DNA of 32,000 nucleotides from assembly GCF_051097895.1 (NCBI RefSeq), contig NZ_CP142525.1:1920001-1952000 (forward strand). Direction: 5' to 3'. The translations under genes and the position numbers were made by a program. This document shows positions 1-32,000 of the stretch, piece after piece. This DNA is from Psychrobacter sp. HD31. Lineage in GTDB: Bacteria > Pseudomonadota > Gammaproteobacteria > Pseudomonadales > Moraxellaceae. The notes beneath the pieces are model-generated. The model was not told the DNA's origin, ran no database searches, and worked only from the letters and a program-made list of their open reading frames with translations. Position 1 is the first letter of the stretch; each line of letters opens with the position of its first letter.

Positions 1-62
1 CTGCTTATAATGGCTAATTAACCATTACTATAACCCGTTACTTTAGATACAGGAAAACAATC

Positions 63-1001
63 ATGAATCAGCAATTGCCGACTATTTCTATCATTGGTTT
101 TGGGGCTTTAGGGGCGTTGTTTGCCAGTATTATTGCTAATCATATACCGTTTGAAAACTTGCGTATTGTGGCGGATGTAGAGCGATGCAAACGCTACACA
201 GATAACGGATTGGCTGTAAATGGCAAACCGATAAAGCTTAATTATGTTACCCCTGAGCAAAGTCAATCATTAGTACCTGCCGACTTGGTGATAGTGTGTA
301 CCAAGTATTATCATTTAGAGGCAGTTATGCCGTTAATACAAAGCCAAATAGGGGATAACACCCTGATTGTATCTGCTTTAAATGGTATTAGCAGTGAGGC
401 AGTGCTTGCCGATGCGTTTGGTAAAGACAAAGTGGTGTATTCGGTTGCACAGCAAATGGATGCCAGAAAAGAGGGCAATCAGCTAATTTACCGTGATGCA
501 GGGCAGTTGGTTATTGGGGCAATGACAAATGAGCCCACCGACATAACCAATGTTGAGCGTGTGCGAGATATATTTACCCAAGTGCAGCTCCCCCATAGTG
601 TTAGTGCAGATATGCCAAAAAATTTGTGGGGTAAGTTGATGCTTAACACGGGCGTTAACCAAACGGTTGCTTTTTATGAAGGCACGTTTGATACGGTACA
701 AGAAGTAGGTGAGCCTCGTGAGATGTTTAAAGCTGCCATGCGAGAGGTGATGGCGATTGCTAATGCTGAGGGTGTTGCCTTGGGTGAGGATGATTTTAAT
801 CAGTGGGTAACAATTATGGATAATTTAGACCCAACAGCGATGCCATCGTTAAGGCAAGATTTAAAGGCAGGGCGAGACTGTGAGGTGGAGCTGTTTGCAG
901 GGACGATATGCAAGTTAGGTAAAAAACATGGTATCGCCACGCCAGTGAATGATACTTTATATGAGGGTATTTATAAGCTGATGGAAAAAAATAGAGGTTA
1001 G
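63..1001 (+). CDS. 2-dehydropantoate 2-reductase (ketopantoate reductase, PanE/ApbA) family oxidoreductase
   Basis: 312-aa ORF with an N-terminal Rossmann motif IIGFGALGALFA (GxGxxG). Length and two-domain layout are typical of the ApbA/PanE family. An AGGAAA SD-like sequence lies upstream of the ATG. Confidence 0.75.
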   Translation: MNQQLPTISIIGFGALGALFASIIANHIPFENLRIVADVERCKRYTDNGLAVNGKPIKLNYVTPEQSQSLVPADLVIVCTKYYHLEAVMPLIQSQIGDNTLIVSALNGISSEAVLADAFGKDKVVYSVAQQMDARKEGNQLIYRDAGQLVIGAMTNEPTDITNVERVRDIFTQVQLPHSVSADMPKNLWGKLMLNTGVNQTVAFYEGTFDTVQEVGEPREMFKAAMREVMAIANAEGVALGEDDFNQWVTIMDNLDPTAMPSLRQDLKAGRDCEVELFAGTICKLGKKHGIATPVNDTLYEGIYKLMEKNRG

Positions 1002-1005
1002 AGGA

Positions 1006-1093
1006 GTAGGTCGGGTTAGCGTAACCCGACTACGCATAGAGTATCAAATTAAAATATATCGAGTTATGCTCGTTTTCTCACTTATATGACCTT
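1006..1093 (+). repeat. MITE/REP-like element, copy 1 (left hairpin module intact, right end degenerate)
   Basis: Starts GTAGGTCGGGTTAGCGTAACCCGAC, with a 9-bp stem GTCGGGTTA/TAACCCGAC. It then reads AAATTAAAATATATCGAGTTATGCTCGTTTTCTC, colinear with the copies at 1598 and 2182. It begins 4 bp after the upstream stop codon. Confidence 0.7.
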
Positions 1094-1180
1094 GTTTACT
1101 TTATTGTTTTCGGTTTCCTTGTATTGAGCAAGATGTTTGGTTAGACTGGTTTTGTTTTTTAAGTGATTTAAGGAGTTAGT

Positions 1181-1564
1181 ATGTCTCATAAGGTATTTCT
1201 TGGATTTGCGTTAGCGTCGTGTTTATTGTCAATAAGTTGTTTTGCTTCTGGTTCTTCTACCACTGAGAGTGCTCAAGTTGCTGAGCTTAACACCAGTGAT
1301 ATGATGTTGATTGAAAAAAATAAAGCAATGTTAAATATTGATGGTGTGGATTATAATTTTGATAGCTATATTAAGCTATTCCAACAACCGTATTATGTTA
1401 GCGTTTCTAGAGTGGATGGCAAACCAATGACTAGAGAAGTGGCGACAAAAGTTGCTACGGAGTATATCAAGCCAAGGGGTTGTACTGGAATTTTGGAACG
1501 TGATGCAAACCTTGATCAGAGCAATGCAGATAATTCTAAATGGATTATTGGTTTTTTGTGTTAG
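1181..1564 (+). CDS. hypothetical secreted protein / possible lipoprotein
   Basis: 127-aa ORF with a strong AAGGAG SD. The N-terminus is hydrophobic with a possible lipobox (FALASC). I recognise no family. Confidence 0.55.
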   Translation: MSHKVFLGFALASCLLSISCFASGSSTTESAQVAELNTSDMMLIEKNKAMLNIDGVDYNFDSYIKLFQQPYYVSVSRVDGKPMTREVATKVATEYIKPRGCTGILERDANLDQSNADNSKWIIGFLC

Positions 1565-1597
1565 TAAATGATAAATCCACACAATATTACCAGTAAA

Positions 1598-1688
1598 GTA
1601 GGTCGGGTTAGCGATAGCGTAACCCGACGAATGGAGTATTAAATTAAGATATGTCGAGTTACGCTCGTTCCTCTCTAACACGACCTAC
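1598..1688 (+). repeat. MITE/REP-like element, copy 2 (full length, with terminal inverted repeats)
   Basis: The left end GTAGGTCGGGTTA (1598-1610) is the reverse complement of the right end TAACACGACCTAC (1676-1688) at 12 of 13 positions. It has the internal hairpin GTCGGGTTA..TAACCCGAC and is colinear with copies 1 and 3. Confidence 0.8.
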
Positions 1689-1699
1689 GTTATAGGAGT

Positions 1700-2158
1700 T
1701 TAAGAAATACACAATGGTTTAAGTGTTGGCGTATAAAAGTAGACAAACTCTAATCCATCAGGTAGCAGTTCTTGTAATTCTTTATCTGGGAAAGTCTGCT
1801 GCATAATTAAGAATTTTTTAGGCTCTAATGTGATTGCTTTTAATGTAGAAAAGGCAGGTTCATTTTTATAGACAAGCTGCATACCATTTGTTGTAGGTTT
1901 TAAAGTGTATGTTTCTTTCTCTGTTTGGCGGTAGGTTTTGGTTTCTGCATTACATTTAAAACGATAGTTATGAGTGAGGTTGCCTTTAAAATTAATTACG
2001 GCATATTCCCCGTCAACATCACCCACCATTGCCCAATAACCATCTTCTATACCTTCTGGAAAACTGTATAAACCATCAGAGCTTACATTTTGTGAAGTGG
2101 TTGCACAGGCTGTTAGTAAACTAGTTGCCGTGATTAATGCTAGTATTGATTTTTTCAT
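1700..2158 (-). CDS. hypothetical lipoprotein
   Basis: 152-aa ORF with the signal peptide MKKSILALITATSLLTAC (lipobox LTAC). AAGGGA lies upstream of the ATG. No family assignment. Confidence 0.65.
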   Translation of the reverse strand: MKKSILALITATSLLTACATTSQNVSSDGLYSFPEGIEDGYWAMVGDVDGEYAVINFKGNLTHNYRFKCNAETKTYRQTEKETYTLKPTTNGMQLVYKNEPAFSTLKAITLEPKKFLIMQQTFPDKELQELLPDGLEFVYFYTPTLKPLCIS

Positions 2159-2181
2159 TGGTTATTCCCTTTTTTGAATAA

Positions 2182-2229
2182 AAATTAAGTAGCCCGAGTT
2201 ATGCTCGTTTCCTCGCTAACACGACCTAC
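2182..2229 (+). repeat. MITE/REP-like element, copy 3 (right half only)
   Basis: AAATTAAGTAGCCCGAGTTATGCTCGTTTCCTCGCTAACACGACCTAC matches the right module of the copy at 1598-1688. It ends 12 bp before the valS stop codon. Confidence 0.7.
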
Positions 2230-2241
2230 GTTATTCTGACC

Positions 2242-5178
2242 TTAGAGAGACTTCAACTCTTCAACTTGTTTTTCCATCACTGAAAGTTGCCCCTCAAGCT
2301 CCGCCAATTTCGCTTTTTCTGCCTCAACCACTTGTGCAGGTGCTTTGCTAACAAAGCCCTCATTTCCTAATTTACGGCTAATGCCCTCAGCTTGTTTTTG
2401 CAGTTTTTCTTGCGCTTTGGCAAGTCGGTTAAGCTCGGCTGTTGGGTCAATCAAGCCTTTCATAGGTACAAGCACACGCAACTGCCCAACCATGCTAGAT
2501 GACGATAACGGCACCTCTTCGCCATCGGCAACCAGAGTTAAACTTTCAATTTTGGCAAGTGCCTTAAACTGGTTTTCTACACGTTGTAGTCTGGCGGTTT
2601 CTTCATCGCTCATGCCTTGCAATAACACAGGCAGTTGTACCGCATTGCCCAGCTTCATCTCACCACGTATGTTACGCACACCAGCAATCATATCTTGTAG
2701 CCATGTCATGTCATGCTCGGTTTGCTCGCTAATCAAGCCATCATCCGCAGTTGGGAAGTTTGCCACCACTAAGCTATCTACATCTTTACGGTTAAGTAGC
2801 GGTGCAATGGTTTGCCATAACTGCTCGGTTAAATACGGCATAATTGGGTGGGTAAAGCGTAGGGCGGTTTCTAACACGTGCAACAATACATAGCGTATTT
2901 GTGCTTTGCGCTCATCACTCACGGCATCGTCATTTAATGTGGCTTTTGCAAGCTCTACATACCAGTCGCAATATTCGTTCCAAATAAACTCATAAATGTC
3001 TTGGCTCACCATGTCTAGGCGGTATTGGTTCATGTGTTTGTGTATGCTGGCAATGGTAGAGTTTAAACGGCTGATAATCCATTTTTCTGGCAAGCCCCAT
3101 TGTTCCGGGTTGGCAGATTCAGCAACTGGTAGGGCATTCTCTTCTTTGTCTACACAGTTCATCAACACAAAGCGAGAGGCATTCCAAATTTTATTACAAA
3201 AGTTGCGGTAGCCTTCTACTCGTTTTAGGTCAAAATTAATGTCTCGCCCTGTGCTGGCAAGCGAAGTAAAGGTAAAGCGTAGAGCATCGGTACCAAAGGC
3301 TGGTATGCCATCGGCAAACTCTTTGCGGGTTTGTTTTTCAATTTTTGCCGCATCTTTCGGGTTCATCATGTTGCTTGTGCGCTTGGTCACTAAGCTTTCT
3401 AGGTCTATGCCGTCAATAAGGTCAATTGGGTCTAATACATTACCCTTAGACTTAGACATTTTTTGTCCACTACCATCACGCACTAAACCATGCACATACA
3501 CAGTTTTAAATGGTACCTGCGGTGTGCCATCTTCATTTTTAATAAAGTGCATGGTTAGCATTATCATACGTGCTACCCAAAAGAAGATAATATCAAACCC
3601 AGTTACCAACACACTGGTCGGGTGGAAGGTTGGCATGATACGTGGGTCGTCCGTATTGTCTGACCAACCAAGGGTGCTAAACGTCCAAAGTCCAGAGCTA
3701 AACCAAGTATCTAGTACGTCGTCATCTTGGCGTAGTGTTACGTCATCACTAAGGCCATGTTTACTGCGTGCTTCGGCTTCATCTCTTGCTACATAAATGT
3801 TGCCTTCGTCATCATACCAGGCTGGTATGCGGTGCCCCCACCATAACTGACGGCTAATGCACCAGTCTTGCAAATCATTCATCCATGCCATGTACATATT
3901 TTTGTATTGGGCAGGCACAAACTCAATATCGCCGTTTTCCACCGCATCAATGGCTGGCTTGGCAAGTTTGTCTACCGCCACATACCATTGGTCGGTTAGC
4001 ATTGGTTCAATAACAACACCGCCACGGTCGCCATAAGGTACGGTCATGTCGTTGTCTTCAATTTTTTCTAACAAGCCAAGCTCGTCCATTTCGGCAACCA
4101 GTTGCTTACGTGCTTTAAAACGTTCTACACCTTGGTAACTTGCTGGTAGCTCAGCTGAATAAACATCGCTGGCATTGCCTTTGCTGTCAAAAACTTCGGC
4201 AGATTCACGGATAAATGCATCTTCGGTTAAGATGTTAATCATTGGTAATTCGTGACGTTTACCGACTTCGTAGTCATTAAAGTCGTGCGCTGGGGTGATT
4301 TTTACGCAACCTGTGCCTTTTTCCATATCGGCATGGTCATCGCCCACAATCGGTATGCGTCTGCCAACAATTGGCAACTCTACAAAACTGCCAATCAAAT
4401 CTTGGTAACGCTCATCTTTAGGGTTGACTGCCACGCCCGTATCGCCAAGTACCGTTTCTGGACGGGTGGTGGCAACTACAATATAGTTTTTGCCATCTTT
4501 GGTGGATTTGCCATCTGCCAATGGATAGTGGAAGTGCCACATTTTGCCTTTCACATCTTTGTTTTCTACTTCTAAATCAGAAATGGCAGTTAATAGGGCA
4601 GGGTCCCAGTTTACTAGGCGTTTACCGCGGTAAATCAAGCCGTCTTCGTGCAGGCGTACAAACACCTCTTTTACCGTGTTAGATAGTCCATCGTCCATGG
4701 TAAAACGCTCACGTGACCAATCGACAGATGACCCCAAACGGCGGATTTGGCTGGTGATGTTACCGCCAGACTCTTCTTTCCATTCCCAAATTTTGTCAAT
4801 AAAGTCTTCACGGCTTAAATCTTTGCGTTTAATGCCTTGCTTATTTAAACGACGCTCTACAACCATTTGCGTTGCAATGCCTGCGTGGTCGGTACCTGGT
4901 TGCCAAAGGGTGTTAAAGCCACTCATACGGTGGTAACGGGTTAGGGTGTCCATAATGGTGTTATTAAAACCATGCCCCATGTGCAGGCTACCGGTTACGT
5001 TTGGTGGTGGCAGGGCAATAGAAAAAGACTGTGGCTGGTCAAAAGTTGGTTTAAAGTAGCCTTGTTCTTCCCAATTTTGGTACATGCCTTGCTCGATGTT
5101 GGCTGGGCTGTAGGCGTTTTCTAATTGGCTTAACGCATTTTGGATAGATTGGGTTAGGTTGGTGTTGCTCATAATCAT
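2242..5178 (-). CDS. valS: valine--tRNA ligase
   Basis: 978-aa ORF with the class I HIGH motif ([12 protein letters not shown]), the KMSKS motif (KMSKSKGN) and a C-terminal coiled coil typical of ValRS. The start may instead be the ATG at 5171 (MSNTN...). Confidence 0.97.
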
Positions 5179-5543
5179 CTTCTGCTTGTATTAAAAATTC
5201 TGGTACTAAATTAAATAGATAAACGATACGTAGGTTTGGCTTTAACACAGCGAATCACAAACATGGTTGTAAACTACTGAGCCACCACGATGGCGTTTAT
5301 AATTTTAGTTAAAATAAAAAAAGTTAGATAAGGACGATTGTAACCCAAATAGGCATAAATATCTGCTAAAAATGCCTAAAAACCGTCGCAAAAAATATTT
5401 TATTTGATAAAAAATAGGAATGCGTGACTGTAAAAAAATAGCTATGACAATTGGATAAAATTTTGCTAACCTTTTAAGGTTTTTAAAGTAAAGTGATTAA
5501 CCACGACAAACTTAAGTTAACCAAATTAATAAAGGATACGATT

Positions 5544-6677
5544 ATGCCTGCATTACGCTCAGATATTGACCCAGATGGATTATTAGAATATTCGGTGGTT
5601 TATACCGACCGCTCATTAAATCATATGTCGCAAGCTTTTGGGCAAGTAATGCGAGATTTGTCGTCAGAGCTTAAACAAGTTTACCAAGCAGACGCTGTCG
5701 TCATTGTTCCGGGTTCTGGTACTTTTGGTATGGAAGCCGTTGCAAGACAACTTGTAACAGACAAACATAGCCTTATTATCCGTAACGGTTGGTTTAGCTA
5801 CCGCTGGACGCAAATTATTGAAAAAGGCAGATTAACAGATAAATCTGAGGTTTTGTGTGCAGGCAATGATGGCCAGTCAGAAAGTGCGTTTACGCCAGTA
5901 GAGATTGAAAAAGCCGTTGCGACGATCAAAGAAACCAAACCAGAAGTAGTTTTTGCCCCGCATGTAGAAACCTCTGCAGGTATGATTTTACCAGATGATT
6001 ATATTAAACAACTTGCCGATGCGGTGCATAGTGTGGGCGGTTTGTTAGTGATTGACTGTATTGCCAGTGGTTGTATTTGGTTAGATATGAAAGCTTTGGG
6101 GATTGATGTGCTTATTTCTGCCCCACAAAAAGGTTGGTCGAGCGCCCCTTGTGCTGGCTTAGTTATGTTAAGTGAGCAAGCGGTGACTGCGGTAGATAAT
6201 AGTGAGTCAAACAGCTTTAGCGTTGACTTAAAGCAATGGTTAAACATTATGCGTGCATTTGAAAATGGTGGTCATGCTTACCATGCAACCATGCCAACCG
6301 ATGGCTTACGCCAGTTCCGTGATGCTTTGTTAGAAGCCAAACAAATTGGTTTTCAAGAACTTAAAGAATCACAGTGGGAGCTTGGCAACCGTGTGCGTGA
6401 TTTGCTAGAAGATAAAGGCATAGAAAGCGTGGCTGCCGAAGGCTATCAAGCACCAGGTGTGGTGGTGAGTTATACCGATGACGATGCCATCCATAAGGGT
6501 CAAGCGTTTGCCAAATTGGGTATGCAAATTGCAGCAGGTGTTCCACTACAATGTGGTGAGCCAGAAAGCTTTAAAACCTTCCGTATTGGGTTGTTTGGCT
6601 TAGATAAATTAACAGATGTTGATGGCGCAGTAGCAAGATTTGAAGCGGTACTTAATCAAATTGTACCAGCAAAATAG
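5544..6677 (+). CDS. class V (AGXT/serine-pyruvate type) PLP-dependent aminotransferase
   Basis: The ORF track starts at a GTG at 5493. The ATG at 5544 is preceded by AAAGGA and is the likelier start. The sequence has a VPGSGTFGME motif and a PLP-lysine context SAPQKGW typical of the class V fold. Confidence 0.85.
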   Translation: MPALRSDIDPDGLLEYSVVYTDRSLNHMSQAFGQVMRDLSSELKQVYQADAVVIVPGSGTFGMEAVARQLVTDKHSLIIRNGWFSYRWTQIIEKGRLTDKSEVLCAGNDGQSESAFTPVEIEKAVATIKETKPEVVFAPHVETSAGMILPDDYIKQLADAVHSVGGLLVIDCIASGCIWLDMKALGIDVLISAPQKGWSSAPCAGLVMLSEQAVTAVDNSESNSFSVDLKQWLNIMRAFENGGHAYHATMPTDGLRQFRDALLEAKQIGFQELKESQWELGNRVRDLLEDKGIESVAAEGYQAPGVVVSYTDDDAIHKGQAFAKLGMQIAAGVPLQCGEPESFKTFRIGLFGLDKLTDVDGAVARFEAVLNQIVPAK

Positions 6678-6718
6678 TTGGGTTGATGTTTGATATGCGA
6701 TTTGTTTAAGTTTATCTT

Positions 6719-6753
6719 AAAAATACCAAATAATCATGTTTGGTATTTTTTTT
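6719..6753 (+). terminator. rho-independent terminator after the aminotransferase gene
   Basis: Stem ATACCAAA (6723-6730) pairs with TTTGGTAT (6739-6746), followed by a T7 run. Confidence 0.7.
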
Positions 6754-6905
6754 GCCATTTTGATAATGCAAAAGCATTAAGAATTGAGAAATAAACTGAT
6801 TCAAAGAAGAAAGAAAAATCAACAAAAAGTCATAAATATCGTTAGTGTTTCGATATTTTTTTGTTTAGAATGTTTTAACTAAGTTGTTTATTTTAAGGTT
6901 GATGG

Positions 6906-8378
6906 ATGTTTGGTTTTTATATGCCACCTATATTAAAAATGTTAAAAGGGTTTAAAGCCAAAACTCACTTGCATAAATTTTTGCAAAAAAGTACATTGTT
7001 ATTGGCACTGGGTATCACTACGACTGCTTTGCCAATGGCACCGGCGTATGCAAAAGTTACCTCGGCAGATTTCTCTGAGCTTGTAAGCCAAGTTACTCAG
7101 GGCGTGGCGAGGGTTAATGTCACTAAAAATGTAAGTGAAGAAGAGCTGGCTCAGGCACAAACGGCTGAATTACTAAAAAAGTTTTTTGGTGATCGAGTAA
7201 ACATACCAGATAGCCAAGTATCGCCTGTAGAAAAAGCTTTTGGTACGGCATTTTTTATTACCCAAGATGGTTACATGCTTACTAACAACCATGTGGTAGA
7301 AGGTGCCGACAGCATTACTGTCACTTTAAATGATCGCCGTGAACTAGATGCAACATTGGTAGGGAGTGATGAACGCTCTGACGTGGCCGTATTAAAAGTA
7401 ACAGGTAGCAGTTTTCCTGCATTGCCAGTTGGTGACTCTAGCCAGCTGAAAGTGGGTGAACCTGTTTTGGCAATCGGCTCACCTTTTGGTTTTGACTACT
7501 CGGCATCATCGGGTATTGTCAGTGCAACTTCGCGCAACTTTTCTCGCCAAACCAGTGTGCCATTTATTCAAACTGATGTTGCCATTAATCCTGGTAATTC
7601 TGGCGGTCCTTTGTTTAATCAAGAAGGCGAGGTCATTGGCATTAACTCGCGCATTTTTAGTGATACAGGCAGCTACTTGGGATTGTCATTTTCTATTCCT
7701 GTTAATGAGGCAATGGAAATCTATGAGCAGATTAAAACAGGTGGGAAGGTAGAGCGTGCTTATTTTGGCGCATTTCCGCAAGATATCGACCGTAATTTGG
7801 CAGAAGTTTATGGATTAGATAGACCCATTGGCGCCTTGCTCACACGTGTCACGCCAGACTCGCCTGCAAGTAAAGCAGGGTTAAAATCTGGAGATGTTAT
7901 TTTAAAATATAATGACACAGATATTTTAAGCTCTGACGATTTGGTTAATAAACTGTACCGAGCCAAACCAGGTGACCAATTTAAATTACTACTGCAAAGA
8001 AGTGGTAAGCAACGTATCGCAACAGGCAAGTTTGAACAAGTGCCAACAGGGGTGGAATCTTCTGCAACTGACAATTTTGAACACCCTCAAAAAATAAAGT
8101 TAGGCATCAATTTGCGAGAGCTTTTACCTACAGAAAAGTTAGAAATGCGTAACGCAGGTATTGATGGCGGTGTGTTAATTGTTGATGTTAACCCAACAGG
8201 GCGTGCTGCAAGGGCAGGATTGCAGGCGGGTGATTTGGTTACCAACTTGCACCAAAACCCCACCTTGAGCATTAATGATTTTGCAGCAGCAGTGCAAGGG
8301 CTACCCGAAACAGGGGTGGTGACGGTTGAAGTGATTCGTAGTCGTATCCCTGTCATTATAGGGTTACGTATTGACTAA
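6906..8378 (+). CDS. periplasmic serine endoprotease, DegP/DegQ/MucD (HtrA) family
   Basis: Signal peptide ending AYA|K. The trypsin-fold triad contexts are TNNHVV (His), DVAVLK (Asp) and GNSGGPL (Ser). Two PDZ-like segments are present (SPASKAGLKSGDVI and GRAARAGLQAGDLV). The exact start is uncertain (6906, 6921 or 6939). Confidence 0.9.
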   Translation: MFGFYMPPILKMLKGFKAKTHLHKFLQKSTLLLALGITTTALPMAPAYAKVTSADFSELVSQVTQGVARVNVTKNVSEEELAQAQTAELLKKFFGDRVNIPDSQVSPVEKAFGTAFFITQDGYMLTNNHVVEGADSITVTLNDRRELDATLVGSDERSDVAVLKVTGSSFPALPVGDSSQLKVGEPVLAIGSPFGFDYSASSGIVSATSRNFSRQTSVPFIQTDVAINPGNSGGPLFNQEGEVIGINSRIFSDTGSYLGLSFSIPVNEAMEIYEQIKTGGKVERAYFGAFPQDIDRNLAEVYGLDRPIGALLTRVTPDSPASKAGLKSGDVILKYNDTDILSSDDLVNKLYRAKPGDQFKLLLQRSGKQRIATGKFEQVPTGVESSATDNFEHPQKIKLGINLRELLPTEKLEMRNAGIDGGVLIVDVNPTGRAARAGLQAGDLVTNLHQNPTLSINDFAAAVQGLPETGVVTVEVIRSRIPVIIGLRID

Positions 8379-8437
8379 AAAACAAAGTTTTATCACCCAT
8401 ATTCGTGATATTTCCGTATGTGGGGTTATTTAAAATA

Positions 8438-8446
8438 TGCTAAAAT
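8438..8446 (+). promoter_or_regulatory. candidate extended -10 promoter element for dapA
   Basis: TGCTAAAAT (TGn + TAAAAT) lies 37 nt upstream of the dapA ATG. This rests on sequence pattern only. Confidence 0.3.
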
Positions 8447-8482
8447 GGCAGGCAAACAAAATAAAGTAAGTAAGGCGAATGT

Positions 8483-9388
8483 ATGACCAATTCATATGAT
8501 GAAATTAAAACCCAGCTTCAAGGCTCTATGGTAGCGTTGGTAACACCGATGAAACCCAATGGAGATGTTGACTATGATAAGTTGGGAGATCTTATTGATT
8601 GGCAAATAGAGCAAGGCACACATTGTTTGGTTGCGGTTGGCACAACGGGCGAGTCTGCTACATTGCCAGTGCAAGAACATGGCGATGTGATTCGCTTTTT
8701 CGTCAAACAAGTTAATGGTCGTGTGCCAGTTGTCGCCGGTACAGGTGCAAATAGTACTCAAGAGGCGATTGCACTAACTAAAATGGCACAAGAGTCTGGT
8801 GCAGACTGTGCATTGCTTGTGGCGCCTTATTACAACAAGCCAACACAAGAAGGCATTTATCAACATTACAAGGCAATTGCAGAGGCGGTGGATATCCCAC
8901 AGATGTTGTACAATGTACCAGGGCGTACTGTTGTAGATATTGCACAAGAAACAGTAGAACGACTGGCAGATATTGATAATATTGTTGCGATTAAAGATGC
9001 AACAGGCTCGCTTGAACGTGGCGCAAAATTAATTGAAGCTGTGGGTGACCGTATGGTGGTGTTATCTGGCGATGACCCAACTGCGTTAGAGCTAATGAAA
9101 GTTGGCGGTAAAGGCAATATTTCTGTTACGGCAAATGTTGCACCAAAAGTTATGAGCCAAGTGTTTGAATTGGCATTAAAAGGTGAGTTTGACCAAGCTG
9201 AAAAAATCCATGAGCAAGTTAAACATTTACATAAAGATTTATTTATTGAATCAAGCCCAAGCCCTACTAAATATGCCTTGTATAAAATGGGCAAAGTAGA
9301 TACGGGCATTCGCTTACCTTTGGTTTGGTTGTCCGAACAAAATCAACCAGTGATTGATGCTGCCATTAGTAAAGCTGGTTTGGTTTAA
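8483..9388 (+). CDS. dapA: 4-hydroxy-tetrahydrodipicolinate synthase
   Basis: 301-aa ORF with the DapA motifs GTTGES, YNVPGRT and the active-site lysine context AIKDATG. Confidence 0.95.
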   Translation: MTNSYDEIKTQLQGSMVALVTPMKPNGDVDYDKLGDLIDWQIEQGTHCLVAVGTTGESATLPVQEHGDVIRFFVKQVNGRVPVVAGTGANSTQEAIALTKMAQESGADCALLVAPYYNKPTQEGIYQHYKAIAEAVDIPQMLYNVPGRTVVDIAQETVERLADIDNIVAIKDATGSLERGAKLIEAVGDRMVVLSGDDPTALELMKVGGKGNISVTANVAPKVMSQVFELALKGEFDQAEKIHEQVKHLHKDLFIESSPSPTKYALYKMGKVDTGIRLPLVWLSEQNQPVIDAAISKAGLV

Positions 9389-9416
9389 TTAAGATTAAAA
9401 ATAAAAGAGATTGGTA

Positions 9417-9683
9417 ATGAAAACACTTAAAATAATGACAACCGTTGTGGTAACCGCAAGCTTGTTATCAGGTTGCCAAATGATACGAGATTGGACAGGC
9501 AAGCGAGATAACGGCAGCCTAGACTACCAAAAAAGCGAGTTGTTAGCACCAATAAAACTACCTGCTGAGCAAAAAACTCAGGGGTTTGTGCATTTGTACC
9601 CTGCAATAGAGATGGGCAAAAGCAACCTAGATACAACAAATAAAACAGGAACTCAGTATGAGTTGCCTGCACCACAGCGTTAG
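9417..9683 (+). CDS. small lipoprotein at the syntenic BamC position (possible minimal BamC-like protein)
   Basis: The ATG at 9417 follows AAAGAGA, while the track start at 9411 is a TTG. The signal peptide has the lipobox LLSGC. The gene sits between dapA and purC, as bamC (nlpB) does in E. coli. The mature part is only about 67 aa. Confidence 0.55.
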   Translation: MKTLKIMTTVVVTASLLSGCQMIRDWTGKRDNGSLDYQKSELLAPIKLPAEQKTQGFVHLYPAIEMGKSNLDTTNKTGTQYELPAPQR

Positions 9684-9733
9684 TAGTACACACAAATTAC
9701 GAAACAACCATCATTTTTTAAAAGGCATTAACC

Positions 9734-10447
9734 ATGCAAAAGCAACAGCTTCTATACAAAGGCAAAGCAAAATCAGTATATGAAACCGACAACGCAGATT
9801 ATCTTATTCTGCATTTTCGTGACGATACTTCTGCATTTAATGGTGAACGTGTTGAGCAATTGGCACGTAAAGGTCAGGTAAATAACAAATTCAATGCTTA
9901 CATTATGCAAAAGCTGAGTGAGGCAGGTGTAGAAACCCACTTTGAAGAGCAATTAAGCCATAATGAAGTTTTGGTTAAGCGTATGGATATGATCCCTGTG
10001 GAATGTGTCGTACGTAACTATGCAGCAGGTAGTTTGGTGCGCCGATTGGGACTAGAAGAAGGCGAAAAACTAACCCCACCAACGTATGAGCTGTTTTATA
10101 AAGATGATGCGTTAGGCGATCCTATGGTCAATGAGTCTCAATCAGTAACTTTTGGCTGGGCAACTCAGGCGCAGCTTGATGAAATGCGTCGTTTAACTAC
10201 TCAGGTAAATGATGTACTGAGCGAGATGTTTGATAGCGCTGGTATGATTTTAGTTGACTTTAAGCTTGAGTTTGGCGTGTTTAAAGACCGCATTGTATTA
10301 GGTGATGAGTTTTCGCCAGATGGTTGCCGAATTTGGGACAAAGAAACCAAAAAGAAATTGGATAAAGACCGTTTCCGCCAATCACTTGGTGATGTAATCG
10401 AAGCGTATGAGGAAGTTGCTAACCGTTTAGGCATTCCGTTAGACTAA
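9734..10447 (+). CDS. purC: phosphoribosylaminoimidazole-succinocarboxamide (SAICAR) synthase
   Basis: 237-aa ORF with an N-terminal [10 protein letters not shown], plus [13 protein letters not shown] and DKDRFR motifs typical of PurC. Confidence 0.95.
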
Positions 10448-10468
10448 GTTAACATGTTGATGTTTGAT

Positions 10469-10501
10469 AACCGAATTTCTGTATGGAAATTCGGTTTTTT
10501 T
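10469..10501 (+). terminator. rho-independent terminator after purC
   Basis: Stem CCGAATTTC (10471-10479) pairs with GAAATTCGG (10486-10494), followed by a T7 run. Confidence 0.75.
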
Positions 10502-10517
10502 ATAAGGAGCATATACT

Positions 10518-10832
10518 GTGTATAAATTAACAACTTTTATCCCAGATGAAAATATAGAAGCGGTAAAAAAAGCACTATTTGATGCAGGCGCAGGTAAAAT
10601 TGGCAATTATAGTCATTGTTGTTGGCAAGTGCTGGGGCAGGGGCAGTTTCAACCATTAGCTGGCAGTAACCCGCATATCGGCAGCCAAAATAGCATTGAA
10701 CAAGTAGCAGAATGGCGGGTGGAGTTTGTGGTGGCGGATGACATTTGCATCCATAGCGTGGTGCAAGCGTTAAAGGATAGTCATCCGTACGAAACGCCAG
10801 CTTATGACGTGGTGAAGGTTGAAAGTTTTTAG
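10518..10832 (+). CDS. YqfO / NIF3-associated small (PII-like fold) family protein
   Basis: 104-aa ORF with a GTG start 7 nt after AAGGAG. The features AGAGKIGNYSHCCW, a GQGQF..PL.G..PHIG segment and HPYETPAYDV resemble the stand-alone YqfO-type domain, as I recall that family. Confidence 0.65.
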   Translation: MYKLTTFIPDENIEAVKKALFDAGAGKIGNYSHCCWQVLGQGQFQPLAGSNPHIGSQNSIEQVAEWRVEFVVADDICIHSVVQALKDSHPYETPAYDVVKVESF

Positions 10833-10928
10833 GATAAGCTTTAGCTTTGATGGTTTGTGTTATGATAATTCTGGTGGTACACCAATAAATAAGGATTTTT
10901 ATACAAAAACAATGAGGGAGATAGCAAT

Positions 10929-11744
10929 ATGCCAATGATACAAATTAATGATGCCAATATCTATTATGAAGACAGTGCCCCGAACGACAATCATAAACCT
11001 GTAATTGTGTTTGCCCATGGCTTGTTGTGGAGTACCAAGCTGTATGCTAAGCAGGTAGCCTACTTTAAAGAAAACTATCGTTGTATCTGCTTTGACTTCC
11101 GTGGTCAAGGGCAATCGGAGGTCACGGATAGTGGTTATGATATGGATACATTAGCCAGCGATGCCATTGCCCTTATTGATAAACTTAATATAAAAAAATG
11201 CCACTTTGTGGGTTTGTCTATGGGTGGTTTTGTTGGGCAGCGTGTTGCTATTAAGCATCCCGAGCGATTAAATAGTCTAATTTTATTAGAGACCTCTGCT
11301 GATCCAGAAGCACCAGAGAACGCAAAAAAATATAACAAATTGATTATGGCGATTCAATGGTTAGGGGTGAAAATGGTGAGTAAAAAAATTATGCCAATTA
11401 TGTTCGGGCAAACTTTTTTGGCAGATAAATCCCGCAAAGCAGAATACAAAAAATGGAAAGCAAATTTAGAAGCAAATAACAAAAAAGGTATTGTTAAAGC
11501 AACCCGAGGTGTCATTGACAGACAAGGGGTTTATGAACAAATAAGTGAGATTACAACACCCACACTTGTGATGGTCGGATACGAAGATGTGGCAACCCCT
11601 TATCAAAAAGCTGAGCGTATTCATTTTGCAATTGAGGGGTCAAAATTGGTGGTTATTGATAGAGCAGGGCATACGTCTACAATTGAAGAGCCATTGCAAG
11701 TCAATCAAGCAATTGAGCAATTTTTGCAGGCGCTAGCAAAATAA
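10929..11744 (+). CDS. alpha/beta-fold hydrolase (enol-lactonase / esterase-like)
   Basis: 271-aa ORF with an HG oxyanion motif (FAHGLL), the nucleophile elbow GLSMGG and a C-terminal GH (AGHTS). GAGGGAG SD upstream. Confidence 0.85.
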   Translation: MPMIQINDANIYYEDSAPNDNHKPVIVFAHGLLWSTKLYAKQVAYFKENYRCICFDFRGQGQSEVTDSGYDMDTLASDAIALIDKLNIKKCHFVGLSMGGFVGQRVAIKHPERLNSLILLETSADPEAPENAKKYNKLIMAIQWLGVKMVSKKIMPIMFGQTFLADKSRKAEYKKWKANLEANNKKGIVKATRGVIDRQGVYEQISEITTPTLVMVGYEDVATPYQKAERIHFAIEGSKLVVIDRAGHTSTIEEPLQVNQAIEQFLQALAK

Positions 11745-11768
11745 AAAGTTTAAGCGAATGTAAGCAAT

Positions 11769-11799
11769 AAAAAAGACCAGTTGCAGTAACTGGTCTTTT
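11769..11799. terminator. bidirectional rho-independent terminator between convergent genes
   Basis: Stem GACCAGTT (11775-11782) pairs with AACTGGTC (11788-11795), flanked by an A-run and a T-run. Confidence 0.7.
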
Positions 11800-11816
11800 C
11801 TTGTTATAAAATGCGA

Positions 11817-13478
11817 CTACATGTTAGGGTAGTTAGGGCCACCGCCACCTTCTGGCGTTACCCAAGTAATATTTTGGGCAGGGTCTTTAATATCACAAGT
11901 TTTACAATGTACACAGTTTTGCGAGTTAATGACAAACTCATCGCCATTTTCTGTTTGTGTAATTTCATAAACACCAGCAGGACAGAATAGCTGAGCAGGC
12001 TCACCGTATTTAGGTAAGTTTTGCTTAACAGGGATGCTCGCATCTGCCAATTTTAGATGGCAAGGCTGATCCTCTGCATGGTTGGTGTTAGAGATAAATA
12101 CCGATGATAGTTTATCAAAAGTTAGTTTGCCATCAGGCTTAGGATAATCTGGCTTTTTAGCAGCACTGGCATCTTTTAGCTGAGCAAAGTCTAATGAGGT
12201 ATCATGCAAGGTAATTGGCATTTTACCTTTTAAGATGTTTTGCTCAATAAATACAAAGGCACCACCAATCCACTGACCATAGTTGTGCATGGCTGGTACA
12301 AAGTTACGCGCTTTGTAGTTATCTTCATGCAACCAAGAGTTTTCAAATAACTCAGTATACTCGGTTACTTCGTCGTTTTCTCTACCCTCTTGCACTGCTT
12401 TAAACACGGCTTCGGCAGCTAACATGCCCGACTTCATGCAAGTGTGCGTACCCTTGATTTTAGCAGGGTTTAAGAAGCCTGCATCATCGCCTACTAACAC
12501 ACCGCCATTAAAGGTTAATTTTGGTAATGAGTTTAAGCCACCTTTTGCCAAAGCACGAGCACCGTAAGAAATACGCTTACCACCTTCTAAAATATTTTTT
12601 AGAATTGGGTGAGTCTTAAGACGCTGTGTTTCATCAAATGGAGACATGTAAGGGTTTTTGTATGATAAATCGGTTACCAAACCAAAGCTTACTTGGTTGT
12701 TTTCATCATGGTACATCCACCAACCACCCGTTGCGCCAGTTTCAGTTAATGGCCAACCAGCACCATGCATTACCAAGCCTTCTTGGTGTTTTGCTGGGTC
12801 AATTTCCCAAAGTTCTTTGATGCCAATTGCATAGTGTTGTGGATCACTGTCTTTATCTAGTTCAAACTTATTGATAAGTTGTTTACCTAAATGACCACGG
12901 CAGCCTTCGGCAAAAATAGTGTACTTAGCTAATAACTCATAACCAGGTTCAAAACTTGATTTTGCTTCGCCTTTTGCATCTACACCCATATCGCCAGTTA
13001 AAATGCCTTTAACAGCACCCGCTTCGTTATATAAAACTTCTGATGCTGCAAAACCTGGGAACATCATCACTTCAAGTTCTTCGGCTTGTTCGGCCAACCA
13101 GCGCACAACATTACCTAATGATACAATGTAGTTGCCTTCATTGTGCATAGGTGCTGGCACAACAATATCAGGGAACTTAGTGCCTTTGGTAGGTGAGGTT
13201 AGGTTGTAAACTTGGTCTTCTTTAACTGCAACACGAACGGGTGCGTCTTTTTCTTTCCAGTCTGGGATAAGCTCATTTAAAGCTCTTGGTTCCATTACTG
13301 CACCAGATAAAGTGTGCGCGCCAAATTCTGAGCCTTTTTCTACCACACATACCATAAACTCATCGTTACCGGCTTCAATGGCAAGTTGACGTAGTTTAAT
13401 AGCCGCTGATAAACCAGATGGTCCACCACCAACAATAACAACGTCGAACTCCATCTGTTCACGTTCAATGTTTTCCAT
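11817..13478 (-). CDS. electron-transfer flavoprotein:ubiquinone oxidoreductase (ETF-QO)
   Basis: 553-aa ORF with the N-terminal FAD motif DVVIVGGGPSGLSAA and a C-terminal 4Fe-4S region CPAGVYE...NCVHCKTCDIKDP. AAGGAG SD upstream. Confidence 0.93.
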   Translation of the reverse strand: MENIEREQMEFDVVIVGGGPSGLSAAIKLRQLAIEAGNDEFMVCVVEKGSEFGAHTLSGAVMEPRALNELIPDWKEKDAPVRVAVKEDQVYNLTSPTKGTKFPDIVVPAPMHNEGNYIVSLGNVVRWLAEQAEELEVMMFPGFAASEVLYNEAGAVKGILTGDMGVDAKGEAKSSFEPGYELLAKYTIFAEGCRGHLGKQLINKFELDKDSDPQHYAIGIKELWEIDPAKHQEGLVMHGAGWPLTETGATGGWWMYHDENNQVSFGLVTDLSYKNPYMSPFDETQRLKTHPILKNILEGGKRISYGARALAKGGLNSLPKLTFNGGVLVGDDAGFLNPAKIKGTHTCMKSGMLAAEAVFKAVQEGRENDEVTEYTELFENSWLHEDNYKARNFVPAMHNYGQWIGGAFVFIEQNILKGKMPITLHDTSLDFAQLKDASAAKKPDYPKPDGKLTFDKLSSVFISNTNHAEDQPCHLKLADASIPVKQNLPKYGEPAQLFCPAGVYEITQTENGDEFVINSQNCVHCKTCDIKDPAQNITWVTPEGGGGPNYPNM

Positions 13479-13812
13479 AAAAACTCCTTAAAGACTTGCA
13501 TGTAGGTGGCGTGCTATATGTAAAAGCTCGGCTGCCTTACAATGCTTTTAGTATTAATTCTATAAACTTTTATTACTGGGCTATATATAACAGGGCTTAT
13601 ATATACCAACCTAGCGTTGTGGAATAGTATAAGATAAATTTAACTAAAACTCGACCATTGTATATGTACTGACCTGTCAAATTTTTGTCTTAATGTTTTT
13701 TGAACTAATATTCTGATAAGTTTTATAACAACAAAAGCTAAAATTTTGGCTATAATGATGTAATAAATACATTTGTTGATAGGCTAATTAGCCAACAGAT
13801 TAATAATAACTT

Positions 13813-14691
13813 ATGAGCATGAAAACAACTTTGATAACAACAAATACGGATGTTGTGGCAAATGCGCCAATAGGACTGTTTGACTCAGGTGTTGGTGGAC
13901 TATCGGTATTTAGGCATTTACAACAGGTGCTACCGCATGAAGGCTATTTGTACTATGCAGATACGTTAAATGTGCCGTATGGTAACCGTGATAATAATGA
14001 AATTAGTGCTTTAACACTGAATGCGGTTGACTGGTTAATTGAACAAAAATGCAAATTGGTTGTTATTGCTTGTAACAGTGCCTCTGCACATGGGTTAGAG
14101 CTGGCACGCAATAAGTACCCTAACACGCCAATTGTTGGGTTAGTCCCTGCATTAAAACCAGCCGTACAATTTAGTAAAACCAAAAAAGTTGCGGTACTTG
14201 CAACAGGGGCAACGCTTAATGGTGATTTATTAAACAATGTAATTGATGACGTGGCAAGCCCTAACCAAGTAATGGTTGTAAAATGGTTTGAGCCAAATTT
14301 AGTGCCTTGGGTTGAAGCCGGCATGCCCCAAACAAGTGACACCGCTAAATTATTAAAAAAACAATTACACCAGTTTTATAACCAAGGCGTAGACCAGCTT
14401 GTATTAGGTTGCACGCACTATCCATTTTTTCGTGATTTTTTAATGGCAGAAGTAAATAAACACCATATGGATATGGATGTCATTGATTCTGGACGTGCCA
14501 TTGCAAACAGGGTAAAAGATTTGTTGTTAAAACAAAATCTACTCATTGAGATGAAACAAACTGATGAGACAACCTGCCAGCAAATGTGGCAAAAAAAGGC
14601 GCAACTTCATGTTGGTTCTTTATCTTTTTATGCCAGTTTGTATGATGATAACCTCAAACAAGTGGTAACAAGGTTGTTAAGCCAAACCTAA
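13813..14691 (+). CDS. murI: glutamate racemase
   Basis: The motifs DSGVGGLSV, IACNSAS and LGCTHYPF carry the two catalytic cysteines. The start could instead be the ATG at 13819. Confidence 0.93.
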   Translation: MSMKTTLITTNTDVVANAPIGLFDSGVGGLSVFRHLQQVLPHEGYLYYADTLNVPYGNRDNNEISALTLNAVDWLIEQKCKLVVIACNSASAHGLELARNKYPNTPIVGLVPALKPAVQFSKTKKVAVLATGATLNGDLLNNVIDDVASPNQVMVVKWFEPNLVPWVEAGMPQTSDTAKLLKKQLHQFYNQGVDQLVLGCTHYPFFRDFLMAEVNKHHMDMDVIDSGRAIANRVKDLLLKQNLLIEMKQTDETTCQQMWQKKAQLHVGSLSFYASLYDDNLKQVVTRLLSQT

Positions 14692-14713
14692 CAAAAATTG
14701 CTATAGAGGTATT

Positions 14714-15037
14714 ATGAAAAAAAGCAAATGCATTAAAAACACATTAGCCCTCAACCTAATTGCGTTAGTTGTTGTGGGCTGTGGACAATCAGAAAAACCA
14801 GTTGATAAACCGGTTGAAAACAGTAATCAACAAAATGGAGAAGTAACGATGACAAACCCAAAAAATAAAGCGTTAGTTGAAGAGATTACAGATTTAGAAG
14901 ACACCATGCATGAGGCAGATCAATATAAAACGCTGGAAGAAAAAATAGCGGATATGAAACGCCGTGGCATTGACCCTAACGAAACTTATGCCGATTGGGG
15001 AGATGAAGACGACGACTGGGATAATGCAGATAAATAA
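14714..15037 (+). CDS. hypothetical lipoprotein with acidic C-terminus
   Basis: 107-aa ORF with the lipobox VVGCG and a D/E-rich tail (WGDEDDDWDNADK). No family recognised. Confidence 0.6.
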   Translation: MKKSKCIKNTLALNLIALVVVGCGQSEKPVDKPVENSNQQNGEVTMTNPKNKALVEEITDLEDTMHEADQYKTLEEKIADMKRRGIDPNETYADWGDEDDDWDNADK

Positions 15038-15186
15038 TTTTTTAGTTGCGTTAAACACATGGATTGTGTCAAAAATAAAGCTAGTGCCAAACCCAGTGCC
15101 ATAGGTTTACCACGGGTTAGTTACTGCAATATCAAGTGCGTGTTTTAAACCATGGCAAAGTTTACCCGCTTTAAATGCGGGATGGT

Positions 15187-15217
15187 AAAAACCACGCTCA
15201 ATTGAACGTGGTTTTTT
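15187..15217. terminator. bidirectional rho-independent terminator between convergent genes
   Basis: AAAAACCACG..loop..CGTGGTTTTTT, with an A-run on the left and a T-run on the right. A second small hairpin, CCCGC/GCGGG, lies at 15165-15181. Confidence 0.7.
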
Positions 15218-15242
15218 ACTTAAGCGGTTTTAGTAGGCTAAA

Positions 15243-16565
15243 TTACCAACCATCTCTTTGCTCAATAATTTGTGAAATACCATCTGGTTGGTTTTGTGGG
15301 GTTGGCATACTAGGCTGATAGCCGTGATTTAAAGGCGTAGTGTTTATAATCTGGTTATAAAACTTTTGCCCCGCACGTCCATTGGCTGGAAATATACCAT
15401 GCTGTTGCTGGTAGTCTTGAATAGCACCACGAGTGGCATCTCCAATAATGCCATCAACTGCACCAATATCATACCCAGCATCTAGCAATGCTTGTTGAAT
15501 TTCTCGTGCTTGTCGACGACCAATACCTGGATCATCCGTTGGCCAAGGTGTTTTGAAACCAATGTTAATGGCATCTTCTTTTTCTATTAAATGCGATAGT
15601 TGAGCAATACCAAGGGCATAGTTTTCTGATGCATTGTAAGAATAAAAAGTATCAAAGTTTTTACCAACTAAAAATGCTGGTCCCTTGCTACCTGCTGGCA
15701 ATAATAAGCCAGCTGAAGTTAAATTGTAGGGTAGTGGACTTCCGTCTGGCAATGTTAAACCTTGGTTACGCCAATGGCTTATTGGTTTTTTATTTCGGCG
15801 GTTGCTTGTTGCCCAATAACCTTCTGGTAGTTTTACCTCATAGCCCCAAGGCTCACCACTGCGATAACCCCGTTTGGCTAAAAAGTTAGCAGTTGATGCC
15901 AATGCGTCTGGCACACTATTAACTAAGTCTTTACGACCATCGCCATTAAAATCGACTGCAAGCTCTAAAAAGGTGCTTGGCATAAACTGTGTTTGCCCAA
16001 AAGCGCCAGCCCATGAGCCCGTCATATCATGTGCATAAATATCGCCATTTTGTACAATTTTTAATGCGTTGGCATACTCACCACGAAAGTAAGACTGACG
16101 GCGGTCAAAACAAGATAGTGTTGCTAATGAACTAAATAGGTCTTTTTTACCAAGTGTTTGCCCAAAGTTAGACTCAACTCCCCAAACGCCAAGTACATCC
16201 TCGGCTTTTACACCATAACGTGCTTCAATACGGCGCAAAGTATCCGCCCATTGGTATTTTGCTGCGATGCCATCTTGTACACGCTCTTCATCTACCAAGG
16301 CAGAAACATAATCCCAAACATCTTTTTGAAACTCGGGTTGATAGTTGAGTGACTGAATAACACTTGGGTCTGGCTTACTTGGGCGGTACTGCTCAAATGT
16401 GCTAGATGATACGCCTTTAAATTTGCTGGTAGACTTTAAATTGGTTAAACATTGTTGAAACTGAGAGTTTGAAAGATAAGGCGCTTCTGGCTTAGCGGCA
16501 TGTGCCAGTGTGCTGGCGGTAACCATAGCCAAAGTAGAAGAAGCAATAAGAGTGAAAAAACGCAT
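15243..16565 (-). CDS. lytic murein transglycosylase (MltB/Slt35-like) with C-terminal peptidoglycan-binding domain
   Basis: 440-aa ORF with a signal peptide and the catalytic-Glu context GVWGVESNFG. The C-terminal PG_binding_1-like repeat is LLDAGYDIGAVDGIIGDATRGAIQDYQ. Confidence 0.9.
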   Translation of the reverse strand: MRFFTLIASSTLAMVTASTLAHAAKPEAPYLSNSQFQQCLTNLKSTSKFKGVSSSTFEQYRPSKPDPSVIQSLNYQPEFQKDVWDYVSALVDEERVQDGIAAKYQWADTLRRIEARYGVKAEDVLGVWGVESNFGQTLGKKDLFSSLATLSCFDRRQSYFRGEYANALKIVQNGDIYAHDMTGSWAGAFGQTQFMPSTFLELAVDFNGDGRKDLVNSVPDALASTANFLAKRGYRSGEPWGYEVKLPEGYWATSNRRNKKPISHWRNQGLTLPDGSPLPYNLTSAGLLLPAGSKGPAFLVGKNFDTFYSYNASENYALGIAQLSHLIEKEDAINIGFKTPWPTDDPGIGRRQAREIQQALLDAGYDIGAVDGIIGDATRGAIQDYQQQHGIFPANGRAGQKFYNQIINTTPLNHGYQPSMPTPQNQPDGISQIIEQRDGW

Positions 16566-16662
16566 GGTAAGCCTTTAATTTTTATTAATTGTGTTTAATG
16601 CTACCTGAATGTTTATAAAAATTAAAGGCAAAAAGTGAGGCTGGTTACACAATCAAACATCT
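16555..16662 (+). repeat. 108-bp direct repeat, copy a (functional 5' end plus upstream region of the transglycosylase gene)
   Basis: Ungapped hand alignment to 17731-17838 gives 95 of 108 identical positions. The repeat covers the first 3-4 codons (minus-strand ATG at 16565-16563) and about 97 bp upstream. Confidence 0.85.
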
Positions 16663-16758
16663 TGGTATGGTTTGCTTGATTTGTAGAGGTTTTTAGAATT
16701 TTTAAATGTTAGCTGTTTTTATGGCGATGTTGGTTTGTATTTTGAATAAACTTTTTAT

Positions 16759-16820
16759 TTTGCATACAAAATACTTGCTTTTATTTGCGTGTTGGAATAA
16801 CATACTTTGCATACAAAATA
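16759..16820 (+). promoter_or_regulatory. candidate operator: 15-bp perfect direct repeat TTTGCATACAAAATA x2
   Basis: Exact copies lie at 16759-16773 and 16806-16820, 47 bp apart. The first sits within the inverted repeat TATTTTG-CATA-CAAAATA. A weaker third unit (TTTGCGTGTTGGAATA) lies between them. Confidence 0.35.
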
Positions 16821-17006
16821 GGTCGTATTATTCAACCATCAACTTAAAACATGAACTTAAAACAATAATCTGAATACTCAATAAAAAGACACTCATTTAA
16901 ATGCCACTCGTGGCAATATCAACATGGTACTCATTGTGAGTGTGTCATCGTTTATCTAGATTATTATAAAAGTGATAAGACAAATTAAAATATACGTTTG
17001 AAATTC

Positions 17007-17044
17007 CCTCTAACTCCTCCTTGAACAAGGGGGAGAATTTTTTT
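17007..17044 (+). repeat. small hairpin repeat (CCCTCTAACTC...CAAGGGGGAG) with T-run, terminator-like
   Basis: CCCTCTAACTCCTCCTTGAACAAGGGGGAG is followed by AATTTTTTT. It shares CCCTCTAACTC and CAAGGGGAG with 22163-22190. No plus-strand gene lies upstream for it to terminate. Confidence 0.5.
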
Positions 17045-17093
17045 GATATATTTTTTTGTTTACTTGCTAATGTTACAAACACAAGGAAATAAA

Positions 17094-17504
17094 ATGAAAC
17101 ACTTGATTAATAACACCATGAATGCAATCACACCTATGGCTATTATGGTGGGGCGTGCATTGCTAGGGCTGTATTTTGTGCTGCCTGGCATACTAAAGTT
17201 TGTGGCTTGGGATATGCATGTCGCACTGATGGAACAACATGGTATGGTATTTATTCCATTCTTTTTAGCATCAGCCGCAATTATTCAAATTATTGCAGGG
17301 TTAGGCATCATTTTTAATCGTTACACTGCTATTTTTTCATTGATTTTGGCAGGCTTGGTTATTGTTATCAACATAAACCTGCATGATTTTTGGAACGTGG
17401 CAACAGAGCAACAAAATTTTGTGAAAAACATGGCAATCTTTGCAGGTTTATTGGTGCTTGCTGGCTTTAGTTGGAAAGAAAAAAATAAAGCGTTATCTTC
17501 ATAA
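17094..17504 (+). CDS. DoxX family inner-membrane protein
   Basis: The ATG at 17094 follows AAGGAAA, while the track start at 17043 is a TTG. The protein is about 136 aa with four hydrophobic helices. Size and pattern (LLGLYFV.PG..KF) are typical of DoxX. Confidence 0.75.
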   Translation: MKHLINNTMNAITPMAIMVGRALLGLYFVLPGILKFVAWDMHVALMEQHGMVFIPFFLASAAIIQIIAGLGIIFNRYTAIFSLILAGLVIVININLHDFWNVATEQQNFVKNMAIFAGLLVLAGFSWKEKNKALSS

Positions 17505-17730
17505 AGTAATACAAAAGTTAGCGTAGCGTGGGTTACATTTTACTAAACGCACGCTACAGCTAGCTTTATATTTATTCTTTTATCATCTTAATCACATTGT
17601 CCAATTGTTCTGCACCTTCCTAGCCAAGCTACTTTGCCAAATTGAGTCTAAAATTTTATTTATCAAATGCATTAGTTCATTTATTTTTGTCAGCCGACAA
17701 ACCATCTGTACTATTAGCTTTTTCATGGTT

Positions 17731-17838
17731 AAAAAACGCATGGTAATCCTTTAGTTTTTATTCATTGGGATTACTGTTACTTGAATGGTTATAAAAATTA
17801 AAAGTAAAAAGTGAGGCTGGTTACATATTCAAACATCT
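17731..17838 (+). repeat. 108-bp direct repeat, copy b (relic 5' end plus upstream region of the transglycosylase gene)
   Basis: 88% identical to 16555-16662. It retains the minus-strand ATG CGT TTT (17741-17733) but then runs into unrelated sequence. This gives a 49-codon ORF at 17592..17741 (-), MRFLTMKKLIVQ..., with no transglycosylase homology. Confidence 0.85.
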
Positions 17839-18012
17839 GCTAAAAAAAGTGTGAGATGTGCTTTTTTATTAACCTTAACCCTAACCTTGAGTTTGACTAT
17901 GGTTATCTTAATGGTTGTGGTAGAGTAAACGAGACCTAAATAGCCAAATACTTTTATCTATTCAGTGGCATTTAAAAATCTAATAATCACAAAACGTGAC
18001 TAGGGAGAGGTG

Positions 18013-18666
18013 ATGAATATTATAGATGTTGCAAAAAATCGATACAGCACTAAATCTTATAACCCAAACAAAAAAATCTCGCCAGAAGACTTTGCCAAAA
18101 TTAAGGAGCTGATTCGGCTTAGCCCCTCTAGCTTAAACTTACAGCCTTGGCAGTTTATAATTGCCGATAACGAAGTCGCTAAAGAACGAGTGCTTAAAGG
18201 GTTCCCTGCTAGGTATGCCTTTAATGCAGAAAAAATAAAAGCGGCCTCGCATGTGGTGATTTACTGTGGTAAAACCAGCATTGATGATGCGCATGTTTGC
18301 AATATTGCGAATGCAGAAGAACAAGATGGTCGATTTAATTTGGCGGACGATAAAAGTCTTCGTCAGGGGCACATTCAGCGTTTTGTCGAGCACCACAGAA
18401 ATGAACTAAAGGACGAGCGTGAATGGAATACCAACCAGTTGTATTTAAACATTGGTATGGTGCTGCTTGGTGTGGCTGCAATGGGTATTGATGCCACCGC
18501 AATGGAAGGGGTAGACTGTGGCGCATTAAATAAAGAGTTTGATTTGGCAAAGCAAGGCTATCAAGCCGTGGCGGTAATGGCGTTTGGTTACCGAGCGGAT
18601 GATGACTTTAATGCCAAATTACCAAAATCACGTTTGCCAACCGAGCAAATTTTTGTCAATGCATAA
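18013..18666 (+). CDS. nfsB: oxygen-insensitive NAD(P)H nitroreductase (NfsB/NfnB family)
   Basis: Colinear with E. coli NfsB as I recall it: RYSTKSY, LSPSSLNLQPWQFI, DGRF, LPKSRLP. The ATG at 18013 follows GGGAGAGG. Confidence 0.85.
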   Translation: MNIIDVAKNRYSTKSYNPNKKISPEDFAKIKELIRLSPSSLNLQPWQFIIADNEVAKERVLKGFPARYAFNAEKIKAASHVVIYCGKTSIDDAHVCNIANAEEQDGRFNLADDKSLRQGHIQRFVEHHRNELKDEREWNTNQLYLNIGMVLLGVAAMGIDATAMEGVDCGALNKEFDLAKQGYQAVAVMAFGYRADDDFNAKLPKSRLPTEQIFVNA

Positions 18667-18688
18667 GTGTGTAGTTGAAGTGCCTGTG

Positions 18689-20083
18689 CTAGCAACATAC
18701 ATTTTCAATATAAGCTCTTAACCACTCTAAAAACTCATCACTGGTGCGTGTGACATTTAATCGGATATGATGTTTAAAACGCCCTGTGGGTGAAAACAAA
18801 TGTCCTGGAGCAACCAACCATTGTTCTTTATGAGCTTGTAAGGCAAGTTCTGCGGTATCGATTATGCCCTCATTACTCAAATCAAGCCACATAAATAGAC
18901 AAGGGTTGCTGTCTGTTGGCGGAGTGAAGCCATGTTTTTTAAGACGTTTAAGTAAGGTATGATGTGCTTTTGCCAATCGAGACTGTATGTTTTTTTCATG
19001 TTTGGCAAAGGCAGGGTCTTGCCAAATGTAAGTAATGGTTCGTTCTGTCATCTCTGGGCAAGTCATATTACTCAGCATTTTTTGGCGTAAGACCGCTTGC
19101 AAATGCTGTTCAGGGCAAACCGTCAAGGCAATCCGCCAATTACCACCAAGCACTTTTGACACCCCATTTAGATAAAACACCCGTTTAAAACCATCTAAGG
19201 TGGCATAGCGCACCATGGTTTTGTCTGGATTAAAGGCACTATACACATCATCTTCCACCACATAACAATCATACTTTTCCATCAATTGCAGTACGGCAAA
19301 TACACTGGTCGGTGTGATGTTGTAAGAGGTTGGGTTGTGTAATGTGGTATTGGTAATATAAAGCTTGGGTTGATAATGCTGAAGAATGGCTTCTAGTTGT
19401 TCTAAATCTAGGCCATCAGCAGTGCGAGTAACGCCAACCACATTCATCCCTAAGTTTTGCAAACTACCAATAATCCAAAACCACGTTGGGTCATCGACGA
19501 CAACCGTATCACCCACCTGACACATGGCTTGAACAATGGTCACAATACCTGCAGACACTCCTGTGGTGGTAATCATCATTGAGGGATGTGCCGAGATACC
19601 CATATCGTCGAGCTGACGAGCAAACTGCTCACGCAATCCATGATAGCCTTGCAAATGCCCATATTCATAGACATAGTCTAGCTCATTGATGACTTTGCGA
19701 CTGGCGGAGAGCATGTGTTTTTTGGGCATCAGCCAATCAGGAGGCAACAAACCACTGCCCGAAGCACGTGTGCGAGGTAAGTCATTAAACAAATGAGTGA
19801 GTAGCCAACCCGTATCTAACACATTATTGGTCATCGCTGGCAGGGCAACCGCATGGGTCTTTTGCATCTCCTTGGGTTCACGCACATAATAGCCTGCCCC
19901 TTGACGGGCATAGATATAACCTTGGGCAACAAGGGTGTCATAGGCTTGGCTAACGGTATAAGGAGATACGCCAAGCTTGTTTGCCATATCTCGTACCGAG
20001 GGTATGCGTGTGTTGGGGTGATAAACCTGCCATTGGATTTTTTCAATGATGTGAGTTTGGACGAGCTGTGTTTTGGTGGTCAT
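18689..20083 (-). CDS. MocR-subfamily GntR transcriptional regulator (wHTH + class I aminotransferase-like domain)
   Basis: 464 aa. The N-terminal GntR wHTH is IPSVRDMANKLGVSPYTVSQAYDTLVAQGYIYARQGAGYYV. It is followed by an aminotransferase-fold domain of about 350 aa with a PLP-lysine context (NGVSKVLGG). Confidence 0.9.
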   Translation of the reverse strand: MTTKTQLVQTHIIEKIQWQVYHPNTRIPSVRDMANKLGVSPYTVSQAYDTLVAQGYIYARQGAGYYVREPKEMQKTHAVALPAMTNNVLDTGWLLTHLFNDLPRTRASGSGLLPPDWLMPKKHMLSASRKVINELDYVYEYGHLQGYHGLREQFARQLDDMGISAHPSMMITTTGVSAGIVTIVQAMCQVGDTVVVDDPTWFWIIGSLQNLGMNVVGVTRTADGLDLEQLEAILQHYQPKLYITNTTLHNPTSYNITPTSVFAVLQLMEKYDCYVVEDDVYSAFNPDKTMVRYATLDGFKRVFYLNGVSKVLGGNWRIALTVCPEQHLQAVLRQKMLSNMTCPEMTERTITYIWQDPAFAKHEKNIQSRLAKAHHTLLKRLKKHGFTPPTDSNPCLFMWLDLSNEGIIDTAELALQAHKEQWLVAPGHLFSPTGRFKHHIRLNVTRTSDEFLEWLRAYIENVCC

Positions 20084-20313
20084 TTAATAATCCCAGTTAG
20101 TGAGCTTTTTTTAGCTTTATCAGGTGTTCATCATAAGTTTGAATATACACTAATCTAGACTTTATAAGATTTAAAAAAATATAGTTCTAAAGTTTGCTAA
20201 CTAAGTTTGTATTCTTTTATGTTAAATCTGTTTTCTATTTTTAAATAGGCAAGCATAGTTCTTATGCACTTTCTATGAGTCAAATAGACAATAAAGTGCA
20301 AAGCTAGCAAGAA

Positions 20314-20378
20314 AACTGTACTGAAAAAATAACCGCAACAGTTTATAAAAAATAGTCCTTAACTGTATCGGTACTGTT
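20314..20378. promoter_or_regulatory. candidate MocR operator / eamA promoter region (AACTGT repeats)
   Basis: AACTGTA occurs at 20314-20320 and 20361-20367. TACTGTT is at 20372-20378 and the inverted AACAGTT at 20337-20343. All lie 60-125 bp upstream of the EamA start. Confidence 0.3.
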
Positions 20379-20437
20379 TTAGTCTACCATGCTATTTTAG
20401 CTACTCAAAATATTCATATACGACTTGAGAAACTCCC

Positions 20438-21292
20438 ATGCCACTCAAACATACTCTTCTTGCCATTCTCGTCACCATTATTTGGGGCGTGAATTTTACC
20501 TTTATTAAATGGGGGCTTGAGAGTTTTGACCCCATCATGCTGACGGCAATGCGGTTTATTTTCACAGCAATACCGCTGATATTTTTTGTTAAACGACCTA
20601 AATTTAATCTGGTATTTATGACCTATGCGGTGGGTACATTTGCCATTCAATATGGATTGTTGTTTTATGCTATGCAACTGGGTGCGTCCGCAGGGTTGTC
20701 TGCATTGATATTGCAAATACAAGTGTTTATCACCTTATTTTTAGCGTATCTGTTATTAGGAGAAAGTATTAACCGCTGGCAGATAATTGGACTAATAATA
20801 GCGGTGCTTGGTCTTGGTTTGATTGGTATCAATGTTGGTGGAGATATGCCATTGCTCGGATTTATCTGTATCTTAATGTCAGCAACTGGCTGGAGCTTTG
20901 GTAACATTGCTTCAAAAAAATTAATGGGAAGTTCACCTCTGTCTTTAGTGGCCTGGGGTGGTCTGATTGTGGCGGTGTTGATGTCTATTCTGTCATGGTT
21001 CTTAGAGCCAAATACTTGGACAGTAAGCACATTTAGCGAGGCAAGCATCAAATCTTGGTTGTCTTTAAGCTTTATTGTGTATGTTTCAACGTTAATGGGA
21101 TTTGTGATGTGGACATTTTTACTACAAAACAACAGTGCTTCTAAAGTGATGCCATTTGCACTGCTTGTGCCTATTATTGGTATGTTTGCTTCGGTTGTTT
21201 TAACTGGTGAAACCATGACATGGTGGAAAGTAGTTGCCATGGTACTGATTATGTTGGGTTTGGGGGTAAGTAGGAAGCCTGTTACTGACTAA
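20438..21292 (+). CDS. EamA/RhaT (DMT superfamily) transporter
   Basis: 284 aa, about 10 predicted TM helices in two EamA-like halves. The gene is divergent from a MocR regulator, a commonly described pairing. Confidence 0.88.
   Translation: MPLKHTLLAILVTIIWGVNFTFIKWGLESFDPIMLTAMRFIFTAIPLIFFVKRPKFNLVFMTYAVGTFAIQYGLLFYAMQLGASAGLSALILQIQVFITLFLAYLLLGESINRWQIIGLIIAVLGLGLIGINVGGDMPLLGFICILMSATGWSFGNIASKKLMGSSPLSLVAWGGLIVAVLMSILSWFLEPNTWTVSTFSEASIKSWLSLSFIVYVSTLMGFVMWTFLLQNNSASKVMPFALLVPIIGMFASVVLTGETMTWWKVVAMVLIMLGLGVSRKPVTD
21155..21282 (+). repeat. 128-bp direct repeat, copy a (functional 3' end of the EamA gene)
   Basis: Ungapped hand alignment to 22857-22984 gives 115 of 128 identical positions. 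The first 34 bp are identical. Confidence 0.85.
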
Positions 21293-21303
21293 TTTTTATA
21301 CAG

Positions 21304-21483
21304 ATGGGAACACAATATCCGATTTTGCTGACCTTCATCAGTCCTATTCATCCACGCTCATACCATGCTCATGTGGATAAATTGGGTCTACAAGTGATTA
21401 AAAACTTTACCTTTAATGATAATAACTATTATGAGCTGGGGTATGATACGAGTGTGTCTATTTTTCAGTTAGGCATAAAATAA
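21304..21483 (+). CDS. 59-codon ORF immediately upstream of the DUF711 gene (uncertain; possibly a gene fragment)
   Basis: ATG at 21304, TAA at 21481-21483, so it falls below the 60-aa cut-off of the ORF track. It translates to MGTQYPILLTFISPIHPRSYHAHVDKLGLQVIKNFTFNDNNYYELGYDTSVSIFQLGIK. There is no convincing SD. Its stop abuts the DUF711 SD (AAGGAA). Confidence 0.25.
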   Translation: MGTQYPILLTFISPIHPRSYHAHVDKLGLQVIKNFTFNDNNYYELGYDTSVSIFQLGIK

Positions 21484-21494
21484 GGAATAGAGTA

Positions 21495-22826
21495 ATGAAC
21501 AATATTATCAATGCAGAAAGCTATAAAAATCAGAAACTATGCCGAGTGCGAGCCGTTACTGCCTTTATCACCTTACCGAAAGACAGTAACCTTTGGTACG
21601 ATATTCTAGCCGAAGGAAAACGCCAATGTGATACCCTTGCTATCGCCTTACAACAAGCAGGTTATCATGTGCAAAGCCTACGCCTTGTGACCAATCCATT
21701 TGGAGAGTACCTCAACACAAGCGACATTAACACTGCTAAAAAAAGTTTGGCACAGATTACCCAACATCTTGACGAACTGAACAAAAATAATGAGTTGCGT
21801 ATCCGTTTTGCAATTGGCGAGGCATGTACCGCTCATGAGATTGCCTTACTACCCGAGCTTATCAAAGATTATGGCGATTTGTGTAATGCTTGTGTCAACG
21901 TGCCGATGAATGAGCATGGGTTTTTACAACATGAGTTGATTGAGCAGTCGGTGCAAGCTATCCAACAGATTGCGGATATCACGCCCAATGGCGAGGGCAA
22001 TTTTAACTTTACCGTCAATTTTAATTGCGATAGCTATATTCCCTATTTTCCTGCCAGTTATCATCGCCCAAAACAAGCAAACGACAAGGCTAATGTAGAT
22101 AAGGCAGTCGTGGTGGGCTTAGAAACGCCTGATTTATTGGTTGATGTGTTGCAGTCAGTATCCCCTCTAACTCTCCCTTATCAAGGGGAGGTCTGTGAAA
22201 ACCAAACATCTAACAACGTTGATAACTGTGCTGATAACCACGCTGAATTTATGCAACAGGCATACACCGCTATGCACACAGCCTTGCAATATCATGTGGA
22301 TAAAGTGGTTGGCGTGATTGACAATACCTCTCTTGAGCAAGGCTGGCAGTTTATTGGCATGGATACCTCCGCCGCACCGTCCAAGGATTGTGCTAGTATG
22401 GTTGAGGTGTATCAACTGCTGGGTGTACCCTATTTTGGGGCAAGTGGTACGGTTGAAGCTTCGGCATTATTAACCAAGGTGTTTAAGTCGGTAAACAATG
22501 TTCAGCAGGTTGGTTTTTCTGGGTTGATGTTGGCGGTTACCGAGGATACAGGACTTGCCAAAGCGACAATCAATCAGCAGTTTGACATCAAAGACTTGCT
22601 GACTTATAGCAGTGTCTGTGGCATTGGATTAGATACGGTGCCGATTGAGGGCGACACCCCAAGTGAAAAAATCTGTGCCATCATTCGAGACACTGGCACC
22701 ATGGCGTTTAGGCTTAATAAACCGCTAACGGTACGACTGTTTCCTGTACCGAAGCTAACCGCAGGCGAGATGACCAGCTTTGACAGTGATGATTTGTGTA
22801 ATTGTGCTGTGTTGGTGGTACCTTAG
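21495..22826 (+). CDS. DUF711 / UPF0210 family protein (PF05167-like), function unknown
   Basis: 443 aa. The C-terminal half (FSGLMLAVTEDTGL...SSVCGIGLDTVPIEGDTPSEKICAIIRDTGTMAF..NKPLTVRLFPVP) is colinear with UPF0210 proteins of Firmicutes as I recall them (LSGAFIPVSEDEGM...CSVGLDMIAIPEDTP...). AAGGAA SD upstream. Confidence 0.8.
   Translation: MNNIINAESYKNQKLCRVRAVTAFITLPKDSNLWYDILAEGKRQCDTLAIALQQAGYHVQSLRLVTNPFGEYLNTSDINTAKKSLAQITQHLDELNKNNELRIRFAIGEACTAHEIALLPELIKDYGDLCNACVNVPMNEHGFLQHELIEQSVQAIQQIADITPNGEGNFNFTVNFNCDSYIPYFPASYHRPKQANDKANVDKAVVVGLETPDLLVDVLQSVSPLTLPYQGEVCENQTSNNVDNCADNHAEFMQQAYTAMHTALQYHVDKVVGVIDNTSLEQGWQFIGMDTSAAPSKDCASMVEVYQLLGVPYFGASGTVEASALLTKVFKSVNNVQQVGFSGLMLAVTEDTGLAKATINQQFDIKDLLTYSSVCGIGLDTVPIEGDTPSEKICAIIRDTGTMAFRLNKPLTVRLFPVPKLTAGEMTSFDSDDLCNCAVLVVP
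22163..22190 (+). repeat. intragenic copy of the small hairpin repeat (CCCTCTAACTC...CAAGGGGAG)
   Basis: CCCTCTAACTCTCCCTTATCAAGGGGAG lies inside the DUF711 CDS and encodes ..SPLTLPYQGEV... It shares an 11-mer plus the stem arm with 17007-17035. Confidence 0.45.
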
Positions 22827-22856
22827 CCTTAATGGGAGGTAATTCTCAAGCCTTTT

Positions 22857-22994
22857 TTTGCACTGCTTGTGCCTATTATTGGTATGTTTGTTTCGATTGT
22901 TTTAACTGGCAAAGCCATAACATGGTAGAAGGTAGTTGCCATGGTTCTGATCATGTTGGGTTTAGTGGTGAGTAGGAAGCCTGTAAAGATATAA
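22857..22994 (+). pseudogene. relic 3' end of the EamA transporter gene (128-bp repeat copy b plus its own stop)
   Basis: In the EamA frame it reads FALLVPIIGMFVSIVLTGKAITW*KVVAMVLIMLGLVVSRKPVKI*. The live gene reads FALLVPIIGMFASVVLTGETMTWWKVVAMVLIMLGLGVSRKPVTD*. There is an internal TAG at 22926-22928 and no upstream coding continuation. Confidence 0.85.
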
Positions 22995-23365
22995 AAAAGC
23001 CCATTTATAGTTAAAGAACTATGTCAAATAGCAAAAAATTGCTCAAACATATCTCCTCCTAAATTGTACTCCTATAACTACCAATACAGTTTGTTAATAT
23101 GGCCTAAGAGTGTATCGGGATTATCAATGGTTTTTTGGCTATGATATAACTCACTTATTAGAAGCCAATATGCTGTAAACCTGAGATTGAAAATCTGAAA
23201 AGATGCTCACACCAATCACTATTTAATGTACTGAGTCAGAATAGTGCTGAGTTTTATCTACTAAGGGCAAAAAGCATGCGTGTTTTTAAATTTGGTAATT
23301 AAATCACAAGAATTTTACGAGTTAATAGGGCATATGTTTGTTGCCTTAATATAATAGGAATAACC

Positions 23366-24058
23366 ATGAAAACGATAGGTATTTTAGGTGGTATGAGCTA
23401 TGAATCAACCGCTAACTATTACACGCTCATCAATAAAAAAGTCAATGAACGACTTGGCAAAAATCACTCAGCAAAACTGCTGATTGCCAGTGTCGATTTT
23501 GAAGAAGTGGTTCAGCAACAAAAATCTGGCGATTGGCAAGCGTCTAGCAATCTGCTTGCTCAACAGGCAAAAAATCTGCAATCATCAGGTGCTGAAGCGG
23601 TGTTATTATCTACTAATACCATGCACAAGGTGGCGGATGGTATACAAAATGCCATTGATGTTCCCTTTTTACACATTGTTGACTGTATGGCAGATGAATT
23701 ACTGGCAAATGGTATCGAAACCGTTGGTTTGTTAGGTACAGCATTTACCATGCAAGATGGTTTTTATCACCAAGTGCTGGAAAACCGAGGAATCAAAGTG
23801 GTTACGCCAGATTTAGAGATTCAGCCAGAAATTCATCGTATTATTTTTGATGAGCTGTGTCATGGTACAGTGTTAGACACTTCTTGTGACGTTTATATCC
23901 AAGCCATTGAGCAACTAAAAGACAACCAAGCTCAAGCCGTGATTTTAGGCTGTACAGAAATCGGTTTAATGATTCACCAAGATAACAGTCCGTTGCCTGT
24001 GTTTGATAGCACCCTTGTGCATGTAGAAAAAGCAGTTGAGTGGATTTTAGGTGAGTAG
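23366..24058 (+). CDS. ygeA: aspartate/glutamate racemase family protein (YgeA-like broad-specificity amino-acid racemase)
   Basis: 230 aa, colinear with E. coli YgeA as I recall it: MKTIGILGGMSYEST, STNTMHKVAD, LGCTEIGL. Confidence 0.85.
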   Translation: MKTIGILGGMSYESTANYYTLINKKVNERLGKNHSAKLLIASVDFEEVVQQQKSGDWQASSNLLAQQAKNLQSSGAEAVLLSTNTMHKVADGIQNAIDVPFLHIVDCMADELLANGIETVGLLGTAFTMQDGFYHQVLENRGIKVVTPDLEIQPEIHRIIFDELCHGTVLDTSCDVYIQAIEQLKDNQAQAVILGCTEIGLMIHQDNSPLPVFDSTLVHVEKAVEWILGE

Positions 24059-24071
24059 GTAATACGCTGAT

Positions 24072-24111
24072 AAAAAAAGCATAAGCTTGGTAAATTTAAG
24101 CTTATGCTTTT
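24072..24111. terminator. bidirectional rho-independent terminator between convergent genes
   Basis: Stem GCATAAGCTT (24079-24088) pairs with AAGCTTATGC (24098-24107), flanked by A7 and T4 runs. Confidence 0.7.
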
Positions 24112-24135
24112 GGGTATTTATCCGCTAAAAAATGG

Positions 24136-25347
24136 TTATGCTAATAGCGTTTTAATCCGTTTAATGGCTTCTTGGCTTTCTTCTACACTGGCTACTAAAG
24201 CAAGACGAACATAGCCTTTACCAGGGTTGTATCCATTAACCTCTCGTGATAAATACCGCCCAGCTAGTGCGTAGATATTTACCTTTTCTAATAATTCTTT
24301 GACGAAGTGTTCATCATCATTATTAAATTTATCGGGTACTTTTACCCAAAAATAAAAACTGGCATCTGGGTGGCGTAGCTCTAATAAGTCGCCAAGTTCT
24401 TGCATCCATAAAGCAAATTTTTCGCGATACAGTACACGGTTGGCCTCGACATGCTCTTCATCTTGCCATGCTTTAATAGAGGCATATTGATGATGAATTG
24501 GCATAGCACAACCTTGGTAGGTGCGGTATTGCAGGTAAGGTTTTAGTAAGTTTGCATCACCGGCAATAAAACCAGAGCGTAAACCTGGTAAGTTAGAGCG
24601 CTTAGACAATGAGTGAAAAACCACGCAATTTTTATAATCATTTCTTTCTAACTTTGCACATACTTCTAGTAAGCCAACAGGTGGGGCATCAAAATACAGC
24701 TCGCTATAGCATTCATCACTGGCGATGATAAAGTTGTATTTGTCTGACAATGCTATCAGTTCTTTCCAATCGTTTTCTGATAGCACTGAGCCTGTCGGGT
24801 TGTTTGGGCTGCATACAAATAGCAGTTGTGTTCGCTCCCAAATCTCTGCAGGTACTTGGTGATAGTCTGCTTTAAAGTTGTTTTCTGGCGTACAAGGCAC
24901 ATAATAGGGCTCGGCTTCTGCCAAAATTGCTGCGCCTTCGTATATTTGATAAAACGGATTTGGCATGACAATAACCGGCTTTTGGTTTGGTGTGTCGTCA
25001 GTGCATGTTGTATCAATACAAGCTTGTACAAAGCTAAAAATGGCTTCGCGTGTGCCCATAACAGGGATAACTTCTGATGTTGGGTTAATATCATTTAAGT
25101 TAAAACGCTGTTTTAGCCAATCGGCAATCGTTTGTGATAACTCGGGTATGCCACCAGTTGTTGGGTAGTTTTGAACTTTGCCTGCATGAGCAATGAGTTC
25201 ATCTAATACAAATTGTGGTGGCAAATGTTTGGGTTCACCAATGCCAAGTTTAATTGGCGCATAATCACTGGCGGGGGTTATATCAGCCAGTAAGGTTGCC
25301 ATTTTAGAAAATGGATAAGGATGAAGGAGATTAAGGTTTGAGTTCAT
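24136..25347 (-). CDS. dapC: class I aminotransferase, succinyldiaminopimelate transaminase (DapC) type
   Basis: The ATG at 25347 follows GAGGA, while the track start at 25359 is a TTG. The N-terminus contains LHPYPFSKMATLL and the PLP-lysine context is SLSKRSNLPGLRSG. The gene lies near glnD, as the dapC-type gene does in Pseudomonas (from memory). Confidence 0.75.
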   Translation of the reverse strand: MNSNLNLLHPYPFSKMATLLADITPASDYAPIKLGIGEPKHLPPQFVLDELIAHAGKVQNYPTTGGIPELSQTIADWLKQRFNLNDINPTSEVIPVMGTREAIFSFVQACIDTTCTDDTPNQKPVIVMPNPFYQIYEGAAILAEAEPYYVPCTPENNFKADYHQVPAEIWERTQLLFVCSPNNPTGSVLSENDWKELIALSDKYNFIIASDECYSELYFDAPPVGLLEVCAKLERNDYKNCVVFHSLSKRSNLPGLRSGFIAGDANLLKPYLQYRTYQGCAMPIHHQYASIKAWQDEEHVEANRVLYREKFALWMQELGDLLELRHPDASFYFWVKVPDKFNNDDEHFVKELLEKVNIYALAGRYLSREVNGYNPGKGYVRLALVASVEESQEAIKRIKTLLA

Positions 25348-25428
25348 GGCTATCCTCAAAAAAGCGTCAGTCAGAATTTGTGTAAAATTTCAGCTAGTTT
25401 ATCAGAAATTGCTTTGATAAAGAAAAAT

Positions 25429-25461
25429 AAAAAGACGGCTTACCAATAGCAGCCGTCTTTT
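25429..25461 (-). terminator. rho-independent terminator after the DASS transporter gene
   Basis: Stem AGACGGCT (25433-25440) pairs with AGCCGTCT (25451-25458). On the minus strand it is followed by CTTTTTATTTTT. Confidence 0.65.
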
Positions 25462-25497
25462 AAAATGAGTTAGTAAAGTTTTATGGTTCAAAGGGAG

Positions 25498-26958
25498 TTA
25501 ATAATGACCCAAAAACTTCCACCAAACGAGACCAGCGCTAATCCATACGACTAGGTTAACAACGCTCATGATAAAACCAACACGCCACCATTCACCCAGT
25601 GATGCATACCCTGAGTTAAATATTACAGGCGCAGTGCCGGTTGCATAATGGGTTAGGGTCATCATAATATTGCCAGCTGCTGCCATAATCAATGCAAATA
25701 ACATTGGCGGTGCGCCAAGGCTTAAACCAACGGTATAAAATGCAGCAAACATGGCGGTGATGTGTGCGGTGGTACTGGCAAAAAAGTAATGCACATACAT
25801 ATACACCAAGGTCAAAATAACCATTGCCATGGTTGTGCTAACACCCGTAGCAGCAATAGCTGCCTGAATATTGCCAGAAAACCACTCAATAAGCCCAAGT
25901 TTATTTAAAAAGCCTGCCATCATAATTAATGCAGAAAACCAAACGATGGTATCCCATGCAGAACGTTCTTTAAGAATGTCTTCCCAACTTAGAACACCTG
26001 TAATAAGTAAAGCAGATAAGCCGATTAATGCGGTGGTTGCAGAGTGCAATTTTAAAGCACTAATGCCTGTTAACATCTCTGGAATGTTTGCCCAAAAAAG
26101 CAACATTAAGGTAAAAATTGCCAGCATGATTTTTTCATTTTTAGAGATTCGCCCCATTTTTTTTAGATTATTGGTAGCAAAGGTTTTTGCATCTGGGGTT
26201 TCTTTAATTTCTGGTTTTGCCAGCAGATAGATAACCAAAGGCATTAGTAAAATACATAGCATACCTGGGATAAACATGGAGACAGCCCATGTTGTCCAAG
26301 ACAGTTGGATTTCACTACCTGTTGCTTTATTGATTAAATCTACAACCAACGGGTTAGGTGCGGTTGCGGTAATAAACATCCCAGAAGTGATGGGGTTTGA
26401 ATGATAATTAACCAAAGCGAGGTATTTACCAATTTTGCTTTGTGTGCCATTTTCTGGTGTTGAGTCAAAGTTATGGGCAATTGACTTCATAATTGGGTGG
26501 ATGATACCACCACCACGTGCGGTGTTTGATGGCGTAATTGGTGCAATCATTAACTCAGAGATGGCAAGTGAGTACCCAATCCCCAAGCTTTTTTTGCCAA
26601 ATAGTGCAATAAAATAATAGGCAATGCGGTTACCTAATCCAGTTTTTATCAAACCACGAGAAATCATGATGGCAATACCAATTAACCAAATCAAAGGACT
26701 CGAAAAGCTAGAAAGTACGTCGGTTATGGCACCTTTTGGGCTGTCGTTAGTGACACCAGTCACAGCAACTAAAGTCATAGCGATGATGGCAATTGCCCCA
26801 ATTGGTAAAGCTTTGCCAATAATGGCCGCAATGGTGGCAATAAAGATGGCAAGCAGATGCCATGCATTTGGGTCAACGCCCACAGGTACAGGGATAATAA
26901 ACCAAATGAGTAAACCGATAATCATGGATATAATTGTTGGGATAAGCTTAAACGGCAT
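25498..26958 (-). CDS. DASS/SLC13-type anion (di/tricarboxylate) transporter
   Basis: 486 aa and highly hydrophobic, with more than 12 TM segments. Two-repeat architecture with the hairpin-type motifs PSNTARGG and HYATGTAP, typical of the CitT/2-oxoglutarate-malate translocator-like anion permeases. A perfect AGGAGG SD lies upstream. Confidence 0.82.
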   Translation of the reverse strand: MPFKLIPTIISMIIGLLIWFIIPVPVGVDPNAWHLLAIFIATIAAIIGKALPIGAIAIIAMTLVAVTGVTNDSPKGAITDVLSSFSSPLIWLIGIAIMISRGLIKTGLGNRIAYYFIALFGKKSLGIGYSLAISELMIAPITPSNTARGGGIIHPIMKSIAHNFDSTPENGTQSKIGKYLALVNYHSNPITSGMFITATAPNPLVVDLINKATGSEIQLSWTTWAVSMFIPGMLCILLMPLVIYLLAKPEIKETPDAKTFATNNLKKMGRISKNEKIMLAIFTLMLLFWANIPEMLTGISALKLHSATTALIGLSALLITGVLSWEDILKERSAWDTIVWFSALIMMAGFLNKLGLIEWFSGNIQAAIAATGVSTTMAMVILTLVYMYVHYFFASTTAHITAMFAAFYTVGLSLGAPPMLFALIMAAAGNIMMTLTHYATGTAPVIFNSGYASLGEWWRVGFIMSVVNLVVWISAGLVWWKFLGHY

Positions 26959-27355
26959 ATTAACCTCCTATTTATTAATATTGAGTGTTATTGATAGGGT
27001 AATAGTTGTAAGTATCTGGTTAAGGGTTAAATAGTATTAATATCAGCTGAGTTATTATTTTGGCTGGTTAATTAGTTGACGATTAATAAGATACCTAAGC
27101 TATCTTTGCTATATTTTTGTTATCTTTTTTGGTTTTTAATGATTTTTATTTTTGGTTTTATTATAGAACTGTGGCAGGGATAGTCAACTGTTAAAAGTAC
27201 AATGAGACGGGAAAAATTATACAATTGTTTAACAAGGACAATGTGAGGTGTTTTGTATTTATTTTAGCTGTTTTGTCAACAGCCAATGTGATGGCACTGC
27301 TTATGAACAGACCATCAACAAAGGCAATGTAATACAAAGGGCAACTAATTTATGG

Positions 27356-30055
27356 TTAGTCCGTATCTAACGCATCAATTAAAGCAGATTTTAGCAACTG
27401 TAATTTGTCATTGCTTAATTCCATATCATTTTTATCACTAATATAAAAAGTGTCTTCTGCCTTTTCTCCAAGCGTAGTAATACGGGCAGAATGGACTTCA
27501 ATACCTTGCTCTAAAAAGATTTGACCAACTTGGGCTAACAAGCTTGGTCTATCAAGTGTGATTAGGCTCATCATATGTTGGTTTTGTAAGGCGTTTTCAT
27601 CAAAACGAACTTTGGTTGGTACGCTAAAGTTTTTTAACCTTCTTGGTATTCTTTTTTGGCTAAATTTTGGTTTGGTTGGGCTTTTAAACGCGGTTATGAG
27701 TCGGTTTTTAAGTTCATCTTGGCGTTCTGGGTCTGTTAGGAGCGTACCTTGGCGGTCTAAAATGATATAGGAATCCAAGGCAAAATCACGTGTACCAGTA
27801 ATGATGCGTGCATCTAAAACATCAAAATCCATTTGGTCAAAAACCGCCATAGTAACTGCAAATAGGTTTTCTTGGTCTTGTGTATAAACAAAAACCTGTA
27901 CGGCATCTAATGCAATGTCTCTGTGCTCACGTAATGAAACGAGTGGTTCACTGTCTTTATCGGATGCTTTACCAATTGGTGGGTGGTTAAGGATTTCTTG
28001 AGTATGCCATAAAATATCTTCAGGGATTTCTCGCAAAAAGTATTCATCGCCCAGCTCATCCCAAAGGGTGATGACTTCTTGCTGATTCATTTTAGAATTT
28101 TGTTTTATCATCAACTGAGTGGCTTTTTCTCGGTTGACTGTAATCATGTCGTCACGGTTTGTTGGGGTGTCGATGTCGGCTTTTAGCATACGGCGAGTGT
28201 AGGTATAAAGCTGTTTCATCAAGCTGGCTCGCCAACTGTTCCAAATTTGTGAGTTGGTGGCATTCATGTCGGCAACGGTAAGCACATAAAGGTGGTTTAA
28301 GTGGGTCACATTGCCAATAATCTCGGCAAATTCACTCACCACCTCTGGGTCTGAGATGTCTTTTTTCTGTGCCGTGCTGGACATTAACAAATGTTGACGA
28401 GTTAACCAGCCCACAAGGTTTGCATCTGCTTCATTCATGCCATGATGTAAGCAAAACTCAATGGCTTCAACTTCGCCCAGTTTACTGTGGTCGCCGCCTC
28501 TACCTTTGGCAATATCGTGGAAAATAGCTGCCAATACTAAAATATCTTTACGGTCAATACGTTGGTATATGCTATTAACTAAGTCATAATCGCTTTGATA
28601 TTTGTCATCGGTAAATCGATGCAATATCCTAACCACAAACAAGGTGTGGGCATCAACGGTATAACGATGAAACAAATCAAATTGCATGAGTCCTGTAACA
28701 CGCCCAAACTCTGGTATGTAATGACCCAGTACGCCATAGCGTTTCATGGTGCGTAGTCGGTGATACAAATAGTTTTGTTCTTTAATATTGTCTAAAAAAA
28801 GTTGTTTGTTTTTTGGGTTATCTCGGTAGGCTTGCCCAATACCACGAGCCGCAATTTTTAATGCACGTAAGGTACGGGTACGTACGTTTTTAATACCATG
28901 TTGCCCCATCAGTAAAAACATTTGTAATATGGCATCTGGGTGTTGTGCAAAAACACGGTGATGCGCAATGGCAATTTGATTACCAATTTGGTTAAATAAA
29001 GCGTTTAGTGGCATTTTTTTAGGTTTTTTATCGTCACTCAAGTTGGGCTCTATCACCAGCTCATAGTAGTGTGCGGTCAGCATTTCTGATAACGTCGAGA
29101 TGTGCATTGCACAGCGATAGTAATCGCGCATAAAGTTTTCGATAGCAGCATTACCATGAGAGTCATGAATTTCTGGCGTGTCTTCATATCCCATTAACTT
29201 GGCGATTTCGCGTTGATAGTCAAACAAGAGTTTGTTTTCATTACGACCATTTAAAGTATGTAAATGATGGCGGATTGTCCATAAAAAGTCTTCAGACTGT
29301 TGCAGCTCATCAAACTCTCTTTCTGTTAAAAAGTCTTGTTGTACTAAATCATATAGTTTGCTTACTCTAAAATAGCGTTTACTTACCCAGCCAATAACAT
29401 GGATGTCTCTGAGCCCACCAGGTGCATTTTTAATGTCTGGTTCTAGGTTATACTCGGTAGAGTTATTTTGTAGATAGCGTTGTTTGGCTTCTGCCATTTT
29501 GGCATTATAAAAATCAACTTGTGACCACGTTTTTTCTAGGATATTTTTAGGGGCAAATTTTAGGGCTTCATTACCAACCAAATAACGTGCTTCTAAGATG
29601 GTTGAGGCAATGGTGTGATCGCCTTTAGTTACCTGGATAGACTCTTCAATCGTTCGTACGGCAAGGGCTGGTTCAATCCCGATGTCCCAAAGTTTGGCAA
29701 CAAACTGATTGAGTTGCTCGCCTACTTTTTCATCAATGGTGCCTGGTGATAAAAGTAAAATATCAACATCAGAGTGTAGCGATAACTCACCACGTCCATA
29801 ACCACCGGTGGCAAATAACGTTAGGTCGGTTTCATCAAGTTGATAAAGATTAAATAGTGCAATGAGTAACTCATCAATGGCGGTGGCTCTTGCTGTAACC
29901 AGTTGGCGGATACTGATGCCTTTACTTAGTGCGTGGTCAATTTCTTGGTTAACCTGTGTTAACCATGCGGGCACACCTAAATTTGCTTGAGTTTGTTGGC
30001 TTAAATCTGGCAGTGGTGTGATTTGTAAGGTGTTTACTGTGTAGTTATTAAACAT
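27356..30055 (-). CDS. glnD: bifunctional [protein-PII] uridylyltransferase / uridylyl-removing enzyme
   Basis: 899 aa. It has the nucleotidyltransferase motif GGYGRGELSLHSDVDILLL, the HD domain (IFHDIAKGRGGDHS) and two C-terminal ACT-like segments. Confidence 0.95.
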   Translation of the reverse strand: MFNNYTVNTLQITPLPDLSQQTQANLGVPAWLTQVNQEIDHALSKGISIRQLVTARATAIDELLIALFNLYQLDETDLTLFATGGYGRGELSLHSDVDILLLSPGTIDEKVGEQLNQFVAKLWDIGIEPALAVRTIEESIQVTKGDHTIASTILEARYLVGNEALKFAPKNILEKTWSQVDFYNAKMAEAKQRYLQNNSTEYNLEPDIKNAPGGLRDIHVIGWVSKRYFRVSKLYDLVQQDFLTEREFDELQQSEDFLWTIRHHLHTLNGRNENKLLFDYQREIAKLMGYEDTPEIHDSHGNAAIENFMRDYYRCAMHISTLSEMLTAHYYELVIEPNLSDDKKPKKMPLNALFNQIGNQIAIAHHRVFAQHPDAILQMFLLMGQHGIKNVRTRTLRALKIAARGIGQAYRDNPKNKQLFLDNIKEQNYLYHRLRTMKRYGVLGHYIPEFGRVTGLMQFDLFHRYTVDAHTLFVVRILHRFTDDKYQSDYDLVNSIYQRIDRKDILVLAAIFHDIAKGRGGDHSKLGEVEAIEFCLHHGMNEADANLVGWLTRQHLLMSSTAQKKDISDPEVVSEFAEIIGNVTHLNHLYVLTVADMNATNSQIWNSWRASLMKQLYTYTRRMLKADIDTPTNRDDMITVNREKATQLMIKQNSKMNQQEVITLWDELGDEYFLREIPEDILWHTQEILNHPPIGKASDKDSEPLVSLREHRDIALDAVQVFVYTQDQENLFAVTMAVFDQMDFDVLDARIITGTRDFALDSYIILDRQGTLLTDPERQDELKNRLITAFKSPTKPKFSQKRIPRRLKNFSVPTKVRFDENALQNQHMMSLITLDRPSLLAQVGQIFLEQGIEVHSARITTLGEKAEDTFYISDKNDMELSNDKLQLLKSALIDALDTD

Positions 30056-30195
30056 AAAATATTCTTATTTAGGTTGTAATAATAAACTAAAGTTATCAAA
30101 AATAGTTAATCTACAGTGTAGCAGAAAAATTAGTTAAATCTAAGAGTTAGTCATTTATCAATGAACGACCAAAAAAGCTGGCAAAATTTTTAGGT

Positions 30196-30226
30196 ACAAA
30201 AAAACCACCTAATTAAGGTGGTTTTT
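30196..30226 (-). terminator. rho-independent terminator after map
   Basis: Stem CCACCT (30205-30210) pairs with AGGTGG (30216-30221). A T-run follows on the minus strand (the A-run at 30196-30204 on plus). Confidence 0.7.
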
Positions 30227-30241
30227 GTCAGCCTAGCAAGG

Positions 30242-31033
30242 CTAGGTATTTAAAAAGCTTAAGTCTTCTTCTGGACGCGTGGTAAATACCTCACAACCGT
30301 TATCGGTCACCATTAGGGTATGTTCCCATTGGGCAGATAATTTACGGTCCTTGGTAATGGCTGTCCATTTATCAGGCATAATTTTAGTTTTCCATGTACC
30401 TTGGTTAATCATAGGTTCGATGGTAAATGTCATACCAGATTTTAGCTGCATACCCGTGCCAGCTCTGCCATAGTGCATTACTTGTGGTTCATGATGGAAC
30501 TCATTGCTAATACCGTGTCCACAAAATTCACGAACAATACCAAAACGCTCTGGCTCAACCACTTTTTGGATAGCCGCACCAATGTCGCCTAAATAAGCAC
30601 CATCTTTTACAACACTCATACCTGCATATAACGCCTTTTGAGCAACATCGCAAATGCGTTTTGCCATAATCGAGCCTTCACCAATAATCCACATTTTTGA
30701 AGTATCGCCATAATAGCCGTCTTTAATGACCGTTACATCAATGTTAATGATATCGCCATCTTTTAAGATTTTGTCATCACTTGGGATACCGTGGCAAACC
30801 ACATGGTTAACTGAGGTACAAATAGATTTTGGAAAACCATTGTAGTTGAGTGGTGCGGGGATAGCGCCCTGAACATTGACAATATAGTCATGCGCAAGTT
30901 TATCTAATGCTTCTGTTGTAATGCCTGCTTTAACGTGTTCATCCAGCATTAATAATACGTCTGCGGCAAGCTTGCCTGCAACACGCATTTTTTCTATAGC
31001 ATCAGGTGCCAAAATTAGATTTTTTGTTGTCAT
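30242..31033 (-). CDS. map: type I methionine aminopeptidase
   Basis: 263 aa with metal-ligand contexts DVTVIKDGYYGDTS, FCGHGI, TIEPM and WEHTLMVT. Confidence 0.96.
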   Translation of the reverse strand: MTTKNLILAPDAIEKMRVAGKLAADVLLMLDEHVKAGITTEALDKLAHDYIVNVQGAIPAPLNYNGFPKSICTSVNHVVCHGIPSDDKILKDGDIINIDVTVIKDGYYGDTSKMWIIGEGSIMAKRICDVAQKALYAGMSVVKDGAYLGDIGAAIQKVVEPERFGIVREFCGHGISNEFHHEPQVMHYGRAGTGMQLKSGMTFTIEPMINQGTWKTKIMPDKWTAITKDRKLSAQWEHTLMVTDNGCEVFTTRPEEDLSFLNT

Positions 31034-31129
31034 AAATACACCAAAATTTATTTATAAATTAGTTTTGTTTGATGGGTGGCATTGTAGCATATTTTGGGGT
31101 GTTAAACATTGGTAACACTAAGATTTTTA

Positions 31130-31138
31130 TGATAGAAT
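31130..31138 (+). promoter_or_regulatory. candidate extended -10 promoter for rpsB
   Basis: TGATAGAAT (TGn + TAGAAT) would give a leader of about 245 nt. This rests on pattern only. A second TATAAT lies at 31346-31351. Confidence 0.3.
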
Positions 31139-31385
31139 ATGCGTTCCGTTTTTTAGACGTGATTTTTTAGTAAAAAAGCTAATATAGTTATGACTAAAAC
31201 GGAGGTTGATATGGTGTTAAACGGTATCAACGTATTTTTAACTTTAAACAATGACACACACATTATGCTTAAGGCGTACTGGGTGTTTGATGGCTTGATT
31301 AATTTGGTTTTATAAGCAAATGCGTGCCATTAAATCGGTACTTCTTATAATGTGGAGGCATAACCCAAATTTTAAGGAATTTAAC

Positions 31386-32000
31386 ATGGCAGATAACAGC
31401 CCAACTCAAATCGCAATGCGTGACTTGCTTCAAGCTGGTGCACACTTTGGTCACCAAACACGTTTTTGGAACCCAAAAATGGGTCCATATATCTTTGGCG
31501 CACGTAACAAGATTCACATCATCAACCTAGAGCATACAGTAAAAGCATTTAACGAAGCATTGACTTTTGTAAATGGTCTTGCTGCTAAAAAGAACAAAGT
31601 ATTATTTGTTGGCACAAAACGTGCAGCAAGTGGCGTTGTTCGTGAACAAGCACAACGTGCAGGCATGCCTTATGTTGATCACCGCTGGTTAGGTGGTATG
31701 CTGACAAACTGGAAAACACTTCGTCAGTCAATCAACCGTTTAAAAGATCTAGAAAAGCAAGCAGAGGATGGTACTTTTGCTAAGCTAACTAAGCGTGAAG
31801 CATTAGAGCGTACACGTGATATGGAAAAACTAAGCCGTTCTTTAGGTGGTATTAAAGATATGGGCGGTTTGCCAGATGCTATCTTTGTGATTGATGTTGA
31901 TCACGAAGCTATCGCTATCAAAGAAGCTAAAAACCTAGGTATCCCTGTTATTGGTATCGTTGATACTAACTCTAACCCAGACAATGTAGATTACGTTATC
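31386..32000 (+). CDS. rpsB: 30S ribosomal protein S2 (3' end runs off the window)
   Basis: Not in the ORF track because there is no stop within the window. My translation from the ATG at 31386 (after AAGGAA) reads [51 protein letters not shown]..., a classic S2 N-terminus. It stays open for 205 codons to the window edge. Confidence 0.95.

What the first reader, a model, noticed from the sequence alone, without database searches (positions are those of the whole stretch)
16555..17838. DoxX gene carried on a 1.07-kb insert at the 5' end of the lytic transglycosylase gene, bracketed by a 108-bp imperfect direct repeat of its start and upstream region
Segment 16555-16662 recurs at 17731-17838. 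It covers the first 3-4 codons of the transglycosylase (minus-strand ATG at 16565) plus about 97 bp upstream. The hand alignment is ungapped with 95 of 108 identical positions. The 16 bp at the gene-proximal edge, AAAAAACGCATGGTAA, are identical. The distal copy keeps ATG CGT TTT but then continues into unrelated sequence, giving a 49-codon ORF at 17592..17741 (-) with no enzyme behind it. It is therefore an orphaned promoter and start region. The 1068 bp between the copies carry doxX, a 15-bp direct-repeat operator candidate and a hairpin repeat. The interrupted gene stays functional because one repeat copy supplies a complete 5' end.
Basis: partly seen in the sequence, partly recalled or inferred. 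Interest (0 to 1): 0.68.

Follow-up and report, generated by a model that had tools for sequence, protein, structure and literature searches.

The report
Recombination scar around an acquired doxX gene
A Psychrobacter-like bacterium gained a small membrane-protein gene (doxX) between two existing genes in an event that copied about 110 bp of the neighbouring gene's promoter and start; it is a real but fairly ordinary scar of gene acquisition, notable mainly because a second scar of the same kind lies 3.3 kb away.

Summary
The repeat is real.

The closest relative found (MAG contig L088, also L089) is syntenic over about 20 kb. It has mltB and nfsB divergent across 264 bp, one copy of R and no doxX. 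R1 keeps the ancestral mltB flank and R2 keeps the ancestral nfsB flank. Three strains of the window's species carry the full R1-insert-R2 structure.

The 1068-bp insert is a fragment of a nitroreductase-osmC-doxX type operon and still holds a 73-nt relic of the osmC 3' end. doxX appears to be under purifying selection. The 49-codon ORF is not conserved. R2 carries eight clustered substitutions in the inferred promoter core (-10 TAGCAT to TAACAG).

No transposase, terminal inverted repeats or integrase are present. The architecture is that of an insertion-duplication. How it formed is inferred, most likely by a single crossover with DNA carrying a copy of R.

A second insert of the same kind (128-bp repeat around a DUF711 gene) lies at 21155-22984. 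Interest is moderate.

The parts
15243..16565 (-). mltB-family lytic murein transglycosylase gene. It is intact, and its first 11 nt lie inside R1.
   Evidence: Pfam SLT_2 E 3e-98 plus PG_binding_1. It is 71-78% identical to the orthologue in 80 Psychrobacter species, with conserved downstream synteny, and 98% identical in another strain.
16552..16662 (-). R1: the working copy of the mltB control region plus codons 1-4. The inferred -10 hexamer TAGCAT is at 16598-16603 read on the minus strand. It also contains an 18-nt-arm inverted repeat at 16571-16588 / 16612-16629.
   Evidence: Contiguous with the mltB body as in L088. The central 41 nt match L088 except at one site. The CATTCAGGTAGCAT motif is shared with L085/L086, and L087 has AATCAGGTAGCAT with a TTGACA placed 16 nt upstream of TAGCAT. 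The hairpin folds at -14.0 kcal/mol, against -6.6 in L088.
16663..17730 (+). U: the 1068-bp unique inserted segment, absent from L088/L089. GC is 33%, against 40-44% for the neighbouring genes.
   Evidence: No terminal inverted repeats, no transposase or integrase ORF, and no match in plasmids.
16756..16820 (+). Two palindromes, TATTTTGCATACAAAATA (16756-16773) and TACTTTGCATACAAAATA (16803-16820), 47 nt apart. They are candidate operator sites carried in with the insert; no function was tested.
   Evidence: Among all 140 loci they occur only in loci of this species.
16895..16967 (+). Relic of the last 20 or so codons and stop region of an osmC-family gene.
   Evidence: 75% nt identity over 73 nt to the 3' end of the osmC gene that precedes the closest doxX homologue in L091. 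The peptide remnant is NATRGNI.
17014..17035 (+). GC-rich hairpin followed by a run of seven T (terminator-like), upstream of doxX. It lies in a stretch of about 90 nt that the osmC-doxX spacer of L091 lacks.
   Evidence: -13.5 kcal/mol.
17094..17504 (+). doxX gene (136 aa). The start is set by homologues and by the AAGGAA Shine-Dalgarno sequence.
   Evidence: Pfam DoxX. Versus the window, strain L081 has 4 synonymous and 0 non-synonymous codon changes, and L090 has 4 synonymous and 2 non-synonymous. The closest homologues, at 70-78%, are scattered and sit in other contexts.
17514..17567 (.). Strong hairpin after doxX, a likely two-way terminator that isolates doxX from R2 and from nfsB.
   Evidence: Folds at -28.0 kcal/mol on the + strand with a T-rich tail, and at -23.7 on the - strand.
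17592..17741 (-). 49-codon ORF that starts at the duplicated mltB ATG. It is a chance reading frame, not a conserved gene.
   Evidence: Stop at codon 33 in L081 and L090, and a 16-nt indel in L081. No Pfam hit.
17728..17838 (-). R2: the relic copy of the mltB control region plus codons 1-4. It remains contiguous with the ancestral nfsB upstream sequence.
   Evidence: Its right flank matches L088. Eight R2-specific substitutions all fall in 17763-17803 and change TAGCAT to TAACAG. Such clustering has P of about 0.004-0.005.
17839..18666 (+). Ancestral nfsB upstream region (17839-18012) and the oxygen-insensitive nitroreductase gene (18013-18666).
   Evidence: Pfam Nitroreductase. Orthologous to L088 8175-8997.
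21155..22984 (+). Second insertion-duplication. A 128-nt direct repeat (21155-21282, the 3' end of the EamA gene, and 22857-22984; 90% identical) brackets a DUF711 gene (21495..22826).
   Evidence: L088 has one copy and no DUF711. The relic copy carries a TGG to TAG stop.

Best explanation
This is the scar of a lineage-specific gene gain by insertion-duplication.

The ancestor had mltB and nfsB arranged divergently across about 265 bp, as L088 still does. A 1068-bp fragment of a (nitroreductase-)osmC-doxX type operon entered that spacer. The same event duplicated the roughly 108-bp segment running from codon 4 of mltB to the distal edge of its conserved control region.

The copy next to the mltB body (R1) keeps the gene whole and keeps the promoter core. 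The copy next to nfsB (R2) is a relic whose promoter core has been mutated. The little ORF it heads is noise. doxX is maintained by selection and is insulated by a strong terminator.

Shown here: the empty site, the flank continuity, the relic content of the insert, and the constraint on doxX.

Inferred, with about 0.4 of my belief about how it formed: DNA carrying a copy of R joined to the insert, as a circle or a concatemer, recombined with the chromosomal R by one reciprocal RecA-type crossover. This is the natural counterpart of laboratory insertion-duplication mutagenesis, and it duplicates the homology by construction. The distribution of differences fits one crossover between 16627 and 16650 between two R alleles about 9% apart, followed by two or three later changes in R1 that strengthen its hairpin. 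Decay of both copies in place, each keeping what its neighbour needs, fits about as well.
For: - Repeat is real and two-copy.
- Empty site in the nearest relative, with a single R whose two flanks match R1-left and R2-right. Intergenic length is 264 nt against 97+174 nt in the window.
- Three strains at 97-99.7% identity carry the repeat: L081 and L090 hold R1, the insert and R2, and L082 holds R1 and most of the insert before its contig ends.
- A more distant relative has mocR running directly into mltB, and 80 Psychrobacter species have neither doxX nor nfsB here.
- The insert holds an osmC 3' relic, as in L091 (osmC-doxX). Its GC is lower than its surroundings.
- No terminal inverted repeats, transposase or integrase.
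- doxX changes between strains are mostly synonymous.
- The ORF is broken in other strains.
- R is about 90% conserved between the species while other spacers are 50-70%.
- R2 changes are clustered in the promoter core.
- A second insert with the same architecture lies 3.3 kb away. There, 14 sites are shared by both copies against L088, which places the duplication inside this lineage.
- Single-crossover integration is known to duplicate the cloned homology (PMC11658436). A Psychrobacter isolate has been reported as naturally transformable (PMC3364145).
Against: - No donor locus or circular form was found, so the step that first joined R to the insert is unexplained.
- R1 differs from R2 (13 sites) more than it differs from L088 (9 sites). 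On a strict clock this would place the duplication near or before the species split.
- Two R1-specific sites (16571, 16578) do not fit the simple crossover pattern.
- The promoter assignment (-10 TAGCAT) rests on conservation only. The consensus scan did not call it.
- Only one close empty-site lineage is available (L088, L089 and L123 are the same population).
Confidence: 0.8

Rival explanations
1. The R1-insert-R2 state is ancestral to the window species and L088, and L088 lost doxX by recombination between the two repeats (pop-out). On this reading the 'empty site' is secondary.
For: Direct repeats can mediate such deletions. The L088 copy resembles R1 in the centre and R2 at the distal end, as a crossover product would. 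The R1-R2 distance exceeds the R1-L088 distance.
Against: It needs a gain plus a loss instead of one gain. L085 and 80 Psychrobacter species lack doxX here. The leftmost informative sites of L088 match R2, not R1. The leftmost 32 nt of R2 would have stayed 97% identical to a paralogous functional copy over a time in which neutral spacers fell to 50-70%. In the sister case at 21155-22984, the 14 shared sites against 3 on the functional-copy branch place the duplication after the split.
Confidence: 0.1
2. The same insertion-duplication formed by a route other than a single homologous crossover. One option is homology-facilitated illegitimate recombination of a linear transforming fragment anchored in mltB-R, with its far end joined illegitimately 108 nt back inside the anchor. 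The other is a replication template switch that copied the insert from elsewhere and returned 108 nt behind the departure point.
For: Homology-facilitated illegitimate recombination is documented in transformable Acinetobacter, Pseudomonas stutzeri and Streptococcus (PMC6382021). Short shared strings (ATGGT) lie near all three junctions. No circular donor is known.
Against: From my own knowledge, an illegitimate joint is expected beyond the anchor and gives deletions; a joint inside the paired anchor is awkward. Junction microhomology is at most 2 nt at the actual breakpoints. Two independent events both gave 108-128-bp duplications, which suits a minimum homology length better than random joints. 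No second copy of the insert is seen in the data held.
Confidence: 0.3
3. R1 and R2 are attL/attR of a decayed integrative element whose attachment site mimicked the 5' end of mltB, so that integration restored the gene. The integrase was later lost.
For: Elements that integrate into gene ends carry a copy of that end and leave direct repeats. The gene is reconstituted exactly as such elements do (my own knowledge).
Against: The insert is 1068 bp with no recombinase remnant. Its content is an operon fragment. All neighbouring genes are syntenic with L088. The second insert duplicates a different target, the EamA 3' end, and also has no recombinase.
Confidence: 0.04
4. R is a dispersed mobile or REP-like repeat, or R2 is the head of a second, truncated mltB paralogue.
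For: REP-like elements do exist in this window (1003-1092, 1597-1690, 2178-2235).
Against: There are only two copies in 32 kb, and one at the orthologous place in L088. A 17-mer scan of metagenomes returned only the L088 contig as a true match. There is no homology beyond codon 4.
Confidence: 0.02

Closest known systems
Insertion-duplication by single-crossover (Campbell-type) integration, as used for mutagenesis in Neisseria and Streptococcus (PMC11658436)
   Same: Heterologous DNA is flanked by two direct copies of one chromosomal segment. When that segment includes the promoter and start of a gene, the gene stays intact next to one copy, and the other copy heads a truncated stub.
   Different: This is a natural event, with no vector, marker or replicon in the insert. 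The homology is only about 108 bp. The source of a circular or concatemeric donor is unknown. The copies are now 13% apart.
[quoted passage not shown] 2002, as cited in PMC6382021)
   Same: Transposase-free gain of foreign DNA next to a homologous anchor in a transformable gamma-proteobacterial group.
   Different: That process typically deletes recipient DNA at the illegitimate joint. Here recipient DNA is duplicated, and no clear microhomology is seen at the joints.
attL/attR repeats of integrative elements that restore the target gene end
   Same: Direct repeats copy a gene end and the gene is reconstituted.
   Different: There is no recombinase, no element-like gene content, and the insert is 1.07 kb.
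Transposon or IS target-site duplication
   Same: A direct duplication of target sequence flanks an insert.
   Different: Known target duplications are about 2-14 bp (my own knowledge). Here the duplication is 108-128 bp, with no terminal inverted repeats and no transposase.
Complementary degeneration of duplicated regulatory DNA (duplication-degeneration-complementation idea)
   Same: After duplication of a shared divergent control region, R1 keeps the mltB promoter core and changes at its distal end. R2 keeps the distal, nfsB-side part and loses the core.
   Different: Only 13 sites are informative, no expression data exist, and a recombination mosaic explains the pattern about as well.

Membership tests
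Insertion-duplication (single-crossover integration product) | The two flanking direct repeats are copies of one contiguous chromosomal segment that is single-copy in the uninserted state | tested here: met
   L088 8070-8174 matches both R1 and R2. Flanks continue into mltB on one side and nfsB on the other.
Insertion-duplication (single-crossover integration product) | Each repeat keeps one ancestral flank and one novel junction with the insert | tested here: met
   R1-left and R2-right are ancestral. The junctions 16662/16663 and 17730/17731 are novel.
Insertion-duplication (single-crossover integration product) | A circular or concatemeric donor carrying the insert plus one copy of the homology | not testable with these tools
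   No donor was found.
Transposon / IS / MITE insertion | Terminal inverted repeats, a short target duplication, and a transposase (or derivation from an element that has one) | tested here: not met
   No inverted repeat at the insert ends. The duplication is 108-111 bp. The only Pfam hit among the two ORFs of the insert that were scanned (doxX and the 49-codon ORF) is DoxX.
Integrase-mediated integrative element | A tyrosine or serine recombinase gene in or beside the insert | tested here: not met
   Apart from doxX, the ORFs in 16663-17730 are all shorter than 60 aa and none resembles a recombinase in size; neighbouring genes are syntenic with L088.
Homology-facilitated illegitimate recombination product | One homologous anchor plus an illegitimate joint at a 3-10 bp microhomology | tested here: inconclusive
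   At most 2 nt (GT) are shared at the insert/R2 joint. The donor sequence is unknown, so the other joint cannot be judged.
DoxX family (Pfam PF07681) | Profile match above the curated cutoff | tested here: met
   31.3 bits against a cutoff of 23.6, residues 17-97. 377 homologues carry the same domain.
MltB-type lytic transglycosylase (Pfam SLT_2 + PG_binding_1) | Full-length SLT_2 domain match, and an intact reading frame from the R1 ATG | tested here: met
   SLT_2 profile positions 1-291 of 292, E 3e-98. The gene encodes 440 aa.

The most novel reading that the evidence does not exclude
This lineage has a recurrent, transposase-free way of adding single genes. Small DNA units made of one gene plus about 110-130 bp copied from the end of a resident gene integrate by one crossover. 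This leaves paired 'gene-end' repeats whose later divergence locks the gene in. Two such scars lie within 5.5 kb here, against two candidates in about 1.3 Mb of other Psychrobacter loci, which hints at a characteristic homology length and a local hotspot beside mltB.
Probability: 0.2. Interest if true: 0.6.

Novelty: new member of a known kind. Interest (0 to 1): 0.36.

Why it matters
The locus gives a clean, datable natural example of how a transformable bacterium can add a single gene without any mobile-element machinery and without harming the gene it lands in. The uninserted state is preserved in a sister lineage. The pair of scars offers a concrete, testable substrate (a 1176-bp and a 1702-bp unit) for asking whether small homology-bearing circles or concatemers are a real route of gene gain. 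It also shows what happens to a duplicated divergent promoter afterwards. For annotation, it warns that the 49-codon ORF and the second 'promoter' are relics.

Tried and rejected
- **Exact-protein look-ups.** Look-ups of the window's MltB and its 136-aa DoxX found nothing. The 144-aa DoxX call did find strains.
- **Promoter motifs in distant species.** The mltB-upstream motifs of this clade are not conserved upstream of mltB in the 80 more distant Psychrobacter species, so these could not serve as outgroups for R.
- **Hidden homology after codon 4.** I searched the relic ORF against mltB of the window and of L085-L087 and found only chance 14-35-nt matches.
- **Metagenome scan.** A scan with a conserved 17-mer of R gave 47 hits, but only one was a true homologue, and it was the L088 contig again.
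- **RNA families.** Rfam at a permissive threshold gave nothing credible in 16300-18100.
- **Plasmid origin.** The insert has no nucleotide match in plasmids. DoxX reaches at most 58% and DUF711 at most 25% identity on plasmids.
- **Source of the insert's outer parts.** Segments 16663-16894 and 17505-17730 have no homologue in any locus held. The DNA downstream of doxX in L140 is unrelated.
- **ACT-domain gene relic in the second insert.** I tested for one upstream of DUF711 and found no Pfam hit.
- **Single-event models.** I tried to derive both scars from one event (block insertion, tandem duplication of the nfsB-mocR-EamA block, or integration of a 6-kb circle). None reproduces the observed order of junctions, so I treat them as two events.
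- **Literature.** The de Vries and Wackernagel 2002 paper is not held in the library.
Full report
**1. The observation**

Window 16555-16662 and 17731-17838 align without gaps at 95/108. The repeat finder extends this to 16552-16662 vs 17728-17838, 97/111 or 87%. blastn of one copy against the 32-kb window finds the other at E 7e-36 and nothing else above noise.

R1 contains the ATG and first 11 nt of a 440-aa SLT_2 + PG_binding_1 lytic transglycosylase gene (15243..16565, minus strand) plus 97 nt upstream. R2 has the same ATGCGTTTTTT, after which similarity ends. Local alignment of the following 240 nt against mltB of the window and of three relatives gives only chance matches.

The 1068 bp between the copies carry a DoxX gene (17094..17504).

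**2. Whose genome, and which relatives are informative**

MltB is 71-78% identical to the orthologue in 80 Psychrobacter species. The downstream order mltB - small lipoprotein - murI - ETF:quinone oxidoreductase is kept in essentially all of them. None has doxX, nfsB, mocR or EamA within 8 kb upstream. The window therefore comes from a Psychrobacter-like member of the Moraxellaceae, and the 5' side of mltB is a synteny break. In other species that side holds quite different genes, including an ATPase + HNH pair and a DNA methylase.

Closer relatives exist only in SRA-derived assemblies and one MAG:

- **Same species.** L081, L082 and L090 are 97.4-99.7% identical. L081 and L090 carry R1, the insert and R2; L082 ends before R2.
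- **Nearest sister.** L088 (GCA_002747095.1, contig PDSV01000038.1) and L089 are syntenic with window 10.7-31.5 kb at 80-88% nt identity.
- **More distant.** L085/L086/L087 have MltB at 82-85%. In L085, mocR runs directly into mltB across 208 nt, with neither nfsB nor doxX.

**3. The empty site**

In L088, mltB (6757..8079, minus) and nfsB (8344..8997, plus) are divergent across 264 nt.

One stretch, L088 8070-8174, aligns to both window 16556-16660 and window 17732-17836. To its left L088 continues into mltB, as R1 does. To its right it continues into the nfsB upstream region, as R2 does.

The lengths add up: 97 nt of non-coding R plus 174 nt (17839-18012) gives 271, against 264 in L088.

Relative to the sister lineage, the window has gained 1176 bp, made of one extra R plus 1068 bp of new DNA (U, 16663-17730).

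The order of events suggested by the three states is:
1. mocR-mltB (as in L085).
2. nfsB gained between them (as in L088).
3. doxX gained with duplication of R (the window species).

**4. What the insert is**

From left to right, U contains:

| Coordinates | Content |
|---|---|
| 16663-16894 | 232 nt of unknown origin, with two palindromes TA(T/C)TTTGCATACAAAATA 47 nt apart |
| 16895-16967 | 73-nt relic of the 3' end of an osmC-family gene, 75% identical to the end of the osmC gene just before the closest doxX homologue (L091, which reads nitroreductase-osmC-doxX) |
| 17014-17035 | Terminator-like hairpin with a run of seven T |
| 17094-17504 | doxX |
| 17514-17567 | Very stable hairpin with T-rich tails (-28 kcal/mol) |
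| about 17568-17730 | About 160 nt without any homologue |

Another close homologue (L140) has nitroreductase directly followed by doxX. U is therefore a piece cut from a detoxification-type operon, not a mobile element.

It has no terminal inverted repeats and no transposase or recombinase ORF. It has no counterpart on plasmids. Its GC is 33% (doxX 37.5%), against 42-44% for its neighbours.

DoxX homologues above 60% are few and scattered: unnamed SRA contigs, Phocoenobacter, Shewanella. This fits a patchy accessory gene.

**5. State of the parts today**

- **doxX.** Relative to the window, L081 has 4 synonymous and 0 non-synonymous codon changes. L090 has 4 synonymous and 2 non-synonymous. 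The numbers are small but point to purifying selection.
- **The 49-codon ORF.** It is not maintained. L081 and L090 both have a stop at codon 33, and L081 also has a 16-nt indel.
- **R as a whole.** It is about 90% identical between the window and L088. Other intergenic DNA in the same comparison is 50-70% identical. R is therefore functional control DNA.
- **The promoter.** In L085-L087 the same region contains TTGACA or TTGCAT, 16 nt of spacer, then TAGCAT. I take TAGCAT (window 16598-16603, minus strand) as the mltB -10 element. This is an inference from conservation; the simple consensus scan did not call it.

**6. Polarising the 13 R1/R2 differences with L088**

Five differences are specific to R1: 16571, 16578, 16629, 16650 and 16652. 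Eight are specific to R2, and all of these lie in 17763-17803, the promoter core. They turn TAGCAT into TAACAG.

A contiguous block like this has a probability of about 0.004-0.005 under random placement.

Three of the R1-specific changes (16571, 16578, 16629) lengthen and tighten the 18-nt-arm inverted repeat in R1. It folds at -14.0 kcal/mol, against -6.6 in L088. Site 16629 is still polymorphic among strains.

Two readings fit this pattern:
- **(a) Decay in place.** R1 keeps what mltB needs. R2 keeps the nfsB-side part and loses, or is selected to lose, a second mltB promoter.
- **(b) A recombination mosaic.** One crossover between 16627 and 16650 between two R alleles about 9% apart gives R1 = recipient-left + donor-right and R2 = donor-left + recipient-right. 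This accounts for 10 of the 12 fixed sites.

I cannot separate the two with the data held.

**7. How it formed**

What is shown is the architecture: heterologous DNA between two direct copies of one chromosomal segment, with each copy keeping one ancestral flank.

This is the product expected from single-crossover integration of DNA that carries the homology once. The laboratory version is known as insertion-duplication mutagenesis (PMC11658436). When the homology includes a gene's promoter and start, the gene survives, as it does here.

Alternatives are:
- homology-facilitated illegitimate recombination of a linear fragment (PMC6382021);
- a replication template switch.

Both are possible. 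However, the breakpoints share at most 2 nt, and from my own knowledge illegitimate joints usually delete recipient DNA rather than duplicate it.

Natural transformation has been reported for a Psychrobacter isolate (PMC3364145).

The step that first joined R to U is not explained by any model I could test.

**8. A second case in the same window**

Comparing the rest of the window with L088 exposed a second case.

- A 128-nt direct repeat, 21155-21282 (the 3' end of the EamA gene 20438..21292) and 22857-22984, is 90% identical with 1702-nt spacing. It brackets a DUF711 gene (21495..22826; Pfam E 8e-82).
- L088 has a single copy and no DUF711.
- The copy attached to the EamA body has new last codons (...KPVTD* instead of ...KPVKI*).
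- The other copy keeps the ancestral end and downstream flank. It is decaying, with a TGG to TAG stop and its own changes spread over all codon positions.
- Fourteen sites are shared by both copies against L088, while the functional copy has only three changes of its own. The duplication therefore arose in this lineage well after the split.
- The relic branches are similar in the two cases: 8 changes in 108 nt here and 8 unambiguous relic-specific changes (10 counting two sites where all three sequences differ) in 128 nt there.

A third single-gene difference, a Na/sulfate symporter gene within window 25348-27362, has no flanking repeat.

Self-comparison of about 1.3 Mb of other Psychrobacter loci found only two comparable repeat pairs. 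Two within 5.5 kb is therefore unusual.

I could not derive both scars from one event.

**9. Comparison with what is known, and verdict**

The structure matches insertion-duplication in every feature that could be tested. It fails the tests for a transposon or IS and for an integrase-borne element. The test for homology-facilitated illegitimate recombination is inconclusive.

The genes themselves (DoxX, MltB-type transglycosylase, NfsB-type nitroreductase) are ordinary family members.

- the distal copy is probably a dead promoter;
- its ORF is noise;
- the insert is an operon fragment;
- nfsB is an earlier gain.

It is a tidy natural example of a known kind of recombination product, not a new kind of system. 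The recurrence nearby is the most interesting lead. Interest is 0.36.

Noticed in passing
window 21155-22984: Second insertion-duplication. A 128-nt direct repeat of the EamA gene's 3' end (90% identical, 1702-nt spacing) brackets a DUF711 gene that L088 lacks. The relic copy has an in-frame stop, and the working copy has two new last codons.
   Followed up: yes
window 25348-27362: A Na/sulfate symporter (DASS) gene (25498..26958) lies between the aminotransferase and glnD genes. It is absent from L088, where the two genes are 88 nt apart, and no flanking direct repeat was found.
   Followed up: partly
window 20084-20476 vs L088 10487-11770: L088 has an extra 313-aa EamA gene between mocR and the 284-aa EamA gene. 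The window has only 393 nt there.
   Followed up: no
window 1003-1092, 1597-1690, 2178-2235: Three copies of a REP-like intergenic element. It has a GTAGGTCGGGTTAGCG...TAACCCGAC palindrome followed by CGAGTTATGCTCG, and the copies surround two small ORFs with no Pfam match.
   Followed up: partly
window 16571-16588 / 16612-16629: An inverted repeat with 18-nt arms spans the inferred mltB promoter and the Shine-Dalgarno sequence. R1 has gained a G-C pair and an A-T pair relative to L088 (-14.0 vs -6.6 kcal/mol). Site 16629 is polymorphic among strains. The function is unknown.
   Followed up: partly
window 16645-16662 and 17821-17838; L085 1396-1412; L086 1-17; L087 64-81: The motif ATGTTTGA(T/A)T(A/G)TGTAA marks the distal edge of the conserved mltB control region in all clade members, whatever gene lies upstream. 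The Logan contig L086 begins exactly at it.
   Followed up: no
L091 2-1328; L140 1-1062: The closest DoxX homologues sit in nitroreductase-(osmC)-doxX operons. In the window, doxX has landed beside an unrelated nitroreductase, only 29-39% identical to those partners.
   Followed up: partly
L001, L010, L063 upstream of mltB (about 4.6-7.7 kb in each locus): In other Psychrobacter species the 5' flank of mltB holds an AAA-ATPase + HNH-like pair, or a DNA methylase with a companion gene. This suggests a variable, defence-island-like hotspot.
   Followed up: no
window 17623 (L081) and 17870-17881 (L090): Strain-level indels. L081 has a 16-nt insertion inside the relic ORF. L090 has a 12-nt deletion in a TAACC(T/C) run upstream of nfsB.
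   Followed up: no
L076 12384-12491 and 15614-15721; L079 846-964 and 2107-2225: These are the only other direct-repeat pairs of about 110 nt with kb-scale spacing among the 80 Psychrobacter loci. They may be further scars of the same kind.
   Followed up: no

What the first reader, a model, noticed from the sequence alone, without database searches (positions are those of the whole stretch)
16555..22994. Two gene-end-restoring insertions with identical polarity and architecture within 6.4 kb
Both events share one layout: anchor gene body, then a live repeat copy, a single-gene cargo of 1.1-1.6 kb, and a relic repeat copy. Repeat lengths are similar (108 and 128 bp). Divergence is similar (about 88% and 90% identity). 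In each, the longest identical block sits at or next to the anchor-gene edge (16 and 34 bp). Each cargo lies on the same side (to the right, in plus-strand coordinates) of its anchor gene. One event restores a 5' end and the other a 3' end. Seeing the same footprint twice in a short interval points to a recurrent mechanism rather than a one-off accident. Candidates are a trans-acting recombinase encoded elsewhere, or repeated one-sided-homology capture during natural transformation. Weak supporting evidence comes from hand GC counts on single 60-nt lines. These gave 31/60 in the MocR gene (19561-19620) and 30/60 and 27/60 in DUF711 (22501-22560, 21601-21660). By comparison ETF-QO gave 25/60 (12001-12060) and EamA 24/60 (20761-20820). 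These samples are far too small to be conclusive.
Basis: inference. Interest (0 to 1): 0.7.

Follow-up and report, generated by a model that had tools for sequence, protein, structure and literature searches.

The report
Two old duplication-flanked gene insertions
Two small blocks of foreign genes in a Psychrobacter chromosome are each bracketed by a diverged ~110-130 bp duplication of the host's own sequence; this looks like the scar of sloppy recombination during DNA uptake, not the work of a dedicated mobile element, so it is instructive but fairly ordinary.

Summary
Both repeat pairs are real: 16552-16662 vs 17728-17838 (87%) and 21155-21282 vs 22857-22984 (90%). The window is Psychrobacter sp. 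HD31. The closest syntenic relative, MAG L081, has one copy of each repeat and neither cargo. It aligns with the upstream copy's left flank, with both copies, and with the downstream copy's right flank. So each event is an insertion between two copies of native sequence. Both copies are host-type, and the downstream "relic" is the original gene end in its original context.

The cargo edges are arbitrary. Each cargo starts with a 5'-truncated gene (an OsmC remnant before DoxX, a "p211" remnant before DUF711) that is full-length beside the same gene in sister lineages. One junction sits at an 8-nt microhomology. The four junctions share no motif, and there are no terminal inverted repeats, recombinase or tRNA.

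The best reading is duplication-insertion scars from illegitimate or one-sided-homology recombination, plausibly during natural transformation, followed by small deletions. The footprint is rare: none elsewhere in about 1.7 Mb of Psychrobacter loci. Two things stay unresolved. EamA is a mosaic whose breakpoint coincides with the repeat edge, and L081 may have lost the cargos secondarily. Interest is modest.

The parts
15243..16565 (-). Anchor gene 1: lytic murein transglycosylase (MltB-like; SLT_2 + PG_binding_1), 91% aa identical to L081
   Evidence: Pfam; synteny
16552..16662 (.). R1 upstream ('live') copy: first 14 nt of the MltB gene, RBS and 97 nt of upstream region; 89% identical to the single copy in L081
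16663..17727 (+). Cargo 1 (1065 nt, GC 0.33): unknown 5' part with two ATTTTGCATACAAAAT palindromes, OsmC 3' remnant, hairpin, DoxX, and a 223-nt tail; absent from L081 and from 80 Psychrobacter MltB loci
16880..16967 (+). Remnant of the OsmC C-terminus (DTHLNATRGNINMVLIVSVS vs OsmC ...HTVCPYSNATRGNIEVEIKVSVS*); full OsmC precedes DoxX in sister lineage L093
17094..17504 (+). DoxX family membrane protein gene (136 aa); 100% in L088/L089, 70-78% in sister-lineage Logan contigs, 67% in Phocoenobacter
17728..17838 (.). R1 downstream ('relic') copy, in the original intergenic context: its ATG lies 268 nt from the nitroreductase start, against 265 nt in L081, and its right flank aligns with L081
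18010..18666 (+). Nitroreductase gene (85% aa to L081); in sister lineage L094 its ortholog lies directly upstream of DoxX
18689..20083 (-). MocR/GntR-aminotransferase regulator (94% aa to L081), transcribed divergently from EamA
20438..21292 (+). Anchor gene 2: EamA transporter. It is a mosaic: the body (codons 1-239) is equidistant from L081/L083/L084, the tail groups with L081, and the last 3 codons plus stop come from the junction with p211
21155..21282 (+). R2 upstream ('live') copy: EamA codons ~240-281
21283..22856 (+). Cargo 2 (1574 nt): p211 3' remnant, DUF711 and 30 nt; absent from L081
21293..21483 (+). Remnant (last ~55-60 codons; orf59 21304-21483) of a 211-aa gene ('p211', no Pfam) that is full-length between EamA and DUF711 in sister lineages (L083, L084, L086). 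The junction with EamA is at microhomology AAGCCTGT/AAGTCTGT
21495..22826 (+). DUF711/UPF0210 gene (443 aa), GC3 0.455; 98% in L085, 73% in L086, then ~65% in Neisseriaceae/Pasteurellaceae
22857..22997 (+). R2 downstream ('relic') copy plus the native EamA end (…KPVKI* as in L081). It has 8 lineage-specific changes, 5 of them non-synonymous including TGG>TAG, so it is decaying
23366..24058 (+). Asp/Glu racemase gene; directly follows EamA in L081, which defines the empty site

Best explanation
Each event is a 'duplication-insertion' scar. A piece of DNA from another lineage (an osmC-doxX block and a p211-DUF711 block) became joined into the chromosome between two copies of a short stretch of the host's own sequence, i.e. 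at the join point of a ~110-140 bp tandem duplication. This happened by illegitimate (microhomology) or one-sided-homology recombination, most plausibly while transforming DNA bridged two sister chromosomes. No element-encoded or site-specific enzyme is involved. The copy still attached to the gene body stayed functional, and the other copy stayed in its old context. For EamA that copy decays as a pseudo-end; for the MltB/nitroreductase intergenic region it still sits in front of the nitroreductase gene. Later small deletions removed most of osmC and of p211; the p211 deletion also replaced the last three EamA codons. The similar repeat lengths reflect which duplications survive: repeats much longer than ~200 bp are quickly lost by RecA recombination, and shorter ones are not noticed. 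Shown: the architecture, the host origin of both copies, the empty sites in L081, the truncated cargo genes, the microhomology at one junction, and the absence of recombinase signatures. Inferred: transformation as the route, the sister-chromosome bridging step, and the order of events.
For: L081 has one copy of each repeat and no cargo. It aligns with the live copy's left flank, with both copies, and with the relic's right flank. The two R2 copies share 14 differences from L081, with 3 changes private to the live copy and 8 to the relic, so both are host-type sisters. The relic keeps the native ...KPVKI* end and downstream sequence. Relic-specific changes are 5 non-synonymous (one nonsense) to 3 synonymous, as expected for decay (read from the alignment). 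Cargo edges are arbitrary: an OsmC remnant in cargo 1 and a p211 remnant in cargo 2, each full-length next to the same cargo gene in sister lineages L093 and L083/L084/L086. The EamA/p211 junction lies at microhomology AAGCCTGT/AAGTCTGT. The four junctions share no motif and there are no terminal inverted repeats; there are no tRNAs and no Rfam element. The cargo genes are foreign to the genus: DoxX is absent from 80 Psychrobacter MltB loci, and DUF711's best named homologues are Neisseriaceae/Pasteurellaceae. The genome shows other allele replacements (EamA body, ETF-QO in L081), which fits frequent recombination with diverged DNA. Engineered Dup-Ins have exactly this architecture, are thought to form by bridging sister chromosomes, and are stable at 100-210 bp (PMC5389514). 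Natural transformation creates tandem duplications by interchromatid integration (PMC3784515).
Against: No experiment and no second genome shows the event happening. Only one junction (J2L) can be compared with a donor-like sequence. p211-DUF711 lies directly after EamA in sister lineages too (L083, L084), which is an odd coincidence for a random illegitimate insertion and suggests homology guided the event. The EamA mosaic breakpoint coincides with the left edge of R2, which a simple one-step insertion does not explain. The R1 distances are star-like (live-relic 12.6%, live-L081 10.8%, relic-L081 13.5%). L081 looks live-like on the left and relic-like on the right of both repeats (p~0.06 each), so L081's empty sites may be secondary and the polarity 'gain in HD31' is not secure. 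Two such rare events 4.5 kb apart are not accounted for by chance alone.
Confidence: 0.5

Rival explanations
1. Gene-end displacement by homology-facilitated illegitimate recombination (HFIR). Donor DNA from a related strain that already carried anchor gene plus cargo paired through the anchor gene; its other end joined illegitimately inside the recipient's copy of the same gene end. One repeat copy is then donor-derived and the other is the displaced recipient end, as proposed for rhs and T6SS 'orphan' ends. A variant: a foreign EamA-p211-DUF711 module displaced the native EamA, and the native tail was later copied back onto it.
For: EamA followed by p211(-DUF711) is the native order in sister lineages L083/L084/L086, so homology in EamA could have guided the import. 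The EamA body is phylogenetically discordant with its tail, and the switch coincides with the R2 edge. A 34-nt identical block lies at that edge. The same polarity in both events fits one homologous and one illegitimate end. A published model exists (PMC5361080).
Against: The two R2 copies are closer to each other (90%) than to any sampled lineage and share 14 states against L081, so a donor would have to be an unsampled close relative. The known sister alleles are ~70% identical in the tail. Classical HFIR deletes recipient DNA and does not duplicate it. The variant needs two rare events. Event 1 has no discordant block next to R1.
Confidence: 0.25
2. Local tandem duplication followed by reciprocal deletions, with no new import at the time the repeats formed. 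The cargo genes were already neighbours (nitroreductase-OsmC-DoxX; EamA-p211-DUF711). A kilobase-scale tandem duplication was then trimmed by deletions, leaving one intact copy of each gene, truncated remnants and the short repeat. L081 lost the cargos later by recombination between the repeats.
For: Sister lineages have nitroreductase upstream of (OsmC-)DoxX (L093, L094), whereas HD31 has the OsmC remnant and DoxX upstream of the nitroreductase gene, a reordering that duplication plus deletion produces naturally. Truncated OsmC and p211 show that deletions occurred. L081's single copies look like live/relic recombinants. The R1 distances are star-like.
Against: It needs at least three events per locus, plus independent precise loss of osmC-doxX downstream of the nitroreductase gene in both HD31 and L081. 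No remnants of second copies were found in 22985-23365 or after the nitroreductase gene. The ordering statistic is weak (p~0.06 each).
Confidence: 0.15
3. Site-specific integration by a recombinase encoded elsewhere: each cargo is a small integrase-less cassette whose attachment site mimics a gene end, so that attL/attR form the repeats and the gene is restored.
For: Same polarity and similar repeat length; both repeats overlap gene ends; the two events are clustered.
Against: No shared core or motif among the four junctions and no inverted repeats. No integrase, tRNA or tmRNA in 32 kb. Cargo edges truncate genes. Both repeat copies are host-type over their whole length instead of sharing a short identical core. 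The EamA end is not restored to its native sequence. The cargo genes sit in unrelated contexts elsewhere (L090, L092).
Confidence: 0.04

Closest known systems
Duplication-insertion ('Dup-In') structures made by recombineering, and tandem duplications with an insert at the join point (Nasvall et al., PMC5389514)
   Same: Same architecture: left flank, copy of target, inserted DNA, second copy of target, right flank. One intact and one truncated gene copy. Proposed formation by bridging two sister chromosomes. Stable when the duplication is only 100-210 bp.
   Different: Dup-Ins are engineered with 40-nt designed homologies and lambda Red. Here the joins are natural, at most microhomologous, old (10-13% diverged) and further modified by deletions.
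Transformation-induced merodiploidy in Streptococcus pneumoniae (Johnston et al., PMC3784515)
   Same: Incoming single-stranded DNA integrates across sister chromatids and creates a tandem duplication. The host is presumably a naturally transformable bacterium (natural competence in Psychrobacter is from my own knowledge and was not tested here).
   Different: In the pneumococcal case the pairing uses long pre-existing repeats (IS copies) and duplicates 100 kb or more. Here the duplicated stretch is ~0.1 kb, foreign DNA sits at the junction, and no pre-existing repeat is evident.
Homology-facilitated illegitimate recombination and 'C-terminal displacement' of rhs/T6SS effector ends (de Vries & Wackernagel 2002; Jackson et al. 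2009; Kirchberger et al., PMC5361080)
   Same: A new gene end plus cargo lies upstream and an orphaned old gene end downstream, with a short stretch of shared sequence. No recombinase. Linked to natural transformation.
   Different: In those systems the new and old ends differ (polymorphic toxins) and the shared segment is the conserved core. Here the two ends are the same host-type sequence, one event concerns a 5' end plus promoter region, and the genes are not toxin systems.
Minimal mobile elements of Neisseria (Saunders & Snyder 2002; see PMC3787668, PMC1797815)
   Same: Alternative gene cassettes lie between conserved flanking genes in a transformable bacterium, are exchanged without any mobility gene, and the cargo families are shared with Neisseriaceae/Pasteurellaceae.
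   Different: MMEs are exchanged by two homologous crossovers in the flanks and leave no duplication. Here each cassette is bracketed by a duplicated host segment.
Integrase-mediated genomic islands at gene 3' ends (tRNA/tmRNA/protein-gene att sites)
   Same: Direct repeats overlap a gene end and flank inserted DNA, and the gene remains intact.
   Different: No integrase, no conserved core, the repeats are host-type along their full length, and the cargo ends cut genes.

Membership tests
Integrase-mediated integrative element / genomic island | Tyrosine or serine recombinase gene in or next to the insert | tested here: not met
   Pfam on all major ORFs from 13.8 to 27 kb found no recombinase. 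Each cargo holds only DoxX or DUF711 plus a gene remnant.
Integrase-mediated integrative element / genomic island | attL/attR share a short identical core, and the element-borne copy differs from the host copy outside it | tested here: not met
   Similarity runs over the whole 111/128 nt with scattered differences. Both copies are host-type relative to L081.
Integrase-mediated integrative element / genomic island | Defined element ends, the same wherever the element occurs | tested here: not met
   The cargo left ends cut through osmC and p211. DoxX and DUF711 homologues sit in unrelated contexts (L090, L092, L086).
Transposon / insertion sequence | Terminal inverted repeats and a short (2-14 bp) target-site duplication; transposase | tested here: not met
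   TIR scores are no better than shuffles. The duplications are 111 and 128 nt. No transposase.
Duplication-insertion (tandem duplication with inserted DNA at the join) | Both repeat copies derive from the same host sequence; outer flanks are contiguous in an empty-site relative | tested here: met
   L081 alignments and site polarisation: 14 shared differences in R2, and the flanks are collinear with L081.
Duplication-insertion (tandem duplication with inserted DNA at the join) | Insert joined by illegitimate or microhomology junctions | tested here: inconclusive
   Microhomology AAGYCTGT at the EamA/p211 junction, but that junction may be a later deletion. The other three junctions lack a donor sequence for comparison.
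HFIR / gene-end displacement | One copy of the shared segment is donor-derived and continuous with donor DNA | tested here: inconclusive
   The EamA body is discordant and the switch lies at the R2 edge, but the tail copies are sisters at 90% and no donor-type lineage has been sampled.
HFIR / gene-end displacement | Host is naturally transformable | not testable with these tools
   Competence of Psychrobacter is known from the literature (my own knowledge); competence of strain HD31 is unknown.
Neisseria-type minimal mobile element | Alternative cassettes between the same conserved flanking genes in different strains, with no flanking duplication | tested here: not met
   Presence/absence between conserved flanks is seen (HD31 vs L081), but each cassette is bracketed by a duplication.

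The most novel reading that the evidence does not exclude
The two events reflect a recurrent, directed process in this lineage. Examples would be a host- or prophage-encoded single-strand annealing/recombination system, or a replication-fork-linked pathway, that inserts transformed DNA at gene boundaries while duplicating ~110-130 bp, so that flanking genes and promoters stay intact. That would be a natural 'scarless capture' route for foreign genes, and it would also explain the coincidence of the EamA mosaic breakpoint with the repeat edge.
Probability: 0.05. Interest if true: 0.7.

Novelty: new member of a known kind. Interest (0 to 1): 0.3.

Why it matters
If the reading is right, these are two well-preserved natural examples of how a transformable, genome-reduced bacterium captures foreign genes without any mobile-element machinery and without breaking the neighbouring genes. 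A short duplication of host sequence keeps the gene end, or the promoter region, intact on both sides of the insert. They also show that a downstream 'relic' can be the original gene end and not a leftover brought by the insert, which matters when such footprints are used to infer integration sites. The practical value is as a search pattern for illegitimate-recombination imports in Moraxellaceae genomes. It does not reveal a new system.

Tried and rejected
1. Eighty GTDB Psychrobacter species loci centred on MltB proved too distant: synteny holds only on MltB's 3' side, and they give no outgroup for R1.
2. Exact-protein look-ups of the window's own EamA and MltB found nothing on record.
3. 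The metagenome scan with MocR found only the L081 contig again (L101) plus 58-59% relatives.
4. The first DoxX mapping used a wrong frame (17095 instead of 17094). It was redone.
5. A candidate third instance, D3 (1043/2178), turned out to be a REP/MITE-like intergenic element with three copies.
6. The third indel against L081 (DASS symporter, 25498-26958) has no flanking repeats.
7. The other footprint candidates are not gene-end duplications: L076 is an intergenic repeat and L079 is a pair of tandem paralogues.
8. The test for shared junction motifs and terminal inverted repeats was negative.
9. The 22 nt before relic R2 resemble the end of R2 (17/22) but this is not significant (p=0.15).
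10. Rfam gave no credible RNA element in or near the repeats.
11. Promoter and terminator scans were no better than shuffles, so the 'split divergent promoter' idea for R1 could not be tested.
12. Strain-level substitution densities (L085, L088, L089) are too sparse to show relaxed constraint on the relics.
13. tblastx found no gene remnants in 22985-23365 or in the MocR-EamA spacer.

Full report
**Observation**

The two repeat pairs are real and are the two longest direct repeats in the window.
- R1 is 16552-16662 vs 17728-17838 (111 nt, 87%).
- R2 is 21155-21282 vs 22857-22984 (128 nt, 90%).

Pfam identifies the surrounding genes:
- SLT_2/PG_binding lytic transglycosylase ("MltB"), 15243-16565, minus strand
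- DoxX, 17094-17504
- nitroreductase, 18010-18666
- MocR-type regulator, 18689-20083, minus strand
- EamA transporter, 20438-21292
- DUF711, 21495-22826
- Asp/Glu racemase, 23366-24058

R1 holds the first 14 nt of MltB plus 97 nt upstream. R2 holds EamA codons ~240-281. The downstream R2 copy has an in-frame TAG.

**Source and relatives**

The EamA protein is 100% identical to one from Psychrobacter sp. HD31, on a 2.17-Mb contig.

Eighty Psychrobacter species share only the ETF-QO, racemase, orf107 and MltB side of the locus.

The useful relative is a MAG contig (L081 = L082 = L101). Its proteins are 83-94% identical to the window's. Its gene order is ETF-QO, racemase, orf107, MltB(-), nitroreductase, MocR(-), EamA313, EamA284, racemase, aminotransferase, GlnD. 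It has neither DoxX nor DUF711.

Independent Logan assemblies of close strains (L088/L089 for event 1, L085 for event 2; 97-99.7% nt identity) carry the same structures with both repeat copies. The structures are therefore not assembly artefacts, and they are fixed at species level.

**Anatomy against the empty sites**

In both events L081 aligns with the live copy's left flank, with both repeat copies, and with the relic's right flank.
- The relic R1 start codon lies 268 nt from the nitroreductase start, against 265 nt in L081.
- The relic R2 keeps the native end ...KPVKI* seen in L081, while the live EamA ends ...KPVTD*.

Site polarisation against L081:

| Repeat | Live-specific | Relic-specific | Shared by both copies against L081 |
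|---|---|---|---|
| R2 | 3 | 8 | 14 |
| R1 | 5 | 8 | 6 |

Both copies are therefore host-type sisters, not a host copy plus a distant donor copy. The relic R2 changes are 5 non-synonymous (one nonsense) and 3 synonymous, and they hit residues conserved across the family. That is decay.

**Cargo edges are arbitrary**

- orf59 (21304-21483) is the last ~55 codons of a 211-aa gene ("p211", no Pfam). That gene precedes DUF711 in L086. Its N-terminus directly follows EamA in L083 and L084.
- The EamA/p211 junction lies at microhomology AAGCCTGT/AAGTCTGT. A ~0.5-kb deletion there would explain both the truncated p211 and the altered EamA tail.
- Cargo 1 holds a remnant of the OsmC C-terminus (…NATRGNI…VSVS, 16880-16967). 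Full OsmC precedes DoxX in L093. In L094 DoxX directly follows a nitroreductase ortholog.
- The four junctions share no motif and the cargos have no terminal inverted repeats.
- The region has no recombinase, tRNA or Rfam element.
- DoxX and DUF711 are foreign to typical Psychrobacter. DoxX is absent from the 80 loci. The nearest named homologues are Phocoenobacter and Shewanella for DoxX, and Alysiella, Kingella, Neisseria and Pasteurellaceae for DUF711.
- Composition gives modest support: DUF711 GC3 is 0.455 against 0.30-0.35 for core genes, but nitroreductase, MocR and EamA are also 0.40-0.43.

**Rarity**

A self-blast scan of 1.74 Mb of loci found no other gene-end duplication. L076 is an intergenic repeat and L079 a pair of tandem paralogues. 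A third indel against L081, a DASS symporter at 25498-26958, has no flanking repeats. Two such footprints 4.5 kb apart is therefore unusual, but nothing shows a general mechanism.

**Complications**

1. EamA is a mosaic.
 - The body is equidistant from L081, L083 and L084 (70-77% aa). Quartet sites support (HD31,L084)|(L081,L083) by 40 to 17 to 14.
 - The tail, which is R2, groups with L081 (84% nt against 67-72% for the other pairs; exclusive sharing 14:2:4 with L081, L083 and L084; Fisher p = 5e-4).
 - The switch falls between 21146 and 21213, at the R2 edge.
 - That block is only one of about eight equally conserved blocks, so a chance coincidence has odds of roughly 1 in 8-10.
 - Which genome carries the replaced body is open. 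L081 also has a discordant ETF-QO.
2. L081's single copies look live-like on the left and relic-like on the right (p = 0.06 and 0.067), and the R1 distances are star-like. L081 may therefore have lost the cargos by recombination between the repeats, and the duplications may predate the HD31/L081 split. No outgroup is available.

**Mechanism**

The architecture matches a duplication-insertion: DNA sitting at the join of a short tandem duplication.
- Engineered Dup-Ins have this layout. They are thought to arise by bridging sister chromosomes, and they are stable at 100-210 bp while longer ones segregate by RecA recombination (PMC5389514). That offers a survivorship explanation for the similar repeat lengths.
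- Natural transformation can create duplications by interchromatid integration (PMC3784515).
- HFIR-type displacement of gene ends is the published model for orphaned rhs/T6SS ends (PMC5361080).

I rate the explanations as follows:
- Illegitimate or one-sided-homology duplication-insertion with later microhomology deletions: most likely (0.5).
- HFIR import from an unsampled close relative: 0.25.
- Local tandem duplication with reciprocal deletions: 0.15.
- A site-specific recombinase: about 0.04.

**Verdict**

The "restoring cargo" idea and a dedicated recombinase are not supported. This is a new example of a known kind of recombination scar, with modest interest.

Noticed in passing
window 1008-1092, 1600-1690, 2177-2230: Three copies of a palindrome-bearing intergenic repeat (GTAGGTCGGGTTAGCG...TAACCCGAC ... 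CGAGTTATGCTCG ... ACGACCTAC), REP/MITE-like, flanking two small lipoprotein-like ORFs (1181-1564 +, 1700-2158 -).
   Followed up: partly
window 20438-21154 vs 21155-21282: The EamA gene is a recombinant mosaic. The body is equidistant from three lineages, although neighbouring genes are 83-94% identical to L081. The tail is L081-like, and the breakpoint coincides with the left edge of repeat R2.
   Followed up: yes
window 11820-13469 (ETF-QO) vs L081 1613-3274: ETF-QO of HD31 is 77% identical to Psychrobacter spp. but only 69% to L081, whose copy is 65-66% to Psychrobacter. This looks like an allele replacement in the L081 lineage, and it means L081 is not a clean reference.
   Followed up: partly
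window 16757-16772 and ~16805-16820: Two copies of the perfect palindrome ATTTTGCATACAAAAT, 47 nt apart, in the unknown 5' part of cargo 1 upstream of the OsmC remnant and DoxX. They may be an operator pair for an OhrR/MarR-type regulator.
   Followed up: no
window 17014-17035: Strong terminator-like hairpin (CTCCTCCTTGAACAAGGGGGAG + T-run) between the OsmC remnant and DoxX, inside a ~100-nt stretch absent from sister lineage L093.
   Followed up: no
window 25348-27362: A third indel relative to L081: a DASS/Na-sulfate symporter gene (25498-26958, minus) between the aminotransferase and GlnD, with no long flanking repeats.
   Followed up: partly
window 23013-23350: About 340 nt between the relic R2 and the racemase gene have no counterpart in L081 (whose spacer is 105 nt) and no detectable gene remnant.
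   Followed up: partly
window 20084-20437; L081 9001-9942: L081 (and L083) carry a second EamA paralogue (313/327 aa) upstream of EamA284 that HD31 (and L084) lack. HD31's spacer resembles the sequence upstream of EamA in L084 (80% over 70 nt).
   Followed up: partly
L086 32-667; L083 4066-; L084 3626-; window 21293-21483: A conserved 211-aa protein with no Pfam match (N-terminus ...YRKA.L.DIDGI.ALQKLYHVDT...DKPDGFVTTL) is the regular upstream partner of this DUF711 clade. Its function is unknown and it is possibly acetyltransferase-like.
   Followed up: no
window 17591-17741 (minus strand): The relic R1 start codon opens a 49-codon chimeric ORF (MRFLTMKKLIVQMV...) that runs antisense towards the DoxX 3' end. 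If the relic promoter still fires, it would give antisense transcription.
   Followed up: no
window 22835-22856: The 22 nt immediately left of relic R2 resemble the last 22 nt of R2 (17/22). This could be a trace of an older or partial copy, but it is not significant by shuffling (p=0.15).
   Followed up: yes

What the first reader, a model, noticed from the sequence alone, without database searches (positions are those of the whole stretch)
21155..22994. DUF711 gene carried on a 1.57-kb insert at the 3' end of the EamA transporter gene, bracketed by a 128-bp imperfect direct repeat that rebuilds the gene end
The last 128 bp of homology in the intact EamA gene (21155-21282) recur at 22857-22984. 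My hand alignment is ungapped and gives 115 of 128 identical positions, and the first 34 bp are identical. Read in the EamA frame, the downstream copy is a recognisable C-terminus carrying a TGG>TAG stop. It also has its own, different, last three codons and stop codon. It is therefore a decayed relic 3' end, while the upstream copy completes the live gene. The 1574 bp in between (21283-22856) hold only a 59-codon ORF and the DUF711 gene. I see no integrase, transposase or terminal inverted repeats. This is the footprint expected when incoming DNA brings its own surrogate copy of the target gene's end. Three mechanisms could produce it: site-specific integration into a gene 3' end, Campbell-type single crossover of a small circle, or homology-facilitated illegitimate recombination. 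What is unusual is the very small single-gene cargo with no recombinase.
Basis: partly seen in the sequence, partly recalled or inferred. Interest (0 to 1): 0.72.

Follow-up and report, generated by a model that had tools for sequence, protein, structure and literature searches.

The report
Recombination scar that added DUF711 gene
The 128-bp repeat is real and marks where a piece of another bacterium's version of the same operon was spliced in behind a transporter gene by ordinary recombination, not by a mobile element; this kind of scar is known from laboratory work and is only moderately interesting.

Summary
Bases 21155-21282 and 22857-22984 match at 115/128 without gaps (chance about 1e-43). 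The window is Psychrobacter sp. HD31.

The closest relative, MAG GCA_002747095.1, is collinear with the window at 79-89% and has the empty site: EamA runs straight into the racemase and ends in KPVKI*, like the relic.

The 1.57-kb insert is not a mobile element. orf59 is the last 55 codons of a 211-216-aa gene ("G"). In relatives G lies between EamA and the racemase, and in one relative it is followed directly by DUF711. The insert is therefore a truncated piece of an alternative version of the same MocR-controlled operon.

I found no recombinase, terminal inverted repeat, tRNA or plasmid match.

The most likely mechanism is recombinase-free capture. The EamA 3' end served as a short homology arm that was duplicated, by Campbell-type single crossover or an HFIR variant.

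Two unexpected findings:
- The live EamA is chimeric. Its first 717 nt have a different ancestry from its last 128 nt, and the switch falls at the repeat start.
- A second scar of the same form lies 4 kb upstream: a 111-bp repeat flanking a DoxX gene, with an empty site in the same relative.

It is a natural member of a known kind; interest is moderate.

The parts
18689..20083 (-). MocR/GntR-type regulator (HTH plus aminotransferase-like domain), transcribed divergently from the operon
   Evidence: Pfam GntR + Aminotran_1_2. NCBIfam MocR-like families. 88.5% nt identity to L001.
20312..20374 (+). Conserved operator/promoter element 'up1' (..ACTGTACTG..ACAGTTT..AACTGTATCGGTAC) ahead of the first gene of the operon
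   Evidence: Conserved ahead of the first operon gene in five lineages (alignment A1). Assignment as a MocR operator is inferred.
20438..21154 (+). 5' 717 nt of the live EamA gene. Its ancestry is discordant with the flanking genes.
   Evidence: Nt identity is 72.2% to L001, 72.4% to L004 and 71.1% to L003, while flanking genes are 79-89% to L001. Quartet sites are 14/17/40, against the species grouping. Bootstrap support for win+L001 is 7.5%.
21155..21282 (+). Repeat copy A, the last 128 nt of homology of the live EamA gene, with local (L001-like) ancestry
   Evidence: 115/128 identical to copy B. 85.2% to L001 against 67.2% to L004. win+L001 bootstrap 100%.
21283..21303 (+). Left junction: 21 nt of unknown origin that supply the new last codons (..V)TD and the stop of the live EamA
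   Evidence: Unique in the window. Homology to gene G starts at about 21304. The orthologue and the relic end in KI* instead.
21304..21483 (+). orf59, the 3' remnant (last ~55 codons) of gene G, which encodes a 211-216-aa protein of unknown family
   Evidence: 73% identity to residues 156-210 of the 211-aa L006 protein, E 2e-28. 84% nt identity to the L011 gene. tblastn and alignment A2. No Pfam or NCBIfam hit.
21495..22826 (+). Intact DUF711/UPF0210 gene (443 aa), the only complete gene in the insert
   Evidence: Pfam PF05167, E 8e-82. PDB 2HA9 UPF0210. 23 synonymous against 10 non-synonymous differences to sister strain L005. Closest homologue is 73% identical and follows G in L006/L007.
22827..22856 (+). 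30 nt of donor DNA downstream of DUF711, ending at the right junction
   Evidence: No similarity to EamA or to L001. The junction has a possible microhomology, AAGCCTTTT against EamA ATGCCATTT (read).
22857..22994 (+). Repeat copy B plus the ancestral tail and stop: the relic of the former EamA 3' end, carrying TGG>TAG at 22927
   Evidence: 81.7% identity to L001 10718-10859, running through the stop codon. The KPVKI* tail is identical to L001. Its 8 private changes are all transitions.
22995..23365 (+). Spacer between the relic and the racemase. It holds a second, old operator-like element 'up2' at about 23060-23121.
   Evidence: Similarity to the 'up' elements of L003, L004 and L011. Alignments. 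49% identity to up1, so it is not a recent duplicate.
23366..24058 (+). Asp/Glu racemase-family gene, the resident right-hand neighbour
   Evidence: Pfam Asp_Glu_race. NCBIfam. Syntenic in L001.
16552..17838 (.). Second scar of the same form. 111-nt direct repeats (16552-16662 and 17728-17838, 87% identical) bracket a 1065-nt insert with one DoxX gene (17094-17504). The repeat covers the first 14 nt of the SLT gene plus 97 nt upstream.
   Evidence: the repeat finder D2. Sequence and ORFs. Single copy in L001, i.e. an empty site. DoxX Pfam hit.

Best explanation
This is a recombination scar, not a mobile element.

Starting state (inferred): an ancestor of Psychrobacter sp. HD31 had EamA followed by an intergenic spacer and the racemase, as its closest known relative still does.

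Incoming DNA (inferred): DNA from a related lineage carried a different version of the same MocR-controlled operon, in which EamA is followed by gene G and a DUF711 gene.

Joining (inferred): the last ~128 bp of EamA were the only good homology between incoming and resident DNA and served as the single homology arm. The other end was joined illegitimately. One way to get this is a single (Campbell-type) crossover of a re-circularised fragment. Another is a variant of homology-facilitated illegitimate recombination in which the joint falls upstream of the arm. Either way the arm is duplicated:
- The upstream copy stays fused to the gene body. It gains two new codons and a stop from the junction, so the transporter stays intact.
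- The downstream copy keeps the old last codons and stop, is no longer translated, and decays.

Consequences: gene G was cut down to its last 59 codons (orf59) at or after the event. DUF711 is intact, under purifying selection, and now sits behind EamA with no predicted terminator between them. It is probably read from the MocR-regulated promoter.

Shown:
- the repeat;
- the empty site in a relative;
- the relic's ancestral tail;
- the allelic origin of the insert;
- the absence of recombinase genes or inverted repeats;
- presence of the arrangement in sister strains;
- purifying selection on DUF711.

Inferred:
- that homologous pairing of the 128 bp drove the integration;
- the exact intermediate;
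- the route of DNA entry.
For: 1. Empty site. L001/L002 (MAG GCA_002747095.1) are collinear with window 10106-32000 at 79-89% and have EamA284 followed directly by the racemase. The relic aligns to the L001 gene end through the stop codon, and both end in KPVKI*.
2. Allelic origin of the insert.
- orf59 matches the C-terminus of a 211-216-aa protein (E 2e-28).
- That gene follows EamA in L003 and L004.
- It precedes the racemase in L011-L013 and L014.
- It is followed directly by DUF711 in L006/L007.
3. No mobility apparatus.
- The ORFs are housekeeping genes syntenic with L001.
- There are no inverted repeats at the ends.
- There is no tRNA.
- There is no plasmid match.
- There is no Rfam match.
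4. The two copies are sisters of local ancestry. They share 14 derived states against L001, so the duplication is younger than the HD31/L001 split.
5. Spatial pattern of the differences. Ten of 11 polarised sites fit one reciprocal crossover between 21262 and 21264 (P = 0.067), and the divergent tail lies on the expected side.
6. A second scar of the same geometry lies 4 kb away (111-nt repeats, DoxX cargo, empty site in L001). Its differences form a reciprocal mosaic (at most 3 runs among 13 sites, P about 0.01).
7. Laboratory precedent. In E. coli, 56 of 60 integrations of a one-arm substrate were single crossovers of re-circularised molecules that duplicated 109-950 bp of the arm (PMC3240628).
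8. Age and function. L005 and L009 show the arrangement in sister strains from other samples. DUF711 differs from L005 at 23 synonymous and 10 non-synonymous sites.
9. Frequent homologous exchange in this population. Differences between strains inside DUF711 cluster at 22283-22586.
Against: 1. No donor genome was found. The closest DUF711 is 73% identical, the closest G fragment 80%, and the closest EamA 78%.
2. It cannot be shown that copy A came in with the insert. Copy A has only 3 private changes. The relic's 8 private changes are all transitions (6 GC>AT), which looks like simple decay of an in-situ duplicate.
3. The reciprocal-mosaic test for this locus is marginal (P = 0.067).
4. A simple Campbell event does not predict that the live gene's ancestry switches exactly at the repeat start. 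That needs an extra event, a pre-existing chimeric allele, or a more complex single event.
5. Natural transformation delivers single strands, so a circular intermediate is not the obvious route in a Moraxellaceae bacterium (own knowledge).
6. The relic differs between sister strains more than the neighbouring spacer does: 9 of 63 nt against about 3.4%. Gene conversion between the copies may therefore have blurred the original pattern.
Confidence: 0.55

Rival explanations
1. Block replacement followed by repair from the relic. One long foreign segment (promoter region, a whole foreign EamA, G, DUF711) replaced the front of the resident operon. It left only the last 138 nt of the resident EamA as a relic. 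Later the 3' end of the incoming EamA, together with the start of G, was lost and rebuilt by copying the neighbouring relic (gap repair or gene conversion). This made copy A a copy of copy B and truncated G.
For: It explains why the ancestry of the live gene switches at the repeat start (change-point 705-719 of the gene; repeat starts at 717). A tract copied from the relic cannot extend beyond the relic.
The promoter element and the 5' 717 nt group with L004, whose locus has up-EamA-G. G-DUF711 adjacency occurs in L006 from the same study.
The relics of sister strains carry live-like states at different sites, which is compatible with ongoing conversion between the copies.
Against: It needs two rare events. 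Copying between a foreign and a resident 3' end that would have been only about 65-70% identical is unlikely for RecA-type recombination (identities).
The rooted tree cannot tell whether HD31 or the MAG carries the replaced 5' part.
The patch at the repeat start is not the best conserved stretch of the gene.
Confidence: 0.2
2. Homology-independent duplication-insertion. A foreign fragment (3' part of G plus DUF711) was joined at both ends by illegitimate recombination at two staggered positions 128 bp apart, for example at a replication fork or on sister chromosomes. The target segment was therefore duplicated, with identical copies at birth, and the copies then diverged.
For: Both copies are of local ancestry and share 14 derived states.
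The relic's private changes look like neutral decay: all are transitions, including a nonsense change.
The left junction truncates a gene and contains 21 nt of filler.
In the last 53 nt, the relic inferred for the common ancestor of HD31 and L009 differs from the live copy at only 2 sites.
Against: It would be a coincidence that the inserted fragment begins with gene G, which follows EamA in relatives. It is more natural that the fragment was guided there by EamA homology.
The second scar shows a clustered reciprocal mosaic that random decay does not predict (P about 0.01).
The live copy's private changes pre-date the strain split while the relic had none in the same stretch.
It does not explain the ancestry switch either.
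Confidence: 0.17
3. Remnant of a site-specific integrative element that targets the EamA 3' end and carries a replacement gene end. It has lost its integrase, or is mobilised in trans like a cis-mobilisable element.
For: The geometry is that of islands inserted in gene 3' ends: a direct repeat, with the live end upstream and the displaced end downstream. The first 34 nt of the repeat are identical.
Against: No recombinase gene lies in the insert or within the collinear 22 kb.
The left end cuts a cellular gene that belongs to this operon in relatives.
The new gene end is 21 nt of junction, not an EamA end.
The unit was not found at other sites, on plasmids or in other genomes.
The second scar duplicates an unrelated sequence (a promoter region), so there is no common target or core.
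Confidence: 0.04
4. Old local tandem duplication of the EamA end that pre-dates the relatives, with later unrelated changes.
For: The copies are 10% diverged.
Against: The closest relative has an empty site.
The copies are far closer to each other than to the orthologue: 14 shared derived states.
The intervening DNA has homologues at the corresponding place in other lineages.
Confidence: 0.02

Closest known systems
Single-crossover (Campbell-type) integration of re-circularised one-arm DNA, and homology-facilitated illegitimate recombination (HFIR)
   Same: The insert has homology to the chromosome on one side only, and no dedicated recombinase is involved. The product carries a direct duplication of part of the homology arm. 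In the E. coli study these duplications were 109-950 bp (PMC3240628), which brackets the 128 and 111 bp seen here. HFIR was first described in naturally competent Acinetobacter, Streptococcus pneumoniae and Pseudomonas stutzeri (references listed in PMC5361080).
   Different: Classical HFIR deletes recipient DNA and does not duplicate the anchor. The laboratory duplications came from plasmid circles delivered by conjugation. Here the route of entry is unknown, the repeats are 87-90% identical rather than identical, and the live gene also changes ancestry at the repeat boundary.
Displaced ('orphan') 3' ends in Rhs, CDI and T6SS effector-immunity arrays
   Same: A new 3' module is joined through homology in the conserved upstream part. 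The old 3' end is pushed downstream and kept as a non-translated remnant. HFIR has been proposed as the mechanism (PMC5361080).
   Different: Those are polymorphic-toxin loci, where retained immunity genes are under selection. Here the gene is a DMT/EamA transporter, the cargo is a DUF711 gene, and nothing suggests a toxin-immunity function.
Minimal mobile elements of Neisseria (different gene cassettes between the same conserved flanking genes, exchanged by transformation and homologous recombination; own knowledge)
   Same: Different lineages carry different gene sets at this locus, with no mobility genes:
- EamA313-EamA284;
- EamA-G;
- G alone;
- G-DUF711;
- EamA-G'-DUF711.
The operator element and, where the contigs extend that far, the racemase recur across these versions, but the upstream neighbour differs between lineages.
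   Different: Exchange of a minimal mobile element by double crossover leaves no duplicated flank. Here one flank is duplicated and a cassette gene is truncated.
Integrase-mediated islands and cis-mobilisable elements inserted in gene 3' ends
   Same: There is a direct repeat of the gene end, the upstream copy completes the gene, and the downstream copy is displaced.
   Different: There is no recombinase, no defined element ends and no common core with the second scar. The left junction lies inside a cellular gene.

Membership tests
Integrative element / genomic island at a gene 3' end (including integrase-less cis-mobilisable elements) | Tyrosine or serine recombinase gene inside or next to the element | tested here: not met
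   The insert holds only orf59 and DUF711. Neighbouring genes are housekeeping genes collinear with L001.
Integrative element / genomic island at a gene 3' end (including integrase-less cis-mobilisable elements) | Short identical att core at both ends; element ends defined and cargo genes whole | tested here: not met
   The repeat is 128 nt at 90% identity, with only its first 34 nt identical. The left end truncates gene G to 59 codons.
Integrative element / genomic island at a gene 3' end (including integrase-less cis-mobilisable elements) | The same unit recurs at the same target in unrelated genomes, or on plasmids or phages | tested here: not met
   Found only in sister strains (L005, 97.9%). 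Other DUF711 homologues (73% identity or less) sit in other contexts. No plasmid match. Phage records were not searched.
One-arm recombination product (Campbell-type single crossover / HFIR variant) | Insert bracketed by a direct duplication of a chromosomal segment that is single-copy at the empty site | tested here: met
   L001 has one copy, which aligns to both window copies.
One-arm recombination product (Campbell-type single crossover / HFIR variant) | Incoming DNA carries homology to the target on one side, i.e. it comes from a related locus | tested here: met
   The insert starts with the remnant of gene G, which follows EamA in L003 and L004 and precedes DUF711 in L006.
One-arm recombination product (Campbell-type single crossover / HFIR variant) | The two repeat copies are reciprocal hybrids of a donor and a resident allele | tested here: inconclusive
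   Ten of 11 polarised sites fit one crossover (P = 0.067). In the second scar the mosaic is clearer (P about 0.01). Decay and possible conversion confound the test.
One-arm recombination product (Campbell-type single crossover / HFIR variant) | Illegitimate joint with microhomology on the non-homologous side | tested here: inconclusive
   The right junction reads AAGCCTTTT|TTTGCA against EamA ATGCCA|TTTGCA: 7 of 9 matches with a 3-nt indel, which could be chance.
One-arm recombination product (Campbell-type single crossover / HFIR variant) | Dependence on RecA and on DNA uptake or transfer | not testable with these tools
   Needs genetics in a transformable Psychrobacter.
Transposon / insertion sequence | Transposase, terminal inverted repeats, short (2-15 bp) target duplication | tested here: not met
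   No transposase domain. No inverted repeats at the ends. The duplication is 128 bp.
DUF711 / UPF0210 protein family (the cargo gene) | Full-length match to PF05167 above the gathering score | tested here: met
   275.7 bits against a cut-off of 25, covering residues 13-429. Matches PDB 2HA9, UPF0210 protein SP0239. The function is unknown.
EamA/DMT transporter (the target gene) | Two EamA domains, full length relative to orthologues | tested here: met
   PF00892 matches in two stretches, 130 bits. The protein is 284 aa, as in P0002 and P0004.

The most novel reading that the evidence does not exclude
HD31 and its relatives may gain single genes repeatedly by a recombinase-free route that systematically duplicates about 110-130 bp of the target as a homology arm. 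There are at least two such scars in 32 kb, both absent from the closest relative. These repeat-flanked cassettes could loop out and re-insert by RecA alone, behaving as minimal mobile units. In the same episode the front of the EamA gene may have been swapped for a foreign allele, so that one complex event (template switching, or multi-segment integration of one donor strand) produced a chimeric transporter, a truncated gene, a new gene and a relic.
Probability: 0.15. Interest if true: 0.6.

Novelty: new member of a known kind. Interest (0 to 1): 0.4.

Why it matters
Clear natural footprints of one-arm (homology-facilitated) gene capture are seldom documented outside toxin-immunity arrays. 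Most knowledge comes from engineered substrates.

Here the outcome can be read base by base:
- a transporter gene kept intact by duplication of its last 128 bp;
- a displaced, decaying old end;
- a truncated passenger gene;
- a new gene of unknown function placed under a MocR-type regulated promoter.

A second scar of the same form lies 4 kb away, and the gene's ancestry switches at the repeat boundary. Together these suggest that the process is recurrent in this lineage and that the repeat length reports the stretch of homology that was used.

If a genome-wide scan confirms this, such repeat-flanked single-gene inserts would be a simple marker for recombinase-free horizontal gene gain in naturally transformable bacteria. 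The finding does not bear on the function of DUF711, beyond linking it to an amino-acid-related, MocR-controlled operon.

Tried and rejected
1. Pattern scans of GTDB genomes with EamA and with an alignment of G, and of JGI metagenomes with G, found no relatives.
2. Contexts of more distant racemase homologues (L015, L016) proved unrelated.
3. An exact-sequence look-up of the DoxX protein found nothing on record.
4. Plasmid searches with both inserts found no match.
5. Rfam at a permissive threshold over 16000-24000 found nothing. There are no tRNA genes. Promoter and terminator scans were not above shuffled expectation.
6. I tested whether the repeat start is a recombination hot spot because it is the best conserved patch of the gene. 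It is not: longer identical runs lie at nt 220-239 and 451-470.
7. I tested whether the live EamA is a hybrid of the two tandem paralogues seen in L001. It is not: the EamA313 paralogue has no nucleotide similarity to the window and is only 27% identical to the L003 upstream paralogue.
8. I considered that the operator-like element in the spacer (up2) and up1 are outer repeats of a larger recent insertion. I rejected this because they are only 49% identical.
9. I tried to decide whether HD31 or the MAG carries the replaced EamA 5' part, using distances, quartets and a rooted tree. It remains unresolved.
10. The third indel against L001 (sodium:sulfate symporter gene, about 25348-27362) has no flanking repeat.
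11. A literature search for DUF711 gave nothing on function.

Full report
**Observation.** The repeat is real. The repeat finder gives one two-copy family of 128 nt, 21155-21282 and 22857-22984, at 90% identity and ungapped. My count is 115/128 with the first 34 nt identical. The chance probability, corrected for all offsets in the window, is about 1e-43.

Copy A completes a 284-aa ORF (20438-21292) with two EamA domains. Copy B read in the same frame is a recognisable C-terminus with TGG>TAG, its own last three codons and its own stop. Between the copies lie a 59-codon ORF (21304-21483) and a 443-aa DUF711 gene (21495-22826; PF05167, E 8e-82).

**Source and relatives.** The EamA protein is 100% identical to that of Psychrobacter sp. 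HD31, on a 2.17-Mb contig. The nearest relative in 5.8 billion proteins is a MAG, GCA_002747095.1 (L001; the same locus in L002), at 78% protein identity.

L001 is collinear with window 10106-32000 at 79-89% nucleotide identity. There are a few presence/absence differences:
- An extra EamA-family paralogue (313 aa) lies upstream of EamA284 in L001.
- The 21283-22856 insert is present in the window only.
- A 1.07-kb insert at 16663-17727 is present in the window only.
- A sodium:sulfate symporter gene lies at about 25348-27362 in the window only.

**Empty site and which copy is resident.** In L001 EamA284 is followed after 104 nt by the racemase. The relic aligns to L001 10718-10859 at 81.7%, through the stop codon and a few bases beyond. 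Both end in KPVKI*, whereas the live gene ends in KPVTD*. The first ~60 nt after the relic also resemble the L001 spacer (read). The relic is therefore the former gene end in its old context.

**What the insert is.**
- orf59 is not a gene of its own. It matches residues 156-210 of a 211-aa protein encoded on L006 (73% identity, E 2e-28) and the corresponding part of a 216-aa protein on L011 (84% nucleotide identity). I call this gene G. It has no Pfam or NCBIfam match.
- G is a regular member of this locus in relatives:
  - It follows EamA in L003 and in L004.
  - It precedes the racemase in L011-L013 and in L014.
  - L003 and L014 come from one sample and appear to be two halves of one locus.
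- In L006 and L007 G is followed directly by the closest DUF711 homologue outside sister strains of HD31 (73% identity).

The 1.57 kb is therefore a 5'-truncated fragment of another version of the same operon (EamA-G-DUF711). Homology to G begins at about 21304. The 21 nt at 21283-21303 are of unknown origin and unique in the window. They supply the new codons TD and the stop, so the live gene's end is a junction product and not a recognisable surrogate EamA end.

**No mobility functions.**
- The insert has no recombinase or transposase domain.
- There are no inverted repeats at its ends.
- There is no tRNA in the window.
- There is no plasmid match and no Rfam match.
- The surrounding genes are housekeeping genes shared with L001.

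**Age and state of the parts.** L005, from another sample, is 97.9% identical to 21214-22886 and spans both junctions. L009 is 98-99% identical to 22932-30571 and carries the 3' part of the relic.

DUF711 differs from L005 at 23 synonymous and 10 non-synonymous sites, so it is under purifying selection. The differences cluster at 22283-22586, which looks like a recombination patch.

Polarised with L001, the two copies share 14 derived states. The relic has 8 private changes, all transitions (6 GC>AT), including the nonsense change. The live copy has 3 private changes within the 128 nt and further ones in the 10-nt tail. The duplication is thus much younger than the HD31/L001 split.

L009's relic has the live-copy state at three sites where the HD31 relic differs, plus changes of its own. 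The two relics differ at 9 of 63 nt, against about 3.4% in the adjacent spacer. Fast decay or gene conversion between the copies could explain this; I could not separate the two. I read the positions where the L005 and L009 contigs start and stop as k-mer graph breaks at the repeat. That reading is an inference.

**Unexpected: the live gene is chimeric.** The first 717 nt of EamA are 72.2% identical to L001, 71.1% to L003 and 72.4% to L004. Copy A is 85.2% identical to L001 but 67-70% to the others. Flanking genes are 79-89% identical to L001.
- Three-taxon informative sites are 84/85/61 in the 5' part and 31/8/5 in copy A, with the switch between gene positions 708 and 719. The repeat starts at 717.
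- Quartet sites in the 5' part are 14/17/40, against the species grouping.
- A likelihood change-point falls at 705-716, with a second, slightly higher peak near gene position 39. 12 of 2000 permutations reach the observed value.
- In a rooted protein tree win+L001 has 7.5% bootstrap support in the 5' part and 100% in copy A.
- The operator-like element ahead of the gene is also closest to that of L004.

One of the two lineages has therefore had its promoter region and EamA 5' part replaced. The tree cannot say which. The boundary coincides with the repeat start to within about 10 nt, and that patch is not the best conserved part of the gene. I take this as a hint that the repeat equals the stretch of good homology available between the recombining molecules. 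A simple Campbell event does not predict the coincidence, and it remains the main unexplained point.

**A second scar.** A window-wide repeat search found a 111-nt direct repeat, 16552-16662 and 17728-17838, at 87% identity. It flanks 1065 nt carrying a single DoxX-family gene (17094-17504).

The repeat covers the first 14 nt of the lytic transglycosylase gene (minus strand) plus 97 nt upstream. L001 has one copy that aligns to both, which is again an empty site.

Polarised differences run copy1, copy1, then eight copy2, then three copy1. That is at most 3 runs among 13 sites (P about 0.01). A single reciprocal crossover between two alleles about 10% apart accounts for 11 of the 13 sites, and such clustering is not expected from random decay.

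At the EamA locus 10 of 11 polarised sites fit one crossover between 21262 and 21264 (P = 0.067), and the novel tail lies on the predicted side. In both scars the duplication leaves the adjacent gene or its promoter intact. This would favour survival of such events.

**Mechanism.** I conclude that the structure is a product of host recombination acting on DNA from a related lineage that carried a different version of the operon. The EamA 3' end acted as a single short homology arm and was duplicated.

The closest experimental parallel is an E. coli study of one-arm substrates. There, 56 of 60 integrants were single crossovers of re-circularised, partly degraded molecules, which duplicated 109-950 bp of the arm (PMC3240628). 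The same logic (HFIR) has been proposed for displaced 3' ends in T6SS and Rhs loci (PMC5361080).

I put 0.55 on this class of explanation. The rivals are:
- replacement of the whole operon front by a foreign block, followed by repair from the relic (0.2). It is the only model here that explains the ancestry switch directly, but it needs copying between poorly matched sequences;
- homology-independent duplication-insertion (0.17);
- a degenerate site-specific element (0.04);
- an old local duplication (0.02).

**Function.** DUF711/UPF0210 has a solved structure but no known function, and a literature search gave nothing on function. The gene sits 11 nt after the orf59 stop, with no predicted terminator between EamA and DUF711. 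It is probably co-transcribed from the promoter next to the divergent MocR-type regulator. That is an inference.

**Verdict.** This is a natural example of a known kind of recombination product, made somewhat more interesting by the second scar and by the chimeric target gene.

Noticed in passing
window 16552-17838: A second insert bracketed by an imperfect direct repeat (111 nt, 87% identical; 16552-16662 and 17728-17838). It carries one DoxX-family gene (17094-17504). The repeat covers the start of the SLT-domain gene plus its upstream region, and L001 has the empty site. The differences form a clustered reciprocal mosaic.
   Followed up: partly
window 20438-21154 against 21155-21282: The live EamA gene is chimeric. 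Its 5' 717 nt and the promoter element have a different phylogenetic affinity from its last 128 nt and the flanking genes: equidistant from L001, L003 and L004, with the quartet grouping with L004. The switch falls at the repeat start. Which lineage (HD31 or the MAG) was replaced is unresolved.
   Followed up: yes
window 1043-1092 and 2178-2227: A 50-nt direct repeat (76% identical, with a small hairpin CGAGTTATGCTCG) flanks about 1.08 kb holding two hypothetical ORFs (1181-1564 plus strand, 1700-2158 minus strand; no Pfam or NCBIfam hit). It lies between panE-like and valS genes. It may be a third scar or a duplicated terminator.
   Followed up: no
window 20312-20374 and about 23060-23121; L001 8907-8975, L003 2023-2091, L004 2532-2600, L011 1036-1104: A conserved operator-like element (..TGTACTG..ACC..ACAGTTT..TGTATCGGTAC) precedes the first gene of the operon in five lineages, whatever that gene is (EamA313, EamA327, EamA284 or G). 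HD31 has a second, old copy in the spacer ahead of the racemase. It is probably the binding site of the divergent MocR-type regulator.
   Followed up: partly
window about 25348-27362: A sodium:sulfate symporter family gene (25498-26958, minus strand) lies between the aminotransferase and glnD genes. It is absent from L001 and has no flanking direct repeat.
   Followed up: partly
window 22283-22586 (inside DUF711): About 20 of the 35 differences between HD31 and sister-strain contig L005 cluster in 300 nt (about 7% against about 1% elsewhere). This looks like a recombination patch from a more diverged DUF711 allele.
   Followed up: partly
window 22932-23020 against L009 1-130: The relic and the start of the spacer are unusually variable between sister strains: 9 of 63 nt differ in the relic, and there is a 38-nt indel just downstream. 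The L009 relic carries live-copy states at three sites, which suggests gene conversion between the two repeat copies or rapid decay.
   Followed up: partly
L004 453-2351; L001 9001-9942; L003 2170-3153: The region between the regulator (or other upstream gene) and EamA284 is a hot spot of variation. L004 has an Imm35-domain gene and small ORFs there. L001 and L003 each have an extra EamA-family gene, and those two are only 27% identical to each other.
   Followed up: no
window 21495-22826: The closest named DUF711 homologues (61-65% identity) come from animal-associated Neisseriaceae, Pasteurellaceae and Moraxella oblonga, not from typical Psychrobacter. This fits a patchy, horizontally spread gene and an animal-associated habitat for HD31.
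   Followed up: no
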